A DNA stretch of 64,000 nt, taken from positions 1 through 64,000 of the forward strand of contig JBBRAE010000010.1 of assembly GCA_038207085.1 (NCBI GenBank), read 5' to 3'. Below, in pieces: positions 1 through 64,000 of this stretch. This stretch comes from Armatimonadota bacterium (GTDB lineage Bacteria; Armatimonadota; UBA5829; DTLH01). The position numbers and the translations under genes were made by a program. The notes beneath the pieces were generated by a model that did not search any database, was not told the DNA's origin, and saw only the letters and a program-made list of their open reading frames with translations. Position 1 is the stretch's first letter; every line of letters starts with the position of its first letter.

Positions 1-530
1 CCGCGCTCACCGGTGACAATAGCGGTCACACCCTTGTCTTTGAGGAAACGAAATAAGCGCCGAAGCTCCGCGCGAAGAATAGCCGTGTTCGACAGCCCCG
101 AGAAGAGCACCTCTGTCGTATCGATCACCACGCGCTTTGCGCCGATGGTGTCTATCGCATCACCGAGGCGGATGAACAGAGCTTCAAGATCATAGTCTCC
201 GGTCTCCTCGATCTCAGATCGCTCGATGTAGACGTAATCGATAACGAGCTTATTATCTTCTTCAAGCTTCTTCAGGTCGTAGCCACGCGAAGCAAAGTTC
301 GCCGCCAGATCGCTCGAAGTCTCCTCGAATGCGATAAATACGCCCGGCTCGTCGAACTCCGTCGCTCCCCGGACCAGAAACTCCATCGCGATCATGGTCT
401 TTCCCGACCCGGCCCCGCCAGTGATTAGGGTAGGCCTGCCTTTTGGAAGACCACCAAAAGTTATTTCGTCAAGACCCTGTATTCCAGTCGGGGTTTTCTT
501 CAGCCCGATCTCATGTGCTGCCTGTGTCAA
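1..530 (-). CDS. kaiC: KaiC-family circadian clock ATPase, N-terminal part; runs off the left window edge
   Basis: Not in the ORF track. Manual translation from TTG at 530 gives MTQAAHEIGLKKTPTGIQGLDEITFGGLPKGRPTLITGGAGSGKT (Walker A), then GATEFDEPGVFIAFEE, IEETGDYDLEALFIRL, GAKRVVID and LRAELRRLF, all KaiC CI-domain motifs. Confidence 0.92.
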   Translation of the reverse strand, partial: MTQAAHEIGLKKTPTGIQGLDEITFGGLPKGRPTLITGGAGSGKTMIAMEFLVRGATEFDEPGVFIAFEETSSDLAANFASRGYDLKKLEEDNKLVIDYVYIERSEIEETGDYDLEALFIRLGDAIDTIGAKRVVIDTTEVLFSGLSNTAILRAELRRLFRFLKDKGVTAIVTGER

Positions 531-1111
531 TTCTTATCGTCCCCAATCTTGCTTAGTTCATAACGTCTGGCCGCAAAGCTCCGGCAGTGTCTAATAGTTT
601 GTGTTCTCCCCATTCCCTCGCTCGACCACCGCCTGGTCGTTAGCAGGCCTGTGAGTGGAATGTGTATGGTGCATGGAGAGAGGATCGGCTGCGCGATTAG
701 TAGAAGTGACGTGTCGACTGCCGCCCGCGATGATTGCACTGTCTGGAATCCGGCACGGAGACTTGTGAACCATTCGGGTCTCTTCGGTTGTGCTGATAAT
801 GCCTTGCTGTTGCATTCTGTTGCTTGCCAATATTGTGACAAAGAAAAACCCCATTGTTCCACTTTGTGTCCTCCCGGCGAAAATTGTGAACTCGGGGGGG
901 GCAAAAGCTATATTACACTCTCTAGCAATATGGTAGCATGTTGATGCTGATACGGTCAAGCACAACAATATTCGGCACAACCGGATTCGGATTCGCACGA
1001 TTGTACGTTCTTGGAGGAACTGCTTCTCCAGTTGCTGCCGAAAAGCACTGACGTCTCGGCTTAAGACGCGGTGCAGCCAGACTCTGTCGAGGCAGTCTGT
1101 GCGCGTTATGC

Positions 1112-1194
1112 TCTAACCCGCATTATTCACGCTACTCGTGAATAATGCTCTGTTAGCGAAAGCTTTATTCGCTTCACGAATAAAGCGGGCTAAG
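1112..1194. repeat. 83-bp double-hairpin palindromic repeat (MITE/REP-like), copy 1
   Basis: Near-identical to 61129-61211 and 61270-61347. Hairpins are GCATTATTCACG-CTACT-CGTGAATAATGC and GCTTTATTCG-CTTCA-CGAATAAAGC, with imperfect terminal inverted repeats. Confidence 0.93.
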
Positions 1195-1317
1195 GACGTA
1201 TCTGGTCAGCTTAACAAAGTAATCCGAGCCTTGCTGAAAGATGGAGTCATCGATCTCACTATTCCCGACAAACCGCAGAGCCGCCTGCAGCGATATCAGA
1301 TTCGTTCAGACAGTTGA
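1192..1317 (+). pseudogene. Remnant of a Fic-like/RecG-like C-terminal winged-helix domain
   Basis: The frame reads KDVSGQLNKVIRALLKDGVIDLTIPDKPQSRLQRYQIRSDS*. TIPDKPxSRLQxY is the typical Fic-like C-terminal motif. There is no start codon or N-terminal part. Confidence 0.7.
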
Positions 1318-1413
1318 GACTGGGATCGCCGATGGGCTTGGACTTTGGACTTTATGAGATGCCGTATTTGGGAGACTGCCCGAAGGCCTGAGCGGCTGAA
1401 ACGAGGTGCAGAT

Positions 1414-2241
1414 ATGGAAGATACTTACGAACTTGGTGAGGGTTGCTCGTGCTCTATAGCTCCTGAGTGGGGCTGCAACCTGTTTTCGTGGATGGCAGGG
1501 GGCGTGGAGATGATGTATTGCCCGAAAGACCTGCCTCGCACCGCAGAGAAGATAACCGGTGGGGGCAATCCAATACTCTTCCCCTCGGTCGGACGGACGT
1601 GGGACCATTCGTCCGGGAAACCTGTTCCAGGCATATATCGGATTTTCGGGCACGACAAACCCTACTTTATGCCGTCCCACGGGGTGCTCTTTATGAGCAA
1701 GTTTCATAAGGCAGACGAGCAAATCGCCTCTGATAGCGTAACTGCAGTCTACGAAACTCGAATCTCTGAAAAGATTCGAGAGAAAAACTATCCGTTTGAC
1801 CTGGGCTTTACCCAGCAGTTCATTCTCAGAACCAACAGCGTGGAACTCCAATCGACTATAATTAACCACGACAGCATCCCTGCTCCGTGCGCATTTGGCT
1901 ATCATCCGTATTTTGCCGTCTCAAACTCGGAACGCGAGGGAGTTGCCGTACGCATGCCTGTCGCAAGACGTCTCTTGACCACGCCCGATACCATACTGCT
2001 CACCGGTGAGAGCGAGCCAACCAATGGCGTCTTCGACCTGCGGCCCAACGTCTATTATGATCAGCCTTACGGCGAGCCAACTGGCACGCGAATGTCGCTT
2101 GCAGACCGCAATGCCGGGCATACGGTATATGTGGATTTCGACGAAAAATGCGAGCTCTTCTTTCTCTATTCGCCGGACGGCTCGGAAGACCATCTCCAGT
2201 TGCGAATCTCGGGCATATCCTCGCCATACTCCGATATGTAA
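1414..2241 (+). pseudogene. Aldose 1-epimerase (galactose mutarotase-like) protein, apparently 3'-truncated
   Basis: Motifs GGNPILFPSVGR, MPSHG, YPF and FGYHPYF are present. The C-terminal F-x-C-x-E-P motif is absent, and the tail is antisense xfp sequence. ATG 1414 follows GAGGTG. Confidence 0.75.
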
Positions 2242-4562
2242 TACTTGTGCTCGATCAGCTTGTCCCTTACCGCCTGCTTCACGTAGGCCGCCATGTATCC
2301 GAGCTTGGGCACGCGGTCTATGACGTCGTTTACAAGGTGGAATCGATCCATGTCGTTCATCACGAGCATGTCAAACGGTGTCGTCGTTGTGCCTTCTTCC
2401 TTGTAACCCCTGACGTGCAGGTTCTTGTGGTTGGTCCGCCTGTAGGCCAGACGATGGATCAACCAGGGATACCCATGATAGGCGAAGATGATCGGTTTGT
2501 CGGTGGTAAAGAGGTTGTCGAAGTCCTTGTCCGAGAGCCCGTGGGGGTGCTCTTCCTTTGGCTGGAGGGTCATCAGGTCGACCACGTTTACCACGCGCAC
2601 TTTGAGGTCGGGAAGGAACTCCCGGAGCAGGTCAACCGCCGCAAGCGTCTCCATAGTCGGTATGTCACCCGCGCATGCCATAACGACATCTGGCTCGATT
2701 CCACGATCGTTTGAGGCCCACTCCCATATTCCGATCCCCGACGCGACATGCTTGATGGCGGCGTCCATGTCAAGCCACTGCGGGGCCGGATGCTTGCCTG
2801 CGACTATCACGTTGATCAAGTTGCGGCTTCTAAGACACGTGTCGGTGACGCAGAGCAATGTGTTTGCGTCGGGTGGGAGGTAGACCCGCACGATATCTGC
2901 CTTCTTGTTCACCACATGGTCTATAAAGCCCGGATCCTGGTGTGAGAACCCGTTGTGGTCCTGACGCCAGACGTGGGAGGCCAGGAAGTAGTTGAACGAA
3001 GCGATAGGCCGCCGCCAGGAAATATGGCTGGCCACTTTCAGCCACTTGGCATGCTGGTTGAACATCGAGTCGACGATGTGTATGAACGCTTCGTAGCAGT
3101 TGAAGACGCCATGCCTGCCGGTCAGGAGGTAGCCTTCCAGCCACCCCTGGCAGGTATGTTCGCTCAGTATCTCCATCACCCGCCCGTCCGGGGAGAGATG
3201 GTCGTCATAGGGATAGATATCGGCCATCCATGTGCGACCTGTTACATCAAAGAGGTCTCCCAGTCTGTTGGAGGCCGTCTCGTCCGGGCCCATCACCCTG
3301 AAGTTCGACATATTGGACTTCATCACGTCCCGCAGGAACTTGCCCGTAACTCTTGCCGACTCAGCGTCCACTGCGCCGGGGCTCGAAACCTCTATGGCGT
3401 ACTCCCTGAACTCCGGCACCCTCAGGTCTTTTAGCAGTATCCCGCCGTTTGCGTGCGGATTGGCGCCCATACGCCTGTTGCCTCTCGGGGCCAGATCGGC
3501 GAACTCGGGGAAGAGTCTGCCGTTCTTGTCGAAAAGTTCCTCGGGCTTGTAGCTCTTCATCCAGTCTTCGAGCAACTTTACGTGCCCTGGCTTCTCGGCC
3601 ATATCGGCCATTGGCACCTGGTGACTCCTCCAGAAGTCCTCGGTCTTCTTGCCGTCGACCTCCCCCGGCCCGGTCCACCCCTTGGGAGTCCGCAGGATGA
3701 TCATAGGCCAGGTCGGGCGTTCTGCTTCGCCCGAAAGGCGCGCCTCGTGCTGGATCGTCTTGATCTCGGAGATGACCTCCTCAAGAGTCTGCGCCATCGC
3801 CTGGTGCATCGTCGCGGGGTCGGAGCCTTCGACGAAACAGGGCATGTAGCCGTAACCGACGAACAGAGCCTCAAGCTCCTCATGGCTCATCCTCGCAAGG
3901 ATAGTCGGATTGTTGATCTTGTAGCCGTTCAGATGCAGGATGGGAAGCACCGCACCGTCGATGATGGGGTTTAAGAACTTGTTGGAGTGCCAGGCGGCCG
4001 CAAGTGGGCCGGTCTCAGCTTCTCCGTCGCCGACCACGCATGTGACGATGAGGTCGGGGTTGTCGAGCGCCGCTCCAAAAGCGTGAGACAGGGAGTAGCC
4101 TAGCTCACCTCCCTCATGGATCGACCCCGGAGTCTCAGGCGCAACGTGGCTTGGAATCCCCCCGGGGAACGAGAACTGCTTGAAGAGCTTCTTCATCCCA
4201 TCGGTGTCTTGGGTGATGTTGGGATAGACCTCGCTGTATGTTCCCTCCAGGTAAACATTTGCGACGATCCCCGGCCCCCCGTGCCCCGGCCCGCAGACGT
4301 AGATCATATCGAGGTCACGTTCCTTGATCATACGGTTCATGTGCACATATATGAAGTTCAGCCCCGGAGTGGTCCCCCAGTGCCCGAGGAGTCGTGGCTT
4401 GATGTCTGTTATAGAGAGGGGGGTCTTTAGCAGTGGATTGTCCAGCAGGTATATCTGCCCGACCGACAGGTAGTTAGATGCTCGCCAGTAGGCGTCCATC
4501 CTGCGCAGTTCGTCCTGTGAAAGCGGACCGGCCTGGGCCGTCCGCTCAGTCTTTGTCTTCAT
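2166..4562 (-). CDS. xfp: Xylulose-5-phosphate/fructose-6-phosphate phosphoketolase
   Basis: Motifs [28 protein letters not shown] (TPP binding), [12 protein letters not shown] and [17 protein letters not shown] 4562 follows GGAGGG. Confidence 0.97.
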
Positions 4563-5018
4563 ACGTTTCCCTCCGTGGGCTCTAAACTCAATTGATAGTG
4601 GAAACAGTGATTGTCCGTCCACGGTGTCTTCTGGCAGCGTCATCACCCGTGCTATTCGCCTGCGGGAAAGAACCTGACAATTGTGCGGCTGGGATCGGAC
4701 TCTATACGCGGCGGCAAGCGTTTAACTTGAACATGGGTTGGCATAGTATCAGTATGACCCTTTCGAGTTCCTAGTTACCCGGCTGGCGATACGCTCTAAT
4801 CTCGGATTTGAGCGGCTCCTGAGTTGGGAGCCTATCGTGGGTGTCAGCACCCGATCATGCTGACATGAGCTATTTCATATTGTATTTCTGTATTGTGCAT
4901 TAGCGATAATGCCACGGGGTCATTGGTTTCTAAAATGGAGGTGATGGTAATACCGTTAGTAGCGCGTAGCGCAGGCCTTTTTCGTATCGACTACGGTATT
5001 AGGAATGAAAGGGACAAT

Positions 5019-6098
5019 ATGAATGATTTCAACGGGCTTGGAATGAACCTGGGGATGCTTTCGAGGTTGTCGAAAGCGAGGACGAGGTCGATATCGGCGG
5101 AGAACCCGACGGGCGAGAAGGGGAAAGGTGGTATGGCTGAGGCCGACCCCAATGGCGCCGCGCGGGAGCTCGGGAGAGGCTGGAAATGCAGGCCGTGCGC
5201 GCCGATTGCGCCGTTGGAGGTGCTCACCATCGCCGAGATCGACGGACCAGGCGCCATCCAGAGCTTGTGGTTCACGGGAACAAATAGCAGGGACTTCATA
5301 ATCCGAATCTACTGGGACGGACAGGAATGGCCATCGGTCGAGGCGCCGGTGCCGGATTTCTTTGCTTCTCCGTGGTTGCAGCTGGAGTATGCTCCAGTGA
5401 ACTCGCTGCCGGTGGCTGTGAACCCCGTCCGTGGCCTCAATTGCTTCTGGGAGATGCCGTTCAGGAAGCATTGCCGCATCACGCTCGAGAACCGGAACCC
5501 GGTGAAAGCCGGGGGGTGCTTCCATCAGGTCAACTACACGCTGACGGACGTTCCCGATGACGTTGCCTACTTCCATGCTCAGTTCAGGCGGGTAAACCCG
5601 CTGCCGTACGCGCAGGATTACACCATTTTAGACGCAGTGAAAGGTCGGGGACACTACGTCGGGACATCGATGGGGTATGGGATCAACAACAACGGATGGT
5701 GGGGGGAAGGCGAGATCAAGTTTTTCATGGACGGCGACGAGGAGTTTCCTACGATCTGCGGCACCGGCACGGAGGACTACTTCGGCGGGGCCTGGGACTG
5801 GGAGATTAACAACGAGTATCTTACCTACTCCACGCCGTTTCTGGGGATGCACCAGGTGATCCGACCAAACGGGACCTACCAGTCGCAGCACCGGCACGCG
5901 ATGTACCGCTGGCACGTGATGGACCCAATCAGGTTCGAGTCAGACTTGCGGGTGACTATGCAGTCGCTAGGCTGGCGGAGCGAAGACCGATTCTACCCCG
6001 GTCAGCACGACATCTGCAGCGTGGCGTATTGGTATCAGACCCTTCCAAGCGCGAAGTTTCCGGAGCTGGGGGGAAGGGATGAGCTGGAGATAGTGTAG
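5019..6098 (+). CDS. DUF2961 / glycoside hydrolase family 172 protein
   Basis: Motifs RSISAENPTGEKGKGG, GPGAIQSLW, WWGEGEIKFFMDGD, TGTEDYF, YRWHVMDPIRF and SVAYWYQ. Confidence 0.9.
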   Translation: MNDFNGLGMNLGMLSRLSKARTRSISAENPTGEKGKGGMAEADPNGAARELGRGWKCRPCAPIAPLEVLTIAEIDGPGAIQSLWFTGTNSRDFIIRIYWDGQEWPSVEAPVPDFFASPWLQLEYAPVNSLPVAVNPVRGLNCFWEMPFRKHCRITLENRNPVKAGGCFHQVNYTLTDVPDDVAYFHAQFRRVNPLPYAQDYTILDAVKGRGHYVGTSMGYGINNNGWWGEGEIKFFMDGDEEFPTICGTGTEDYFGGAWDWEINNEYLTYSTPFLGMHQVIRPNGTYQSQHRHAMYRWHVMDPIRFESDLRVTMQSLGWRSEDRFYPGQHDICSVAYWYQTLPSAKFPELGGRDELEIV

Positions 6099-6426
6099 CG
6101 AGACTGAAGACCACAGGTATAATGTGAAGGGATAGTCTCCCTCACAGGCTATCCCAAAACTACCTCATGAACATCCCCTCGACCATATTTCACCCCAAAC
6201 ATATCATCTGAGTACATGTTTATAAGCTGAACCATTGGGGTAATCACAAGACAGCCAGGCGTTCTGACCGGCGCAATCCGCCAAGCCAACCGGTCTGTCC
6301 AGGGGGAACCGAGCAACTACCGTCGCTCGGAATTGGGCAACGGACCCGAGGCGGGAGTGCAGGATGTACTCTGTGAGCGCCACGCCCAAGCGCCACAGCA
6401 CAATACCGAGAAAGGGGTAAGAGTCT

Positions 6427-7167
6427 ATGCTGCGAGGACGAGGCGCTTTTACCCTGGCGGAGCTACTGGTTGTGATCGCGATTCTGTCGATCCTGGCTGC
6501 GATGCTCTTTCCAGTCGTAATCACAGCGAAACAAACAGCACACAGATCGAGCTGCGCCAACAACTTCGGACAAATAGGCATGGCGCTGCTGATGTACGTG
6601 GGGGACAACAATGGCAGGTTTCCAGCGACTATGGCCGGTGTCTGCCCCACTGGGTTGTCGTTGTCGGATTTCGACGGCAACTACCCGGGAGTCGCCGGAC
6701 TGACCTACGCGCTCTACAGATACGCGAAAAGCCCGCAACTGTGGATGTGCGCAACCGGGCCGCGCCGAGAATGGGGGTCCAGGGTGCATACCACACCGCG
6801 AGACCTTCCAGTTTCCAGAAGTTGGTATCTGGTGAGCTGGGTGCATCTGCCAAATGGTAGGAAGATCTGCACCAACTATATGTCTTTCCCGTTCAACCGA
6901 CACGACGGGCTGAGCCACGAAGGGCAGGACCACTCCCCCGAGTGCGCACAGGGGCGAACTCCCGAGGAATACTACGAACTCTGCGGCAGAGTGTGGAGCA
7001 CAGGTCACGTTTGGGGCAGGTATAGAACTGGCAAGATGAACGGCAGAATCCTCCAGGACCCCTACAAAGACAGGGGCGACAATATATTTTGGAACCACAA
7101 GGGCGGCACAAACGTGCTCTACTATGACGGGCGAACTGCCTGGATCACTGACCCGAACATGCAATAG
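6427..7167 (+). CDS. Prepilin-type N-terminal cleavage/methylation protein (DUF1559-like) with H-X9-DG motif
   Basis: [25 protein letters not shown], then CANN, and C-terminal [12 protein letters not shown]. Confidence 0.92.
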
Positions 7168-7221
7168 TTTAATATGTGCGTAACCGGCACTCGGCCGATT
7201 TTACGCAGCTCGCAAACACCA

Positions 7222-7261
7222 GAAAGACGGGTGGGTCAAGTGATTGACCCACCCGTCTTTC
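7222..7261. terminator. Hairpin terminator between convergent genes
   Basis: GAAAGACGGGTGGGTCAA-GTGA-TTGACCCACCCGTCTTTC, a perfect 18-bp stem. Confidence 0.8.
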
Positions 7262-7313
7262 GTTGTCAGATATGCAAGCTCTCTACTTGATCGCAGCCAT
7301 TATCCCGAGCTTC

Positions 7314-10300
7314 TTATTGTGAAATCACTACGTCACCCTGGGACCTTGGGCGGAGCAGGCGGCGGTGGTCTGGGGCTGCGGGCTCTATCGACGAGATTCC
7401 TGTTACCCGAACGTAACTACCGACTGAGGGCGGGGTCATAGTTGTGCCAGGGAAGAGGCCGGTCAGGGTTACTTTGACGCCGGGGAGGCCTGTTGGGTCG
7501 AGAGCGCCGGAGCCGTCGTCGACCTGGAAGTTCGTCGGCGCTGCGGCGGTCACCCTGCCCCAGATAGTGACAAGAAGCCCGATGTTGTTCAGCCCAGTTC
7601 CACCTTTGACCGAAGCGGCAAACGAGTTCTGAGAACTGCCGCCGAGCGAAGCATTTGACATGCCGATCGACGCGGGGACGGGCACGTTTTCAGCAGGCGC
7701 AAGGGTCGACAAGCGCAGGGCGCGCTCGCCGTTGTCGGTCGTCATGGCGCCTGCAAGCGAGACTCTGGTCCCTTCGGCGGGCGAGGACATCCCCTCAGTC
7801 AGCACCTTGAGGCCGCCGGAGCGGTCGGGCTCCTCGACGTAGAACGAACCGTCAAAACGCGCGGTGACGATTTTGCCGCTAATGGTCAACCCAGACTGGT
7901 CGGGAAGGTGCTTGGCAGCCGATATGTCCACAGAAGAACCTCCCGTGCTCACCTGGATGCCGTCACTCACGCCGACCGCGCTCCACATCCGCGCTGGGTT
8001 CATCGCTTTGACCGAAAAGTAGTAGGTAACACCAGCGCCAAGGGCAAGGTCGGTCCTCGTAACCGAAGTCTGCGTCCCAACCGAAGTCCACCCGACGACA
8101 TCGTCGGTGCCGGGCCATGTGCCTATTGCGTATTTGTATTCGGTGACCCCCGACTCGGGGTCGTTTGCGGTCCAGGCTCCCGTGAGAGCCGTCGTGCTTG
8201 TCGTGACGACCCCTTCGTCGACCACCGTTGGCCGGGTCGGGGCGGTGGTGTCGTCGATAGTCGTGTCTTTGAAGGTGAATACATAGCTGCTGTAGGAGCC
8301 AATCACTACGCGACCGTCGCGCCCGATCGCGGGTGACGAAAGAACGGCCCAGCCGGTGTTGTAGCTCCACCTGGTAGTGCCGTCGGGGTTAATGGCGTAG
8401 ATGTTGCCGTCGCCCGAACCGACGTAGATGATCCCCTCCGAACTGATCGCAGGAGATGAACGCACCTCACCGTGGGCGTCAAACGCCCATTTCATCGTGC
8501 CGTTGGGGTTGATGGCATAGAGCATGCCGTATGACCAGTCGTGTCCGCAGCCGACATAGACCGTGCCGTCTGCGGCGACCGCAGCCGACGAATCGACCGC
8601 CCACCCTCCCGTGTCAAACGTCCATTTGAGCGTGCCGTTGGGGTTAAGCGCGTAAAAATATCCGTCGCCTGAGCCCATGAAAACCGTGCCGTCGGGACCG
8701 ATCGCAGGCGACGAGTCGACCGCTGTGCCGGTCTCAAATCGCCATTTGATCGAGCCGTCGACGGAGTTCAGCGCATAGATATACCCGTCGCCGCCACCGA
8801 AGTAGAGGCTGCCGTCATCGGCAAGCGCGGGCGAAGACCAGACGGTCGCCCCAATCGAGCGCTTCCACTTAAGCGTGCCATCGGGGTGCAGCGCGTAGAT
8901 GTAACTGTCCTGCGAACCAAAATATACGGTGTCGTCGGAGCCGATTACCGGCGACGACCATATCATATCGGCGGTCTTGAACTTCCATCTGCACGTGCCA
9001 CCCGAGAGGCAGTAGAGATAGCCATCGTAGCTGCCGACGTAGATCGAGCCATCACGGGCGATTGCCGGGGACGAATCTATCGAGCCGCCAGTGGTGTATT
9101 TCCAGAGCAGACTTCCGGTCCTGCTGATCGCATAGATCGAGCCGTCGCCGGAGCCGATGTAGACCGTCCCGTCGCCGCTCAGGGCAGGAGACGACTCAAC
9201 CCAGCCTGCGGTCTGGAACTGCCAGAGCAGCGCGCCGACCCGGGATCCGAAGAACCGGCTGACCCCCTGGTTTTGAGCGCCGCCCCGGAACTTGGGCCAT
9301 GCAGCCGATATCGCGACGGTGATCCCGTCGCTTACGCCCACGCCCCCCCAGAGCCCTGCGCCGTTTTTCGCACGCACGGCGAAGAAATACGTCCCTCCGT
9401 CGGTCAGCGAGAGCCCTCCCCGGGTAATCTCCGCGACCGATCCGGCACTCGACCACGTAGCGATATCAGCTGCGCCCGCGGTAGTGCCGACGCAGTACTG
9501 ATACTCAACGATACCGCTTTGGGCGTCGAACGCAGCCCATGAGGCATGCAGGGTGTCGAGCGACAGAGTATAGTCGCCGTCGTCATTGACCGCGCTTACC
9601 GTAGGCCCGCTGGTGTCGACTGTGACTGGGGTCGAAACTCCGACCGCACTCCAGAGGAGCGCTCTGTTTCTGGCTTTGACGGCGAAATAGTAGGTTATCC
9701 CCTCGGAAAGCGCGAGCCCCGTCCTGGTCACTTCAGTGGCCGCGCCCGCACTCGTCCAGGCGACGGTTTCAGCGCCGCCCGGAGTCGTTCCGATGGCGTA
9801 TTGATACTCCTCGACGCCCGACTCAGGATCAGTCGCGCTCCATGAAGCGTGCAGGGATGAGAGGTTTGACGTGTATCTGGCGTCGACCGTGACAACCGGG
9901 GTGAGCGGAGGCGTGCCGTCGGTCGTAATCCCGTCGCTTGACCCGACCGAACTCCATCCACCGGCTGCGTTTTTCGCCTTGACGGAGAAGAAGTAGATCG
10001 CGCCGTGAGAAAGTGCAAGCCCATTTTTCGTGACCTCAGTCGCCGTGCCAACGCTCGTCCAAGCGACGACGTTGGATGCGCCGGGGGTCGAACCTATCGC
10101 ATACTGATACTCCGTAACGCCCGTGTGCGGGTCGCTTGCGCTCCATGTGGCGTGGAGTGAGTCAAGCACAAGCGCAAGCGCGCCGTCATCGATGACGACC
10201 GGAGTCGAGGGCGGGGTCGAATCGACGATGATGCCGTCGGTTGTCCCGACTGCGCCAAAGCGACCGACTCGGTTTCTGGCCCGGACCGAGATGTAGTAGG

Positions 10301-13300
10301 CCGAGCCGTTGGCGTAGGCTCCGGGGATCACGGCTTGGGTCGCGCTTCCTGCCGATGTCCAACCAACGATATTGGTCGCGCCGGGCGTCGTCCCGACGGC
10401 GTACTGGTAGTCGAATATGCCGGACTCGGGGTCAGCGTCGTTCCAAGTCGCATGCAGGGAAGTGCCGACCTGCGTGTAGAGACCGTCATCGACAACAAGC
10501 GGCGCGGGAGGCGGGGTTGTGTCGACCAACACTCCCGAACTCGTGCCGACTGTGCTCCACGAACCTGCTCGGTTCTTGGCTTTCACGGTAAAGAAGTAGG
10601 TCGCGCCTTGGAAAAGGGTTAGGCCTGTACGGGTGATTTCGTTCAAAGTGCCCGCGCTTGTCCAAGCAACGATATTTGTTCCGCCCGGCGTTGTGCCTAT
10701 CGCGTATTGGTAATCAGCGATGCCGGAGTGCGGGTCATCGGCTGTCCACGTGGCGTGGAGCGAGTTTGTGGAGTCGGTAAACGCGTCATCGGTGACCAGA
10801 GGCGCGGCTGGCGCGCTTCCGTCGACAATGATCCCGTCACTTGTCCCGATCAAGCTCGTAAGCCCTGCCCGGTTACGGGCCTTTACACTGAAATAGTAGG
10901 TCGTGCCGTCCGAAAGGGCGAGACTGGTGCGGGTAATGCTGGTCGCCGACCCCGTGCTCGTCCAATCGACAACCGACGCGTCCCCTGGCGCAACACCGAT
11001 TGCGTAGAGATACTCCCCAACGCCGGACTCGGGGTCAATGGCGTTCCAAGCCGCGTGAAGGGAGGTGTTTGCGGTCGTGTACTGCCCGTCGTCAGCGACC
11101 AAAGGCGCAGGCGGCGCTGTGGTGTCGACCATGACCCCGTCGCTCGTCCCAATGCTGCTCCATGCCCCGGCGCGGTTCCGGGCTCTCACTGCAAAATAGT
11201 AGCGGACTCCGTTTACAAGCGTGAGATCGGAGCGAGTGATCTCGTTCGCGCTTCCGGTGTTGGTCCATGCGACGACATCGCCTGCTCCCCGGGCAGTGCC
11301 GATCGCATACTGGTAGTCAAGGACGCCGGACTCGGGGTCGGATGCGGTCCAGGAGGCATGCAGAACTGGGCTCGATGTGTAGTCGCCGTCGTCGGTCACG
11401 GTCGGTTGAACCGGCGCTGTTGTGTCGACCAGGACGCCGACGCTCGTGCCAACGCCGCTCCAAAGCCCCGCAGCGTTCTTGGACTTGACCGAGAAATAGT
11501 AGACCGCGCCGTGTGCGAGCATGAGGCCCGAGCGGGTGATCTCCGTCACTGTGCCCGAGTTTGTCCAGTTGACGACGTTTGTCCCCCCCGGAGTCGTGCC
11601 GATGGCGTACTGATACTGGGCGATGCCCGTGTGTGGGTCGTCGCTTGACCAGGTGGCATGAAGCGCGGTGATGAGCGACGTAAAGCCGTCATCGCTTACA
11701 ACGGGCAGGCTCGGAGCTGAGGTATCGACGATAATCCCGTCGCTCGTCCCGGTATTGCTCCAAAGGCCCGCGCGATTCTTGGCTTTCACCGCAAAGTAGT
11801 AAGTCACACCGTCAACAAGCGCGAGACCTGTGCGGGTGACGAACGCGTCGTTCCCGGTTGAGGTCCAGGCGACGAGGTCCGAAGCGCCCGGAGCAGTGCC
11901 GAGGGCATACTGATACTCCCCGATGCCCGACTCGGTGTCGCTTGCCGTCCAAACAGCGTGAAGTGATGTGGCCGTGGTAGTGTATTGCCCGTCGTCTGTA
12001 ACGCTCGGGGACGAGGGGGCTGTGGTGTCGACCGTGATCCCGTCGCTTACGCCCAGGTTCCCCCAGGTTCCCGCGCCGTTTCTCGCCTTGACCGAGATGT
12101 AATACTTGACCCCACTTGATAGCGCGAGGCCGGTTCGGTTGACTTCGCTTGTGCCGCCGGTGTTGGTCCAGCCGACGATGGTAGACCCGCCGGGGGTCGT
12201 GCCGATCGCGTACTGGTACTCGGCCACGCCTGACTCTGGGTCGTAGGCGGTCCAAGCGGCATGCAGACGAGTGTTGTCGGCGGTGTATTGGCCGTCGTCG
12301 GTGACGCTTGGCGCGGACGGAGCGGTGAGGTCGACGGTGATGCCGTCGCTCGTCCCGACCACGCTCCAAAGCCCAGAGCCGCTCTTTGCCTTGATCGATA
12401 TATAGTAGGTGCTGCCATGAGTGAGCAAAAGCCCTGTTTTGGTGACTTCCGAGGCCGTGCCAACTGAGGTCCAGCCAGTGATATTGGTCGCGCCCGGCGC
12501 CGAGCCTATCGCGTACTGATATTCGACCACGCCGGAGTGCGGGTCGCTTGCGGTCCATGTGGCGTGAAGCGAGGACGCGGTTGCGGAAAAGTTGCCGTCA
12601 TCGGTTACAGTAGGCGCTGGGGGAGCGCTTGCGTCGACGGTGATACCGTCAGTTGACCCCACGCTGCTCCACATGTCCACCCGGTTTCTGGCCTTCACCG
12701 AGACATAGTAGGTGACCCCGTCCGAGAGCGACAGGCCGGTTTTGGTTATAGAAAGCCCGGCCCCGGCGCTGGTCCAGGGGACGACGTTTGCGCCGCCCAG
12801 CGTCGTGCCGATGGAGTACTGGTAATCGATCACACCGGACTCTGGGTCGGTCGCGCTCCACGTCGCGTGAATCGTTGTGTTGTTTGCGCTGAACTGGCCG
12901 TCATCGAACACAACCGGCGCAGTTGGGGAGGTGAGATCGACCTTGATACCGTCCGAGACGCCAGCCGCGCTCCAAACCCCGGCCATGTTCTTCGCTTTGA
13001 CCGAAAAATAGTAAGTAGAGCCGCTTACAAGAGCAAGCGCAGAGTTTGTGACCTGAGTGGCGACGCCTGTGCTCGTCCAGCCAAGGACATCGGTTGCGCC
13101 CGAGCTTGTCCCGATGCCGTACTGATATTCGCCGACTGCCGTGTGCGGGTCGGTTGCGCTCCAGGTGGCATGAAGCATGTTCGCCGAGGAGGAATACTGG
13201 CCGTCGTCAGTCACACTTGGAACCGTCGGCGCGCTTGTGTCGATTATGATGCCGTCGCTTGTCCCGGCTGCCCCCAAAATCCCCGCGCGGTTCCGGGTCC

Positions 13301-15263
13301 GCACCGAAACGTAGTAGGTCGCCCCGTCCACGAGACTGAGGCCCGAGCGCGTGACCTGGTTTGACGTGCCAGAGCTTGTCCAGTCGGCTGTGTTGGTCGC
13401 GCCGGGGGTCGTGCCGATCGCGTACTGATACTCCCCCACCCCGGACTCAGGGTCGGTCCCGGTCCAGGTCGCACGGAGACTTGTGTTTGTCGGGCTGTAG
13501 ACTCCGTCGTCGCTCACAACCGGCGCGGGCGGAGCGGTCCGGTCGACGGCGATTCCGTTGCTCGTCCCGACCGAACTCCAGAACCCCGCCCCGTCCCGCG
13601 CGCGAACGCTTATATAATAGGAAAGGTTTTGGGCAAGAGTGAGGTCATTTCGCGTCACAGAGGCCCCTGTGCCCGCGCTAGTCCAGCCGACTATGTTCGT
13701 GCCACCCGAGGTTGTCCCGATGCCGTATTGATACTCTACGATGCCGGATTCAGGGTCGGTCGCGCTCCAACTCGCCTGAAGGGTCGTCCCCGAGGATGTG
13801 AAATCGCCTTCATCAGTTACAATTGGCAGCGTCGGCGGGGTCGTGTCGAGCCTGATTCCGTCGCTTACGCCGACCACCGACCACTGGTGCGCGTCGTTTT
13901 GGGACTTGACCGCAATGTAGTAGGTCACGCCGTTCACAAGCGGGAGGCCGCTTCTCGTGACCGAACCCGCGGTGCCGACGCTGGTCCAGTCGACTACGTC
14001 AGTCGCGCCCGGGGTCGTCCCGATGCCATACCTGATGTCGATTATCCCGGTCTCGGGGTCGCTCGTGGTCCATGACGCGTGCAGCTGGGTTGGGTCGGTG
14101 GTGAATGCCCCATCGTCGGTCACAACCGGCGTGGTCGGCGGGGTCCTGTCGCGCGAGAACGCGTAGAGCTTCTTGTCGTAGGAGCCGACGTAGAGTGCGC
14201 CGTCGGGGCCGATCGCAGGCGAGCCGTAGATCTGGCCGCCGGTCGCATACTGCCAGATCAAGTCGCCCGCGGGCGAAAGTGCATAGATATTGTTGTCGAA
14301 CGAGCCGAAGTATATCGTCCCATCCGCGCCTATCGCGGGCGACGACTGCACCTTGTCCCCCACCCTGTAGCGCCACTTCAGTGTGCCGTTCGGGTTGAAG
14401 GCATACATATAGTTGTCGTCCGCGCCGACGTAGATCGTGCCGTCTGAGGCGACTGCAGGAGATGAACGGACGTTGAAGCCTATCCTGTAGCTCCAGCTAA
14501 GCGTGCCGTCGGGGTTGATCGCGATCAGACGGCCATCGGAGGTGCCTGCGTAAATTGTGCCGCCTGCGGCGACAGCGGGAGAGGAATCGATCCATCCTGA
14601 GGTATAATACCTCCACCTCAGCGTGCCGTCGGGCTTGATGGCATACAGGTACTGGTCTTCGCTTCCGATGTAGACGGTGCCATCTGAGCCTATCGCGGGG
14701 GATGAGGTGACGGGGTTGCCTGTCTGATACTCCCACTTCGGCGCGCTCGAAGGCAAGACCGCATGGACCTTGCCGTTCATAACGCCTGCGTACACCGTGC
14801 CGTCGGAGGCGATCGCGGGCGAGGAGCGTATCTGCTTGTAGAGCCCCTTCATCCATTTTATGGTGCCGTCGGGGTTGATAGCATAAAGGTAGAAGTTGTC
14901 CGCGCCGACGTAAATCGTGCCGTCGGAGGCGACCGCAGGCGAGGAACTGTTGGTCAACCCAAGCAGCCTCTGCCACTTCTGCGTGCCGTTGGGATTGAGC
15001 GCATATATCTTCTGGTCCTGGGAGACGAAGTACACCGTGCCATCCGGCCCGATTGCAGGGGAACTCGAAACCGCCGCCCCGGTGGTAAACGTCCAGTCAA
15101 GCGCCGCCTGAGACGGGCCGACGGAGGAAGCCTGCGCCGTGTTTCGCGCATCCCCCCTGAACTTCGGCCAGCCGCCACTCATCAGCTGACCCCACGACGC
15201 CGTGCACGCGCAAAGCAGCGCGGCAATCACGAAAACAACCCCTAAGCCTTTGCGGGTTTTCAC
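7314..15263 (-). CDS. Giant secreted protein: PQQ-like/BamB beta-propeller, 16 Fn3-like repeats, second propeller, 1 more repeat, shared C-terminal domain
   Basis: Signal peptide present. Repeats SSPAIxxDGTxYxGSxDxxLYA and ~102-aa DxTxPxxPxVxDDG...YQYAIGTTPG...YYFxVKAxNxAGxWS units. Likely GTG start at 15263 after GAGGAG. Confidence 0.9.
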   Translation of the reverse strand: MKTRKGLGVVFVIAALLCACTASWGQLMSGGWPKFRGDARNTAQASSVGPSQAALDWTFTTGAAVSSSPAIGPDGTVYFVSQDQKIYALNPNGTQKWQRLLGLTNSSSPAVASDGTIYVGADNFYLYAINPDGTIKWMKGLYKQIRSSPAIASDGTVYAGVMNGKVHAVLPSSAPKWEYQTGNPVTSSPAIGSDGTVYIGSEDQYLYAIKPDGTLRWRYYTSGWIDSSPAVAAGGTIYAGTSDGRLIAINPDGTLSWSYRIGFNVRSSPAVASDGTIYVGADDNYMYAFNPNGTLKWRYRVGDKVQSSPAIGADGTIYFGSFDNNIYALSPAGDLIWQYATGGQIYGSPAIGPDGALYVGSYDKKLYAFSRDRTPPTTPVVTDDGAFTTDPTQLHASWTTSDPETGIIDIRYGIGTTPGATDVVDWTSVGTAGSVTRSGLPLVNGVTYYIAVKSQNDAHQWSVVGVSDGIRLDTTPPTLPIVTDEGDFTSSGTTLQASWSATDPESGIVEYQYGIGTTSGGTNIVGWTSAGTGASVTRNDLTLAQNLSYYISVRARDGAGFWSSVGTSNGIAVDRTAPPAPVVSDDGVYSPTNTSLRATWTGTDPESGVGEYQYAIGTTPGATNTADWTSSGTSNQVTRSGLSLVDGATYYVSVRTRNRAGILGAAGTSDGIIIDTSAPTVPSVTDDGQYSSSANMLHATWSATDPHTAVGEYQYGIGTSSGATDVLGWTSTGVATQVTNSALALVSGSTYYFSVKAKNMAGVWSAAGVSDGIKVDLTSPTAPVVFDDGQFSANNTTIHATWSATDPESGVIDYQYSIGTTLGGANVVPWTSAGAGLSITKTGLSLSDGVTYYVSVKARNRVDMWSSVGSTDGITVDASAPPAPTVTDDGNFSATASSLHATWTASDPHSGVVEYQYAIGSAPGATNITGWTSVGTASEVTKTGLLLTHGSTYYISIKAKSGSGLWSVVGTSDGITVDLTAPSAPSVTDDGQYTADNTRLHAAWTAYDPESGVAEYQYAIGTTPGGSTIVGWTNTGGTSEVNRTGLALSSGVKYYISVKARNGAGTWGNLGVSDGITVDTTAPSSPSVTDDGQYTTTATSLHAVWTASDTESGIGEYQYALGTAPGASDLVAWTSTGNDAFVTRTGLALVDGVTYYFAVKAKNRAGLWSNTGTSDGIIVDTSAPSLPVVSDDGFTSLITALHATWSSDDPHTGIAQYQYAIGTTPGGTNVVNWTNSGTVTEITRSGLMLAHGAVYYFSVKSKNAAGLWSGVGTSVGVLVDTTAPVQPTVTDDGDYTSSPVLHASWTASDPESGVLDYQYAIGTARGAGDVVAWTNTGSANEITRSDLTLVNGVRYYFAVRARNRAGAWSSIGTSDGVMVDTTAPPAPLVADDGQYTTANTSLHAAWNAIDPESGVGEYLYAIGVAPGDASVVDWTSTGSATSITRTSLALSDGTTYYFSVKARNRAGLTSLIGTSDGIIVDGSAPAAPLVTDDAFTDSTNSLHATWTADDPHSGIADYQYAIGTTPGGTNIVAWTSAGTLNEITRTGLTLFQGATYFFTVKAKNRAGSWSTVGTSSGVLVDTTPPPAPLVVDDGLYTQVGTSLHATWNDADPESGIFDYQYAVGTTPGATNIVGWTSAGSATQAVIPGAYANGSAYYISVRARNRVGRFGAVGTTDGIIVDSTPPSTPVVIDDGALALVLDSLHATWSASDPHTGVTEYQYAIGSTPGASNVVAWTSVGTATEVTKNGLALSHGAIYFFSVKAKNAAGGWSSVGSSDGITTDGTPPLTPVVTVDARYTSNLSSLHASWSATDPESGVEEYQYAIGTTPGGAETVAWTSAGAATEVTRTGLALSEGITYYFAVKARNRALLWSAVGVSTPVTVDTSGPTVSAVNDDGDYTLSLDTLHASWAAFDAQSGIVEYQYCVGTTAGAADIATWSSAGSVAEITRGGLSLTDGGTYFFAVRAKNGAGLWGGVGVSDGITVAISAAWPKFRGGAQNQGVSRFFGSRVGALLWQFQTAGWVESSPALSGDGTVYIGSGDGSIYAISRTGSLLWKYTTGGSIDSSPAIARDGSIYVGSYDGYLYCLSGGTCRWKFKTADMIWSSPVIGSDDTVYFGSQDSYIYALHPDGTLKWKRSIGATVWSSPALADDGSLYFGGGDGYIYALNSVDGSIKWRFETGTAVDSSPAIGPDGTVFMGSGDGYFYALNPNGTLKWTFDTGGWAVDSSAAVAADGTVYVGCGHDWSYGMLYAINPNGTMKWAFDAHGEVRSSPAISSEGIIYVGSGDGNIYAINPDGTTRWSYNTGWAVLSSPAIGRDGRVVIGSYSSYVFTFKDTTIDDTTAPTRPTVVDEGVVTTSTTALTGAWTANDPESGVTEYKYAIGTWPGTDDVVGWTSVGTQTSVTRTDLALGAGVTYYFSVKAMNPARMWSAVGVSDGIQVSTGGSSVDISAAKHLPDQSGLTISGKIVTARFDGSFYVEEPDRSGGLKVLTEGMSSPAEGTRVSLAGAMTTDNGERALRLSTLAPAENVPVPASIGMSNASLGGSSQNSFAASVKGGTGLNNIGLLVTIWGRVTAAAPTNFQVDDGSGALDPTGLPGVKVTLTGLFPGTTMTPPSVGSYVRVTGISSIEPAAPDHRRLLRPRSQGDVVISQ

Positions 15264-15360
15264 TAGACTATTCTCCTCGACCCCACCGGTTTCAGATATC
15301 AGAATAGAGAACCGTCGGCTACCGAGCCTCACGCCGATAGCCGACGACTGATCACTCTAT

Positions 15361-18300
15361 TCAGTTGAATGTCACGATATCAGCTGGCTTTCTCGCAAGC
15401 AACTTGCGCGCATAGCCACCAGTTGCGGCCTCGCACGAGCTGATTCCAGTTACGCCAACGGTCTTGCCGACAGTCGGCAGCGTCACGCCAGCCGGACAGG
15501 CGACTTTGACGTCGCTTGAGGTGCTGCCATCCTGCATCATAAAGTAGCCACTTCCGGTCGAGATCACCTTGCCGCAAACCCGGACCAGCAGCCCCAGATT
15601 GTTCAGGCCACCCCCGTCGATCACTCCCGTGATGGCAGAGCTCATCGTTCCGCCGCCAAGCGACGAAAGAACCAGGCCAAACGGCGCAGGCACCGTTCCC
15701 GTATTCGGCGAAACGGTAACAACGGCGTTTGTGATCTGACGCTCGCCGCCTACCGTAGCGAGAATGCCGGTCACATTGACGATCGCAGTCTCACCGGCAG
15801 AAACGGCAGTCGGAACACAGATGCCGGCGGTGCGGTCGCCGTCTTCCACATAGAGGCGACCGCTCAGCTGGGTTGTCCCCGCTGTGACGACCTTGCCGCT
15901 GAGCGTAATGAGCCTACCGTTCGGCGAAGTGCGGGTCTCCGCAACCGAAACAAGCGGAAGAGCCAATTGGTCTCCCATCGTGCGCATATACAGCTTATTC
16001 ACCGGATACACCCACTTGCCGTAAAGCGCGAGCACCCAGTTTGTGCCCCCGGCGGCAAGCTTGGGCTTGATCTCGCCACTTCCGCCGCTTGAGACAAAGA
16101 ACCCGCCGGAGTCGGTCACAGACCCCGCAGCGCTTACCCGCGCGGCATATATTTGATAAGCGCCGTTGCGGGCGTCCTGCCAGGCGACGAAGTAGCGGTC
16201 GCCCGCCCATTTGATCGAAGGCGACGACTGGTCACTTCCCGCCACACTGCAGATCGCGATGTCGGACGCGTCCACCCGGGCGCCTGTCGTGGTCATTCTA
16301 ACGCCGTAGATGTCGGCTTTGGTCGTATCGTTTCGGTAGTCGGCCCAGGCAATCATGTATCTGGTACCGTCAAAAGCGACGCTCGGACTCATCTTCGCGC
16401 CTGTCGCAGTCGACACCTTTGCGCCGTTTACCGTTCCAACGACCGAACCCGTCGAGTTGAGTCTCGCGAAGTAGACATCGGCGGTCGTGCCGCGCATGTC
16501 CTGCCACACAACCAACCAGTTCGATCCATCAGAAGCAACCGACGGGTAGTATTGATCGTGCGTTTCGTTGCATACGCCCTCAACGGTCACGCCGAAGGCG
16601 GTGGTTGAAATTCTGGTCACCTCCCCGGTAGCCGCGTTGACGCGAGCGCCCATAATGTCGGTTTGGTTGGCCATGCTTGCCTGCTTGGTATCGGTCCAGA
16701 TGACCATAAAGCCCGTGCTGTTTCCGGCAATCGACGAAGCATACTGAGCCCAGTCGCCCACACCGATAATGAGCGGCGTCGAGTCTATCATCGAGAGGTC
16801 GGAGTTCATCCTGACACCCTTGATGTCAGAGTCGCTTGTTGTGCCCTCTGTCCAGGTGACGAGAAACATAGTCCCGTTCCAACAGATCGCAGGTTCTTTC
16901 TGCTCCGAGGTTGAGGAGGATATCAGCACGCCGCCGGGAGTGAGCACCTCACCAAAGGGAGTGACCCGCGCCGCATAGACCGCAGACTTGGCCGCGCGCC
17001 GATCCGTCCAGACCACGACAAAGTTGGTCCCGTCAAATGCGGCCTGATATGTGGGCTGGTCCGTGCCGCCGACCGAGACGATTCTTTCAGCCGAAACCGA
17101 CGCATCCGAGGTAACCATGCAGGAGTAGACATCAAGCACGGAACTCACCGAGACCGCCCAGAGCACGAGCGTTTTGCCGCCCAGGGACGCAGCGCAGGAG
17201 CCGCTCGCGCGGTCCGGAGCAGTAGTCGAAAGCGTGATGAAGGGGCTGTCCAGGACGAAGCCGTCGCGATCGACCCGGGTCCCGTAGAGCTTGGCGGGTA
17301 GGACCGCCCGATCGCGCCACGCGACCAGGTAGTTTGTCCCGTCCCAACCGACGCTTGGGGTTTCCTGGCTGCCACTTGCGACGTAAATCGGCAGGTTTTC
17401 CACATCATAAAGCTGTCCTGTGGCCGATACCCTCACACCATAGACATCGGTGGCCGTGTCAGTGTTTCGCGAGTCCTGCCATACGACCATGCACATACCT
17501 CCGGGGCCTGCGGCAACACGCGGACTGATCTGCGCTCCGGTCATCATGCTCGGGTTGTTCGGATCGATCGCTGGATCGGTAGATAACAGAAACGCAGGTT
17601 TGTATATTGCGCCGGAGCTTGTCACGATAACGCCGTACACATCGTAGTCGGCTTCCCCTGACTTCTGGAAGACTACCATATAGTAGCTGCCGTTCCAGAC
17701 GATAGCCGGGGACTCATCGTTTCCGGAGCTCGTCGAAATGCCGACCACACCCGAAGCCACACCGGCGGCGGACACTTTCGCACCGTAGATATCGAGGGTG
17801 ATACTGGTGTCTCGCTGCCAAACGACCTCCCAATCGGTCCCGTTCGAGGCCACCTCAGGACTGTATTGACGAAGTCCGGCCACGTTCGAGATCACAAGTC
17901 CGTTTGGATCGAGCACTGTCCCGGAGGTAGATACCCGAGCGCCATATATTTGATAGAACTGGTTACCGGCAACGCCTCCGCGGTTGTCCGCCCACACCAC
18001 CAGGAAGTTTGTGCCATTGAAGGCAACAGACGGGGCGAGCTGATCGTTGGTCGCCCCCGTTCCGCCCGTTACGGTCGATATCACAAACGACTCACCAATC
18101 GGGTTGCCGTTCGCGTCGATAAAGACGCCGCAGACGTCGACATCCGTAACGCTTCGCTTGTCCTGGTAGACAGCGAGATACCCGCCCGGCCATGCGGCTA
18201 CAGCGGGAGTGTCCTGGCTTCCAAGCTCAGGCGCGACAACCCCGGCAACCTGAGTCTCCGGGCCGATGTCGATCGCCGATACCGGGCCTGCAAGCGCAAT

Positions 18301-18375
18301 ATAGAGCCCCAACATGAGCCCAAGCGCCAAGCGCACATGCGATATTCCAATCCCAAACATCTTCATCTTCTTCAT
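15361..18375 (-). CDS. Secreted beta-propeller-like repeat protein with the shared C-terminal domain
   Basis: Signal peptide, about 12 repeats of PxVAxxGxxxLVVWxDxR...DIYGxRV, and a GLNNLGLLV C-terminal domain. The start may be 18375 or 18366. Confidence 0.85.
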   Translation of the reverse strand: MKKMKMFGIGISHVRLALGLMLGLYIALAGPVSAIDIGPETQVAGVVAPELGSQDTPAVAAWPGGYLAVYQDKRSVTDVDVCGVFIDANGNPIGESFVISTVTGGTGATNDQLAPSVAFNGTNFLVVWADNRGGVAGNQFYQIYGARVSTSGTVLDPNGLVISNVAGLRQYSPEVASNGTDWEVVWQRDTSITLDIYGAKVSAAGVASGVVGISTSSGNDESPAIVWNGSYYMVVFQKSGEADYDVYGVIVTSSGAIYKPAFLLSTDPAIDPNNPSMMTGAQISPRVAAGPGGMCMVVWQDSRNTDTATDVYGVRVSATGQLYDVENLPIYVASGSQETPSVGWDGTNYLVAWRDRAVLPAKLYGTRVDRDGFVLDSPFITLSTTAPDRASGSCAASLGGKTLVLWAVSVSSVLDVYSCMVTSDASVSAERIVSVGGTDQPTYQAAFDGTNFVVVWTDRRAAKSAVYAARVTPFGEVLTPGGVLISSSTSEQKEPAICWNGTMFLVTWTEGTTSDSDIKGVRMNSDLSMIDSTPLIIGVGDWAQYASSIAGNSTGFMVIWTDTKQASMANQTDIMGARVNAATGEVTRISTTAFGVTVEGVCNETHDQYYPSVASDGSNWLVVWQDMRGTTADVYFARLNSTGSVVGTVNGAKVSTATGAKMSPSVAFDGTRYMIAWADYRNDTTKADIYGVRMTTTGARVDASDIAICSVAGSDQSSPSIKWAGDRYFVAWQDARNGAYQIYAARVSAAGSVTDSGGFFVSSGGSGEIKPKLAAGGTNWVLALYGKWVYPVNKLYMRTMGDQLALPLVSVAETRTSPNGRLITLSGKVVTAGTTQLSGRLYVEDGDRTAGICVPTAVSAGETAIVNVTGILATVGGERQITNAVVTVSPNTGTVPAPFGLVLSSLGGGTMSSAITGVIDGGGLNNLGLLVRVCGKVISTGSGYFMMQDGSTSSDVKVACPAGVTLPTVGKTVGVTGISSCEAATGGYARKLLARKPADIVTFN

Positions 18376-18599
18376 CCTTTCAATCTTCTGTCCTTTGTCT
18401 TCCGGCGTCCGCCCACCCGGGCATCGGACGAGACTGATCTCATTACTGGCACGATTCTTGCACATCGTACATCTAGCGGCTAAGCTTGTTGTCTTTCCCA
18501 GACAATCAATGTCAAGCCCAAATCACAAACCAACAATATGGCCGGATCTACCGGCAGTGCCTTTCTTGAAAAGGCAAATCACAGGAGGCGTAGTTCACA

Positions 18600-19124
18600 A
18601 TGAAGTTCAAACCAGTCATCACACTTGCAGCGGCCGCCGTGCTTCTTAGCGCGGGAATCTCTTTTGCCGCAAACACATTCAACGTCACCGTAGATCAGGG
18701 AAGCATCGCCAACACCTGGGTCTACACCATCTGGAACGACGACTCTACCGGCCTGGTTCCAGTCGCGCTCGATCTTGAGTGGGATACAGACCCGGAGGAT
18801 TACGATACGTCCGGTCTCGATGCTCCGGAAAACTGGTCTGCCGACTCTGTTTATAGCTTCTTCTACCCTGCGTGGAGTTACGACACCACGAGCAACCAGC
18901 CGCTCACCTTCGGGGAACACCTCACCGGGTTCGTAGTCTCCGCAAGCGAAAAGCCTACAATCTGGACGGTCTATCTCGAAGACGCGGACGGCGTCGATAT
19001 GGGCGAGCAAGCCGGCATCATCTCAGACAACTCAGGAGTAACTCCCGAGCCCGGCAGCTTCGCTGCGCTCCTTGGCGGACTCGCCACCATCGGCGGAGCG
19101 TTCGCGAGAAAGCGCCGAGCCTAA
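18600..19124 (+). CDS. PEP-CTERM sorting domain protein
   Basis: Signal peptide, acidic core and C-terminal TPEPGSFAALLGGLATIGGAFARKRRA. AGGAGG RBS. Confidence 0.93.
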   Translation: MKFKPVITLAAAAVLLSAGISFAANTFNVTVDQGSIANTWVYTIWNDDSTGLVPVALDLEWDTDPEDYDTSGLDAPENWSADSVYSFFYPAWSYDTTSNQPLTFGEHLTGFVVSASEKPTIWTVYLEDADGVDMGEQAGIISDNSGVTPEPGSFAALLGGLATIGGAFARKRRA

Positions 19125-19149
19125 CTCCCATATTCACTTGTAAATGTTC

Positions 19150-19185
19150 AGGGCCTCCGGCGAACCCGCCGGGGGTCTTTTCTTT
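19150..19185 (+). terminator. Probable intrinsic terminator
   Basis: GGGCCTCCGGCG...CGCCGGGGGTC followed by a T-rich run. Confidence 0.6.
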
Positions 19186-19199
19186 GGGTTGATTCGGCG

Positions 19200-20651
19200 C
19201 TAATGAGCGATCTGCTTCCACATCTTTTCGTATTCAAAGTCCGGGTTGAACTCCTCCGTGTGGCAGCTTCGACACGTTTCTTCGCCGATTGCGCCGTAAC
19301 CCTTCGATGGAACCGCGGAGTGCCCCGCACCGGATCCGTGGCACGACTCGCACTGCACGTTTATGAGTTCAGGGGTGCTGTTTGCGTCACTGAAGCCACC
19401 GCGGTACATGGCCCCCGTGGAGTGGCACGAGATGCACTCGGGGTCAAAGTCCTGTTTGCGGTTCACAAGCGAGGCAAACGCGTTCGCGTGGCGCGACGCC
19501 TTCCAAGTGTCGTAAGCCTTCTCATGACACGATTTGCAGCTATCTGAGGTGACGAACAACTTCGGTTTCTTGAACTGCGCCGGGTCAATGCCACGCTTGG
19601 CAAGACGCGTGAGCACCTGGTCTTTGATCTGCTTCTGCTGGCGCACCACGAGGTCCTGTACCTTCGTGTTGTACTCCTCGTAGACCTTGACGATCGCCGG
19701 GCTTTCCTCAAACGACCGCCCGAGATAGATCAGACTGTTCTTGGCGTATTTCACCCCGCCTGGTTTGATCGTAACGTCGAGCCTTCCCAGACTCCAACCC
19801 ATCCTTGAAAGGCTCTTCACGAGCAGACAGTTGCCGACCTTCTCGACCGGAGACTCCACCGTCATCTTGTCCTTTTCCGGCATCGGAACGGTCTCAGCCT
19901 CACGGTGCGCAATGATCACCACGTCGACCCCGGGCACTGCGGCAAGTGGCCTGCCGCGCTTGATCGTCGTATGAGCAACGACCACTACGAAGTCTGCGCC
20001 GCCCCTTACCTTGGAAAGCGTCTTTTTGAGCGAAGCCGCAGGGTCTGAGCCGGAAAACTCACTGTTGTTCCGAGGAAGCACTCCGGTGTCGACCAAGCCG
20101 ACGACCGCAACCTTCAGCCCTCCGGCGGTGGTAACAAGAGTGTAGGGTTTGGAGAAAAGGGCGCTTCCTGAAGGAGCTTTCAGGTTGCCTGCGACAAAGG
20201 GGACGCCCGATGCGCTCTGGTAGGCCCCGAGCGCCTTCGCGCCGAAGGCGAGGTCCGCCTCGCCAGGGACAACCGCGTTGTAACCGATCAGCTTGATCGC
20301 TTTGACCGAAGCGTCGGCCTTGAGCTTGTCCTGATCGGACTCGGGGTTGCCGAGAAAGTCGCCGCCCTCCACCATTACAATGTCTTTAGCCTCACTGCGG
20401 ATTGCGTCAACAGCCGTAGCCTGGCGCGAAAAACCGCCAAAGCGGAACTTGGAGCAGTTGCACGAGCGGATCTGCCCAGACTCGTCGCCGGTGTACAGAA
20501 TCGTCAGTTTGCTTGGCTTGGGCTTGGGCCGGGGCTTGACCGGGGCCTTCACCACTGCTGCGGACATACCGCCGACAAACAACACTCCTATCACCGCAAG
20601 CGCGCACTGTTTCAGTCGCAACGGGCCGATCTCAAAGTATCCACGCATCAC
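19200..20651 (-). CDS. UshA/5'-nucleotidase-like metallophosphoesterase-fold domain fused to a tetraheme c554-type cytochrome c
   Basis: N-domain motifs LYTGDESGQIRSCNC..GG, EGGDF and PGEADL. Four CxxCH motifs: CKSCH, CISCH, CESCH and CRSCH. Confidence 0.85.
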   Translation of the reverse strand: MMRGYFEIGPLRLKQCALAVIGVLFVGGMSAAVVKAPVKPRPKPKPSKLTILYTGDESGQIRSCNCSKFRFGGFSRQATAVDAIRSEAKDIVMVEGGDFLGNPESDQDKLKADASVKAIKLIGYNAVVPGEADLAFGAKALGAYQSASGVPFVAGNLKAPSGSALFSKPYTLVTTAGGLKVAVVGLVDTGVLPRNNSEFSGSDPAASLKKTLSKVRGGADFVVVVAHTTIKRGRPLAAVPGVDVVIIAHREAETVPMPEKDKMTVESPVEKVGNCLLVKSLSRMGWSLGRLDVTIKPGGVKYAKNSLIYLGRSFEESPAIVKVYEEYNTKVQDLVVRQQKQIKDQVLTRLAKRGIDPAQFKKPKLFVTSDSCKSCHEKAYDTWKASRHANAFASLVNRKQDFDPECISCHSTGAMYRGGFSDANSTPELINVQCESCHGSGAGHSAVPSKGYGAIGEETCRSCHTEEFNPDFEYEKMWKQIAH

Positions 20652-20802
20652 AATCCTCTTCTCCTCAGAAAAACCATTCCAAATTCCAGATTTGAGATTT
20701 CAGGCAGGACAGAGATCGGCCAACCTGAAATCTGCAATCTGATATCTGAAACTCACAAGCGTGCCCTAGCCCACTTTATTCGTGAATCGAATAAAGCTCT
20801 CG

Positions 20803-21465
20803 CTAGTGCTTGGGCGGTGTCCCTGCGTTGTGGTTGCGCATCGGGATGATCGGCACCCCCTTCGGAATCTCGAACTTGCTATCGGGGATGCTCACTCCAC
20901 GCTTGTAGGTAACGTAAGAGACCGTCCGATGGAACGTCTTGCCACCCTTGACAGGATTGCTGATCAGAAGCTGCGCGGGGGTCTGGGTCTTCGGGTTCAC
21001 CAGAAGCTTGCAGTCTGTGTTTGATGTTTTGTCCTTGTAAGTGTAAGCGTCGCATTTGATCGCGCCTACCTTTACCGGGGTGACTTTTTTGGCGTTCTGG
21101 GACTTGAGAAACGCTTTGACATCTCCACAGGGTCCGGGTATATAGGAAGTCGGGATATACCGGGAGGAACCCGCCGGATACTTGCCGATCTGCCTGCCAC
21201 TCGATGGCAGAAGAAACGCGCCGTCCTTGTTCCTGATGGCGGTACTCTTTACTCGTGTGCCGGATTTTGCATCCCCGCAGTCGTAGTCAAACCGAAAATT
21301 GGCGCCCTTGACGTACATGTCCCGCGTTCCCTCGTTGCCGAGGCCCGATTTCACCTTTACCTGATAGTAAAGCGTGTCCGGTTTGTTCTGGGCGAACACC
21401 TGCCCAGGGCAGACCAAAGCACCGGCGATAGCGGCAATTGCAAAGACTCTCTTCATGTTCATCAT
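20803..21465 (-). CDS. Secreted LolA-fold/DUF4412-like protein
   Basis: Signal peptide, GxxCDxY and a C-terminal IPDSKFEIPKG motif. GGAGGG RBS. The family assignment is tentative. Confidence 0.6.
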   Translation of the reverse strand: MMNMKRVFAIAAIAGALVCPGQVFAQNKPDTLYYQVKVKSGLGNEGTRDMYVKGANFRFDYDCGDAKSGTRVKSTAIRNKDGAFLLPSSGRQIGKYPAGSSRYIPTSYIPGPCGDVKAFLKSQNAKKVTPVKVGAIKCDAYTYKDKTSNTDCKLLVNPKTQTPAQLLISNPVKGGKTFHRTVSYVTYKRGVSIPDSKFEIPKGVPIIPMRNHNAGTPPKH

Positions 21466-21567
21466 CTTGATTCCCTCCGTGATAACCGTTATGGTATGCT
21501 GATTTAGAGTTGTGTTTGCGACTCAGACTAAGTTTTCCAACCTGTGCTGTCCGCTGTATCGCGGGCT

Positions 21568-22551
21568 TTATTTTGCAGTTTGAAAGACTCCAAACTTTTT
21601 TGCGATATACTCGACGTCGATTAGAAGTTTGCAGCACGCCGGGCTCTCGGCGCTCTGCGCGATCCCCGTGCCGTACCCACCCACTGCCGGAGCAAGCGGT
21701 GTCGCCGCAATGCACCTGTCAGCGGCTGCAAGCTCAAAATCTCCAAGCGCCATCCCGGCGCCTGTGGTATCACCAAAGTTCAGGCAGGCCTGCGCCAGAG
21801 CAACATAGCCCTGAAGCTGATAGAACAGCGCCTCGTCACTTACAAGTGGCGTCCCCGACAACCCAAACGGCATCTCGTGAAACACGTCGAGCGTGCGCTT
21901 CAAACTCGACAGGTCCGCGTCCAGCTTCCACTGCCACACCTCACAGTGCGCATAGGCGGGTTTGTTTGGGCCGGAGCCGTCGTCGTCCCATGCCTTGCAG
22001 GTGCCGTAGAGCAGGGTCAGTTTCCAGGTAGTCCCCGGAGCCTCGAAAAGAAGCGGCCACCATGTTCTGATGTTCGGCGTTCCGTGCTGCGTGATGGGGG
22101 TATCGACAAACACCTCCGAGCACTGGACCTCGGACGGCCTCTCCTTGACCAAAATGACGTTCTTGATCGTATAATAGAGCCCCAACGAAGCGGCGCCCAC
22201 ATAGTTTCTCCACATCTCGTTTGCAGGTTCGATGCAGCCGTTGCCGTTTACGTCCCTGTGTCCCGGATCGATCGCCAGGATCCCGGGCACCGCGCTTATG
22301 ACCTCTCGGGATACCTTTGAGTATCCTCGAAAGTCCCTGTCACCCCGCTGTGCGCTCGTTCCGCTCTGTCCCAGGTATGCGTTATACACAGGAATGGCGG
22401 GCCGAACTGTGGCGGCGGCGATTCTTTCCCCGGCAGATGGCCGGGCCAAAACTACAATTAGCGCGGCTGCGAGAATGCAGCCGGTGGCGCTATCCGCGCC
22501 AGCCATTAAGAGACGGCGCGGATAGCGCCGTCGACTTGTTCGGTCTTTCAC
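21568..22551 (-). CDS. Secreted hypothetical protein with NIRTWWPL domain (paralog 1)
   Basis: Aligns by eye with 23025-23969 and with the C-terminus of 31069-35577. The start is uncertain (GTG 22551 or ATG 22506). Confidence 0.8.
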   Translation of the reverse strand: MKDRTSRRRYPRRLLMAGADSATGCILAAALIVVLARPSAGERIAAATVRPAIPVYNAYLGQSGTSAQRGDRDFRGYSKVSREVISAVPGILAIDPGHRDVNGNGCIEPANEMWRNYVGAASLGLYYTIKNVILVKERPSEVQCSEVFVDTPITQHGTPNIRTWWPLLFEAPGTTWKLTLLYGTCKAWDDDGSGPNKPAYAHCEVWQWKLDADLSSLKRTLDVFHEMPFGLSGTPLVSDEALFYQLQGYVALAQACLNFGDTTGAGMALGDFELAAADRCIAATPLAPAVGGYGTGIAQSAESPACCKLLIDVEYIAKKFGVFQTAK

Positions 22552-22945
22552 TGTGACGTCCTTCTGAAGGGCGTTGCGGGCAGCAATCACGCTCGCCTCA
22601 CCCTCTATAAGCACTGTAATCGCGCACATATTGCTGCGTCACAATGGTGTGGGGAGACCGAACTCCCGAACGACCCAGGTTCGTCCGTGAAACTCTCTGT
22701 GACGGTGCATCCACCGAACTGTCGCGGATCCATTCCGCTTGATACCGTCCGGAGACTGTCCATCCTTGTGCACGTCTAACATGATTCCTGTTCTTTGCCG
22801 TAGCACTTGAGCCGCGTACAGAAACTCCGAAGAAGAGTTCATCAAAGACAAATAATCAAGTCAATCGGACACTAGAGCCAGGGGATGGTATTTGCGTTGG
22901 TTAATGCTTTTTCTGACCGGTATTACGGTGTATCACTGATCTTGA

Positions 22946-22981
22946 AAAAGTGGCCCCGGCCCGTTTGGACCGGGGCCACTC
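22946..22981 (-). terminator. Intrinsic terminator downstream of 23025-23969
   Basis: AGTGGCCCCGG...CCGGGGCCACT stem with a TTTT tail on the minus strand. Confidence 0.8.
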
Positions 22982-23024
22982 TATAGCCGTGCCGGATGAA
23001 TCACTCCATCAGGCCGCTAACCTC

Positions 23025-23969
23025 TTAGGACTTCTTGGTTGCGAAGATACCATACTTTGCAGCAAGGAACTCCACGTCTATGAGAAGCTTGCATACTGCA
23101 GGATTCTCTGATGTCTGGGCGATACCAGTGTAAACGCCACCGGGGAACGGCTGGAACGGGCTGGTGCTGATTGCAGCATCCTGAACCTCGAGCTCGAACT
23201 CGCCGAGGAGGAGGCTAGCGCCAGCATAGTCCTGGGCACCGAGCAGAGCAGAGATCTGCTGAACCATACCCTGGAGCTGCACATAGAGTGCTTCGTTGGA
23301 GATAAGCGGAACCTCGTCCAGACCGAACGGAACCTGATGGAACAGCGCGAGCAAGTTGCTCAGGCTATCGAAGGTTACGTCCACGGACCATTTCCAGGTT
23401 TCCTGATGAACAGGGGAACCGGGGTTGATCAGAGAGCCGTCGTCGTCATAGTTGACAACGTCATTGACGCCGGGTCCGACGCGAAGCTGCGGGGTTCCGT
23501 AAAGAACGGTGAGGGTCCAGACTGTGCCAGGAGCCTCATACATCAGCGGCCACCAGGTCCTGATGTTAGCAGTTCCCTGCTGGGTGATTGTCTTGGCAGC
23601 ATAAACTTCGTTGCACTGAACGAAGGTCGGGGTCTTCTTCTGAAGAACCACGTTCTTGATCGTGTAGCCAAGCTGCCAAATCCCGCCAAGGGAGTTCGCA
23701 TTTGCTGCGCCAACGAAGTTTGACCAGCTTGCGCCGGGAACGATTGAGAACACGCCAGGAACGGCAGTGATGACGTCGCGTTCGGTTCCGGCATAGCCGA
23801 GGAAGTTAGTGTCAACGCCGTTGCTGTTACCAGCATACGCCTGGTAAACAAGGAAGTCAGTGCCCTCATGGACGATGGGAAGAACCTGGATTCTGGCAGC
23901 CATTGCCGGCAGGCATACGATGGCCAGAGCGATTGCGAAAGAAACTACGTACCTCTTTGTTACTTGCAT
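23025..23969 (-). CDS. Secreted hypothetical protein with NIRTWWPL domain (paralog 2); candidate abundant surface protein
   Basis: Signal peptide MQVTKRYVVSFAIALAIVCLPAMA. ATG 23969 follows GAGGAGAGGAG. Has its own promoter and terminator. Confidence 0.88.
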   Translation of the reverse strand: MQVTKRYVVSFAIALAIVCLPAMAARIQVLPIVHEGTDFLVYQAYAGNSNGVDTNFLGYAGTERDVITAVPGVFSIVPGASWSNFVGAANANSLGGIWQLGYTIKNVVLQKKTPTFVQCNEVYAAKTITQQGTANIRTWWPLMYEAPGTVWTLTVLYGTPQLRVGPGVNDVVNYDDDGSLINPGSPVHQETWKWSVDVTFDSLSNLLALFHQVPFGLDEVPLISNEALYVQLQGMVQQISALLGAQDYAGASLLLGEFELEVQDAAISTSPFQPFPGGVYTGIAQTSENPAVCKLLIDVEFLAAKYGIFATKKS

Positions 23970-24302
23970 TTGGATTGCTCCTCTCCTCATAAGCTTGAGC
24001 TTTGATGGAAACGATAATTGTGTGCTGATTGGTAGACTCGCTTTAGCTGTCTCTGTCCCAGACCGGCCAGCACGCTTCGGAATGGTTCGTCTCTGTCCGG
24101 GTGCCTCAAACCAAGGGGCGCCTCCCCCTGGTCGTTGGACAAAACTTCCTGGACATAGGAAACAGCCGTTCTTCTTTTGCTCTACGCTATAACATCACCC
24201 CCTGCGAGCCACAGATTTGACATCGGGTTGCCAGTTTGATAGCAATTGTATTCTCCCGGCCAATGTGGACGATTTTATGTCAGCTCGCCAACCACCGATC
24301 GC

Positions 24303-24331
24303 ATTATACTGTCACTATTACGCGTTGTCAA
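24303..24331 (-). promoter_or_regulatory. Perfect-consensus sigma70 promoter for 23025-23969
   Basis: The minus strand reads TTGACA-acgcgtaatagtgacag (17 nt)-TATAAT, with an AT-rich tract upstream. Confidence 0.85.
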
Positions 24332-24839
24332 CAGCCATTCTTTATAAATCAGGGTTATTCAAGCAAAATCAGGTATTCTTACCAGTATTTGCAGCTTTTA
24401 CCCTCTTGGAACTATGCCCAAAGTTGATTCAGACTCGGCCGAATCCAACGCTGTGCTGGTATTACCCAGCAACAATAGGAGGCAAACATAGTGCCGATAA
24501 AAAATGCTATTTGTGGGCGAATTCAGGTATTATTACCTGCTTTCTGAGGTGTAATTGGCATCTATTCGTTGTCACATGGTCCAATATACGACGATTTATG
24601 GCGTTTTTTGCTTAAGAGCTTGAATTACAGCCCTCGCCAGCCCCGGACGGGCAGATTCTCATATCGACCTCCGTTCTACTCCTTTGTCACATGCAGGTCC
24701 GACCCGTCCCCCGACGCACGTGCCTGATTGGCACGGTTTTTGCAAGTGTGACTGGTGGATGTACCAGCACTGGGCCAATCTGAATATATGGACATTGGAA
24801 CCACTGGTGTTGGCATCCGGATTGAAGGGAGACGGACCG

Positions 24840-26087
24840 ATGCATACCCTTAATTTGCGCAACATTCCCATAGCCGTGGGCGTGGCTGCCGCACTGGTGA
24901 CGTGTCTTGCCCCACCAGCGCTCGCGCAGCTCGACGGCGAACACCCCGCTTTCAGAGTGGACGCCCGCCGCACTGGAAGATCTGTCTACGCAGGCGCTGA
25001 TGACTCACTGATCCACTGGAGGACCGACCTCGGGGGAATCCTGTCCTCACCGGCGATCGATTCTGACGGGACGATCTACGCCGGCTCGTTCAACTCAACG
25101 CTTTACGCGGTAAACCGTGACGGCTCGGTAAAGTGGGAGTATCCGACCGCGGGCTGGATATCGTCGTCCCCGGCGATCGGCAAGGACGGCACAGTGTTTG
25201 TCGGCAGCCAGGACAACTACCTCCACGCGGTCAACCCCGATGGCACGAACAAATGGAAGTATTGGACGGGACAGCCGCCCAGCCTTCCCGCGCCTGTCTA
25301 CACTTCGCCCGTGATCAGCCGTAACAACGTATTGCTCTTCACCTCCGATCGCGGGATGGTGTATGCAAACGACGCGGACACCGGAGCATCGCTTTGGACA
25401 GCGAACATCGCGCCCTACAGCCTGTCATCGCCGTCCGTTGGGGATGACGGCACAGTCTACGTCGGGGACGCAAACGGTGACCTCCACAGCATCAGAGCCG
25501 ACGGCTCGACCGCCTGGAAGTTTCACACCGGCAACCGAATAGGAACCGCACCCGCGATAGGAGACGACGGAACGATCTATGTGACCTCGGCTGACGGCAA
25601 TTGCTACGCGATAAACCCCAACGGCACACGGAAGTGGGCTTACGCCTCGATGGGAGCGATCGGCTCCTCGCCGACCATCGGCTACGACGGCACGATCTAT
25701 TTCGGCTCAAACGACGGCTACTTCCACGCTGTAAACGCCGCCACAGGGACTCGCAAGTGGATGTTTATGGTCGGAATGCAAATATCGTCCTCGGCGACCG
25801 TCGACATTAACAACAACCTCTACTTCGGCGGCCAGGACGGCAAGGTCTACTCGGTCAACTCTTCTGGGCTCCTGAGGTGGAAGACGGATGTCGGCAGCAG
25901 AATTGACTCCTCGCCCTCCATAGACAGCCTGGGGACGGTTTACATCGGGACTCAGGGCGGCGAACTGATCGCGATAGGCGACGCCAACCAAGTCGTGGCG
26001 AACGCCCCGGAGCCCTCCTCGATCATCCTGGGACTCATCGCAGCCCCCGGAATCTTCGCACTGGCAAGGCGCAGGCGAACAAGCTAA
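24840..26087 (+). CDS. PQQ-like/BamB beta-propeller protein with PEP-CTERM
   Basis: Signal peptide, 8 SSPxIxxDGTxYxGS repeats and C-terminal APEPSSIILGLIAAPGIFALARRRR. Confidence 0.92.
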   Translation: MHTLNLRNIPIAVGVAAALVTCLAPPALAQLDGEHPAFRVDARRTGRSVYAGADDSLIHWRTDLGGILSSPAIDSDGTIYAGSFNSTLYAVNRDGSVKWEYPTAGWISSSPAIGKDGTVFVGSQDNYLHAVNPDGTNKWKYWTGQPPSLPAPVYTSPVISRNNVLLFTSDRGMVYANDADTGASLWTANIAPYSLSSPSVGDDGTVYVGDANGDLHSIRADGSTAWKFHTGNRIGTAPAIGDDGTIYVTSADGNCYAINPNGTRKWAYASMGAIGSSPTIGYDGTIYFGSNDGYFHAVNAATGTRKWMFMVGMQISSSATVDINNNLYFGGQDGKVYSVNSSGLLRWKTDVGSRIDSSPSIDSLGTVYIGTQGGELIAIGDANQVVANAPEPSSIILGLIAAPGIFALARRRRTS

Positions 26088-26115
26088 CGTAACCAATCAA
26101 TCGGTCCGCAACAAA

Positions 26116-26152
26116 GAAGCGGCGTCCTTCCAATGGAGGGACGCCGCTTTTG
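26116..26152. terminator. Terminator between convergent genes
   Basis: AAGCGGCGTCCTTCC...GGAGGGACGCCGCTTTT. Confidence 0.75.
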
Positions 26153-26172
26153 GCATTTGGATTTGATCGTGA

Positions 26173-29100
26173 CTACATAAGATCCATATCCCAGATATCC
26201 CTGGGGCGCACCGTCCGATAGAACTGTCCACCGCTTGAGATAAGGGAACTGATCCCCGTCACCGCAACAAACTGCCCCTCGTTCGGGGACAGGACGTTTT
26301 CGCAGTCGATTCGCACACCCTTGTAGGGGGAGTTATCCTGCGCGCCGGAGCCGTCGTCGATGTAGAAATACAGAGCAGTGGCCTTGGTGACCAGTCCGAC
26401 GACGCGCACGAGCATCCCGATGTTGTTCAGCCCAACGCCGCCCGGTATCCCCCGCTGTCCTGCCCCTGTAGCGGCGTCAAAGAGGCCTCCGCCGCCAAGT
26501 GTGCGCACGGTCATCCCAAGGGGCTTAGGCACGGTCCCAAGCGTGCTTGCTGCGGTCAGAGTGAACGGTGTGATCTGCCGCTCGCCGTTTGGCGCAGTGC
26601 CAATGGTGCCCTGCAGCGTGACCACTTTGCCACGGGTCATGTTCTCGGTGCTTACGACCCTGATCCCTGATGACCTGTCGGTTTCCTGGATGTAGAAGTG
26701 GTTGCCAAAGTCCTCAACCCCGCCGGAGACAACCTTGCCCGCGAGCGAGACCTCTTCGTTGTCGCCGAGCGTCTTCACGTAAGCCAAGCTTGGCATTGGA
26801 CCCGGGCTTGGCATTACACCGAGCAATCCGGCGAAATTCACTCCCTGTGTGCCGATCCCTCGCACGACGTTGACGGTCTTGGAGAGCGGGTTGAACGTCC
26901 AGTAGGGTTTGGCGGCGGTGACCACGTGCTTGCCTTCATCCACTTCTGAGACCAGATAAGTGCCGTCGACACCCGTCCGCGCCGAGGCCGAAATCCCGCT
27001 GACCGCCACGTTGATACCGGCGACGGGGTGCTGCCCGGACAAATACTCAATCTTGTCGCAGACAAAACCGTAGTCGTTGTCCATTTCATCAGAGGCAAGC
27101 TGCACAGTAAGATGGTCCCCGGGAATCCATGAGCTCCACATATCGACTAGGTCACCAGTGATCTCGTCGACCACGTTGTCGTTTCCATCAAGCACATAGA
27201 CATAGTCAAACCCCGACTCGACTAGAAGCGAGGAGAAATGCACCCGCACACTTGGCGCGCCCACAGGGGCCTGAACGGCGTAGGGTATCGTCGCGTTGTT
27301 CGCATAGGGATGCGTGGACTGCACCAGGATCGACTGCTGAACACACGCGCTCGATGTAACCGTTCCCGAAACCGACCCAGGCGGAGAAGCTAGAAAGTCC
27401 ACCCCGCCCGTCGCGCCGCCGCTTGGCACGGAGACGGTCCTGATGTCCGGGTTAAATATCCAATGCGCAAGAGCCGGAGCAACGGTGTAAGTGACGGGCT
27501 CAAGGCCCGCAAACGAGTATGTCCCGTCGGCCTGCGTGACTGCGCTGTGCCCGCCGGGTTCCGCTGTCACGGTGACGCCTGCAAGCGGCCCGTTGGCGAT
27601 CGTGTTGGTCTCGTAACCGCTGATGTAGAACCCCCAAAATCCGGGCCCGACATAGCTTGCGTCAGGCACCAGCACGACCTTCAGAGTGTTGCCGCTCACC
27701 CAGTTGCTCCAAACGTCTGAAGCGTCGCCGGTGTAGGTGTTGACGATCGTGCCGTCGGGAGTTTCTACATAGAGGTAGTCGATATGCCCAAGATCGGTGT
27801 TGTTCAGAAGCGCTATCTCCTCGAAGTGCACCCTGATCTGGCTCGCGCCCGGATGGCCGGTGATCGTATAGACGATCGGCGCGGCGTCGGAATATGGGTG
27901 TTCCGTCTCAAGGATATACCCCACGCGACCACCGACGGCCTGGGTAATCGTGCCCGAAACGCTTCCCGGTTGCCCTGTCCCAACAAAGTCGACACCCGTC
28001 ACGGGGTTCTCCGTAACAGTGATCTCCCTTGACGTAGGGTCAAACGTCCAACCCGTCTTTGATGGGGTGATGGTATATGTGCCGGGTGAAAGCGGCATGG
28101 TGTAGCTTCCACTTGCACCGGTGGAGATGGTCTGCGACCCCTCAGAGCCGGTTGCTGTGATCGTTGCCCCCTGCACGGGAGCGCCGCTTGCGGTAGTCAC
28201 CGTTCCAGCGCCGTAGCCCGACGGAAGCATCCCCGAGATAGCGAGCGCGAAAGGCTGAGGGCCGGATGGGACGTTGGTTCCCGAAACGGTGACGGTGTAG
28301 CTACCTGAGACGGGCGAGGCGATGTCGACGCTTTCGACGTTGTTGGTGTTGTCGCTTGTCCCGTTGCCCCGGTAGAGCGTGCCGGTCGGCCCGGTCACGG
28401 TGAGATCGAGGTTGTTGACGAGTTGTTTGCCCGAAAGGGTCGAAGGCGCTGGGTCGGTCCACACAAGCGTCACGGCAAGCGGCTCTGCAGACCCTAGCAC
28501 GTTGTAGACGTAGGTGCGGGATCCGCCCGTCGATATCCCCGCGACCTCATCGGCGCTTGCCAGCACGCGGGGAAGCGTCGGCACAGGGTTTGAGGCGAAG
28601 TTGAGAAGCCCCCACCCTTCGACGTTGTTTGGACGGCTGAACGGAATCTCTTTCTTGGTCCCGGAGCCGTACTGGCCGGGGAAGATGTCCTTTGCGCCGT
28701 TTAGCAGTGTCGCCTTGATCAGCGCCGCGCTCGGCTGGGAACCGCGGCTCTTCATGTAGTACTCTCTCACAAGCGCGGCAGCTCCGGCGACCATCGGGGT
28801 GGACATACTGGTGCCGCCCCAATACATATAGTTGGAGTTGATCGCCCCCCACCCCGTCGTCAAAGCAATATGGCTGCGCGCGGAGGCGATGTTCGTGCCG
28901 GGCGCACAGATATCGGGTTTGATCCTCCCGTCCTGGCAGGGTCCGCGTCCACTCCAGGCGACCATGCCCCGTCCGCGATCGGCGGAGCTTGGAGTATCGG
29001 AGATGTAGTCAGTCCTGATCGGGTCGGATGAAAAATCGTCCGGCCAGCCCGAGACGCCTCCGTAGGTGGCGATCTTGCCGCCGGTCTGGCGAACGCTTTC

Positions 29101-30297
29101 TGTCGCTCCGACTGTGATGCAGTTCTTGGCCGTCCCCGGAGAGTAGAGCGCACTGAGGTCGGTTATGCCGTCCTTGTTTGCGTCGCGGGCGTCATTTCCG
29201 GCGGCGAACAGGACGACAAAGTCCTTGTGGTTCCAGCAGAACTCATCCACCTGCTGGGAGTACATCGAGTATTGACCAGATCCCGGAGTGCCCCAACTGT
29301 TGCTGTGGATCCGTGCGCCGTCGTCATAGGCAGGAGAAAACAGGGTGGCGAGGTTGAGCGGCGGGTAGATAAAGCCGTTTGCGTCGCCGATCGACTGCAT
29401 CACCAAGCCAGACTCCGGGGCGACGCCCGCGTAGGAGCCCGTGTAGGAATGGCTCGCGGGGTTGCTCCCCGAAAGCACGCCGGAGCCTGCGGCGATACCC
29501 GAGACATGTGTGCCATGTCCGTGGGGGTCGCCCCAGTCGGTCCGGCGCATCGCGTAGCCGTTCACCAGCCTGCCTGAGAAGTCGGCGGACAGGGTCCCGT
29601 CGCTTCCTGTGTCGAGCCCGGTGTCGGACACCGCGATGATCTGTCCCTCGCCATAGAACCCGGCACGGGTGCGAAACTCGGGAAGACCGACGAGTCCCTG
29701 GGCGACGTTGTTTGCGAGCTTGGGCTGTTTCCATTCTTCGATCCACTCCACGCTTTCGATTGCGGAGAGGCTCGCAAGCAGGCTGGTCGGAACAATGGCG
29801 CGGATGTAGGAGTCTGTCAGTTCGGATTTTCTAAATATCACGCCTCCCCCTAAACGGATCACCCGCTCAAGAGTGGCAGAAAGTTCGCCGTCAAAGAGTC
29901 TGATCACCACATCAGAGTAATCCCGCCGGGTCGCGCGCAGCCCCGAGTCTATACGCCTCTCAGGCGCGAGCTTATCGACAAAGCTCACAAAGTCGAGCTT
30001 GTGAACCCGTTTCGCCTGCGCGCGCGTCATCTTGACCACAAAGGCGTACTCCGGCACGTACTCGCCGATCTCCGCACCTTCGCCTGTGACGGCGGACTTC
30101 CACTCGTCGCTGACCGGCCCGTTGAACTGGACGATATAGTAGCGCGGTTTGTCGACGCCAACAGCAGTCGAGTCGGTCGAGAACTTCGCCTTGGGTGCGG
30201 GTTCGATCTCGCCGGTCCTCAGTCGAATCGGCGCTGCGAAGGCTGTGGCCGACGCGGCAACAAGAACAAGCAGGGTGGCAAGAATTCTTCTTCTCAT
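26173..30297 (-). CDS. Secreted S8 subtilase (Kp43-like) with prodomain, carboxypeptidase-regulatory-like and CUB-like modules, and the shared C-terminal domain
   Basis: Catalytic triad motifs SDTG, HGTH and GTSMS; also FAAGN, TAKNCITVGA, DGRIKPD and C-terminal GLNNIGMLV. Confidence 0.93.
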   Translation of the reverse strand: MRRRILATLLVLVAASATAFAAPIRLRTGEIEPAPKAKFSTDSTAVGVDKPRYYIVQFNGPVSDEWKSAVTGEGAEIGEYVPEYAFVVKMTRAQAKRVHKLDFVSFVDKLAPERRIDSGLRATRRDYSDVVIRLFDGELSATLERVIRLGGGVIFRKSELTDSYIRAIVPTSLLASLSAIESVEWIEEWKQPKLANNVAQGLVGLPEFRTRAGFYGEGQIIAVSDTGLDTGSDGTLSADFSGRLVNGYAMRRTDWGDPHGHGTHVSGIAAGSGVLSGSNPASHSYTGSYAGVAPESGLVMQSIGDANGFIYPPLNLATLFSPAYDDGARIHSNSWGTPGSGQYSMYSQQVDEFCWNHKDFVVLFAAGNDARDANKDGITDLSALYSPGTAKNCITVGATESVRQTGGKIATYGGVSGWPDDFSSDPIRTDYISDTPSSADRGRGMVAWSGRGPCQDGRIKPDICAPGTNIASARSHIALTTGWGAINSNYMYWGGTSMSTPMVAGAAALVREYYMKSRGSQPSAALIKATLLNGAKDIFPGQYGSGTKKEIPFSRPNNVEGWGLLNFASNPVPTLPRVLASADEVAGISTGGSRTYVYNVLGSAEPLAVTLVWTDPAPSTLSGKQLVNNLDLTVTGPTGTLYRGNGTSDNTNNVESVDIASPVSGSYTVTVSGTNVPSGPQPFALAISGMLPSGYGAGTVTTASGAPVQGATITATGSEGSQTISTGASGSYTMPLSPGTYTITPSKTGWTFDPTSREITVTENPVTGVDFVGTGQPGSVSGTITQAVGGRVGYILETEHPYSDAAPIVYTITGHPGASQIRVHFEEIALLNNTDLGHIDYLYVETPDGTIVNTYTGDASDVWSNWVSGNTLKVVLVPDASYVGPGFWGFYISGYETNTIANGPLAGVTVTAEPGGHSAVTQADGTYSFAGLEPVTYTVAPALAHWIFNPDIRTVSVPSGGATGGVDFLASPPGSVSGTVTSSACVQQSILVQSTHPYANNATIPYAVQAPVGAPSVRVHFSSLLVESGFDYVYVLDGNDNVVDEITGDLVDMWSSWIPGDHLTVQLASDEMDNDYGFVCDKIEYLSGQHPVAGINVAVSGISASARTGVDGTYLVSEVDEGKHVVTAAKPYWTFNPLSKTVNVVRGIGTQGVNFAGLLGVMPSPGPMPSLAYVKTLGDNEEVSLAGKVVSGGVEDFGNHFYIQETDRSSGIRVVSTENMTRGKVVTLQGTIGTAPNGERQITPFTLTAASTLGTVPKPLGMTVRTLGGGGLFDAATGAGQRGIPGGVGLNNIGMLVRVVGLVTKATALYFYIDDGSGAQDNSPYKGVRIDCENVLSPNEGQFVAVTGISSLISSGGQFYRTVRPRDIWDMDLM

Positions 30298-30550
30298 TGT
30301 AGTTTCATCCTGTTCTCAAATATTGTGGTGCTGATCGATGGCGCTTGTTCCGCCTTCTTTGCGAGGCGTTCCTCGCCGTCCGAGCTTCTGGCTCAGCCAT
30401 AAGGGGATTTTACCCCCTTTTGTAGTATGCCAAGCAAGCGAGCAAGAGTCAACCGGCAATTGTGCCGGTATGGGGCCTATAGCAGTGCCGGGTTAAGAAC
30501 ACAAATATTCATTACAGACATATTTCTTCTCTTTTTGCAGCAAGTAACAC

Positions 30551-30580
30551 TTGACAAACACATGCAGTCAGGCATAGAAT
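30551..30580 (+). promoter_or_regulatory. Candidate sigma70 promoter for 31069-35577
   Basis: TTGACA-18 nt-TAGAAT. Confidence 0.55.
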
Positions 30581-31068
30581 GCTGTAACTATTACCGGGTA
30601 TTGGAGCACCCTACGACCTTGGCGCTAACTTCTCATCAAACGTGAATATTTAGTGACGTTTTAGCAAAATGAGAAAATGCAAACAGGGTCCAAATTAAGT
30701 TTAAGGTGAGCAGCAGGCGGGTAAGACCGTCCCGATGGCAGGATGCCAGCGGTATTAGTGGGCTGGAGACCTCCGCAGTATAAGCGGAGGCTTAAAAGGG
30801 TTTCGCATGTACGTGCACGTGCGCACCCGAATCAATCAGAGCGCAGGCCAGACAAACCGAGCGTTCCAGGGGCTACCGAGGATAAGCCGCGCGAACAATC
30901 CGCGCGCACACCTCTTTCACCTCTCGCACTAAGACAAGCCATGGATGGCGGCTGAGTCTCAATATTTTTGCCCTCGTTGCGGGCGGACACAAAGTTGAGA
31001 CCAACGGCACGTCAGTACAAACAAACATTTCCACAATCTTCGAGATCCGGAGGAAAGGAAGGACTGGA

Positions 31069-34000
31069 ATGAAAGCGCTAGACTTTCGCATGGCGGTGGT
31101 GGCACTTGTCTTTGTGACAATACTCACTGCCGCCAGCGGCGCACTCGCCAACACTTTAACTCTTACAGGGGACATCGACACCGATTTCCTCGGTAAACCG
31201 GGCGTGATCATCAAAGATGGCACGTTCTTCCAACCAAATTATACCAACGGAGGCGCTCCGTTGGCAGCCTTCAGGCCAAACGGAAGCCGCCTGATTGCAG
31301 AGGGGACACAAGTCCCATCAGGTTTTCACGTCAGTAGAGTCGCGGTAAACTACGACTGCAAGACCGACACCGTGTACGTTGGTTTTGATGTGTCAAACCC
31401 GACACTCGACGCTACTCCGTTGCCCACCGGGGAGATATCCCGGGCATGGGACGCGGACGGCGATGGTGACCCTTGCACTGTCACCAACAGCATGTTGAAC
31501 GACACAGGCGAAATTGACACGGGTCTGCCGGGAAACGACGACATTCCGACAGCTGACCGAATCGAACTGAGCGAGAAGTACATTCTATTCCTCAAGTTTG
31601 GAGGACTGAATGTTACACTCAGGACCTACGACGACGGCACATCAATCGCGGATGACGCAGTATCTCCCAACTTCCTTCACAAGCACTACGGCAACCCGTG
31701 TCCAGAGAGCCCAATCATCCACGCGACACTGAGCGCCGTCAATGGAGGCGTGATATCGCTTCCGGGCAAGGGCGTAGACTTTGACGTAGTCTACGTCAAC
31801 TCTGGCAAAGCCAACTATGACACACATCGCGACATTGAGTTCGTGATCAAGGGGCTGAAAAACGTGGTACCTGCAGGCACCAACCTACAAACGCTCTGCA
31901 GTATGAACCTGTCGACCTTCACCGACAGCGACTACGACGCATCCAGTGAAGCGAGCCTCGATTGGAAGACTTTCGACTTCGTGAGCACAGCAGCTCCAGT
32001 CGTGACCTGCGAGAAGAGTGTGGATACCCCACAGCTCAGCTCACTCCCGGCTACCGTCACCTATACACTCAAGGCGACGAACGAGAGCCCCGACGGCACG
32101 AACGAGAACATCACCATCTTCGACCCCGACCTCGGCGTCGACCAGACATTCACAGGCGTCGCCAAGGGCCAGACCAAGACCGTCACGGTTCAGAAGACCT
32201 TTGGGGCCGAGTTCTGCGGCAGCGCACCTTTTGTCAACACGATGTACGTGAGCGCAGTCCCCGCCGACTGCTGCTCGACAGGAGCCGCAACATCATCGTG
32301 CTCTGCCACCGTCACACCTCCACCGCCCGCGAACGTAAGCGTGAGCTGCACCAAGGTGGCCGACAAGACTAAGCTCTGCCAACTGCCGGACACCGTTAAG
32401 TATACGATCACGGCGCGAAACACTAGCTCCACTGACACTACGGTCACGATGAGGGTAGTCGACGCGAAGCTTGGAGTCGACCAGACATTCACAGGAGTCA
32501 AGCCGGGAGATGTTAAGACCATTGAGGTCAATAAGACTTTCGGAACCGACTTCTGCGGAAGCGACCCATACGTAAACACTGTAACGGTCTCTGCCACAGC
32601 CGAAGGATGGGCCTGCGGAGTCACCTCTGCTACATCGGCATGCACCGCGACAGTCAACCCGCCCGACCTTGCAAAAGTGAAGGTGAGCTGCACCAAAGTC
32701 GCAGACGCGGCAAGGCTCTGCACGCTCCCAACTACGGTGACCTACACAATTACCGCCAAAAACGACAGCGAGACCGACACGCCCGTCAAACTCTGCATTA
32801 TAGACCCGCAACTTGGGGTCAACCAGTGCTTTGACAACGTCGTTAAGGGCGAGACCAAAACGCTTCAGGTGCAGAAGGTCTTTGGAACCGACTTCTGCGG
32901 AAGCGATCCGTTCGTCAACACTGTAACGGTGTCTGCAACTGCTCTGGGATGCGTCTGCGGAACCACATCGGCGACATCGTCCTGCACGACTACAATCAGC
33001 TCGCCTGAGATCGCAAAAGTCGTGGTGAGCTGCAGCAAGGTGGCCGACAAGACCACACTTTGCAGACTTCCTGATACGGTGACCTACACGCTCACCGCAA
33101 CCAACAATTCCATCACCGAAACGCCGGTCACACTCTGTATCATCGACCCGGCGCTCGGCATCAACCAGTGCTTCACCGCAGTAGCCAAGGGACAGAGCAG
33201 AAGCCTGCAGGTCCAAAAGACCTTCGGGACCGACTTCTGCGGAAGCGACCCGTTCGTCAACACCATGACCGCATCCGGCGCCGCTGAGGGCTGCGGCTGC
33301 GGAACAGTGACGGCGATATCCACATGCTCGGCATCGGTCGCACCGCCGCCCACGGCAAACGTCCAGATAACATGCCTCAAAACGGTCGACAAGCCGAAGC
33401 TCTGCAGGCTGCCGGAATCGGTGACCTACACTCTGTCGGCGACCAACGTCAGCCCGACCAACACACCGGTCACACTCGTGATAAGCGATCCCATCCTCGG
33501 GGTCAACCAGACATTCACCGGCGTCGCCAAGGGACAGACCAAGACGGTCACAGTCCAAAAGACGTTCGGAGTCGACTTCTGCGGAAGCGCGCCGTTCCTG
33601 AACACCATGACCGCATCCGCTGGCGCTGAAGGCTGCGTCTGCGGAACACTGACCGCCGTAAGCACATGCACGACAAAGGTAGAAGCGCCTGACACAGTGA
33701 TCCCCAAGGTCACCTGCCTTAAGACGGTCGACAAGGTCAAGCTGTGCACGCTGCCTGACACCGTGACCTATACGCTGCAGGCAACAAACGACAGCGAGAC
33801 GAACACGGCTCTTACGCTTCGCATCGTCGACACCAAGCTCGGCGTCGACCAGACCTTCACCGGCGTCGCCAAGGGACAGACCAAGACGGTCACAGTCCAA
33901 AAGACGTTCGGAGCCGACTTCTGCGGAAGCGCACCGTTCCTGAACACCATGACCGTCAGCGGAACGGTTGAAGGCTGCGGCTGCGGAACGCTTACGGCCA

Positions 34001-35577
34001 CATCATCGTGCTCGGCAAGCGTAGGTCCGCCCGACACCGTCAAAGTAGATGTCAGCTGCAGCAAACTCGTCGACAAACCGAGTATCTGCGAGCTTCCGGC
34101 GACTGTCGTTTACCAGCTCTCTGCTATGAACACCGGTGACACGACGGTCTCGATGCAGATCTACGACGCGGCGCTTGGGATCAACCAGATCTTCACCGGA
34201 GTCAAACCCGGCGAAACCAAGTCCGTGACAGCCCAGAAGACCTTCGGAGTCGAGTTCTGCGGAAGCGACCCGATCATCAACACGATGCAGGTGTCGGCTG
34301 TGGCCGAAGGCGGATGCGTCTGCGGAACCACCTCAGCGACATCGGCCTGCACCGCGACGGTCACGCTCCCGAGAACGAGCCTACTGACCTGCTCGGGACT
34401 CATCAACGGACAGGAGGAGATACACCTCCTCAAGTCCGACCTGCCGACGACTCTGCACTATCAGTTCCAGCTCTGTAACACAGGTCAGGTGAGTCTGGAC
34501 TGCGAGCTTGAGCTGCCCAACGTTCCCTCGGGAACTATATTCGACACCCCGGGCGACGCTGACGGCAAATGGCGCTACACCCTGGCCGCGGGCGAATGCA
34601 AGACCATCCTCGGCGAGATATTCGTCACCCCCGATATGGTGCCCTGTCCGGGCCAGATCGAGTGGAACACGCCGATGATCATCACAGCTGAACCGTCACA
34701 GGGCGAGTGCGCTTGTCCGGTAGTGATGACGGATTCGTGCAGCCCGGTTGTTACCATCGGCTGTCCAGGGCTTTCTCAGGCATATCCTGCGACAAGCCTC
34801 GGTAAGGATGCCTCGTTTGTGGGTTACCAGGGCAGAGGCGGAGATGTCATCAACGCTATCGGTGGCATATTCAGCATCGTCCCGGGTAACAAGTGGAGCA
34901 ACTTCATCAAGGCTGCGCGCGACGGTTGGGCCGGCGGCTACACTGTCAAGAACATAGTATTGAGGAAAGAGACTCCTGAGTTCATCCAGTGCAACGAGGT
35001 CTACAAGCCTCGGAAGGTCGTCCAGCAGGGAACGGTAAACATCCGCACCTGGTGGCCGCTTATGTATGAGGCTCCGGGAACCCAGTGGACGTTGACCATC
35101 CTTTACGGAACCGGTCAAGTCCGGGTCGGACCGAACGTAAACGACGTAACCAACTACGACTACGACGGCACAGGCCCACTGCCTGCGGCGACAGTTCACA
35201 CCGACACCTGGGACTGGAAGGTCGACGCTGACCTCAGCACTCTGGGCAGGCTCCTTGACCTGTTCCACGAGATTCCGTTCGGGATGGACGAAGTCCCGCT
35301 GATCTCGGATGAGGTTCTCTACCCCGCACTGAAAGCTAAGCTTGCGGAGGTCGAGGCTTTCGTCAGGACCAACAACACCGCCGAAGCCGGGCTCGCCTTT
35401 GGTGAGTTCGAGCTTATGGTGGAGGATGCATGCATTTCCTCCTCGCCGGTGCTGCCGTATCCCACCAACAACGGGACGGGAATCGCACAGTCAAGCGAGA
35501 ACCCGGCCTGCTGCAAGATACTGATCGACGTGGAGTATATTGCAAAGAAGCTGGGATTGTTCGTAACAGGTAAGTAA
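31069..35577 (+). CDS. Large secreted protein with 7 (plus 1 degenerate) Cys-rich DUF11-like repeats and a C-terminal NIRTWWPL domain (paralog 3)
   Basis: Signal peptide and ~113-aa repeats CxKxxD...LCxLPxTVTYTxxAxN...FCGSxPFxNT...CxCG...C. The last ~270 aa are homologous to paralogs 1 and 2. Confidence 0.9.
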   Translation: MKALDFRMAVVALVFVTILTAASGALANTLTLTGDIDTDFLGKPGVIIKDGTFFQPNYTNGGAPLAAFRPNGSRLIAEGTQVPSGFHVSRVAVNYDCKTDTVYVGFDVSNPTLDATPLPTGEISRAWDADGDGDPCTVTNSMLNDTGEIDTGLPGNDDIPTADRIELSEKYILFLKFGGLNVTLRTYDDGTSIADDAVSPNFLHKHYGNPCPESPIIHATLSAVNGGVISLPGKGVDFDVVYVNSGKANYDTHRDIEFVIKGLKNVVPAGTNLQTLCSMNLSTFTDSDYDASSEASLDWKTFDFVSTAAPVVTCEKSVDTPQLSSLPATVTYTLKATNESPDGTNENITIFDPDLGVDQTFTGVAKGQTKTVTVQKTFGAEFCGSAPFVNTMYVSAVPADCCSTGAATSSCSATVTPPPPANVSVSCTKVADKTKLCQLPDTVKYTITARNTSSTDTTVTMRVVDAKLGVDQTFTGVKPGDVKTIEVNKTFGTDFCGSDPYVNTVTVSATAEGWACGVTSATSACTATVNPPDLAKVKVSCTKVADAARLCTLPTTVTYTITAKNDSETDTPVKLCIIDPQLGVNQCFDNVVKGETKTLQVQKVFGTDFCGSDPFVNTVTVSATALGCVCGTTSATSSCTTTISSPEIAKVVVSCSKVADKTTLCRLPDTVTYTLTATNNSITETPVTLCIIDPALGINQCFTAVAKGQSRSLQVQKTFGTDFCGSDPFVNTMTASGAAEGCGCGTVTAISTCSASVAPPPTANVQITCLKTVDKPKLCRLPESVTYTLSATNVSPTNTPVTLVISDPILGVNQTFTGVAKGQTKTVTVQKTFGVDFCGSAPFLNTMTASAGAEGCVCGTLTAVSTCTTKVEAPDTVIPKVTCLKTVDKVKLCTLPDTVTYTLQATNDSETNTALTLRIVDTKLGVDQTFTGVAKGQTKTVTVQKTFGADFCGSAPFLNTMTVSGTVEGCGCGTLTATSSCSASVGPPDTVKVDVSCSKLVDKPSICELPATVVYQLSAMNTGDTTVSMQIYDAALGINQIFTGVKPGETKSVTAQKTFGVEFCGSDPIINTMQVSAVAEGGCVCGTTSATSACTATVTLPRTSLLTCSGLINGQEEIHLLKSDLPTTLHYQFQLCNTGQVSLDCELELPNVPSGTIFDTPGDADGKWRYTLAAGECKTILGEIFVTPDMVPCPGQIEWNTPMIITAEPSQGECACPVVMTDSCSPVVTIGCPGLSQAYPATSLGKDASFVGYQGRGGDVINAIGGIFSIVPGNKWSNFIKAARDGWAGGYTVKNIVLRKETPEFIQCNEVYKPRKVVQQGTVNIRTWWPLMYEAPGTQWTLTILYGTGQVRVGPNVNDVTNYDYDGTGPLPAATVHTDTWDWKVDADLSTLGRLLDLFHEIPFGMDEVPLISDEVLYPALKAKLAEVEAFVRTNNTAEAGLAFGEFELMVEDACISSSPVLPYPTNNGTGIAQSSENPACCKILIDVEYIAKKLGLFVTGK

Positions 35578-35622
35578 GCTACGGCGCGGCCCGGATCAAC
35601 GATGCTCCCTGCCGCACACCAC

Positions 35623-35651
35623 AGGGCCCCGAGAAATCGGGGCCCCTTTTA
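35623..35651 (+). terminator. Intrinsic terminator
   Basis: GGGCCCCGA-GAAA-TCGGGGCCC followed by TTTT. Confidence 0.85.
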
Positions 35652-35994
35652 GTTTATAGACCCCATAAAACCCCACCCATCGAGCAGTGAGGTATGGATT
35701 GCGGCGGGCGAGCGCCGCTTTCACGGATGATCCGACAGACGCAGACTGTATGCTGCGCGAACACCTCATACCGCAGACTGACGGCCTGCGCTCACCCGAG
35801 TTCCCGCAGCCCACACATCTTCTCAGCTTGCGATAAGCGCCCCATCTGGGCCTTCGGTAGTAATGGACAACTGTCCCGTCAGGTCCTGTTTCTTCAAGGA
35901 CGGCGGGAACTCCTCCTGTTATGTCAATAGACAAAGCAGAGGCCCCGGAAGTGTTCTTCCCGGGGCCCAATTTGCATTCGGATGGATAGTTCGG

Positions 35995-38900
35995 CTACTT
36001 GGTGAACACCCCAATACCGGACTTGCTGTCGGCGGTCACTATCAGATCGCCGCCCACTGCGATGTCCTGGCAGGATCCGGGGCCGTTGTAGGTCCCGACT
36101 ATCCTCGGCATCTCGATGTTCTCGATGTCGAGCACCTTCATCCCCATTCCCCCGCCCGCGATGTAGAGGAAATCCCCCTGCAGCACGCACGACTGAGGAA
36201 GGGTGTTGATCAGGCCAGTCTGATACTGCGCGACGATCCTCATAGCCGAGGGGTTGGCAATGTCTACCACAAACATCCCGCTTGCGTCAGCCGAGAGAAA
36301 CGCGTAGCCACCGGAGATGGTCACGTCAAAGGCTCCGTTGCAGGGATAGATCACGCCAAGCACTCTTGGAGAAGAGGGCACCGATATGTCCACTGAGACC
36401 AGGCTCACTGGGTAGCTTGTCGTAACATAAGCCGTGTTCCCTGAGACTGCGGCCTTCCAGGCTGTCCCCACAAGCTGGGTGTTTCCCAAAAGGCGGGGCG
36501 CGTAGGGGTTGGAGATATCTACTACAGAGACCCCTTTGGTCGCATCGGCTATAACGGCTCTGTTGCCTGACACCGCCACTCCGTAGGCTGAGCCTGGAGT
36601 GATCACAGTGCTTGTGACGTATGCGCTGTAGGGGTTGGTGATATCCACCACCTTCAGGTCACCACCTGAGGCAAGATAGGCGAAGTTGCCAGAGGTCGCT
36701 ACGTCCGAAGAGCGTTCGGTGAAGGTCTTGGCGACCCTCGGATAGTCCGGCGTCGAAAGGTCGATGATCTCGGTCCCCCGAGTCGTCCCCGCGATTACCG
36801 CGGCGTTTGCGCTCGTAGAGTAGCCGATCTTGTAAGCGTTCGATGTCTGGACCGCACTACCGACAGGTGACAGGCTCGCGATGTTGGACAGGTCTGAGAT
36901 AAACAGCCCCATCCCAAAGCTCGCCGTGTACAGCTTGCCGTTCTTCACGTCGCACCCGTTCGGCAGGCAGCGCACCTGACTTGTGTCGTACTGCGCGACG
37001 ATCCTCATAGCCGAGGGGTTGGCAATGTCTACCACAAACATCCCACTTGCGTCAGCTGAAAGAAACGCGTAGCCACCGGAGAGAGTCACGTCAAAGGCTC
37101 CGTTGCAGGGATAGATCACACCAAGCACTCTTGGAGAAGAGGGCACCGATATGTCCACTGAGACCAGGCTCACTGGGTAGCTTGTCGTGACATAAGCCGT
37201 ATTCCCTGAAACTGCGGCCTTCCAGGCTGTACCTGTGAGCTGCACGTTTCCCAAGAGACAGGGCGCATAGGGGTTGGTGATATCTACTACAGAGACCCCT
37301 TTGGTAGCGTCAGCTATAACGGCTCTGTTGCCTGACACCGCCACTCCGTAGGCTGAGCCTGGAGTAATCACAGTGCTTGTGACGTACGCGCTGTAGGGGT
37401 TGGTGATATCAACCACCTTCAGGTCACCACCTGAGGCAAGATAGGCGAAGTTACCAGAGGTCGCTACATCAACCGCGTTGCCGCTGATTGAGGTAGCCAC
37501 CCGCGGGTAAACGGGGTCGCGCACGTCGACGATATCGGTTCCCCGAGGAGTGCCGACCGCAACAGCGACTCCACCGGACACTGCGATCTGCGAGGCCGGT
37601 CCCGCCGGGTGCTGAGAGCCGATCACATAGGGCGCGGCGGGGTTGGTAACGTCCACAACGACCACACCAAACGGGTCGGAGGCGACATATGCCATGGTTC
37701 CTGCAACCGTCACGTCGCCGATGGAACCAAGATCGCTTAAGAAACCGACAAGCTCAGGGTTTGGAAGCGGCTTGGAAAGCGTCTGCACCGGAAGGGTGTT
37801 CGAGTAGTCCGAAACCGAGCCGATCGCCTTCACCCTATACTCATAGTAACTGTCATGAACGCATGTCTTGTCGGAGTAAGCCGTGGTGTTTGCAGGCAGA
37901 GTCACAAGGACCGACCAAACACCGGCCACGCTGCGTTCCAGTACAATGTTGGTCTCCATCACCGAGTTATCGACCCACGCAAGGTCAATCTCAGTGTCGG
38001 AAATGTGCGTCGCGGTGAGGTTCGACGGCGCTTTCAGCTTGGTCGTGCCGAAAGTCTCGGACGCAGATGAGCTGCCAAGCGAGTTGTAAGCCGAAACCCG
38101 GTAGTAGTAGGTCGTGTCCTCAAAAAGCCCCGCGTTTGAGTAGCTCGGAGAGGTCACAAGCGCGATCTGGGAATAAGGCCCCAAAGCGGCGCTTGCCCTC
38201 TCGATCTTGTAGCCGTCGATGCTCGCCTGCACCGGGTTCCAGACCAGGTTGAGCGAGTATTCGGTGCGGCTTATGACCGTGAGCCCCGCAGGAGCCGGAA
38301 TAGCGGTATTCGCTCCGACGACGTTGGAATACGCCGAGTCACCGGTCGAGTTGTGTGCTTTTACTCTGTAGAAATAGCTCGCGGGAGCGGCCCGGCCGGT
38401 GTCCGACCACGATACCGTTCCAGCGCCAAGAGTCGCGACCTCGACAAAAGGCCCACTCACTGAAGATGAGCGTTCGACCCTGTAATCGGACTCGTTGGTC
38501 GCGTTGTCGGCCCAGGCGAGGTTGATCTGGCCTGCTGAGACGGCCACGGCAGAGAGCGCAGTTGGGCCAGCCGGAAGCGGGATCTTGGTCATCGCGCTCG
38601 CGGTGTTGGAGTAAGGCGAGTTGCCGCCGCTGTTGTAGGCGCAGACCCTGTAGTAGTAGGTCGTCCCAGCGACAAGACCTGAATTGGTCCACTCCGAAGT
38701 GTTCGCGCCGACGTTTGCGACCTCGACAAACGGGCCGGAGGCGCTGGCGCTTCGCTCGATCTTCATCCCCATCTCTCCAACCGCCCCATCAAACCACGCA
38801 AGCTTGATCTCGCTTGTGGAAAGCGGGGTTGCGACAAGTGAGCTCGGCGTGATCGGCGCAGGAGTTATAGTCGAGACAGTCACAGTGTTTGAATAGTCGG

Positions 38901-41535
38901 AGTTGGCGACGGTGTTGTAGGCGCAAACCCTGTAGTAGTAGGTCTTTGAAGCGGTCACATAAAGGTCTGCGTAGGTGGAAACCCCAGCGCCGACGCTTGC
39001 GAGATAGGTGAACGGGCCGTTCTCGGCCAGGGATTTTTCGATCCTAAAGCCGGTCTCGTTGCCCGAGTTGTCCTTCCATGACAGATCGACGCGCGTGGCG
39101 GAGGCGGGTGACCCGACCAAGTTGCTTGGAGCAGCCGGGCCGACGCCCGAGGTCATCGCCGAAGCGGTGTTGGAGTAACCCGAAACACCCGCCGCGCCGA
39201 TGGCGCAGACCCGGTAGTAGTAGGTCGAAGCCGACACAAGGCCCGTGTCCGTGTAAGCGACTACTCCTGCGCCAAGTGTCTTCACCTCGACAAAGGGCCC
39301 CGTGGAGCTGGTCGCGCGATCCACCCTGAACCCCGTTTCGCTTGATGAGTTGTCCCACCAGGAAAGGTTGACCGAGTTTGCAGAGACTCCCATCCCCGAC
39401 AGATTGCTCGGCGCAGTTGGAACATTGGGAAGAGTCGTCGCGGAGGCGACGCCCAAATATACGGAGTCACCGCAAGCGTTGGTCGCTCGGACACGGTAGA
39501 AATAAGTAGTCTCAGAAGAGAGCGCTGAGTCAGTGAAGCTTGTTACGCCCGCGCCCACTGTGCTGATCTGGACAAACGGCCCGCCCGCGTTTGTGCCGCG
39601 TTCCACTTTGAACCCGGTCTCATTGGGCGAGTTGTCGCTCCAGCCAAGCAATATCTGAGTGGTCGAAACAGCGCTCGCCGACGGACCTGTCGGTGCATCA
39701 GGAACCGCGCACGGAGTCGTCGCGCTTGCCGTGTTGGAGTAGGTCGAGCGCCCGACGGAGTTCTCCGCTGCGACTCTGTAGAAATAGGTGATCCCAGCAG
39801 CGCACCCGGTGTCCGTGTAGCTCATGACCCCCGCGCCTACATCTGCGACAAACTCGAATGGTCCACCCGAAGCGGCCGCGCGCTCGATGCGAAAACGGGT
39901 TTCGTCTGACGAGTTGTCAAGCCACAAAAGGCCGATCTGGCCGGGCACGGAGGCGCTCGCAGAAAGTCCGCTTGGAGCCATCGGGGCCGTCTGGCCCGTC
40001 GAGGCGCTGGCGATGTTGGTGTAATCCGAACCGCCACCCGCGTTGACCGCGCGCACCCGGTACCGGTAGGGAGTAGACCCGGCAAGCCCGGTGTTGGAAT
40101 AGCTCGATACTCCCGCGCTGACGCTTGCAACGAGCGCAAACTGTCCGGTTGTCCCGATCGCCCGCTCGATCTCAAACCCGGTTTCGTTGTTGGAGTTATC
40201 CGACCACACAAGGTTGATCTGGCTCGTCGAAACAGCCACCGCCTGGAGGCCGCTTGGATCAGCCGGAGGCAAAGCCTGGGTGGTCGCGTTGGCGACGTTG
40301 GAGTAGTACGAGCTGCCGCCCATGTTGTAGGCACAGACTCTGAAGTAGTATCTGGTCCCGGACCCGAGCCCGGTCACAGCCACGTTCTTCGACCCCACAG
40401 GCAGATCGGCGACCTGAGTCCACGGGCCGATCGCGACGGCGGACTGCTCCAGCTTGAACCCTGTCTCATTGTTTGAGGCATCGGTCCAAGTGAGGTTCAC
40501 CTGACTTGCGGAGGCCGCAGCGGCGATCAGGCCAATCGGCGTCGCGGGCTTGGCAACATAGGTGATTACGGTCGCAACGTTGGAATAGCTTGAGTTACCC
40601 GCGGAGTTTACGGCGCGGACTCTGTAGTAAGCACTCGTCATAGAGCCGATTGATGCGTCAATGTAGCCCTTAGAGTCAGCGGCAATGGTCGCAAGCTGTG
40701 CCCAGGGGCCAAGCGATGAACCCGCGCGCTCGACTTTGTAGCTTGCCTCATTGGTTGCGTTGTCTGCCCACGTGAGAGACACCTGACCGGCTGCGACAAG
40801 GCTCCCCGAAAGCCCGGTCGGGGTCGCGGGCGGGCCGGAAAGCGTCCCAATCGCGACTGTATTGGAATAAGATGAAGAGCCGATGCCGTTGTAGGCTGCA
40901 ACTCGATAGAAATACACCGTCGCCGATGAAAGAGCGGTGTCGGTGTAGCTTATGGAATTGGTCTTTGCGGCATATATCTGCGTCCAGGGGCCGTCAGCGC
41001 TCGGTGCGCGTTCGACTCGGAACCCCGTTTCAGTTGAAGCGTTGTCTGTCCAGGCGATCTTGATGCTGCTCGCCGAAAGCGCCGAGCCAACGAGCGAACT
41101 AGGGGCTGCGGGAGGGGTGGTTGGAGAAAACGCCAGAGTTGTCACCAATCGCGCAGTTGAGTCAACCTGCCCACCGGCGTAGATCGCCCTTACCTTTATA
41201 TAGTAGGTGGTGCTGGAGGAGAGCCCGGGCACCGTAGCTTTGGAGTTGCTCGCAGGGCAACTCACATAGTTGTACATAGAACTCGACGACCAGCCGTAAT
41301 AGACACGATACTCGGTGACGCCGGAAAGGCCAAGTGAAGTCCACGACACCGAAACAGAGTTCGATGCGATGGAATCAACAGCAAGATAAATACCAGGCGC
41401 GGCCTGCGCCTGAAGTGAGGTAAAAAGCGATCCGACTACGAAAAGCGCCAGCAAAGCCGCCCGCGCAACCATTGACTGACAGGCGTGTCGAGTCAACAGA
41501 GCGCCGACGCAGGCTTCTCTTTTCCCATTCATCAT
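35995..41535 (-). CDS. Secreted protein with 13 fibronectin type III repeats and C-terminal LVIVD repeats
   Basis: Repeats of APxxL...WxDNSxNETGFxxER...YYYRVxAxN followed by AYxA...LxVVDIxNP repeats. ATG 41535 follows AAGGAGG. Confidence 0.92.
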   Translation of the reverse strand: MMNGKREACVGALLTRHACQSMVARAALLALFVVGSLFTSLQAQAAPGIYLAVDSIASNSVSVSWTSLGLSGVTEYRVYYGWSSSSMYNYVSCPASNSKATVPGLSSSTTYYIKVRAIYAGGQVDSTARLVTTLAFSPTTPPAAPSSLVGSALSASSIKIAWTDNASTETGFRVERAPSADGPWTQIYAAKTNSISYTDTALSSATVYFYRVAAYNGIGSSSYSNTVAIGTLSGPPATPTGLSGSLVAAGQVSLTWADNATNEASYKVERAGSSLGPWAQLATIAADSKGYIDASIGSMTSAYYRVRAVNSAGNSSYSNVATVITYVAKPATPIGLIAAAASASQVNLTWTDASNNETGFKLEQSAVAIGPWTQVADLPVGSKNVAVTGLGSGTRYYFRVCAYNMGGSSYYSNVANATTQALPPADPSGLQAVAVSTSQINLVWSDNSNNETGFEIERAIGTTGQFALVASVSAGVSSYSNTGLAGSTPYRYRVRAVNAGGGSDYTNIASASTGQTAPMAPSGLSASASVPGQIGLLWLDNSSDETRFRIERAAASGGPFEFVADVGAGVMSYTDTGCAAGITYFYRVAAENSVGRSTYSNTASATTPCAVPDAPTGPSASAVSTTQILLGWSDNSPNETGFKVERGTNAGGPFVQISTVGAGVTSFTDSALSSETTYFYRVRATNACGDSVYLGVASATTLPNVPTAPSNLSGMGVSANSVNLSWWDNSSSETGFRVDRATSSTGPFVEVKTLGAGVVAYTDTGLVSASTYYYRVCAIGAAGVSGYSNTASAMTSGVGPAAPSNLVGSPASATRVDLSWKDNSGNETGFRIEKSLAENGPFTYLASVGAGVSTYADLYVTASKTYYYRVCAYNTVANSDYSNTVTVSTITPAPITPSSLVATPLSTSEIKLAWFDGAVGEMGMKIERSASASGPFVEVANVGANTSEWTNSGLVAGTTYYYRVCAYNSGGNSPYSNTASAMTKIPLPAGPTALSAVAVSAGQINLAWADNATNESDYRVERSSSVSGPFVEVATLGAGTVSWSDTGRAAPASYFYRVKAHNSTGDSAYSNVVGANTAIPAPAGLTVISRTEYSLNLVWNPVQASIDGYKIERASAALGPYSQIALVTSPSYSNAGLFEDTTYYYRVSAYNSLGSSSASETFGTTKLKAPSNLTATHISDTEIDLAWVDNSVMETNIVLERSVAGVWSVLVTLPANTTAYSDKTCVHDSYYEYRVKAIGSVSDYSNTLPVQTLSKPLPNPELVGFLSDLGSIGDVTVAGTMAYVASDPFGVVVVDVTNPAAPYVIGSQHPAGPASQIAVSGGVAVAVGTPRGTDIVDVRDPVYPRVATSISGNAVDVATSGNFAYLASGGDLKVVDITNPYSAYVTSTVITPGSAYGVAVSGNRAVIADATKGVSVVDITNPYAPCLLGNVQLTGTAWKAAVSGNTAYVTTSYPVSLVSVDISVPSSPRVLGVIYPCNGAFDVTLSGGYAFLSADASGMFVVDIANPSAMRIVAQYDTSQVRCLPNGCDVKNGKLYTASFGMGLFISDLSNIASLSPVGSAVQTSNAYKIGYSTSANAAVIAGTTRGTEIIDLSTPDYPRVAKTFTERSSDVATSGNFAYLASGGDLKVVDITNPYSAYVTSTVITPGSAYGVAVSGNRAVIADATKGVSVVDISNPYAPRLLGNTQLVGTAWKAAVSGNTAYVTTSYPVSLVSVDISVPSSPRVLGVIYPCNGAFDVTISGGYAFLSADASGMFVVDIANPSAMRIVAQYQTGLINTLPQSCVLQGDFLYIAGGGMGMKVLDIENIEMPRIVGTYNGPGSCQDIAVGGDLIVTADSKSGIGVFTK
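36224..37470. repeat. Near-identical intragenic direct duplication (36224-36705 and 36989-37470, offset 765 bp)
   Basis: Long identical runs at DNA level; encodes a duplicated ~160-aa LVIVD block. Confidence 0.93.
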
Positions 41536-41735
41536 TTGTAAGTGCCTCCTTAAACTACCATTGAGCCACTTAGCTTCACGAAGTCTGGCTTTGCCAAGTA
41601 CGTAGTAACACCTACGGGGATCGTGTGCGCATCCTTGCGGCTTCTCAGTCGTCGCCAAAAATCACATCCGGCCCCATTTCCAGCAAAGCGCTGGATGGAG
41701 CATCTTTGGATGTCCGGCATGCGACCATTTTGTGC

Positions 41736-41764
41736 ATTATAACATGGAGACTTGAACCCCGCAA
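41736..41764 (-). promoter_or_regulatory. Candidate sigma70 promoter for the Fn3/LVIVD gene
   Basis: TTGCGG-17 nt-TATAAT with a TGn extension on the minus strand. Confidence 0.6.
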
Positions 41765-42104
41765 ACTAGCTGTGCTGTATGCACCCATCCTGGATAAAAC
41801 GACTTCTTCAGCTTCCATTTGTGGCTTTTCGCCCGGAAGATCCCAATCCCGTTGTGTTAGTTCGCGCTATAATGCGCCTATTGCATGGTCTTCCGGTTTC
41901 TTTGTTCCACGCACGTCGACGCGCGGTGTCAGTAATAAATACCGGTTTGGGGCAAACACGGTAGCTGTTGGCCGCAATTTTGCCCAATATGCGCTAATTA
42001 ACATAACTATAAACTCTTCTGGTCCGTTATGTCAACATGTGGCATCCTCGTTTAAACCAGGCGACAAAGAAACCCCGGCGCCCTCTGCGACAGGCGTACG
42101 TAAA

Positions 42105-42146
42105 AACGGCGGGCAACCAGTGAATATTCACTGGTTGCCCGCCGTT
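42105..42146 (-). terminator. Terminator of rpsF-ssb-rpsR; perfect 42-bp palindrome
   Basis: AACGGCGGGCAACCAGTGAAT|ATTCACTGGTTGCCCGCCGTT with a T-run on the minus strand. Confidence 0.85.
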
Positions 42147-42162
42147 CTGGTATTGTTACGGC

Positions 42163-42405
42163 TTACTCCGCGGTAAACGGCAGCAGGCAGATTTCCCTTG
42201 AGCGCTTGATTGCGCGGGTCATCGCCCTCTGGTGTGAAGCACAGTTTCCGGTCGTTCGGCGCGGGAGAATTTTCCCACGGTCCGAGACGTATCTTCTGAG
42301 CTTAGAGGCGTTCTTGTAATCGATGAACGTTACTTTATCGACGCAGAACGCGCACACCTTCCGCCTAGGCCTCCGGAACTTACCGGGTTTTCTTGGTGGC
42401 GGCAT
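42163..42405 (-). CDS. rpsR: 30S ribosomal protein S18 (Zn-binding form)
   Basis: Motifs CAFC, IDYKN, GKILPRR and GNCASHQR. Confidence 0.98.
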
Positions 42406-42423
42406 TTCGCGTATCCTCCGTTA

Positions 42424-42849
42424 TTATTCCTCGGCGAACGGGTCGTAGTCCGCCTCACTCTCGTCCGTCGCGGCAGGCACGGGTATGTCACCCACACCAC
42501 CGGGATGCTCGGCTCCCATCTGGTCTTTCGGTCTGTCGAGACCGGTCACGCGTTCTGCGACCACTTCGACAGTATTTCGCTTTGTCCCATCCTGTGCAAC
42601 CCAGCTTCTGGCCTGCAATCTTCCTTCAACGGCAACCAGCCTACCCTTGCCGAGATAATTCGCGGCAAACTCGGCAGACTGCCTCCACGTAACGATATTG
42701 AACCAGTCCGTCTCCGACTCACCAGTCTGCTGAGACTTGAACGGCCTGTTCACGGCAATGCTAAACGTCGCCACTGCGACGCCACTCGGAGTATATCTAA
42801 GCTCCGGATCCCTGCCGACTCTTCCAATAAGTACCACTTGATTCAACAT
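42424..42849 (-). CDS. ssb: Single-stranded DNA-binding protein
   Basis: MLNQVVLIGRVGRDPELRYT, KGRLVAVEGRL and an acidic DPF tail. Confidence 0.98.
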   Translation of the reverse strand: MLNQVVLIGRVGRDPELRYTPSGVAVATFSIAVNRPFKSQQTGESETDWFNIVTWRQSAEFAANYLGKGRLVAVEGRLQARSWVAQDGTKRNTVEVVAERVTGLDRPKDQMGAEHPGGVGDIPVPAATDESEADYDPFAEE

Positions 42850-43093
42850 TATCTAATCCTCCGGATACCAAGTTTATCGCGCACACAAGTGGCAAACAAG
42901 TGCATGCACTCGTTTTCGAGCACCCCGGCGCATTCGCCGACATGCCCACTTGAACACTCAGGTTCATACTAAGAATGGGTAAAACACCGACCTGATGAGA
43001 CTTCGAGCCTCAAGCTGGTTCGGGGTGGACTTTCTTATCAAAAATCGTCAACCCAGTCAAACCGCGCGGACGGCAACTACGTGAAACCAGCGC

Positions 43094-43633
43094 CTATTCT
43101 TCAGGGGCGGGTTCCTCGGTACTTTCGGCGGCCGGAGCTTCCTCTGCAGGAGCTTCAGCGACCTCGGTTTCAGGGGCAGCGGCTTCCTCCGTAGCGGGAG
43201 CCTCAGGGGCTTCAGGAGCCTCTTCTTCTGCAGCCGGGGCCTCAGCCTCGACAACAGGAGCCACCTCAGCAGGCGCTGGCGCCGGCGCGGGTGCAGGTGC
43301 GGGCCTGTTCGCTCGCTCCCTGGCCGCCTCGGCCTGGTGGTTCTCCTCCAGGGTGATCAGATGTCGGAAAACATCTTCTCCGATCTTCATCATCCTGTCG
43401 ACTTCTGCTACAACACCCGCCTCACCGCTGAAGTACATCAAAATATAGACGCCTTCGCGCTGACCCTTGACCTCGTAGGCCAAACGTCGTCTGTCCCACC
43501 GCTCAGCGGAAATTACCTCACCACCAGTTGCAGTCACGACTCCACGGTACTTATCCATGGTAGCCTGAATCTGCTCATCAGTGAAGCTGGGGTCGACGAT
43601 GTAGAGTGTCTCGTACGTTCTTACGATACCTAT
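43094..43633 (-). CDS. rpsF: 30S ribosomal protein S6 with a long Pro/Ala/Glu-rich tail
   Basis: Motifs RTYETLYI, WDRRRLAYEV and EGVYILMYF. The start is ambiguous (ATA 43633 or GTG 43642). Confidence 0.96.
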   Translation of the reverse strand: MGIVRTYETLYIVDPSFTDEQIQATMDKYRGVVTATGGEVISAERWDRRRLAYEVKGQREGVYILMYFSGEAGVVAEVDRMMKIGEDVFRHLITLEENHQAEAARERANRPAPAPAPAPAPAEVAPVVEAEAPAAEEEAPEAPEAPATEEAAAPETEVAEAPAEEAPAAESTEEPAPEE

Positions 43634-43640
43634 CTCGTTC

Positions 43641-43690
43641 ACCTCCCTTCGGGCTAAATGGCCCCGGTTATGCCGGGGCAGGGAGGGCAA
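43641..43690 (-). promoter_or_regulatory. Probable S6:S18 autoregulatory mRNA leader
   Basis: CCTCCC pairs with the GGGAGG Shine-Dalgarno around a GCCCCGG/CCGGGGC stem, with an unpaired CCC just 5' of the SD. Confidence 0.65.
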
Positions 43691-43749
43691 TCGCGCGGAT
43701 AGCCCGCGCCATAACCCTAATTGTGCGTCATTTGTTGAAATGACAGAGT

Positions 43750-43778
43750 ATTATACCACCTCCCCAACAAACGAGCAA
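43750..43778 (-). promoter_or_regulatory. sigma70 promoter of the rpsF operon
   Basis: TTGCTC-17 nt-TATAAT with a TGn extension. Confidence 0.7.
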
Positions 43779-43875
43779 GATGTTTTTCGGAGCGTTATTT
43801 CGACAAATGTCCCTTTACTGCAACGTGTTTGCATGGTACACTGTCTTTACCACGTAATTTTGCGAGGATACTCTT

Positions 43876-44658
43876 TTGACCTCAAACCGCCGACCAAAAA
43901 CCAGAAATAAGGGAGCATCGAAGCTCACAACATTCATCGCTATTGTGACGGTGGTGGTCGGGTTCAGCTACTTCAGCAGGTCCGAAGGGAAGACCAGGCA
44001 CACCGCGACCCAGTACCACACAGCAGGGACACGGCTCATCAAGGTGATAGAGGTCGACCCCGCACTTGTCGACATCCGTGTGGCGCTTGCCAAGAAGGAC
44101 GGAGTCTACGGCGAGTCGTTTTCAGATATGATGGCAAGACTTCACCCCACAGCCGCGATCAACGGCACGCTCTACGGCAAAGACATGCAGCCGCTTGGCG
44201 ATGTGCTTGTAGACGGCAAGATCGAGGTGCGCGGCGGGTACAAAAACGCCCTTGCGATAGGCCGTGACGGCAAACCGACTATTCTCAGGCGCACCCGACG
44301 CACCCGTTTCCCGTGGTCGAACTACAAATACGGAGTAGCGTCTGGCCCAAGGCTCGTTCACGGGGGGAAGATCATGCTTGACCCGGTGGGTGAAGGTTTT
44401 TCCAAGAGGAGTCTATCTATTGAGGCCTGGCGCTGCGGAGTGGGGCTTACAAAGTCCGGGCACGTAGTCCTCGTCACCGCAACCCGTAGCCTTACCCTTG
44501 ATCAGTTCGCCCACGTGATGAAGGACCTCGGAAGCGTCGAAGCGATGAACCTCGACGGCGGCGGCGCGTGCGCGCTCTACCACCGCGGCACAACGCTCGT
44601 ATCCCCCAACCTGCCAATGACGAACGTTATCACAGTATTTGAGAAGAGATCAAAGTAG
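43876..44658 (+). CDS. Phosphodiester glycosidase (NAGPA) family protein
   Basis: N-terminal membrane anchor; motifs AAINGT, GPRLV, RCGVG and AMNLDGGG. Confidence 0.88.
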   Translation: MTSNRRPKTRNKGASKLTTFIAIVTVVVGFSYFSRSEGKTRHTATQYHTAGTRLIKVIEVDPALVDIRVALAKKDGVYGESFSDMMARLHPTAAINGTLYGKDMQPLGDVLVDGKIEVRGGYKNALAIGRDGKPTILRRTRRTRFPWSNYKYGVASGPRLVHGGKIMLDPVGEGFSKRSLSIEAWRCGVGLTKSGHVVLVTATRSLTLDQFAHVMKDLGSVEAMNLDGGGACALYHRGTTLVSPNLPMTNVITVFEKRSK

Positions 44659-44724
44659 AAGAAAGCCCATACGTGGGTAAGGGGCCGGATAAATCCGACC
44701 CCTTGCATTCGTAGCCGCTATAAT

Positions 44725-44931
44725 CTACCAGCGGTTTCGTCCGCCGGAGTTTCTATCGAAACCACCACCGCCGCCGCCCTGGTCGGACTTCTGCGACTTG
44801 CGCACGTCCCGGCACGACTTACAACGGATTGGTTCGCTGAATCCGCGCTCGACGAAAAATGTCTGCTCACCTGCAGTGAACGTAAATTCTCCGCCGCAAT
44901 CGCGGCATACCAGCGTCTTGTCCTCGGCCAC
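44725..44931 (-). CDS. Small zinc-ribbon protein (zf-trcl type)
   Basis: DKTLVCRDCGGEFTFTAGEQTFF...PIRCKSCR with a Gly/Arg-rich tail. Confidence 0.92.
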   Translation of the reverse strand: MAEDKTLVCRDCGGEFTFTAGEQTFFVERGFSEPIRCKSCRDVRKSQKSDQGGGGGGFDRNSGGRNRW

Positions 44932-45237
44932 TTGCTCACCCCCTGAACTGATTGTGAATACCTAACACACCGGACAAAATCGGGCAAGTTCAGAGTGGGG
45001 GGTTGGCTCGTGTACCCTTGGGGACTTGTTACCTTCCGTTTCTCCATTTAAGCCCGAGCTAAAGGGATCTTAATCGACCATCGCCCTTCAGCACATCCGG
45101 CGGTCAAATCTATTATACCGCGTAATCAAGCAAATAAACATGCTTATTTTGCAGAAAAAGGAAAAAATAAAAAATAGGGAGCAAGCGAGAGGTTTGACTA
45201 GCTTCTGGAGTCTGTAGTACGTCCTAAGATTTGTGCA

Positions 45238-45366
45238 GCTCACCCTTCGAGAGCCTCAGGGGGATTGGTATTGGCTTGGGTGGATGTATGTGTGCGACCA
45301 CCAATCTCTCAACTACAGACAAATCCAAAACCCATCACGTTGAGGCTCTCGAAACGTGCGCTCCAC
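45238..45366. repeat. REP-doublet (REPIN-like) element, copy A
   Basis: CACCCTTCGAGAGCCTCAGGG ... CACGTTGAGGCTCTCGAAACGTG; an inverted copy lies at 59246-59376. Confidence 0.85.
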
Positions 45367-45420
45367 CCAAACCCTCGACACAGGCCAATCTCCCCGTAGC
45401 TAATCCCAAGTCCCCAACAA

Positions 45421-46527
45421 TCAACCCCTGAGCCTATAAGGCTTATACGCACAGTAAGGCTCTTCGGTCAGGAAATTCCCCGTCTCCGCGAAAGCTCGAG
45501 CCCTGCAGCCGCCGCAGACACCCTTGAACTCGCACGGGCCGCACTTGCCTTCAAGCTTGTTCTCGTCGCGCAGCACCCTGAAGAGCTCCGAACCGTTCCA
45601 TATCTGAGGAAACGGGGTCTGACGGACGTTGCCCGCGCTCACGGGAAGGTAGCCGCAGGGATAGACGTCCCCCTTCTGGGAGACGAAGCACACCCCGGTG
45701 CCCGCAAGGCAGCCCTTGGTCATCGCCTCGAACCCGTGGGTCTCGGGGGTGATCTTGACCCCTTCCTGGGCCGCGCGCTGTCTCATAATCCTGAAGTAGT
45801 GCGGCGCGCAGGTGGCTTTGAGGCTGAGCGTCGTGGTCTTGGACTGATCGTAGAACCAGTTCAGAATCTCTTCGTACTGGGCCGGGGTGATCATCTCCTC
45901 TTCGGCTATCTCCTTGCCGCAGCCGGTCGGGACGAGCAGGAAAATGTGAAGGGCGACCGCGCCGATCCACTCGGCCAGCGCCTTGATCGATTCGATCTCG
46001 CTGAGATTGCGCTTGGTGATCGAGGTATTGATCTGAAACGGGATCCCCTCGGCCTTAACGTACTCTATGCCCTGGAGCGCCGCTTCAAACGCGCCCACCT
46101 GACCACGAAAGATGTCATGGGTGGCAGCCGACGCGCCGTCCAGGCTCACGCTGATGCGCTGGATGCCGGTTTTCTTCATACTGCGGGCAATCTCAGGGGT
46201 GAGGAGCGTGCCGTTTGTCGCGAGCACCATCTTGAGCCCAAGGTCCGTGCCGTGCTGTGCGATCTCGAAAATATCGGGCCGCACGAGAGGTTCGCCGCCA
46301 GAGATCACGATCACGGGCTTGGCAAAGCTTGCGATCGAGTCGAGCAGGTGCAGCGACTCAGGCGTCGTTAGGTCGTCGGGCGAGCGGAAACCGACCGCGG
46401 ATGCCCTGCAGTGGATGCACTTCAGGTTGCACGCAGCCGTTGTCTCCCAAAATATCAAACGGGGGATGAACTTGTCAGGCATCCCACCGGGCTTTGAGGC
46501 ATGTTCGTGTGAAAGCTTATGTTCCAT
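45421..46527 (-). CDS. ahbD: Radical SAM/SPASM protein, heme b synthase AhbD-like
   Basis: WETTAACNLKCIHCRASA, SGGEPL, KATCAPHYFR, TKGCLAG and the SPASM motif GKCGPCEF..VCGGCRARA. Confidence 0.82.
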   Translation of the reverse strand: MEHKLSHEHASKPGGMPDKFIPRLIFWETTAACNLKCIHCRASAVGFRSPDDLTTPESLHLLDSIASFAKPVIVISGGEPLVRPDIFEIAQHGTDLGLKMVLATNGTLLTPEIARSMKKTGIQRISVSLDGASAATHDIFRGQVGAFEAALQGIEYVKAEGIPFQINTSITKRNLSEIESIKALAEWIGAVALHIFLLVPTGCGKEIAEEEMITPAQYEEILNWFYDQSKTTTLSLKATCAPHYFRIMRQRAAQEGVKITPETHGFEAMTKGCLAGTGVCFVSQKGDVYPCGYLPVSAGNVRQTPFPQIWNGSELFRVLRDENKLEGKCGPCEFKGVCGGCRARAFAETGNFLTEEPYCAYKPYRLRG

Positions 46528-46629
46528 ACAAATAGAATACCTGTTTTCTTCAGATTGCTCAACCGGCCGACACCGGCAGAGCCTGTGCAGCGGCATATAA
46601 CTAAATTACCCCGTAAAGAAGAGCCTGAA

Positions 46630-47631
46630 TCAAGTCATCAGCCGAGTAAGCCCGATAGTAACAATCGCAAGAAAAACAGCGGCGACGCCGATCGCGATAT
46701 ACTCGTCGCGAGAGAGCCGAAAGTGCCTGTAGTTGGCGATGATGACGACCGGCCCCATCAGCACAAGCGCGGGCAATCCCATAGGGGGAAAGCCGGTGAT
46801 GACCGAGAGCATCCCCAGTGTAAGCGCGGGGACTATCAGCCAAAACGTCCGCGCTGGGTTCATCTTCAGCCGGTAAACCGCGCCGAAGAACATCCCGAGG
46901 AATATAAAGTCCGCCGGGCCGATAGTCGCGATCGACCCAAAACCCGTAAGCGACGACGCCGTATCAGGCAGCGACACCGAAACCGCGCTCACTACGTGGG
47001 GGATCTTCTCAAGCGCCCTGGAGGTCGGGCCGACGAGCACCGTCCAAACGTCGATATAGGCCGCAAGCGCCCCAACTGGCAGCACGATGTTGGGATGGCG
47101 CAGGATCAGCGAGACAATGTAGCCAAACGCCGAGGCCGCGAATATCATAAAGAGGTTGGTCGCCGTGCGGACGCGACCGGCGGTTTGGTCAAAGACAAGC
47201 ATCTTGAACCCTATGCTCGAAGGTCGAAGCTCGCCGGTCAGTTTAACCTTTTGGACCTTTGTCACGTGGCCTTTTTTGTCCCGGATGCTCTTGTGAAACG
47301 TGAGATCGGTCTTCTCTGGCCGCGGGCCGGGTTTCACCTTGACCGGGACAGGACCGTACCCCTTCACATCGTAGCGGGCATATCCAGATGTCGAAAACCC
47401 GATCACAGCCGCCCACCCCACAAGAGAGACAAGCATAACAGCGACCGCGACAGCGGGCCTTGGTGTGAGGCTCGCAAACCAGCGACTGATCCCGATCTGG
47501 ACGACCATAAACGCGCCGATAAGCCCCGCAAGAGCCAAATACCCCGGCACCCGCAGATACGGCGCGGCAAACATCAGGCCAAGATAGGTTGTGCAACTTA
47601 GAACCAGGTAGACGATTCGCCGGTCTTTCAT
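46630..47631 (-). CDS. Polytopic membrane protein resembling presenilin/signal peptide peptidase (A22)
   Basis: Multiple transmembrane segments with ordered motifs AYIDVWTV, IGPADFIF and GLPAL. ATG 47631 follows GGAGGGG. Confidence 0.6.
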   Translation of the reverse strand: MKDRRIVYLVLSCTTYLGLMFAAPYLRVPGYLALAGLIGAFMVVQIGISRWFASLTPRPAVAVAVMLVSLVGWAAVIGFSTSGYARYDVKGYGPVPVKVKPGPRPEKTDLTFHKSIRDKKGHVTKVQKVKLTGELRPSSIGFKMLVFDQTAGRVRTATNLFMIFAASAFGYIVSLILRHPNIVLPVGALAAYIDVWTVLVGPTSRALEKIPHVVSAVSVSLPDTASSLTGFGSIATIGPADFIFLGMFFGAVYRLKMNPARTFWLIVPALTLGMLSVITGFPPMGLPALVLMGPVVIIANYRHFRLSRDEYIAIGVAAVFLAIVTIGLTRLMT

Positions 47632-47654
47632 ATCCCCTCCGAGTGCTCGGGACT

Positions 47655-47683
47655 TTGACAATATTATAGCACTATAATAGAAT
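47655..47683 (+). promoter_or_regulatory. sigma70 promoter for the ANTAR regulator, with an internal palindrome
   Basis: TTGACA-17 nt-TAGAAT; the spacer contains TATTATAG-CA-CTATAATA. Confidence 0.65.
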
Positions 47684-47758
47684 AGACGCGGATAGCGCTC
47701 GGCAGATAACGTCGAGACGGTGGCGCAGCTTTTTCTCGTTTGGCGGAGGTTTACATAA

Positions 47759-48334
47759 ATGTCGCAGTTGAAGATTGTCATCGCGGATGACGAGTCGATT
47801 ATTCGGCTTGATCTAAAGAAGATGCTTGAGGATATGGGGCATATGGTTATCGGAGAGGCCTCCGATGGGCAGAAGGCGCTCGAAATCACTCGTGCGACCA
47901 AACCCGATGTGGCCCTGCTCGACATCAAAATGCCTGTGATGGACGGCCTCGACGCGGCAAAGATCATGAACGAGGAGAAGATCGCTCCGGTCGTTCTGCT
48001 CACCGCCTACAGCCAGCAGGACCTGATCGACCGCGCCAAAGAAGCCGGCGTCTACGCTTACCTCGTCAAACCGTTCAAAGAAAGCGACCTGCTTCCGGCA
48101 ATCGAGATCGCGATTTCGCGCTATCTTGAGGCCCAAGACCTCGAAGCCCAGCTCGGCGACCTCACAACCAAGCTTGACACCCGAAAGATCGTCGACCGCG
48201 CCAAGGGGATACTGATGGACAAATACAACCTCCGCGAGACTGAAGCGTTCAGGCGCATTCAGCAGCAGAGCATGAACACCCGAAAGAGCATGCGCGAGAT
48301 CGCAGAAGCTATAATTATAGCCCACGAAGTGTGA
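47759..48334 (+). CDS. REC-ANTAR response regulator (PdtaR/EutV-like)
   Basis: IADDE, LLDIKMP and YLVKPF, followed by the ANTAR motif RKIVDRAKGILM...EAFRRIQQQSM. Confidence 0.96.
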   Translation: MSQLKIVIADDESIIRLDLKKMLEDMGHMVIGEASDGQKALEITRATKPDVALLDIKMPVMDGLDAAKIMNEEKIAPVVLLTAYSQQDLIDRAKEAGVYAYLVKPFKESDLLPAIEIAISRYLEAQDLEAQLGDLTTKLDTRKIVDRAKGILMDKYNLRETEAFRRIQQQSMNTRKSMREIAEAIIIAHEV

Positions 48335-48338
48335 AACT

Positions 48339-50018
48339 ATGGACAAATCCGCAACCAACACACCAGACATCAACGAACTGCAGGCGAAGATAAAAGAGCT
48401 TGAGTCGAGGATCAAAGAAAAGGAACTCGAAACCTCAGCGCTGCGACAGATCGGGCAGGCAATGGGCTCGATGCTAAACGTCGAGGAGATGCTTCGGCAG
48501 GTCGCAGATATCGTCGTGCAGGTCACCGGGACCGACCTCTGCCTGATCTACCTGCTGAACACCGCGAAAGACGAGCTCATCCTGATGGCTGCGAGCAGAC
48601 CATCAACCGGGGTCATCGGCAAGATTCGCTTGAAGGTCGGCGAAGGCATCACGGGCTGGGTAGCAAAAGAGCGTAAACACGTCGCCGTAGGGCGCGAGGC
48701 CTGGACCGATGCGCGCTTTAAGAGCGTCCCGGGGTTCCGCGAGGACGCCTATCACTCGATGCTTTCCGTGCCTCTTCAGGGAAAAGACAGCCTGGTCGGC
48801 GTCATCAACGTGCGCACCAACCCGCCTCACGAGTACACCGAAACCCAGATCAACCTGCTCTACAGCATCGGCGACCAGATCGGCGGGGCGATCGGAAATT
48901 TCCAACAGTATCAGCGCATGGAGAAGCGCGCCAACCAGCTAACGACGCTCTCCGAGATCAGCAAGACGATCACAAGCGAGCTTTACTTAGAAGAGGTGCT
49001 GCAGCTCATCGTCGGTATGACGGCCGACAGCATGAACTTCAAGATTTGCTCGGTGATGCTCCTTGACGAGGAGAAAAACGAGCTAATTATCAAAGCCACG
49101 CAGAGCAAGAGCCGGGCTTATATAAAGAAACCGAACCTGAAGGTCGGCGAAAGCGTCGCGGGACGGGCGATATCCGAGGACACCCCTGTAACCGTCATGG
49201 ATGTGCGCAAGACCCCCGAGTATCGTTTTCCCGATATCGCTCGGCGTGAGGGCCTGTGTTCCTTGATCGCGCTTCCGCTCAAGGTAAAGGGCAAGAGCAT
49301 CGGCGTCCTCAACTGCTACACGGACAAACCCCACACCTTCACCGAAGAAGAAACGGCGCTTCTTTTGGCGCTTGCGAGCCATGCTGCAATCGCGATCGAG
49401 AACGCCAAGCTTATGGTGCGCTCGGCGATCATCCAGGAGATGCACCACCGGGTAAAAAACAGCCTGCAAACAATCGCGAGCCTGCTTCGGCTTCAGATCC
49501 GCTACGGCAAGTTTGACTCGGTCGAGCAGGTGCTAAACGAGAGCATCAACCGAATCCTGGCGATCGCAGCCGTCCATGAGATGCTCTCAGGCGAGAACCT
49601 CGACAACGTGAGCATCAAGCACGTCGCCGACCGCATCATCGCCGCGACCGGCCAAAGCCTGGTTCCACCCGACAAGAAGATCGACATGGTAGTCTCAGGC
49701 GACGACATAATGCTTTCTTCCCGCAAGGCGACAAGCGTCGCATTGATCCTGAACGAGCTCGTGCAGAACGCGGTCGAGCACGGTTTCAAGACCGTAAACG
49801 AGGGCAAGATCGACATCACGATCAAGGGTGACGATGCAGAGGTGCGCCTGTCGGTAGTCAACAACGGCGAGGCGCTTCCCCGTCACTTCGACCTCCGTCA
49901 CCAGCGAAACCTCGGCCTGCAGATCGTCGAAAACCTAGTTCACGACGACCTGAACGGCTCGTTCGCGCTCCTCAGTGACCGAGGGCTGATCCGTGCGCAG
50001 GTGTCATTCCCGAAGTAG
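48339..50018 (+). CDS. Cytoplasmic GAF-GAF HisKA_2 histidine kinase (PdtaS/EutW-like)
   Basis: Two GAF domains, H-box EMHHRVKNSLQ, NELVQNAVEHG and LGLQIV; no transmembrane segments. Confidence 0.95.
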   Translation: MDKSATNTPDINELQAKIKELESRIKEKELETSALRQIGQAMGSMLNVEEMLRQVADIVVQVTGTDLCLIYLLNTAKDELILMAASRPSTGVIGKIRLKVGEGITGWVAKERKHVAVGREAWTDARFKSVPGFREDAYHSMLSVPLQGKDSLVGVINVRTNPPHEYTETQINLLYSIGDQIGGAIGNFQQYQRMEKRANQLTTLSEISKTITSELYLEEVLQLIVGMTADSMNFKICSVMLLDEEKNELIIKATQSKSRAYIKKPNLKVGESVAGRAISEDTPVTVMDVRKTPEYRFPDIARREGLCSLIALPLKVKGKSIGVLNCYTDKPHTFTEEETALLLALASHAAIAIENAKLMVRSAIIQEMHHRVKNSLQTIASLLRLQIRYGKFDSVEQVLNESINRILAIAAVHEMLSGENLDNVSIKHVADRIIAATGQSLVPPDKKIDMVVSGDDIMLSSRKATSVALILNELVQNAVEHGFKTVNEGKIDITIKGDDAEVRLSVVNNGEALPRHFDLRHQRNLGLQIVENLVHDDLNGSFALLSDRGLIRAQVSFPK

Positions 50019-50026
50019 GTAGCAGA

Positions 50027-50749
50027 TTGAAAACCAAAATACCAAACACATCCACTTGCACCGTATGCGCGAAACAGATGAGCGCCACCGAACTCTTCCC
50101 AGGAGCTCTGGTCAGGGATACGATCGCCAATGAGATACGCACAGACCACCCGGACTGGTCCGACACCAGTCTGATATGCCGCGACGATTTGGAGCACTAC
50201 CGGGCTCTTTTCGTGCAGCACACCCTGGAACAGGAGAAAGGCGAACTCTCAGATTTGGAAATTGAGGTCGTCCGCTCCATGCAAGAGCAGGAACTGCTGA
50301 CAAAGAACCTCAACGAGCAGTTTGACAGCAACCTCACGTTCGGCCAACGCATAGCGGACAAGGTAGCTACATTCGGCGGAAGCTGGAACTTCATCATTTC
50401 ATTCGGCATCGTGCTGGCGTTCTGGATAACGATGAACTCCATCGCTATGGTCCGCCATTTCGACCCGTTTCCCTTTATCCTGCTGAACCTGGTGCTCTCC
50501 TGCATCGCTGCAATGCAGGCTCCTGTGATTATGATGAGCCAGAACCGGCAAGAAACAAAAGACCGTCTACGCTCCGAGCACGACTACCAGGTGAACCTGA
50601 AAGCCGAGCTTGAGATACAGGGCCTGAGCGAAAAGATCGACCACCTTCTTCAGAAGCAGTGGCAAAGGCTGATGGATATACAGCAAATCCAGACCGACCT
50701 TATGCAAGACATAATGAATGATAACCACAATCACACAGGCGAGAAGTGA
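50027..50749 (+). CDS. DUF1003 membrane protein
   Basis: GQRIADKVATFGGSW, FDPFPFILLNL, APVIMMSQNRQ and DYQVNLKAE. Confidence 0.93.
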   Translation: MKTKIPNTSTCTVCAKQMSATELFPGALVRDTIANEIRTDHPDWSDTSLICRDDLEHYRALFVQHTLEQEKGELSDLEIEVVRSMQEQELLTKNLNEQFDSNLTFGQRIADKVATFGGSWNFIISFGIVLAFWITMNSIAMVRHFDPFPFILLNLVLSCIAAMQAPVIMMSQNRQETKDRLRSEHDYQVNLKAELEIQGLSEKIDHLLQKQWQRLMDIQQIQTDLMQDIMNDNHNHTGEK

Positions 50750-50946
50750 TGAGCACACCACTGGTCACCGAAAAAGACCGAGAAATGGCCCAGAAGTGCG
50801 TCGAGTGTCCGGTATGCTCCCACGCCAGACGCAAACAGGGGGGCATAATCTACTGGTTCGTCAAGCGAGTCGAGGGTGGAGTCTGCCCTTACTGCAAGGC
50901 CTACGAAAGAGTCTATGGGCGGAAGGCGCACGAGCCGGAGGGGTAG
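50749..50946 (+). CDS. Small Cys-rich hypothetical protein
   Basis: CVECPVC...CPYC motifs; start overlaps the upstream stop. Confidence 0.75.
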   Translation: MSTPLVTEKDREMAQKCVECPVCSHARRKQGGIIYWFVKRVEGGVCPYCKAYERVYGRKAHEPEG

Positions 50947-50947
50947 A

Positions 50948-51439
50948 ATGATCCACAATCAGCAGGGCGACCTCAAGAAGTCGTTCCCACGTTGGACGCG
51001 CGAAAGTCGAATACAGGGTACAGTGTTCTTTGGCGTGATGTTAGAGGTAATGTGTGTAAGCGCCTGGCTGCTGCCATTCCTTCTTCGGGGCCGGAACATA
51101 CCGGTTGAACGAGCGGTAATTACCAGCGCTGGTGCTCCCATCGCGGCGCTCTTTTTGCACTGGATTTCTGGACTGCAAAAGATCACCGTCTCAGACAAAG
51201 GCATCAAGATCGGAGACAGCGGACTTGTTCGTTGGCAGAGCATCGAAAGTATCGAAGAGGGATTGTCTCGACGGAAGCCCCCACGCAAGATGTTCACGAT
51301 CAACTTCCGCAGGCGAAACATCCCGTGCAAACACGAGATCATCACCTATCCGGAAGTGATGGACGAGATAATGGCCCTGATGGAGCACTTCATCCCGGAA
51401 AAGGTTCGACGTTCATCACCTGCTGCATCCGGAGAGTAG
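50948..51439 (+). CDS. Hypothetical membrane protein (2 TM plus a small soluble domain)
   Basis: ATG 50948 follows GGAGGGG; two hydrophobic segments. Confidence 0.65.
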   Translation: MIHNQQGDLKKSFPRWTRESRIQGTVFFGVMLEVMCVSAWLLPFLLRGRNIPVERAVITSAGAPIAALFLHWISGLQKITVSDKGIKIGDSGLVRWQSIESIEEGLSRRKPPRKMFTINFRRRNIPCKHEIITYPEVMDEIMALMEHFIPEKVRRSSPAASGE

Positions 51440-51549
51440 ATTTCTCAGGCGAAACCTGTCGCGCGCGTCGTGCGATGTCGCGTTTGTCGCGATTCAGCAA
51501 GTGCGCATCGGGACGAGCCACCCCGCCCCGACGCGCTAACCGGCCTGAC

Positions 51550-53034
51550 TTACGCCAGAAATTTCCCCTTCAAATACTCCACAAACGGCCCCGCCTGAAG
51601 CTCTTTGCCTGTAATTTTCTTGATCAGCTCCGGCCCCTTGTAGCGCATGCCGTGGACGTGGACGTTTTCTCTCAGCCACGATAGAAGCGGGTCGAAGTCG
51701 CCGCGCTCGATCTGGCTGGAGAGGTTGGGGATCGCCCCCTGGATCGTCTCCATCATCATGGAGTTGTAGAGGTTCCCGAGCGCGTAGGTCGGGAAATAGC
51801 CGATCGCGCCGTCATACCAGTGCATATCCTGCATCACGCCGTCTTTGTAGTCGGTCGAGGATACCCCGAGATATTTCTCATACATCGCGTTCCAAGCCTC
51901 GGGCAGATCCGCGACCTTTAGCTCGCCTGCAAGAAGCCGCTCTTCAAGAAGCATCCTGATCACGACGTGCTGAGAGTAGGTAACCTCGTCGGCCTCTACT
52001 CGAACCAGGCTAGGCGTGACACGGTTAACCTTCAGCCAGAGGGCGTCGGGGTCGGCAAGCTCGCTTCCGGGGAAGAACTCAGCGATCACGGGCGCGAGGT
52101 ACTCGCAGAACTCGCGACTTCGCCCGACCAGGTTTTCCCAAAGCCGGGACTGTGACTCATGAATGCCGAGCGACACCGCGCTTCCCATCGGAGTCCCTGC
52201 CCACTTCACCGGCAGCCCGAGTTCATAGAGCGCGTGCCCGGTCTCATGGATCACTCCGTAGAGCGACGGCAGCGGATTGTTCGCCTCATATCGCGTGGTA
52301 ATCCTGAAGTCGCGCGGCCCAAGCGAGGTCATAAACGGGTGCGGCGCGGTGTCGAGCCTGCCCGAATCAAAGCTGAAGCCCAAATCAAAAGAGACTTTTT
52401 GATCAAGCTCATACTGTGCTTTGGGGGCATACTCACCGTTTGGCTCTTCGACTCCGGCGAACCTGTCGGTGATCGCGGGGATAATCTCCCGCAGCCGCTC
52501 CCCGAGGTCCAAGAGCAGCGGCTTGACGGTCGAAGTCTTCGCGCCGGGCTCGTAGATATCGAGCAGCGCGTCGTAGGGGTTCTCTTCGTAGCCGACATAC
52601 TCCGCGCGCCGCCTGGAGAGCTCGACCAGCTTCTCAAGATACGGTTTCACCGCCGCCCAGTCGTTTTCGGGACGAGCCTTGGCCCACACGCTAAACGATA
52701 GCGCGCTTGTCTCGGCCAACTCTGCCACGAACTCAGCGGGGAGTTTGCGCTCGCGGTCGAGTTCGCGCTTCATCTCTCGGACGTTTACGAGGTCGTCCGG
52801 TGAGAGGCTTTCGAGGTTGGCTGCGAGTTCGTCGACTGCTTTTAGAAACGCAGTGTCGGTCGCTCGTGCGTGTGAGGTGGTCGCAATATACTCAAGCTGG
52901 GTTGCGCGAGCCTGAGCTGCCTGGGTGGGCATATAAGTCTGCTGGTCCCAACCCAAGAGCGCCCCGATGCAGCCGAGGCGGTAAAGTTCGGAAAGCCTAT
53001 CATAAAACAACTTCAGGTCGTTCTGATTGTCCAT
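51550..53034 (-). CDS. Carboxypeptidase Taq (M32 family)
   Basis: WDQQTYMP, HPF, HETGH, HESQSR, RVEADE, QDMHW and GYFPTY. Confidence 0.96.
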   Translation of the reverse strand: MDNQNDLKLFYDRLSELYRLGCIGALLGWDQQTYMPTQAAQARATQLEYIATTSHARATDTAFLKAVDELAANLESLSPDDLVNVREMKRELDRERKLPAEFVAELAETSALSFSVWAKARPENDWAAVKPYLEKLVELSRRRAEYVGYEENPYDALLDIYEPGAKTSTVKPLLLDLGERLREIIPAITDRFAGVEEPNGEYAPKAQYELDQKVSFDLGFSFDSGRLDTAPHPFMTSLGPRDFRITTRYEANNPLPSLYGVIHETGHALYELGLPVKWAGTPMGSAVSLGIHESQSRLWENLVGRSREFCEYLAPVIAEFFPGSELADPDALWLKVNRVTPSLVRVEADEVTYSQHVVIRMLLEERLLAGELKVADLPEAWNAMYEKYLGVSSTDYKDGVMQDMHWYDGAIGYFPTYALGNLYNSMMMETIQGAIPNLSSQIERGDFDPLLSWLRENVHVHGMRYKGPELIKKITGKELQAGPFVEYLKGKFLA

Positions 53035-53110
53035 TTGCTCCTCCGGAAATATCTCTGTAAGGAAGCCTGCAAGCGGCCCCGTGCATTGTATTCCCTGAAG
53101 AGGACCGGAG

Positions 53111-53311
53111 TCAACCAGAAAATCCGCAGAGTTCGTTCTTCTCGACAGATTCGTCGGTTATTCCCTCAAAATGAAGCTGATAAGCGTTCGTCGCGTCGGC
53201 GATGGCCTCTTCGTAAGTCTCCCCCTGCCCGACAACCATCGCGTCCCGCCCTTCAGCAACCGCAACGCAGCCAGATTCGTCACACTCGATAGTGATCTTG
53301 AGTTGAGTCAT
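53111..53311 (-). CDS. Small HicB-like (RNase H-like fold) protein without an adjacent toxin on the same strand
   Basis: GQGETYEEAIADATNAYQLHFE matches the HicB N-terminal motif. Confidence 0.75.
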   Translation of the reverse strand: MTQLKITIECDESGCVAVAEGRDAMVVGQGETYEEAIADATNAYQLHFEGITDESVEKNELCGFSG

Positions 53312-53518
53312 AGTGTTGTGTTCCCCTCTAGCCAAACAATACTGGTAATAATCACAGCCCCGAGAATCTTACTCCCCGGGGCTGCGTTTCGTCAAGTCGA
53401 ACCAAACAGATGCTTTAGTCTAGCCATCTATCTTTGTCACAGATTCACTGCAATCACAATCACGACAGGATGCAGGAAAATAATGTGTTAGTTGCGTGCA
53501 ATAATGGGGAATTACTGA

Positions 53519-53547
53519 TTGACGAATGATATCGCCTGTGATATCAT
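53519..53547 (+). promoter_or_regulatory. sigma70 promoter and palindromic operator of the hicA-hicB-secB operon
   Basis: TTGACG-17 nt-TATCAT with a TGn extension; ATGATATC-GCCTGT-GATATCAT inverted repeat at 53526-53547. Confidence 0.8.
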
Positions 53548-53553
53548 CCATAC

Positions 53554-53868
53554 ATGGCTAAGGCTGAGGAAGTACTTCGAAAATGGAAGAGCTATTGTCC
53601 TCCAGAAGTTGACCTTGATGACTTCGAAAAGGTCATACGAGCTTACCTGGGCAATTGGCTCAGGGAGAAGACAGGCACTTCACATGTGTTCATTGTTGAG
53701 CACCCTGCCTTAGCATATGTTCCTGCATTCGGTGGCAACTGCACCTTGGCAGTGTCTTTGTAGTCCGGTCGAAGAGTCAAGGGCGTATACGTTGATCACA
53801 TGCTAAAGGCTATTGAATGTATTGAACTATATGAAGACGTAATGAACAACAAAGGAGACCAGTCATGA
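53554..53868 (+). pseudogene. HicA-like mRNA interferase toxin interrupted by an in-frame TAG at 53761-53763
   Basis: MAKAEEVLRKW...GTSHVFIVEHP...VSL*SGRRVKGVYVDHMLKAIE. The frame continues to TGA 53866-53868, which overlaps the hicB ATG. Confidence 0.8.
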
Positions 53869-54416
53869 AGCCCGGTACACTAGATTACTACATGACTCTG
53901 GATTACCCTGTAGAGATTCGTGCAATCCCTGATGAGCTAGGTGGCGGATACTCAGCGTCCATTCCCTATTTGGGCAGATGGGCATTTTTCGCTGAAGGAG
54001 ATACAGCGCAGGAAGCACTTGAGGCTCTGCAAGAGCTTAAGGTTACACTCTTTGAAGACATGATCAGTAGAGGTAAGACCATTCCTCTGCCGCCACCTAT
54101 TCCGGAGCAAGAGCTGGAGGAATATAGTGGCCGCATCCTCTTGAGGATACGCAAGGAATTGCACAAGGATGTTGCCCGCATGGCTGAGAAAGATGGTTGC
54201 AGCGTCAACCACTACATATCTGATATTCTCACCCAGCACGTAGGTGGCGCACAAGTAGCGGAGTTGTTCGCAAATAGAATCGCATCGACCTTTGCCGCCT
54301 CGTCGTTGGAGCAAGAACGCTTGAAGGGCAGTTATGAGCTAGACACGCAGGCCAAGCCGTCACTACAATTACTGTCGCGTCAGTATGATATGCGGACTTT
54401 TGATGCAGCTTCTTAG
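53865..54416 (+). CDS. HicB-family antitoxin with RHH domain and C-terminal extension
   Basis: YYMTLDYP, GGGYSASIP, EGDTAQEAL, YSGRILLRIRKELH...SVNHYI, plus a ~55-aa tail. Confidence 0.92.
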   Translation: MKPGTLDYYMTLDYPVEIRAIPDELGGGYSASIPYLGRWAFFAEGDTAQEALEALQELKVTLFEDMISRGKTIPLPPPIPEQELEEYSGRILLRIRKELHKDVARMAEKDGCSVNHYISDILTQHVGGAQVAELFANRIASTFAASSLEQERLKGSYELDTQAKPSLQLLSRQYDMRTFDAAS

Positions 54417-54433
54417 CGCGACTTAAGGATTTG

Positions 54434-54892
54434 ATGATGAACCAAACAGAATTCGATGCAAAACCAGCGATATCACCAGAAGAATACGGCAAGGTAATTC
54501 GAGGATTGGAGCTCCGAAGTATCTCCCTTCTGGAATGCGATGTCAAATCGGACCCCGAGACTTCGAAGATTGCTTTTGCTGAACTTGGAAAAATACCCGT
54601 AGACACTAGTGAAAACGCTAGCTTCGCTGTCATTGACGGGACAGTAAATGTCACACACAGTTATTTGCTGCAATCCCGGTACAAACGAAAGAATATTCTC
54701 GCAGTTAAAGCAAATTACTTGCTGACTTTTGCCAGTAGTGAGGAGTTCAGCCCAGAGTTCTTTGAGGTTTTTCAGCAAATAGCCCTACCAATGTTTACTT
54801 GGCCATATTTTCGAGAGTTCGTAGCATCTATGACAGGGCGTATGGACCTACCAGAACTGCAATTAGGGCTAAAACACCAGCCTCATTTCTGA
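54434..54892 (+). CDS. SecB-like chaperone
   Basis: ~150 aa with C-terminal WPYFREFVASMTGRMDLPELQL, matching the SecB motif (F/W)PYxRxxxxxxTxR. Confidence 0.85.
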   Translation: MMNQTEFDAKPAISPEEYGKVIRGLELRSISLLECDVKSDPETSKIAFAELGKIPVDTSENASFAVIDGTVNVTHSYLLQSRYKRKNILAVKANYLLTFASSEEFSPEFFEVFQQIALPMFTWPYFREFVASMTGRMDLPELQLGLKHQPHF

Positions 54893-54912
54893 CGACTTTC
54901 AAGTATATATCT

Positions 54913-54949
54913 AGCAAGAAGCCCCAGATTACCTCTGGGGCTTCTTGCT
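54913..54949. terminator. Terminator between convergent genes
   Basis: AGCAAGAAGCCCCAGA-TTACC-TCTGGGGCTTCTTGCT. Confidence 0.85.
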
Positions 54950-54957
54950 TCTGTGGG

Positions 54958-56385
54958 CTAGTTCTCTACCGGCAGTCCATTCTTCTCCCGAATATACCTG
55001 TCGATACCCTGTGCGGCGACCTTGCCTGCGCCCATCGCGGTGATGACGGTCGCGGCTCCGGTGACGGCGTCGCCTCCGGCGAAGAGGCCAGGTATGGAAG
55101 TCATTCCGGTCTCATCGTTGATGATAATCCCGCCCCACTTCTGCACCTGCAGCCCGTCGGTGGTGGAGCGAATGAGCGGGTTTGGGCTCTGGCCGATTGC
55201 GATGATCGCTGTGTCGAGCTCCATCACAAACTCGCTTCCAGGAACCGGGACCGGGCGGCGGCGACCCGAGTCGTCGGGCTCACCGAGCTCCATCCTCAGG
55301 CACTCCATGCCGATCAATTGGCCCTTTTCGTCGCCGATAAAGCGCGTGGGGTTGGTGAGGAGCTTAAACTCGACTCCCTCGTGCTCGGCGTTTTCGATCT
55401 CCTCTGCGCGAGCGGGCATCTCCGCGCGGCTGCGGCGGTAGACGATCGTCACGTTCTCAGCTCCCACTCGAAGCGCGGTGCGGGTGCAGTCCATAGCGGT
55501 GTTCCCAGCGCCGATGACTGCGACCTTCCTGGGCTTACGAAGCGGAGTCACATACTCGGGGAACCGATTCGCGCGCATCAGATTAATTCGGGTCAGCCAT
55601 TCGTTCCCCGAAAGCACGCCGTTCAGGTTCTCACCGGCAAGCTTCATCATCTGAGGAGCGCCAGCGCCTGAGCCGACGAACACTGCGTCAAACCCCTGCG
55701 CAAGCATCTCCTGGATCGTCACGGTCTTGCCGATGACGACGTTTTTCACAATCTTCGCGCCAAGGCTCTTTACGTAGTCGATCTCCCTGTCCAGGATATC
55801 GCGCGGCAGGCGGAACTCGGGGATGCCGTAGCGCAGCACGCCGCCGGTGTGGTGCAGCGCCTCGAAAATCGTGACCGAGTAGCCCATCTTGGCGAGGTCA
55901 CCGGCAACCGTAAGCCCGGCTGGGCCGGAACCTACTACCGCTACCGCGTATTTGTTAAGCGACGGGTCGGCAGGGCCTTCGACAGCGTCGAGTTTGCCCG
56001 CTGAGTTCAGCGCCTCGTAATCGGCGACGAACCGCTCGATGCGGCCGATCGCGACCGGCTCACCGGCTTTGCCAAGCACGCAGAGCTTCTCGCACTGCTC
56101 TTCCTGAGGGCAAACGCGCCCGCAGACCGCGGGAAGGCTGTTTGTCTTCTTCAGAGCCGACGCGGCCTCCATGAACCTGCCCTCTGCGGCAAGCGTGACG
56201 AACTCGGGGATGTCCACCATCACAGGGCAGCCGAGCATGCAGGGCTTTTTCTTGCAGCCGAGGCAGCGCTTGGCTTCGTTTAGCGCCTGCTCTTCGGTGT
56301 ATCCGAGCGCCACTTCGTAGAAATTCTTCACGCGCTCAGCGGCAGGCTGCTGAGGCATATCTTCGCGCGGTTTTATGTTTGCCAT
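54958..56385 (-). CDS. nfnB: NfnAB transhydrogenase large subunit (SudA/GltD-like)
   Basis: RCLGC..PC..GCP, CGRVCPQEEQCE, GSGPAG, GAGNTAMD, YRR and GGDAVTG; immediately downstream of nfnA. Confidence 0.88.
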   Translation of the reverse strand: MANIKPREDMPQQPAAERVKNFYEVALGYTEEQALNEAKRCLGCKKKPCMLGCPVMVDIPEFVTLAAEGRFMEAASALKKTNSLPAVCGRVCPQEEQCEKLCVLGKAGEPVAIGRIERFVADYEALNSAGKLDAVEGPADPSLNKYAVAVVGSGPAGLTVAGDLAKMGYSVTIFEALHHTGGVLRYGIPEFRLPRDILDREIDYVKSLGAKIVKNVVIGKTVTIQEMLAQGFDAVFVGSGAGAPQMMKLAGENLNGVLSGNEWLTRINLMRANRFPEYVTPLRKPRKVAVIGAGNTAMDCTRTALRVGAENVTIVYRRSRAEMPARAEEIENAEHEGVEFKLLTNPTRFIGDEKGQLIGMECLRMELGEPDDSGRRRPVPVPGSEFVMELDTAIIAIGQSPNPLIRSTTDGLQVQKWGGIIINDETGMTSIPGLFAGGDAVTGAATVITAMGAGKVAAQGIDRYIREKNGLPVEN

Positions 56386-56387
56386 TG

Positions 56388-57278
56388 TTACTTAGCCTCC
56401 TTCGCCAGCTGCGATTTTGACGTCGACTCCTCGGGCTGGTAGTAGACCTTGCGGAGCTTCAACTCTTCCCAGTCTACGAGGTGCGCGTCAAAGTCCGGGC
56501 CGTCTACACATGTGAACTTGGTCTGTCCGCCGACCGTCACACGGCAGCCGCCGCACATCCCCGTACCGTCGATCATGACCGGGTCAAGCGAGACGACAGT
56601 CTTTGTGCCGAAGGGCTTGGTGACCTCGGAGCAGACGCGCATCATCGGCATCGGGCCGATCGCGTAGACGATATCGACCTTGCGGCTCTCCAGAAGTTCC
56701 TTCAAGACGTCGGAGACGAACCCCTTGCGCCCGTGGGTGCCGTCGTCCGTCGTGACAAATAGCTCGTCGGAGATATCTTTCATCTCGTCTTCAAGTATCA
56801 GGAGGTCCTTTGTGCGCGTGCCGAGGATGGTGATGACTTCGTTCCCCGCGTCCTTCAGCGCTTTTGTGATCGGGCGCAAAAACGCGATCCCTACCCCGCC
56901 GCCAACTGCGACAGCCGTTCCGAAGTTCTCGATCTCAGTCGGCAGCCCAAGCGGGCCGCAGACGTCCGGGACGCACTCGCCCTCATTGATCCGCGCAAGC
57001 TCCATCGTGCTTCGTCCGACGACCTGGACGATAATCGTGATCGTGCCACGCTCCTTGTCCGAGTCCGAAATAGTAAGCGGGATGCGCTCGCCACAGTCGC
57101 TTGGCCGCACCACAACAAACTGCCCGGCCTTTGCGCCGCGCGCGATCAAGGGGTTGTCGAGCTCAAAGAGAACGATGCTCTCGTTTAGCTGCACCTTACG
57201 GATCACACGGTTCGTCGCGCCGGCCTCGAGTATCTCCCGCAGGCTGCGCTCTTGTTTATCAAGCCTACAATCGTGCAC
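56388..57278 (-). CDS. nfnA: NfnAB transhydrogenase small subunit (SudB/PyrK-like)
   Basis: GQFV, ERIPLT, GGGVG and DGTGMCGGCRV...CVDGP. GTG 57278 follows GGAGGT. Confidence 0.9.
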   Translation of the reverse strand: MHDCRLDKQERSLREILEAGATNRVIRKVQLNESIVLFELDNPLIARGAKAGQFVVVRPSDCGERIPLTISDSDKERGTITIIVQVVGRSTMELARINEGECVPDVCGPLGLPTEIENFGTAVAVGGGVGIAFLRPITKALKDAGNEVITILGTRTKDLLILEDEMKDISDELFVTTDDGTHGRKGFVSDVLKELLESRKVDIVYAIGPMPMMRVCSEVTKPFGTKTVVSLDPVMIDGTGMCGGCRVTVGGQTKFTCVDGPDFDAHLVDWEELKLRKVYYQPEESTSKSQLAKEAK

Positions 57279-57385
57279 AATTACCTCCCAAATTGGGGTT
57301 AGGGGCCGGGGGTTGGGGGGTTGGTAGACGTTGGGCCGGATTTGCAATCCGGGCCCTTCCAGCCTCTAACCTCTATCCCCTGCCG

Positions 57386-57793
57386 TTAGATTTTCATCAT
57401 TTTGCCGGTGGCGGAGGCTGCGACCTCGCCCGCCGGATCAGTCAGTTCGGCTGAGCAGGAGATTATCCTGCGCTCTTCAGAAAGAATACGTCCGGTGATG
57501 GTGAGTTCCACGCCTGTTTTCGCCGGTTTCTTGTATCTCACGGACATCTCTACGGTCATTGCCCGGTGGCCTTCGGCCCATACAAACCGCGCCATCGCCT
57601 CATCGAGGAGCGTTGCGACGATCCCACCGTGGGTTATCCCGAAGTAGCCCTGGTGCTCGCGCTTCGGAGTAAATTTTGCAAGATGCACGCCATCGACTGT
57701 TTCCCATTTCAGTTTCAAGCCGATCGGGTTATCGACCCCGCATGCAAAGCACCATTCGTCGGAAACAAGCTCAAGCTCGGGCAAAATAGTCAC
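57386..57793 (-). CDS. PaaI-family hotdog thioesterase
   Basis: CFACGVDNPIGL and HQGYFGITHGGIVATLLDEAM. The start is approximate. Confidence 0.92.
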   Translation of the reverse strand: MTILPELELVSDEWCFACGVDNPIGLKLKWETVDGVHLAKFTPKREHQGYFGITHGGIVATLLDEAMARFVWAEGHRAMTVEMSVRYKKPAKTGVELTITGRILSEERRIISCSAELTDPAGEVAASATGKMMKI

Positions 57794-57967
57794 AGACCTC
57801 CACAAAACCGGTTGCAAACATAGTTACGTTATCCTTGTTCTATTATATCAGGGAAACAACTGGCCCGACAATGCTGCTGAAACGTTTGCATCAGGCCATT
57901 TCCAGAAACGCGGCCGCCCGTAGTGTGGTATTATATCTGGCGAAACACATTATATGGAGAGTCACTG

Positions 57968-59296
57968 TTGAAACAGCTTATTATAATCGGCGGAGGTCTC
58001 GCAGGCTGCGAGGCCGCGTGGCATGCGGCGGAACTCGGGATCGACGTCACCCTCTACGAAATGCGACCCGAAAAGATGACCCCCGCGCACGAGTCCGGCA
58101 GGCTTGCGGAGCTTGTCTGCAGCAACTCGCTCAAGAGCGAAGGGACGACCGGGCACGGCCTGTTGAAAGAAGAGATGCGGCGGCTGGGCTCGCTCATAAT
58201 CGAGTGCGCGGAGGCGACTCGCGTTCCGGCGGGTCAGGCGCTTGCGGTCGACCGAACGCGCTTCGGCGACCTCGTCACCGAGCGCATCGAGCATCACCCC
58301 AGGATCACGCTCCGGCGGGAAGAGCTAACTGCGATCCCGACCGGTCGCCCAGTAATCGTCGCAAGCGGCCCGCTTACATCAGACGCGCTTGCCCTGGACA
58401 TCGCCCGGGTCACCGGAGCTGAGCACCTGCACTTCTTTGACGCGATCGCCCCCTCGGTCGAGACAAGCTCTATCGACCGCACCAAGTGCTTCGACGCCAG
58501 CCGCTACGACAAGGGCGAAGGCTACATCAACTGCCCATTTGACCTGAAAGAAGACTATTTCGCCTTCAGAGAAGCGCTCGCAAACGCCGAAAAGGCCCCC
58601 GTGGCCGAGTTCGAAAAGGGCTCCAAGTTCTTTGAAGGGTGCCTGCCCGTTGAAGAACTAGCCGTGCGCGGGCCAAAGACGCTCGCATTCGGCCCGATGA
58701 AGCCAGTAGGCCTGGTCGACCCCGCCACCGGCCGCCGTCCCTACGCAAACGTGCAGCTCCGACAGGAAAACGACGAGGCGACGGTCTACGGCCTCGTGGG
58801 CTTCCAGACGCGCCTGAAGTGGCCCGAGCAAAAGCGAGTATTTTCGATGATCCCCGGCCTTGAGAACGCCAAGTTCGTGCGCTACGGCCAGATGCACCGC
58901 AACACGTTCATCGACTCCCCGCGCCTGCTCGACGCGACGCTCCAGCTTCGCACAGACCCCGAACTCTTCTTCGCCGGACAGATAGTCGGCGTCGAGGGCT
59001 ATATGGAAAGCGCCGCGTCAGGCATAATCGCCGGAATCAACGCCGCGCGGCTGATCCGGGGCGAGACCCCAATCACGATGCCCCGCGAGACAATGACAGG
59101 GTCGCTCCTAAACTACATTGCCACCTGCGAGCTCAAGCGCTTCCAGCCAATGAACTCCAACTACGGCATCCTCCCGCCGCTTGATGAGAAAATCAGGGAT
59201 GACAAGGCGCGCAAAGAGAAGATGTATCAGAGGGCGATAGAGGCAGTGGAGCGCACGTTTCGAGAGCCTCAGCAGGGCTCAGGGTGGCGGTTTTAG
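57968..59296 (+). CDS. trmFO: Folate/FAD-dependent tRNA m5U54 methyltransferase TrmFO
   Basis: IIGGGLAGCEAA, AELVCSNSL, FDAIAP, FEGCLP, GFQT, MHRNTF, GVEGY and FQPMN. TTG start at 57968. Confidence 0.97.
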   Translation: MKQLIIIGGGLAGCEAAWHAAELGIDVTLYEMRPEKMTPAHESGRLAELVCSNSLKSEGTTGHGLLKEEMRRLGSLIIECAEATRVPAGQALAVDRTRFGDLVTERIEHHPRITLRREELTAIPTGRPVIVASGPLTSDALALDIARVTGAEHLHFFDAIAPSVETSSIDRTKCFDASRYDKGEGYINCPFDLKEDYFAFREALANAEKAPVAEFEKGSKFFEGCLPVEELAVRGPKTLAFGPMKPVGLVDPATGRRPYANVQLRQENDEATVYGLVGFQTRLKWPEQKRVFSMIPGLENAKFVRYGQMHRNTFIDSPRLLDATLQLRTDPELFFAGQIVGVEGYMESAASGIIAGINAARLIRGETPITMPRETMTGSLLNYIATCELKRFQPMNSNYGILPPLDEKIRDDKARKEKMYQRAIEAVERTFREPQQGSGWRF

Positions 59297-59376
59297 CATG
59301 TCAGGGGGATGCACAATCTTCTCACACATCCACCCAAGCCCAACCCCTCACCCTGAGGCTCTCGAAGGGTGCGCTC
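59246..59376. repeat. REP-doublet (REPIN-like) element, copy B, overlapping the trmFO 3' end
   Basis: GTGGAGCGCACGTTTCGAGAGCCTCAG ... ACATCCACCCAAGCC ... CACCCTGAGGCTCTCGAAGGGTG is the reverse complement of copy A. Confidence 0.85.
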
Positions 59377-59454
59377 CTCCAACTTCAGGGCGTACTACAG
59401 CAAATGGGAGCTATGAGCAGGAACACCTACTCATAGCTCATCAACTTCCGACTC

Positions 59455-60999
59455 TTAGGCTTCCTCAGCCGGAGCATCCCCAAATGCCCGCTCGATGATC
59501 TCTTTTGAGGGCGGGGTAGTGAAGAGGCTCACTACAGGAACGACGATCACCGGCACTATCATCGCAACAGCGCCAGCGATTGGAATTGCCGGGTTGCCGG
59601 GGGCTTTGAATATCTCGCAGATCGCGATCATCGTTGCAAGCCCAGAGAACATTCCCGCAATCGCTCCGGCTTTGGTCGTTCTCTTCCAGAATAGGCCGAA
59701 GCAGTAAGGCGCAAGGAACGCGCCTGCAAGAGCGCCCCAGGAGAGCGCCATCAGGTTTACGATAAAGTCGATTTGCCTGAGCGCGATGAAGAGTGAAATC
59801 CCCACAAACACCGCGCAGAGCACCCGCATCAGGGTCATCACCGAGCTCTTGCTAGCGTTCTTCTTGAACCCACCGTAGAGGTCTACCGCGATAGATGAAC
59901 TCGACACCAGAACAAGGGACGACAGGCTCGACATCGAAGCCGAGAACACGAGCAGCATAATCACCATCGCAACCCAGGAAGGGATGAGACTCGGGTCGGT
60001 CAGAAAGTCAGGCATTAACCAGTCGAGCGCCTGGTGCGGGGTCTTCACACCTTGAGCAGCATATTTGTGCATAAGCATCACAGGAGCGTTTGCGGGATAG
60101 AACAGGTGAGTGATCGCCCCGGTGAAGTAGGCTCCAAAAGAAATAAACACGGCAAAAACCGATGCGACGACCATCGCCCGCTTGATATCAGCCTCACTCT
60201 TGATCGAGTAGAACTTCTGCACCATCTGAGGAAGCCCCCACGGGCCAAAGCTCGTCAGGACCACAAGCGAGGCAAGCGTGAGCCACCCCGGAAACATCGG
60301 AGCCGGAGCGCCGGGTTTGGGATGAAGCGCAGGAGACGCAGAGGGCAAAGCAAGCGCCTGAGTGACCGAGTGGAACCCGCCCGCGATTTTCACGAGGAAA
60401 ACCACCATTACGATAACGCCGATAAGCTCGATGATACCACGCACAAAGTCGGTCACAGCGAGCGCTCGGTAGCCTCCGGCGACGAGATACACGCCGGTAA
60501 ACAGCGCCATACACGCAACAGCCAAGCCATAGGACTCGATACCCAGCGTCGACTTAAACAGCAGCGCAAGCCCCTGATAGACCGATGCGCTGTAGGGCAC
60601 TAGAAAGACAAAGATAATCAGCGCGGAGGCGATCTTGAGGAATTTGCAGTCAAAGCGTGCGGACAAAAACTCCGGCATCGTAAGCGCGTTTAGTTTCGCA
60701 GTCATAACGCGCGTGCGTCCGGCAAAAATGTACCACGCGAGGAAGCTTCCGAAGATCACGTTTCCGGCAGCGATCAGAAGCGACCACGGGCCAAACCCCC
60801 ACCCCAGTCGTCCCGCGTAGCCGACGAAGATGACCGCCGAGAAATAGGTCGTCCCGTATGCAAACGCCGACATCCACGGGCCAAGGCTCCTGCCCGCAAG
60901 GAAGAAATCGCTTATGGTCTTGTTGCGCCGCATACAGGCGAAACCGATCCCAAGCATCACTAACACATAGGTGATGACTATGGCAAACTTGATATGCAT
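59455..60999 (-). CDS. Sodium:solute symporter (SSS) family transporter
   Basis: DFFLAGRSLGPW, TTYFSAVIFVG, PEFLSARF, GLPQMVQKFY and SASMSS; about 13 TM segments. Confidence 0.95.
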   Translation of the reverse strand: MHIKFAIVITYVLVMLGIGFACMRRNKTISDFFLAGRSLGPWMSAFAYGTTYFSAVIFVGYAGRLGWGFGPWSLLIAAGNVIFGSFLAWYIFAGRTRVMTAKLNALTMPEFLSARFDCKFLKIASALIIFVFLVPYSASVYQGLALLFKSTLGIESYGLAVACMALFTGVYLVAGGYRALAVTDFVRGIIELIGVIVMVVFLVKIAGGFHSVTQALALPSASPALHPKPGAPAPMFPGWLTLASLVVLTSFGPWGLPQMVQKFYSIKSEADIKRAMVVASVFAVFISFGAYFTGAITHLFYPANAPVMLMHKYAAQGVKTPHQALDWLMPDFLTDPSLIPSWVAMVIMLLVFSASMSSLSSLVLVSSSSIAVDLYGGFKKNASKSSVMTLMRVLCAVFVGISLFIALRQIDFIVNLMALSWGALAGAFLAPYCFGLFWKRTTKAGAIAGMFSGLATMIAICEIFKAPGNPAIPIAGAVAMIVPVIVVPVVSLFTTPPSKEIIERAFGDAPAEEA

Positions 61000-61128
61000 G
61001 ATTGTGCTCTGCCCCTTTTTATGGTTCCCCCCCGGGCAGACGAGCACAGTCGCCCCGTCGCCGTCGGCGGGTGTACGGCATTATTATGCACCCAACAGGC
61101 CCATCAGTCAAGCAGTAACACCCAGCTT

Positions 61129-61211
61129 TCTAACCCGCATTATTCACGAGTAGCGTGAATAATGCTCTGTTAGCGAAAGCTTTATTCGCTTCACGAATAA
61201 AGCGGGCTAAG
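61129..61211. repeat. 83-bp double-hairpin repeat, copy 2
   Basis: Matches 1112-1194 except that the first loop reads AGTAG instead of CTACT. Confidence 0.93.
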
Positions 61212-61214
61212 CTA

Positions 61215-61243
61215 TTGACATAGCAACCTCACGCAGGTATAGT
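61215..61243 (+). promoter_or_regulatory. sigma70 promoter between repeat copies 2 and 3
   Basis: TTGACA-tagcaacctcacgcagg (17 nt)-TATAGT. Confidence 0.8.
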
Positions 61244-61269
61244 AACCCCATAATCAACATGCTCTCACC

Positions 61270-61347
61270 CTAACCCGCATTATTCACGAGTAGTGTGAAT
61301 AATGCTCTGTTAGCGAAAGCTTTATTCGCTTCACGAATAAAGCGGGC
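61270..61347. repeat. 83-bp double-hairpin repeat, copy 3
   Basis: Direct repeat of copy 2 at an offset of 140 bp, with one stem substitution (C>T) and an altered 3' end. Confidence 0.93.
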
Positions 61348-61367
61348 AAAAGGATGACTCGACAGCC

Positions 61368-64000
61368 ATGCAAGTAGATAAGCTCACGTGCGAGTATTTG
61401 GCAGACCCAACCGGCGTCGAAAACCTTGCTCCCAAACTCAGCTGGACGCTTCTTTCAGAAAAACGCGGAGATATGCAGACCGCCTGGCAGGTCCAGGCAG
61501 CGAGCAGCCCGAATTCACTCGATTCAGGCGAGCCCGACCTCTGGGACAGCGGCCAAATCGATAGCGAAAAGTCGCTCGACAGAGCGTATCAGGGCATAGA
61601 GCTTGGCTCCGGGAAAAGAGTCTTCTGGCGGGTGCGAGTCTGGGACAAAGACGGCGAGAAAAGCGCATGGAGCAAACCCGCACATTTTACAATGGGCCTC
61701 CTAGACCCTTCGGACTGGAGCGGTGAGTGGGTCGGAGCCGAGATTGGCGAGTCCTCGGAAGACGCAGCCCCGGCCGTCACGCTTCGCCGTGAGTTCGACG
61801 CGCCAAAACAGGTAAAGCGCGCACAGGCCTTTATCTGTGGGCTCGGGTACTATGAGCTCTATATCAACGGCCAAAAAGTCGGCGACCACGTGCTAGACCC
61901 GGGCTTCACAAACTACGACAAGCGAGCGCTCTACGTCGCTTACGACGTTACCGAGCACATCAACGACGGTCAAAACGTCATCGGCGTGACCCTCGGGCGG
62001 GGATGGTTTGATATGGCGGTCCCGGACGTCTGGGGTTACGAGGCCGCCCCCTGGCGTTCCCAGCCGAAGATGATTCTGCAGCTCAACCTCGAATATACCG
62101 ACGACACGCGCCAGTCCATTGCAAGTGATAAGCTCTGGCGCACCTCAACCGAAGGGCCGATACGCTACAACACCCTCCGAGGCGGCGAAACCTACGACGC
62201 GCGTATGGAAACCCCGGACTGGAACGTCCCCGGATTTAACGACTCGGGCTGGAGCCGGGCAATCACTCTCCCCGCACCAAAGGGTAGGCTCGTCTCTCAG
62301 AAGTGCCCGCCGATCAAGGTCACCGAGACGATCACCCCAACAAGCGTCACCGAACCCAAACCCGGAGTCTATGTGGTTGACCTGGGGCGAAACATTGCCG
62401 GCTGGACGCAAATCAGGATCAGGGGCAAGGCCGGAGAGCGCATAAAGCTCGTCTACGGCGAGCGACTATCCCCCGACGGCACAGTCAATCAAGACGATAT
62501 CAAATCTCTAACCCGCGGGCGCTTCGCAACCGACGAATACGTTCTACGAGGCGACGGCGAAGAGACTTGGGAGCCAAGGTTCGCCTACTACGGGTTCCAG
62601 TATATCGAGGTTACAGGGCTTTCCTACAAACCCGGCACTGAGGACATCCTCGGGCGGGTAGTGCACTCAAGCGTCGCCGACACGGGCGAGTTCTCCTGTT
62701 CAAACGAGCTCGTGAACCGGCTGCAGCAGGTGTCGAAGTGGACGCAGCTAAATAACCTCCACAGCATCCCCCAGGACTGTCCGCACAGGGAGAAAAACGG
62801 CTGGATGGCCGACGGTCTCGTCTCAAGCCATGAGGCGATGATGAACTTCGATATGGCCGCCTTCTACTCCAAGTGGGTCGACGATATGGCCGACACGCTG
62901 CTTCCTACCGGTGCGATGGGATCTATCGTCCCAAGCCCCGGCTGGGGAATCGACGGGATGCCCGGCGAGGACTACACCTGTCCCTGCTGGGGAAGCGCCT
63001 GCGTCATTCTGCCCTGGTATCACTACGTCCAGTACGGCGACAGGGAGATACTCGAGCGCAACTTCCACATGATGAAGGCCTACACCGACTACCTCGGCAC
63101 CCGTGCAGAGGGCCACATCGTGGAGTTTGGCCTCGGGGACTGGCTGGAGGAAGGAACATCAAGCACACCGAAGCGCACCCCCATCCCCTTGACCGGCACG
63201 GCGTTTTACTTCTACGACGCGACGGTGCTAAGCCGCACGGCAGAGATTCTCGGGCACGACGAGGACGCGGAGCGCTACGCAAGGCTTGCCGCTGACATCA
63301 AGCGAGCCTTCAACGCCCGGTTCTTTGACCCAAGCGATGGCAGCTACGGAGCCGACTCCCAAACCGCAAACGCACTGCCCATCGCCTTTGGAATGGTTCC
63401 CGAGGAGCTTGAAGACGTTGTGCTGATGGCGCTTATGAGATCGGTCCGAGAGGAGCGCGACGACCACGTAAGCTCGGGAATCGTCGGGACCAAGTTCCTC
63501 CTCGACACCCTCGCAGACCACGGGTTAGCCGAGCTCGCTTATGTGATGATAACCCGCGAAGGGTATCCAGGCTGGGTCCATATGCTCGAAGATGGTGCGA
63601 CTACGTTTTGGGAAGCCTGGGACAAGGGAGGCTCGCTCGATCACCCCGCGTTTGCCTGCGTGAGCGGCTGGTTCTACCAAGCGCTCGCCGGCATTCGCCC
63701 CGACGAAAACCATCCCGGCTTCAAGAAAACGATCATCAAGCCCCACATAGTCGGCGACCTCGACTCGGTCAAGGCAAGCTACGATTCCCGCTACGGCAGG
63801 ATCGCCTGCCAGTGGAAGCTCGACTTTGAAGAGCTGACGGTCGACATTGAAGTGCCCGCCAGCACCTCGGCGACCCTTTACCTGCCTGCCGGGCTCGGTG
63901 CGCAGATCACCGAGTGCGACCGGGCTGTGCTTGAGAGTCCCGGCGTCGTCCACGTGGGCCGCGACGGCGCTTACCAGGTGTTTTCAGTCGGCTCGGGCGA
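61368..64000 (+). CDS. Glycoside hydrolase family 78 (alpha-L-rhamnosidase); runs off the right window edge
   Basis: Not in the ORF track. From ATG 61368: MQVDKLTCEYLADPTGV...LWDSG...WRVRVWD, GLGYYELYING, DLGRNIAGW, IPQDCPHREKNGW and GATTFWEAW. Confidence 0.93.
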   Translation, partial: MQVDKLTCEYLADPTGVENLAPKLSWTLLSEKRGDMQTAWQVQAASSPNSLDSGEPDLWDSGQIDSEKSLDRAYQGIELGSGKRVFWRVRVWDKDGEKSAWSKPAHFTMGLLDPSDWSGEWVGAEIGESSEDAAPAVTLRREFDAPKQVKRAQAFICGLGYYELYINGQKVGDHVLDPGFTNYDKRALYVAYDVTEHINDGQNVIGVTLGRGWFDMAVPDVWGYEAAPWRSQPKMILQLNLEYTDDTRQSIASDKLWRTSTEGPIRYNTLRGGETYDARMETPDWNVPGFNDSGWSRAITLPAPKGRLVSQKCPPIKVTETITPTSVTEPKPGVYVVDLGRNIAGWTQIRIRGKAGERIKLVYGERLSPDGTVNQDDIKSLTRGRFATDEYVLRGDGEETWEPRFAYYGFQYIEVTGLSYKPGTEDILGRVVHSSVADTGEFSCSNELVNRLQQVSKWTQLNNLHSIPQDCPHREKNGWMADGLVSSHEAMMNFDMAAFYSKWVDDMADTLLPTGAMGSIVPSPGWGIDGMPGEDYTCPCWGSACVILPWYHYVQYGDREILERNFHMMKAYTDYLGTRAEGHIVEFGLGDWLEEGTSSTPKRTPIPLTGTAFYFYDATVLSRTAEILGHDEDAERYARLAADIKRAFNARFFDPSDGSYGADSQTANALPIAFGMVPEELEDVVLMALMRSVREERDDHVSSGIVGTKFLLDTLADHGLAELAYVMITREGYPGWVHMLEDGATTFWEAWDKGGSLDHPAFACVSGWFYQALAGIRPDENHPGFKKTIIKPHIVGDLDSVKASYDSRYGRIACQWKLDFEELTVDIEVPASTSATLYLPAGLGAQITECDRAVLESPGVVHVGRDGAYQVFSVGSG

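Follow-up and report, generated by a model that had tools for sequence, protein, structure and literature searches.

The domain genes and their neighbours

The stretch of DNA analysed here, called the window, comprises 64,000 nt of a contig from an Armatimonadota bacterium (JBBRAE010000010.1). Three of its open reading frames, at 21568–22629 (−), 23025–23990 (−; likely start 23969) and 31069–35577 (+), share a domain of about 270 aa that aligns colinearly with 49–57% identity (49% and 57% to the 23025–23969 protein for the other two copies). Comparison of the copies by tblastn gave E values of 1e-77 to 1e-102, far beyond chance. All motifs listed in an earlier note, made from the sequence alone, were found in this alignment, which bears out its claim of a colinear shared domain; the three copies it counted are those of the window, and the genome as a whole encodes six. 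The domain genes contain or adjoin the following features:

21568..22551 (−), minor stand-alone paralog that may start at 22629, 22551 or 22506
22213..22260 (−), DxNGNG insertion in that paralog, from the alignment
22943..22980 (−), strong hairpin with T tract, intrinsic terminator by RNA folding (not listed by the terminator scanner)
23025..23969 (−), putative main subunit, 314 aa: signal peptide plus one domain; mature form 290 aa, 31 kDa, pI 4.5
23043..23378 (−), FIMAH-like four-helix bundle, by structural and profile match
23379..23897 (−), beta-sandwich subdomain, mature residues 1–173, weakly Ig-like in AlphaFold models
23856..23897 (−), N-terminal arm, mature residues 1–14, with PIxH motif; in head fusions the stalk takes its place
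23898..23969 (−), signal peptide read from the sequence, signal peptidase I type, ending in AMA, no lipobox
23970..24296 (−), putative long 5′ leader of the main-subunit mRNA, from promoter to start
24303..24331 (−), perfect sigma-70 consensus TTGACA-17-TATAAT, probable promoter some 330 nt before the start of the main subunit
31069..35577 (+), cargo fusion of 1502 aa by sequence and profile searches: signal peptide, head, Ig-like stalk, C-terminal domain
31150..32004 (+), head, residues 28–312, without Pfam or PDB sequence match
32005..34758 (+), stalk by repeat analysis: seven 114-aa Cys-rich Ig-like repeats and one divergent unit
34771..35574 (+), C-terminal domain copy, without N-terminal arm in the alignment

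The sigma-70 site is one of only 26 perfect ones in 3.35 Mb of genome; a promoter match of at least 10/12 was seen in 2 of the 21 upstream regions of relatives. The leader folded no better than shuffled sequences (z −0.94), and Rfam returned nothing at gathering score in 18000–43000, the leader hits being at chance level. In codon adaptation the 23025–23969 gene ranks 1 of 2313 and 4 of 1967 in two rankings of its genome (G000), above or equal to SLH-porin, GroEL and EF-G. In G013 the main copy ranks 2 of 233, while the signal is modest elsewhere (16/210 in G008, 26/218 in G159); in 4/4 genomes no paralog outranks the copy at the conserved locus. By a reference-free codon measure the gene does not stand out (rank 495 of 1967). 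Its top codon ranks, perfect promoter and strong terminator indirectly support the previous assignment as major subunit, and from these gene signals the protein is predicted to be among the most abundant of the cell.

The codon rank of the 21568 paralog is average (919 of 1967), indirect support for its description as a minor copy. Its insertion, HRDVNGNGCIEPANEM, presumably resembles an EF-hand/dockerin loop and is absent from the other two window copies, as the alignment confirmed. The 5′ end of this gene overlaps a 54-nt palindromic repeat that occurs at 34 genomic places, and its close homologues are P0033 and P0056. In the cargo fusion, seven clear stalk repeats of 113–114 aa cover residues 313–1110 (DNA period 342 nt) and are weakly DUF11/DUF7507-like; the eighth of the roughly eight repeats described before is one divergent unit. 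The C-terminal domain of this protein has an 11-residue loop insertion in common with the main subunit.

Four further genes flank the domain genes:

18600..19124 (+), small PEP-CTERM protein, conserved neighbour by profile searches and neighbourhood comparison
19200..20651 (−), UshA-like scaffold bearing a CNC (CxC) motif, joined to tetraheme cytochrome c (four CxxCH)
20803..21465 (−), secreted 220-aa partner by co-occurrence, weakly LolA-fold-like by Pfam (DUF4412/DUF2092/ependymin)
24684..26087 (+), PQQ-type beta-propeller with PEP-CTERM, divergent conserved neighbour; true start probably later

The LolA-like and CxC/tetraheme genes lie downstream of the domain gene in almost every genome, a pair of conserved partners overlooked in the earlier note. 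Among 31 genomes, the 220-aa partner and the domain are both present in 14 and both absent in 15, and the partner adjoins a domain gene in 14/14 genomes; its Pfam matches are weak, with 3/11 family members each. The 19200..20651 protein scored 262.8 bits against NF041198 (cut-off 275), and the CxC/tetraheme gene was found in 15/35 stretches. No usher, chaperone or sortase occurs among the neighbours in the window or in the conserved clusters. Of the 14 genomes that have the full system, 7 contain CpaB above its cut-off, as do 4 of the 17 others, and G000 has none, so Tad was rejected as a dedicated export route.

Family range and cargo fusions

Sequence profile searches gave no Pfam or NCBIfam match for the domain, the PDB sequence search nothing better than E 0.59, and no enzyme matched by sequence or fold. 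This indirectly supports the view that the family is an unrecognised one. Relatives were not found in phage records or viral contigs, and a capsid or prophage origin was therefore dropped. The family occurs in one class of Armatimonadota and in a divergent subfamily without assigned host, and is absent from 16 of 31 close relatives; 31 positions are conserved at ≥85% across both subfamilies. In the divergent subfamily, 38 of 60 contigs end within 150 nt past the stop codon (25.6 expected), as expected of abundant single-gene transcripts.

Stand-alone homologues carry an AxA-type cleavage site in 92/107 cases, a lipobox-like motif in 3/107 and a C-terminal membrane helix in 0/107. The domain proteins are not marked by a PEP-CTERM tail or lipobox, and no recognisable anchor (SLH, lipid, membrane helix) was detected by Pfam or sequence, which leaves room for an anchor of another kind. 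Tandem forms hold 2 or 4 domain copies, and rarer forms combine 1, 2 or 4 copies with a C-terminal tail common to the lineage.

Across the family, heads above the C-terminal domain include M4, M6, M23 and C10 peptidases, ice-binding, vWA, LamG and propeller domains. A quick tree requires at least 8 changes, pointing to repeated origin of head fusions, and groups two G000 fusions with the G000 main subunit (SH-aLRT 97). In the raw comparison 8 of 16 fusions had the main subunit of their own genome as best match, and after centring 10 of 16 did, the best of 720 permutations. Such tracking fails for the two fusions from G159 (ranks 7 and 8 of 12), and gene conversion can produce it without any assembly constraint. 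The match between fusion end domains and the main subunit of the same genome gives indirect support to the proposal that the stalk protein docks through this domain.

Predicted fold and putative self-association

In the AlphaFold model of the domain (pLDDT 96.6) a beta-sandwich, weakly Ig-like, packs against a four-helix bundle that is FIMAH-like and carries both an ENPACCKLL motif and two inserts, PFGxDEVP and xPxxPxPTGxGTGIA. The best structural match of the beta subdomain alone was weak and Ig-like (Z 5.1, rmsd 3.4, 88 residues), a value from which the fold of the model can be called neither new nor shared. Foldseek found no match at E 0.001 in PDB and viral libraries. The bundle matched the C-terminal bundle of 7nsn, which we take to be the Pfam FIMAH domain, with Z 11.8 (rmsd 2.1, 89 residues), below the guide value of about 13 for helical bundles yet 2.4 above the next match. 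By hhalign, FIMAH helices 2–3 were matched over 42 columns (probability 69, E 4e-5; reversed control E 0.37), and the Atlas score was 0.91 to clusters with FIMAH on 24–37% of members. The PF22888 cut-off (24.8 bits) was not reached: 2 of 139 family members matched, with a best E of 0.14, and G000 has no FIMAH matches. Like FIMAH, the domain forms the C-terminus of secreted proteins with diverse architectures. These data suggest that the C-terminal third of the domain is FIMAH-like, a point missed before, and for this reason a simple surface-anchor reading stays alive. Literature searches on FIMAH/PF22888 yielded nothing relevant.

Covariation points to two disulfides, C95–C269 and C242–C268. 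Conserved K87, E121, N265 and D274 are candidates for isopeptide or ester cross-links, with a weak match to Cpe0147 (Z 4.3).

K81–Q94 and Q94–G134 covary with z values of 5–7. In the models K81 sits 8 residues along a continuous strand from the turn bearing Q94, and the covarying pairs appear too distant for one chain, as argued from strand register, which suggests self-association. K81, Q94 and E235 are kept in head fusions (0.73, 0.70 and 0.80), whereas in covalently linked or tailed copies they are scrambled (0.35, 0.25 and 0.48) and the core residues stay. The N-terminal arm is present in 149/191 stand-alone copies but in only 4/89 head fusions. It is well placed in monomer models (pLDDT 89 for the first ten residues), and its covariation is local (I8–A20, H10–V17, P7–T167).

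A proposed surface coat and its alternatives

We propose an S-layer-like coat that has the stand-alone 31-kDa protein as its main subunit and into which the stalked proteins co-assemble, a reading that may equally turn out right or wrong. The subunit would be exported by Sec with cleavage of its signal peptide, and the two putative disulfides would lock the predicted compact fold of sandwich and bundle; to judge from gene linkage, the LolA-like and CxC/tetraheme neighbours may handle it in the periplasm. A symmetric contact may join the far end of the sandwich (K81, Q107, G134) to Q94 and E235 at the bundle junction of the neighbouring subunit. Cargo subunits, with an Ig stalk in place of the arm, would make identical contacts and display their heads, and the tailed forms with 1, 2 or 4 copies would tie the coat down.

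The coat reading is supported by the codon ranks, promoter, long leader and terminator of the main-subunit gene, and by an acidic product without lipobox or membrane anchor. Further support comes from the C-terminal position of the domain under many heads, the tracking of the own-genome subunit by fusions, the shared loop insertion, the K81/Q94/G134 covariation with a patch kept in head fusions and scrambled in linked or tailed copies, the 2× and 4× tandem forms, and the contig ends near the stop codon in the divergent subfamily. It is weakened by the modest codon signal in G008 and G159, the reference-free rank, the rarity of the promoter among relatives, the G159 fusions together with possible gene conversion, absence of the family from about half of the close relatives, and the FIMAH likeness of the helical part, since FIMAH is elsewhere a single C-terminal appendage. 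Main subunits of different genomes are 42–71% identical, which would be high for S-layer proteins and also counts against a coat. The fuller version, an Armatimonadota S-layer system whose disulfide-locked 31-kDa subunit tiles the cell by a two-fold contact, with private sequence-matched adhesins and proteases plugged in, tailed 2× and 4× pseudo-oligomers as anchors, and a LolA-fold carrier and CxC/tetraheme protein supplying transport and disulfides, is a tentative and doubtful extension.

The domain might instead be a surface-anchoring module, perhaps dimeric, for a lineage-specific glycan, LPS or slime, tethering cargo while the stand-alone form makes a non-crystalline coat. Placement beneath many unrelated heads, the FIMAH-like bundle and high conservation, which suits a fixed ligand, all fit this, as does the deletion of a similar bundle from NnGH92, reported to halve binding to yeast wall extract (PMC10167667). 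We nevertheless consider it unlikely: a fixed ligand need not make cargo domains follow the main subunit of their own genome, many relatives already carry a different tail at 19–91 places per genome, and an anchor-only gene at the top of the codon ranking implies a bulk structural role. Distinctly less probable is a pilus-like filament of the main subunit, with arm-less head fusions as tip proteins and tailed forms as base anchors. The near-absence of the arm from head fusions agrees with it, the end-to-junction covariation could reflect head-to-tail stacking, and several genomes have head fusions next to Tad pilus genes. The arm, however, is confidently placed within the monomer and covaries locally, as a free donor strand would not; both faces of the putative interface are retained in head fusions, the locus lacks usher and sortase, and the occurrence of CpaB argues against it as well. 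A secreted enzyme or metal/ligand-binding protein acting with the tetraheme partner seems very improbable. The 31 conserved positions and the tight linkage to a redox protein gene would suit it, and conserved residues that could serve such a function are K87, Q106, R113, H164, H187, E202, E264 and D274, together with His10 and a DDDG loop; many of the conserved residues are nonetheless Gly, Pro, Trp or Cys, no enzyme was matched, and a position at the base of stalks and in 2×/4× tandems suits a structural role.

S-layer genes typically form single-gene transcripts with a long leader, and their products are acidic and highly expressed. The main subunit resembles S-layer proteins in its signal peptide, acidity, predicted very high expression, putative single-gene transcript with long leader, Ig-like and helical parts and patchy occurrence, but is small (31 kDa), lacks an SLH, lipid or membrane anchor, and has its cargo fused to the subunit domain itself. 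Among solved S-layer proteins the best match was weak (SlpA L/H, Z 4.0). C-terminal modules such as SLH, CWB2, cohesin–dockerin and the T9SS CTD likewise place one module on unrelated secreted heads; the present one is much larger and also a putative bulk subunit. The Neobacillus novalis GH92 bundle (PDB 7nsn, residues 1321–1411; taken as FIMAH, PF22888) is also a C-terminal four-helix bundle on secreted multidomain proteins, whereas the domain here has two long inserts, two putative disulfides, a 170-aa sandwich fusion and a predicted-abundant stand-alone form. Donor-strand filaments (chaperone-usher pili; the archaeal cannulae/TasA family, bioRxiv 10.1101/2024.12.30.630787) share major and minor subunits, a head replacing the N-terminal segment and an N-terminal extension missing from tip subunits; here, by contrast, the arm seems packed in cis, those pilins have no helical bundle, and there is no usher. 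Literature searches found no Armatimonadota S-layer or major surface protein and nothing relevant on co-assembling S-layer cargo, and the main text of an S-layer survey does not name Armatimonadota (bioRxiv 10.1101/2024.05.28.596244).

If the coat reading is true, the lattice, by accepting any head on the N-terminus of its subunit, would lend itself naturally to use as a scaffold for surface display, and the S-layer fold would be a new one. Two families also become approachable through the locus: FIMAH-like bundles, and the UshA-like CxC/CxU multiheme proteins, whose possible role in disulfide formation in secreted Cys-rich proteins could be put to the test. The small size of the subunit permits expression, so that assembly can be tested without culture of the host.

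Domain copies, fold and range

The three open reading frames in which the earlier note saw a common domain are all real; the domain is colinear over about 270 aa (49–57% identity) and every quoted motif is present. All three copies were confirmed, and the count rises with three further ones in G000, the genome of the window (3.35 Mb, 83 contigs).

21568-22551 (-), minor paralog
23025-23969 (-), stand-alone main subunit
31069-35577 (+), 1502-aa head fusion
further G000 copy, 279-aa stand-alone
further G000 copy, fusion with ice-binding head
further G000 copy, fusion with SdrD stalk

The 1502-aa protein comprises an unassigned 285-aa head, seven 114-aa repeats, one divergent unit and the domain; the proposed stalk of about eight repeats holds for seven, the eighth being divergent. 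A 54-nt palindromic REP-like repeat (22481-22534; 34 places in G000) overlaps the frame of the minor paralog at its 5′ end.

AlphaFold (139 sequences; pLDDT 96.6, pTM 0.91) predicts two parts:

mature 1-173, beta subdomain
mature 174-285, four-helix bundle

Folded alone, the beta part gave generic Ig matches only (Z up to 5.1). In structure the bundle comes closest to the one at the C-terminus of 7nsn, a GH92 mannosidase (Z 11.8, rmsd 2.1, 89 residues; second-ranked match Z 9.4), to which its authors could assign no function (PMC10167667). An Atlas search led to FIMAH-bearing clusters (score 0.91), and a FIMAH profile, built on 11 FIMAH matches of which some are doubtful, aligned with helices 2-3 (probability 69, E 4e-5, against 0.37 for the reversed control). 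The domain scores below the Pfam cut-off and is not a member of Pfam FIMAH; the bundle is best called FIMAH-like. Covariation was computed on 311, then 498 domain sequences. C242-C268 covary with z 17-23 and C95-C269 with z 5; the G000 main subunit has lost both residues of the former pair together (A242/V268).

Scoring of 7998 candidates gave 176 relatives, and representatives at 50% identity number 196. The range check asked for earlier was run and points to a restricted range: the domain occurs in 15 of 31 close relatives and in 14/301 and 25/401 phylum genomes sampled, all but one weak partial match falling in the window's class, which would be UBA5829 from the label of one carrier. Named records are Armatimonadota except one Coriobacteriia and one Bryobacteraceae label (6-kb and 2-kb contigs), which may be binning errors. 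A divergent subfamily has 186 matches and 77 short contigs.

Fusions and putative self-association

A script classified 311 copies, near-identical and fragmentary entries included, as 191 stand-alone, 89 ending a head-and-stalk protein, 9 tailed and 22 in tandems of 2 or 4. In a scan of 51 long proteins the heads, carried on DUF11/DUF7507/SdrD stalks, included peptidases (M4, M6, M23 and C10) as well as ice-binding, vWA, LamG and propeller types. An N-terminal PIxH arm is found in 149/191 stand-alone copies, 7/7 first tandem copies and 4/89 head fusions. A tail of about 200 aa closes eight tailed or tandem proteins, and also 23-25 G000 proteins, three of them neighbours in the window; it is present in 28/31 relatives. 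This uncatalogued tail often reaches dozens of copies among relatives.

Tail-bearing window proteins (tail in the last ~210 aa of each)
7314-15332
15361-18465
26173-30297

In a quick tree of 135 rows the head fusions need at least eight changes, and two G000 fusions cluster with the G000 main subunit (SH-aLRT 97), with which they share an elongated loop. Ice-binding fusions from two genomes share 70% identity in the head and 53% in the end domain, and these end domains are 60% and 68% identical to their own main subunits. The own-genome main subunit was the top match for 8/16 fusions raw and for 10/16 after centring, the best of 720 label permutations; both fusions of the related genome G159 fail to track it. 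This matching fits selection for co-assembly; gene conversion alone could also be a sufficient source.

K81 pairs by register with G134, near Q107, at one sandwich end, and Q94 lies beyond the opposite end of the nine-residue strand of K81, beside C95-C269 and E235. Since K81-Q94 (z 6.6, 7.0) and Q94-G134 (z 6.1, 5.2) covary at distant register, we read this as a putative contact between chains; the divergent subfamily shows a reciprocal K/Q swap at K81-Q94.

We give about an even chance to a surface coat of main subunits, in a putative lattice, into which cargo fusions co-assemble through the same domain. An S-layer with associated proteins is its closest working likeness, but unlike for S-layer proteins no recognised anchor was found here. 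A non-crystalline anchor, which would do without such a lattice, has a minor share of the probability. That the domain builds a filament is rather unlikely: head fusions retain the K81/Q94 patch and tandem/tailed copies have it scrambled, which speaks for a symmetric contact rather than a filament tip. An enzyme or binder is very improbable for the domain itself. A donor-strand pilin is improbable, and a PEP-CTERM identity of the domain proteins was rejected. No description of the family turned up in the literature searched, which included PMC11535203, PMC9671151, PMC10167667, bioRxiv 2024.05.28.596244 and bioRxiv 2024.12.30.630787. For Fervidibacter sacchari, which may or may not carry the domain, the cryo-ET description mentions no S-layer beside the membranes and peptidoglycan.

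Expression signals and conserved neighbours

By codon adaptation to ribosomal-protein usage 23025-23969 ranks 1/2313 ORFs, and 4/1967 in a stricter set-up (G000 paralogs 157-1605); a reference-free measure was uninformative for it. In samples of ~360-400 kb from three other genomes the conserved-locus copy ranks 2/233, 16/210 and 26/218, each time ahead of its paralogs. The gene has a perfect sigma-70 consensus, one of 26 in G000, ~330 nt ahead of it and is followed by a strong hairpin-T tract; a comparable promoter match occurs in just 2/21 relatives' upstream regions. In the divergent subfamily 38/60 complete genes end within 150 nt of the contig 3′ end (25.6 expected, P ~1e-4), which fits abundant single-gene transcripts and could alternatively reflect assembly breaks at hairpins. 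Relatives (locus stretches L007, L009, L014, L017, L019, L020, L021, L024, L025, L077) carry a conserved element of ~70 nt on the opposite strand, some 330-420 nt ahead of the subunit gene, between a sigma-70-like promoter and a terminator hairpin. It is a possible small RNA, gave no Rfam match in L020, and is absent from the window.

Of 35 stretches, 13 have a secreted 220-aa gene after the subunit and 15 an UshA-like CxC/tetraheme gene. Among 31 genomes the 220-aa gene occurs with the domain in 14, adjoining it in 14/14; both are absent in 15, one has the gene alone in other context, and one lacks it and has just a weak domain match. The protein is weakly DUF4412/DUF2092/ependymin-like, which we take to mean a LolA fold. 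The CxC/tetraheme protein has four heme motifs and scores 262.8 against NF041198 (cut-off 275). The 220-aa partner may act in carriage of the subunit and the CxC/tetraheme partner in its disulfide formation. UshA-like paralogs occur in all 31 genomes. Many of these paralogs (in G000, the related G008, G013, G019 and others) have a single TGA in frame close to the CxC position, the pattern expected of a selenocysteine codon; the copy at the subunit locus has Cys there.

In several genomes domain fusions border on Tad genes, with a full Tad pilus cluster between them in L003, L005, L008, L010, L026-L029 and L095. No Tad cluster lies at the syntenic window spot (about 30300-31000); G000 has no Tad genes, and a Tad component was rejected. 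TGGCAC-N5-TTGCA, presumably a sigma-54-like motif, precedes the PQQ/PEP-CTERM gene at ~24720-24740 (+) and recurs in related loci; that gene should therefore start later than 24684. The long fusion is followed, in synteny with relatives, by a 1887-aa secreted FN3 + LVIVD propeller protein (35995-41658), and 45421-46596 encodes the radical SAM heme b synthase AhbD, above cut-off.
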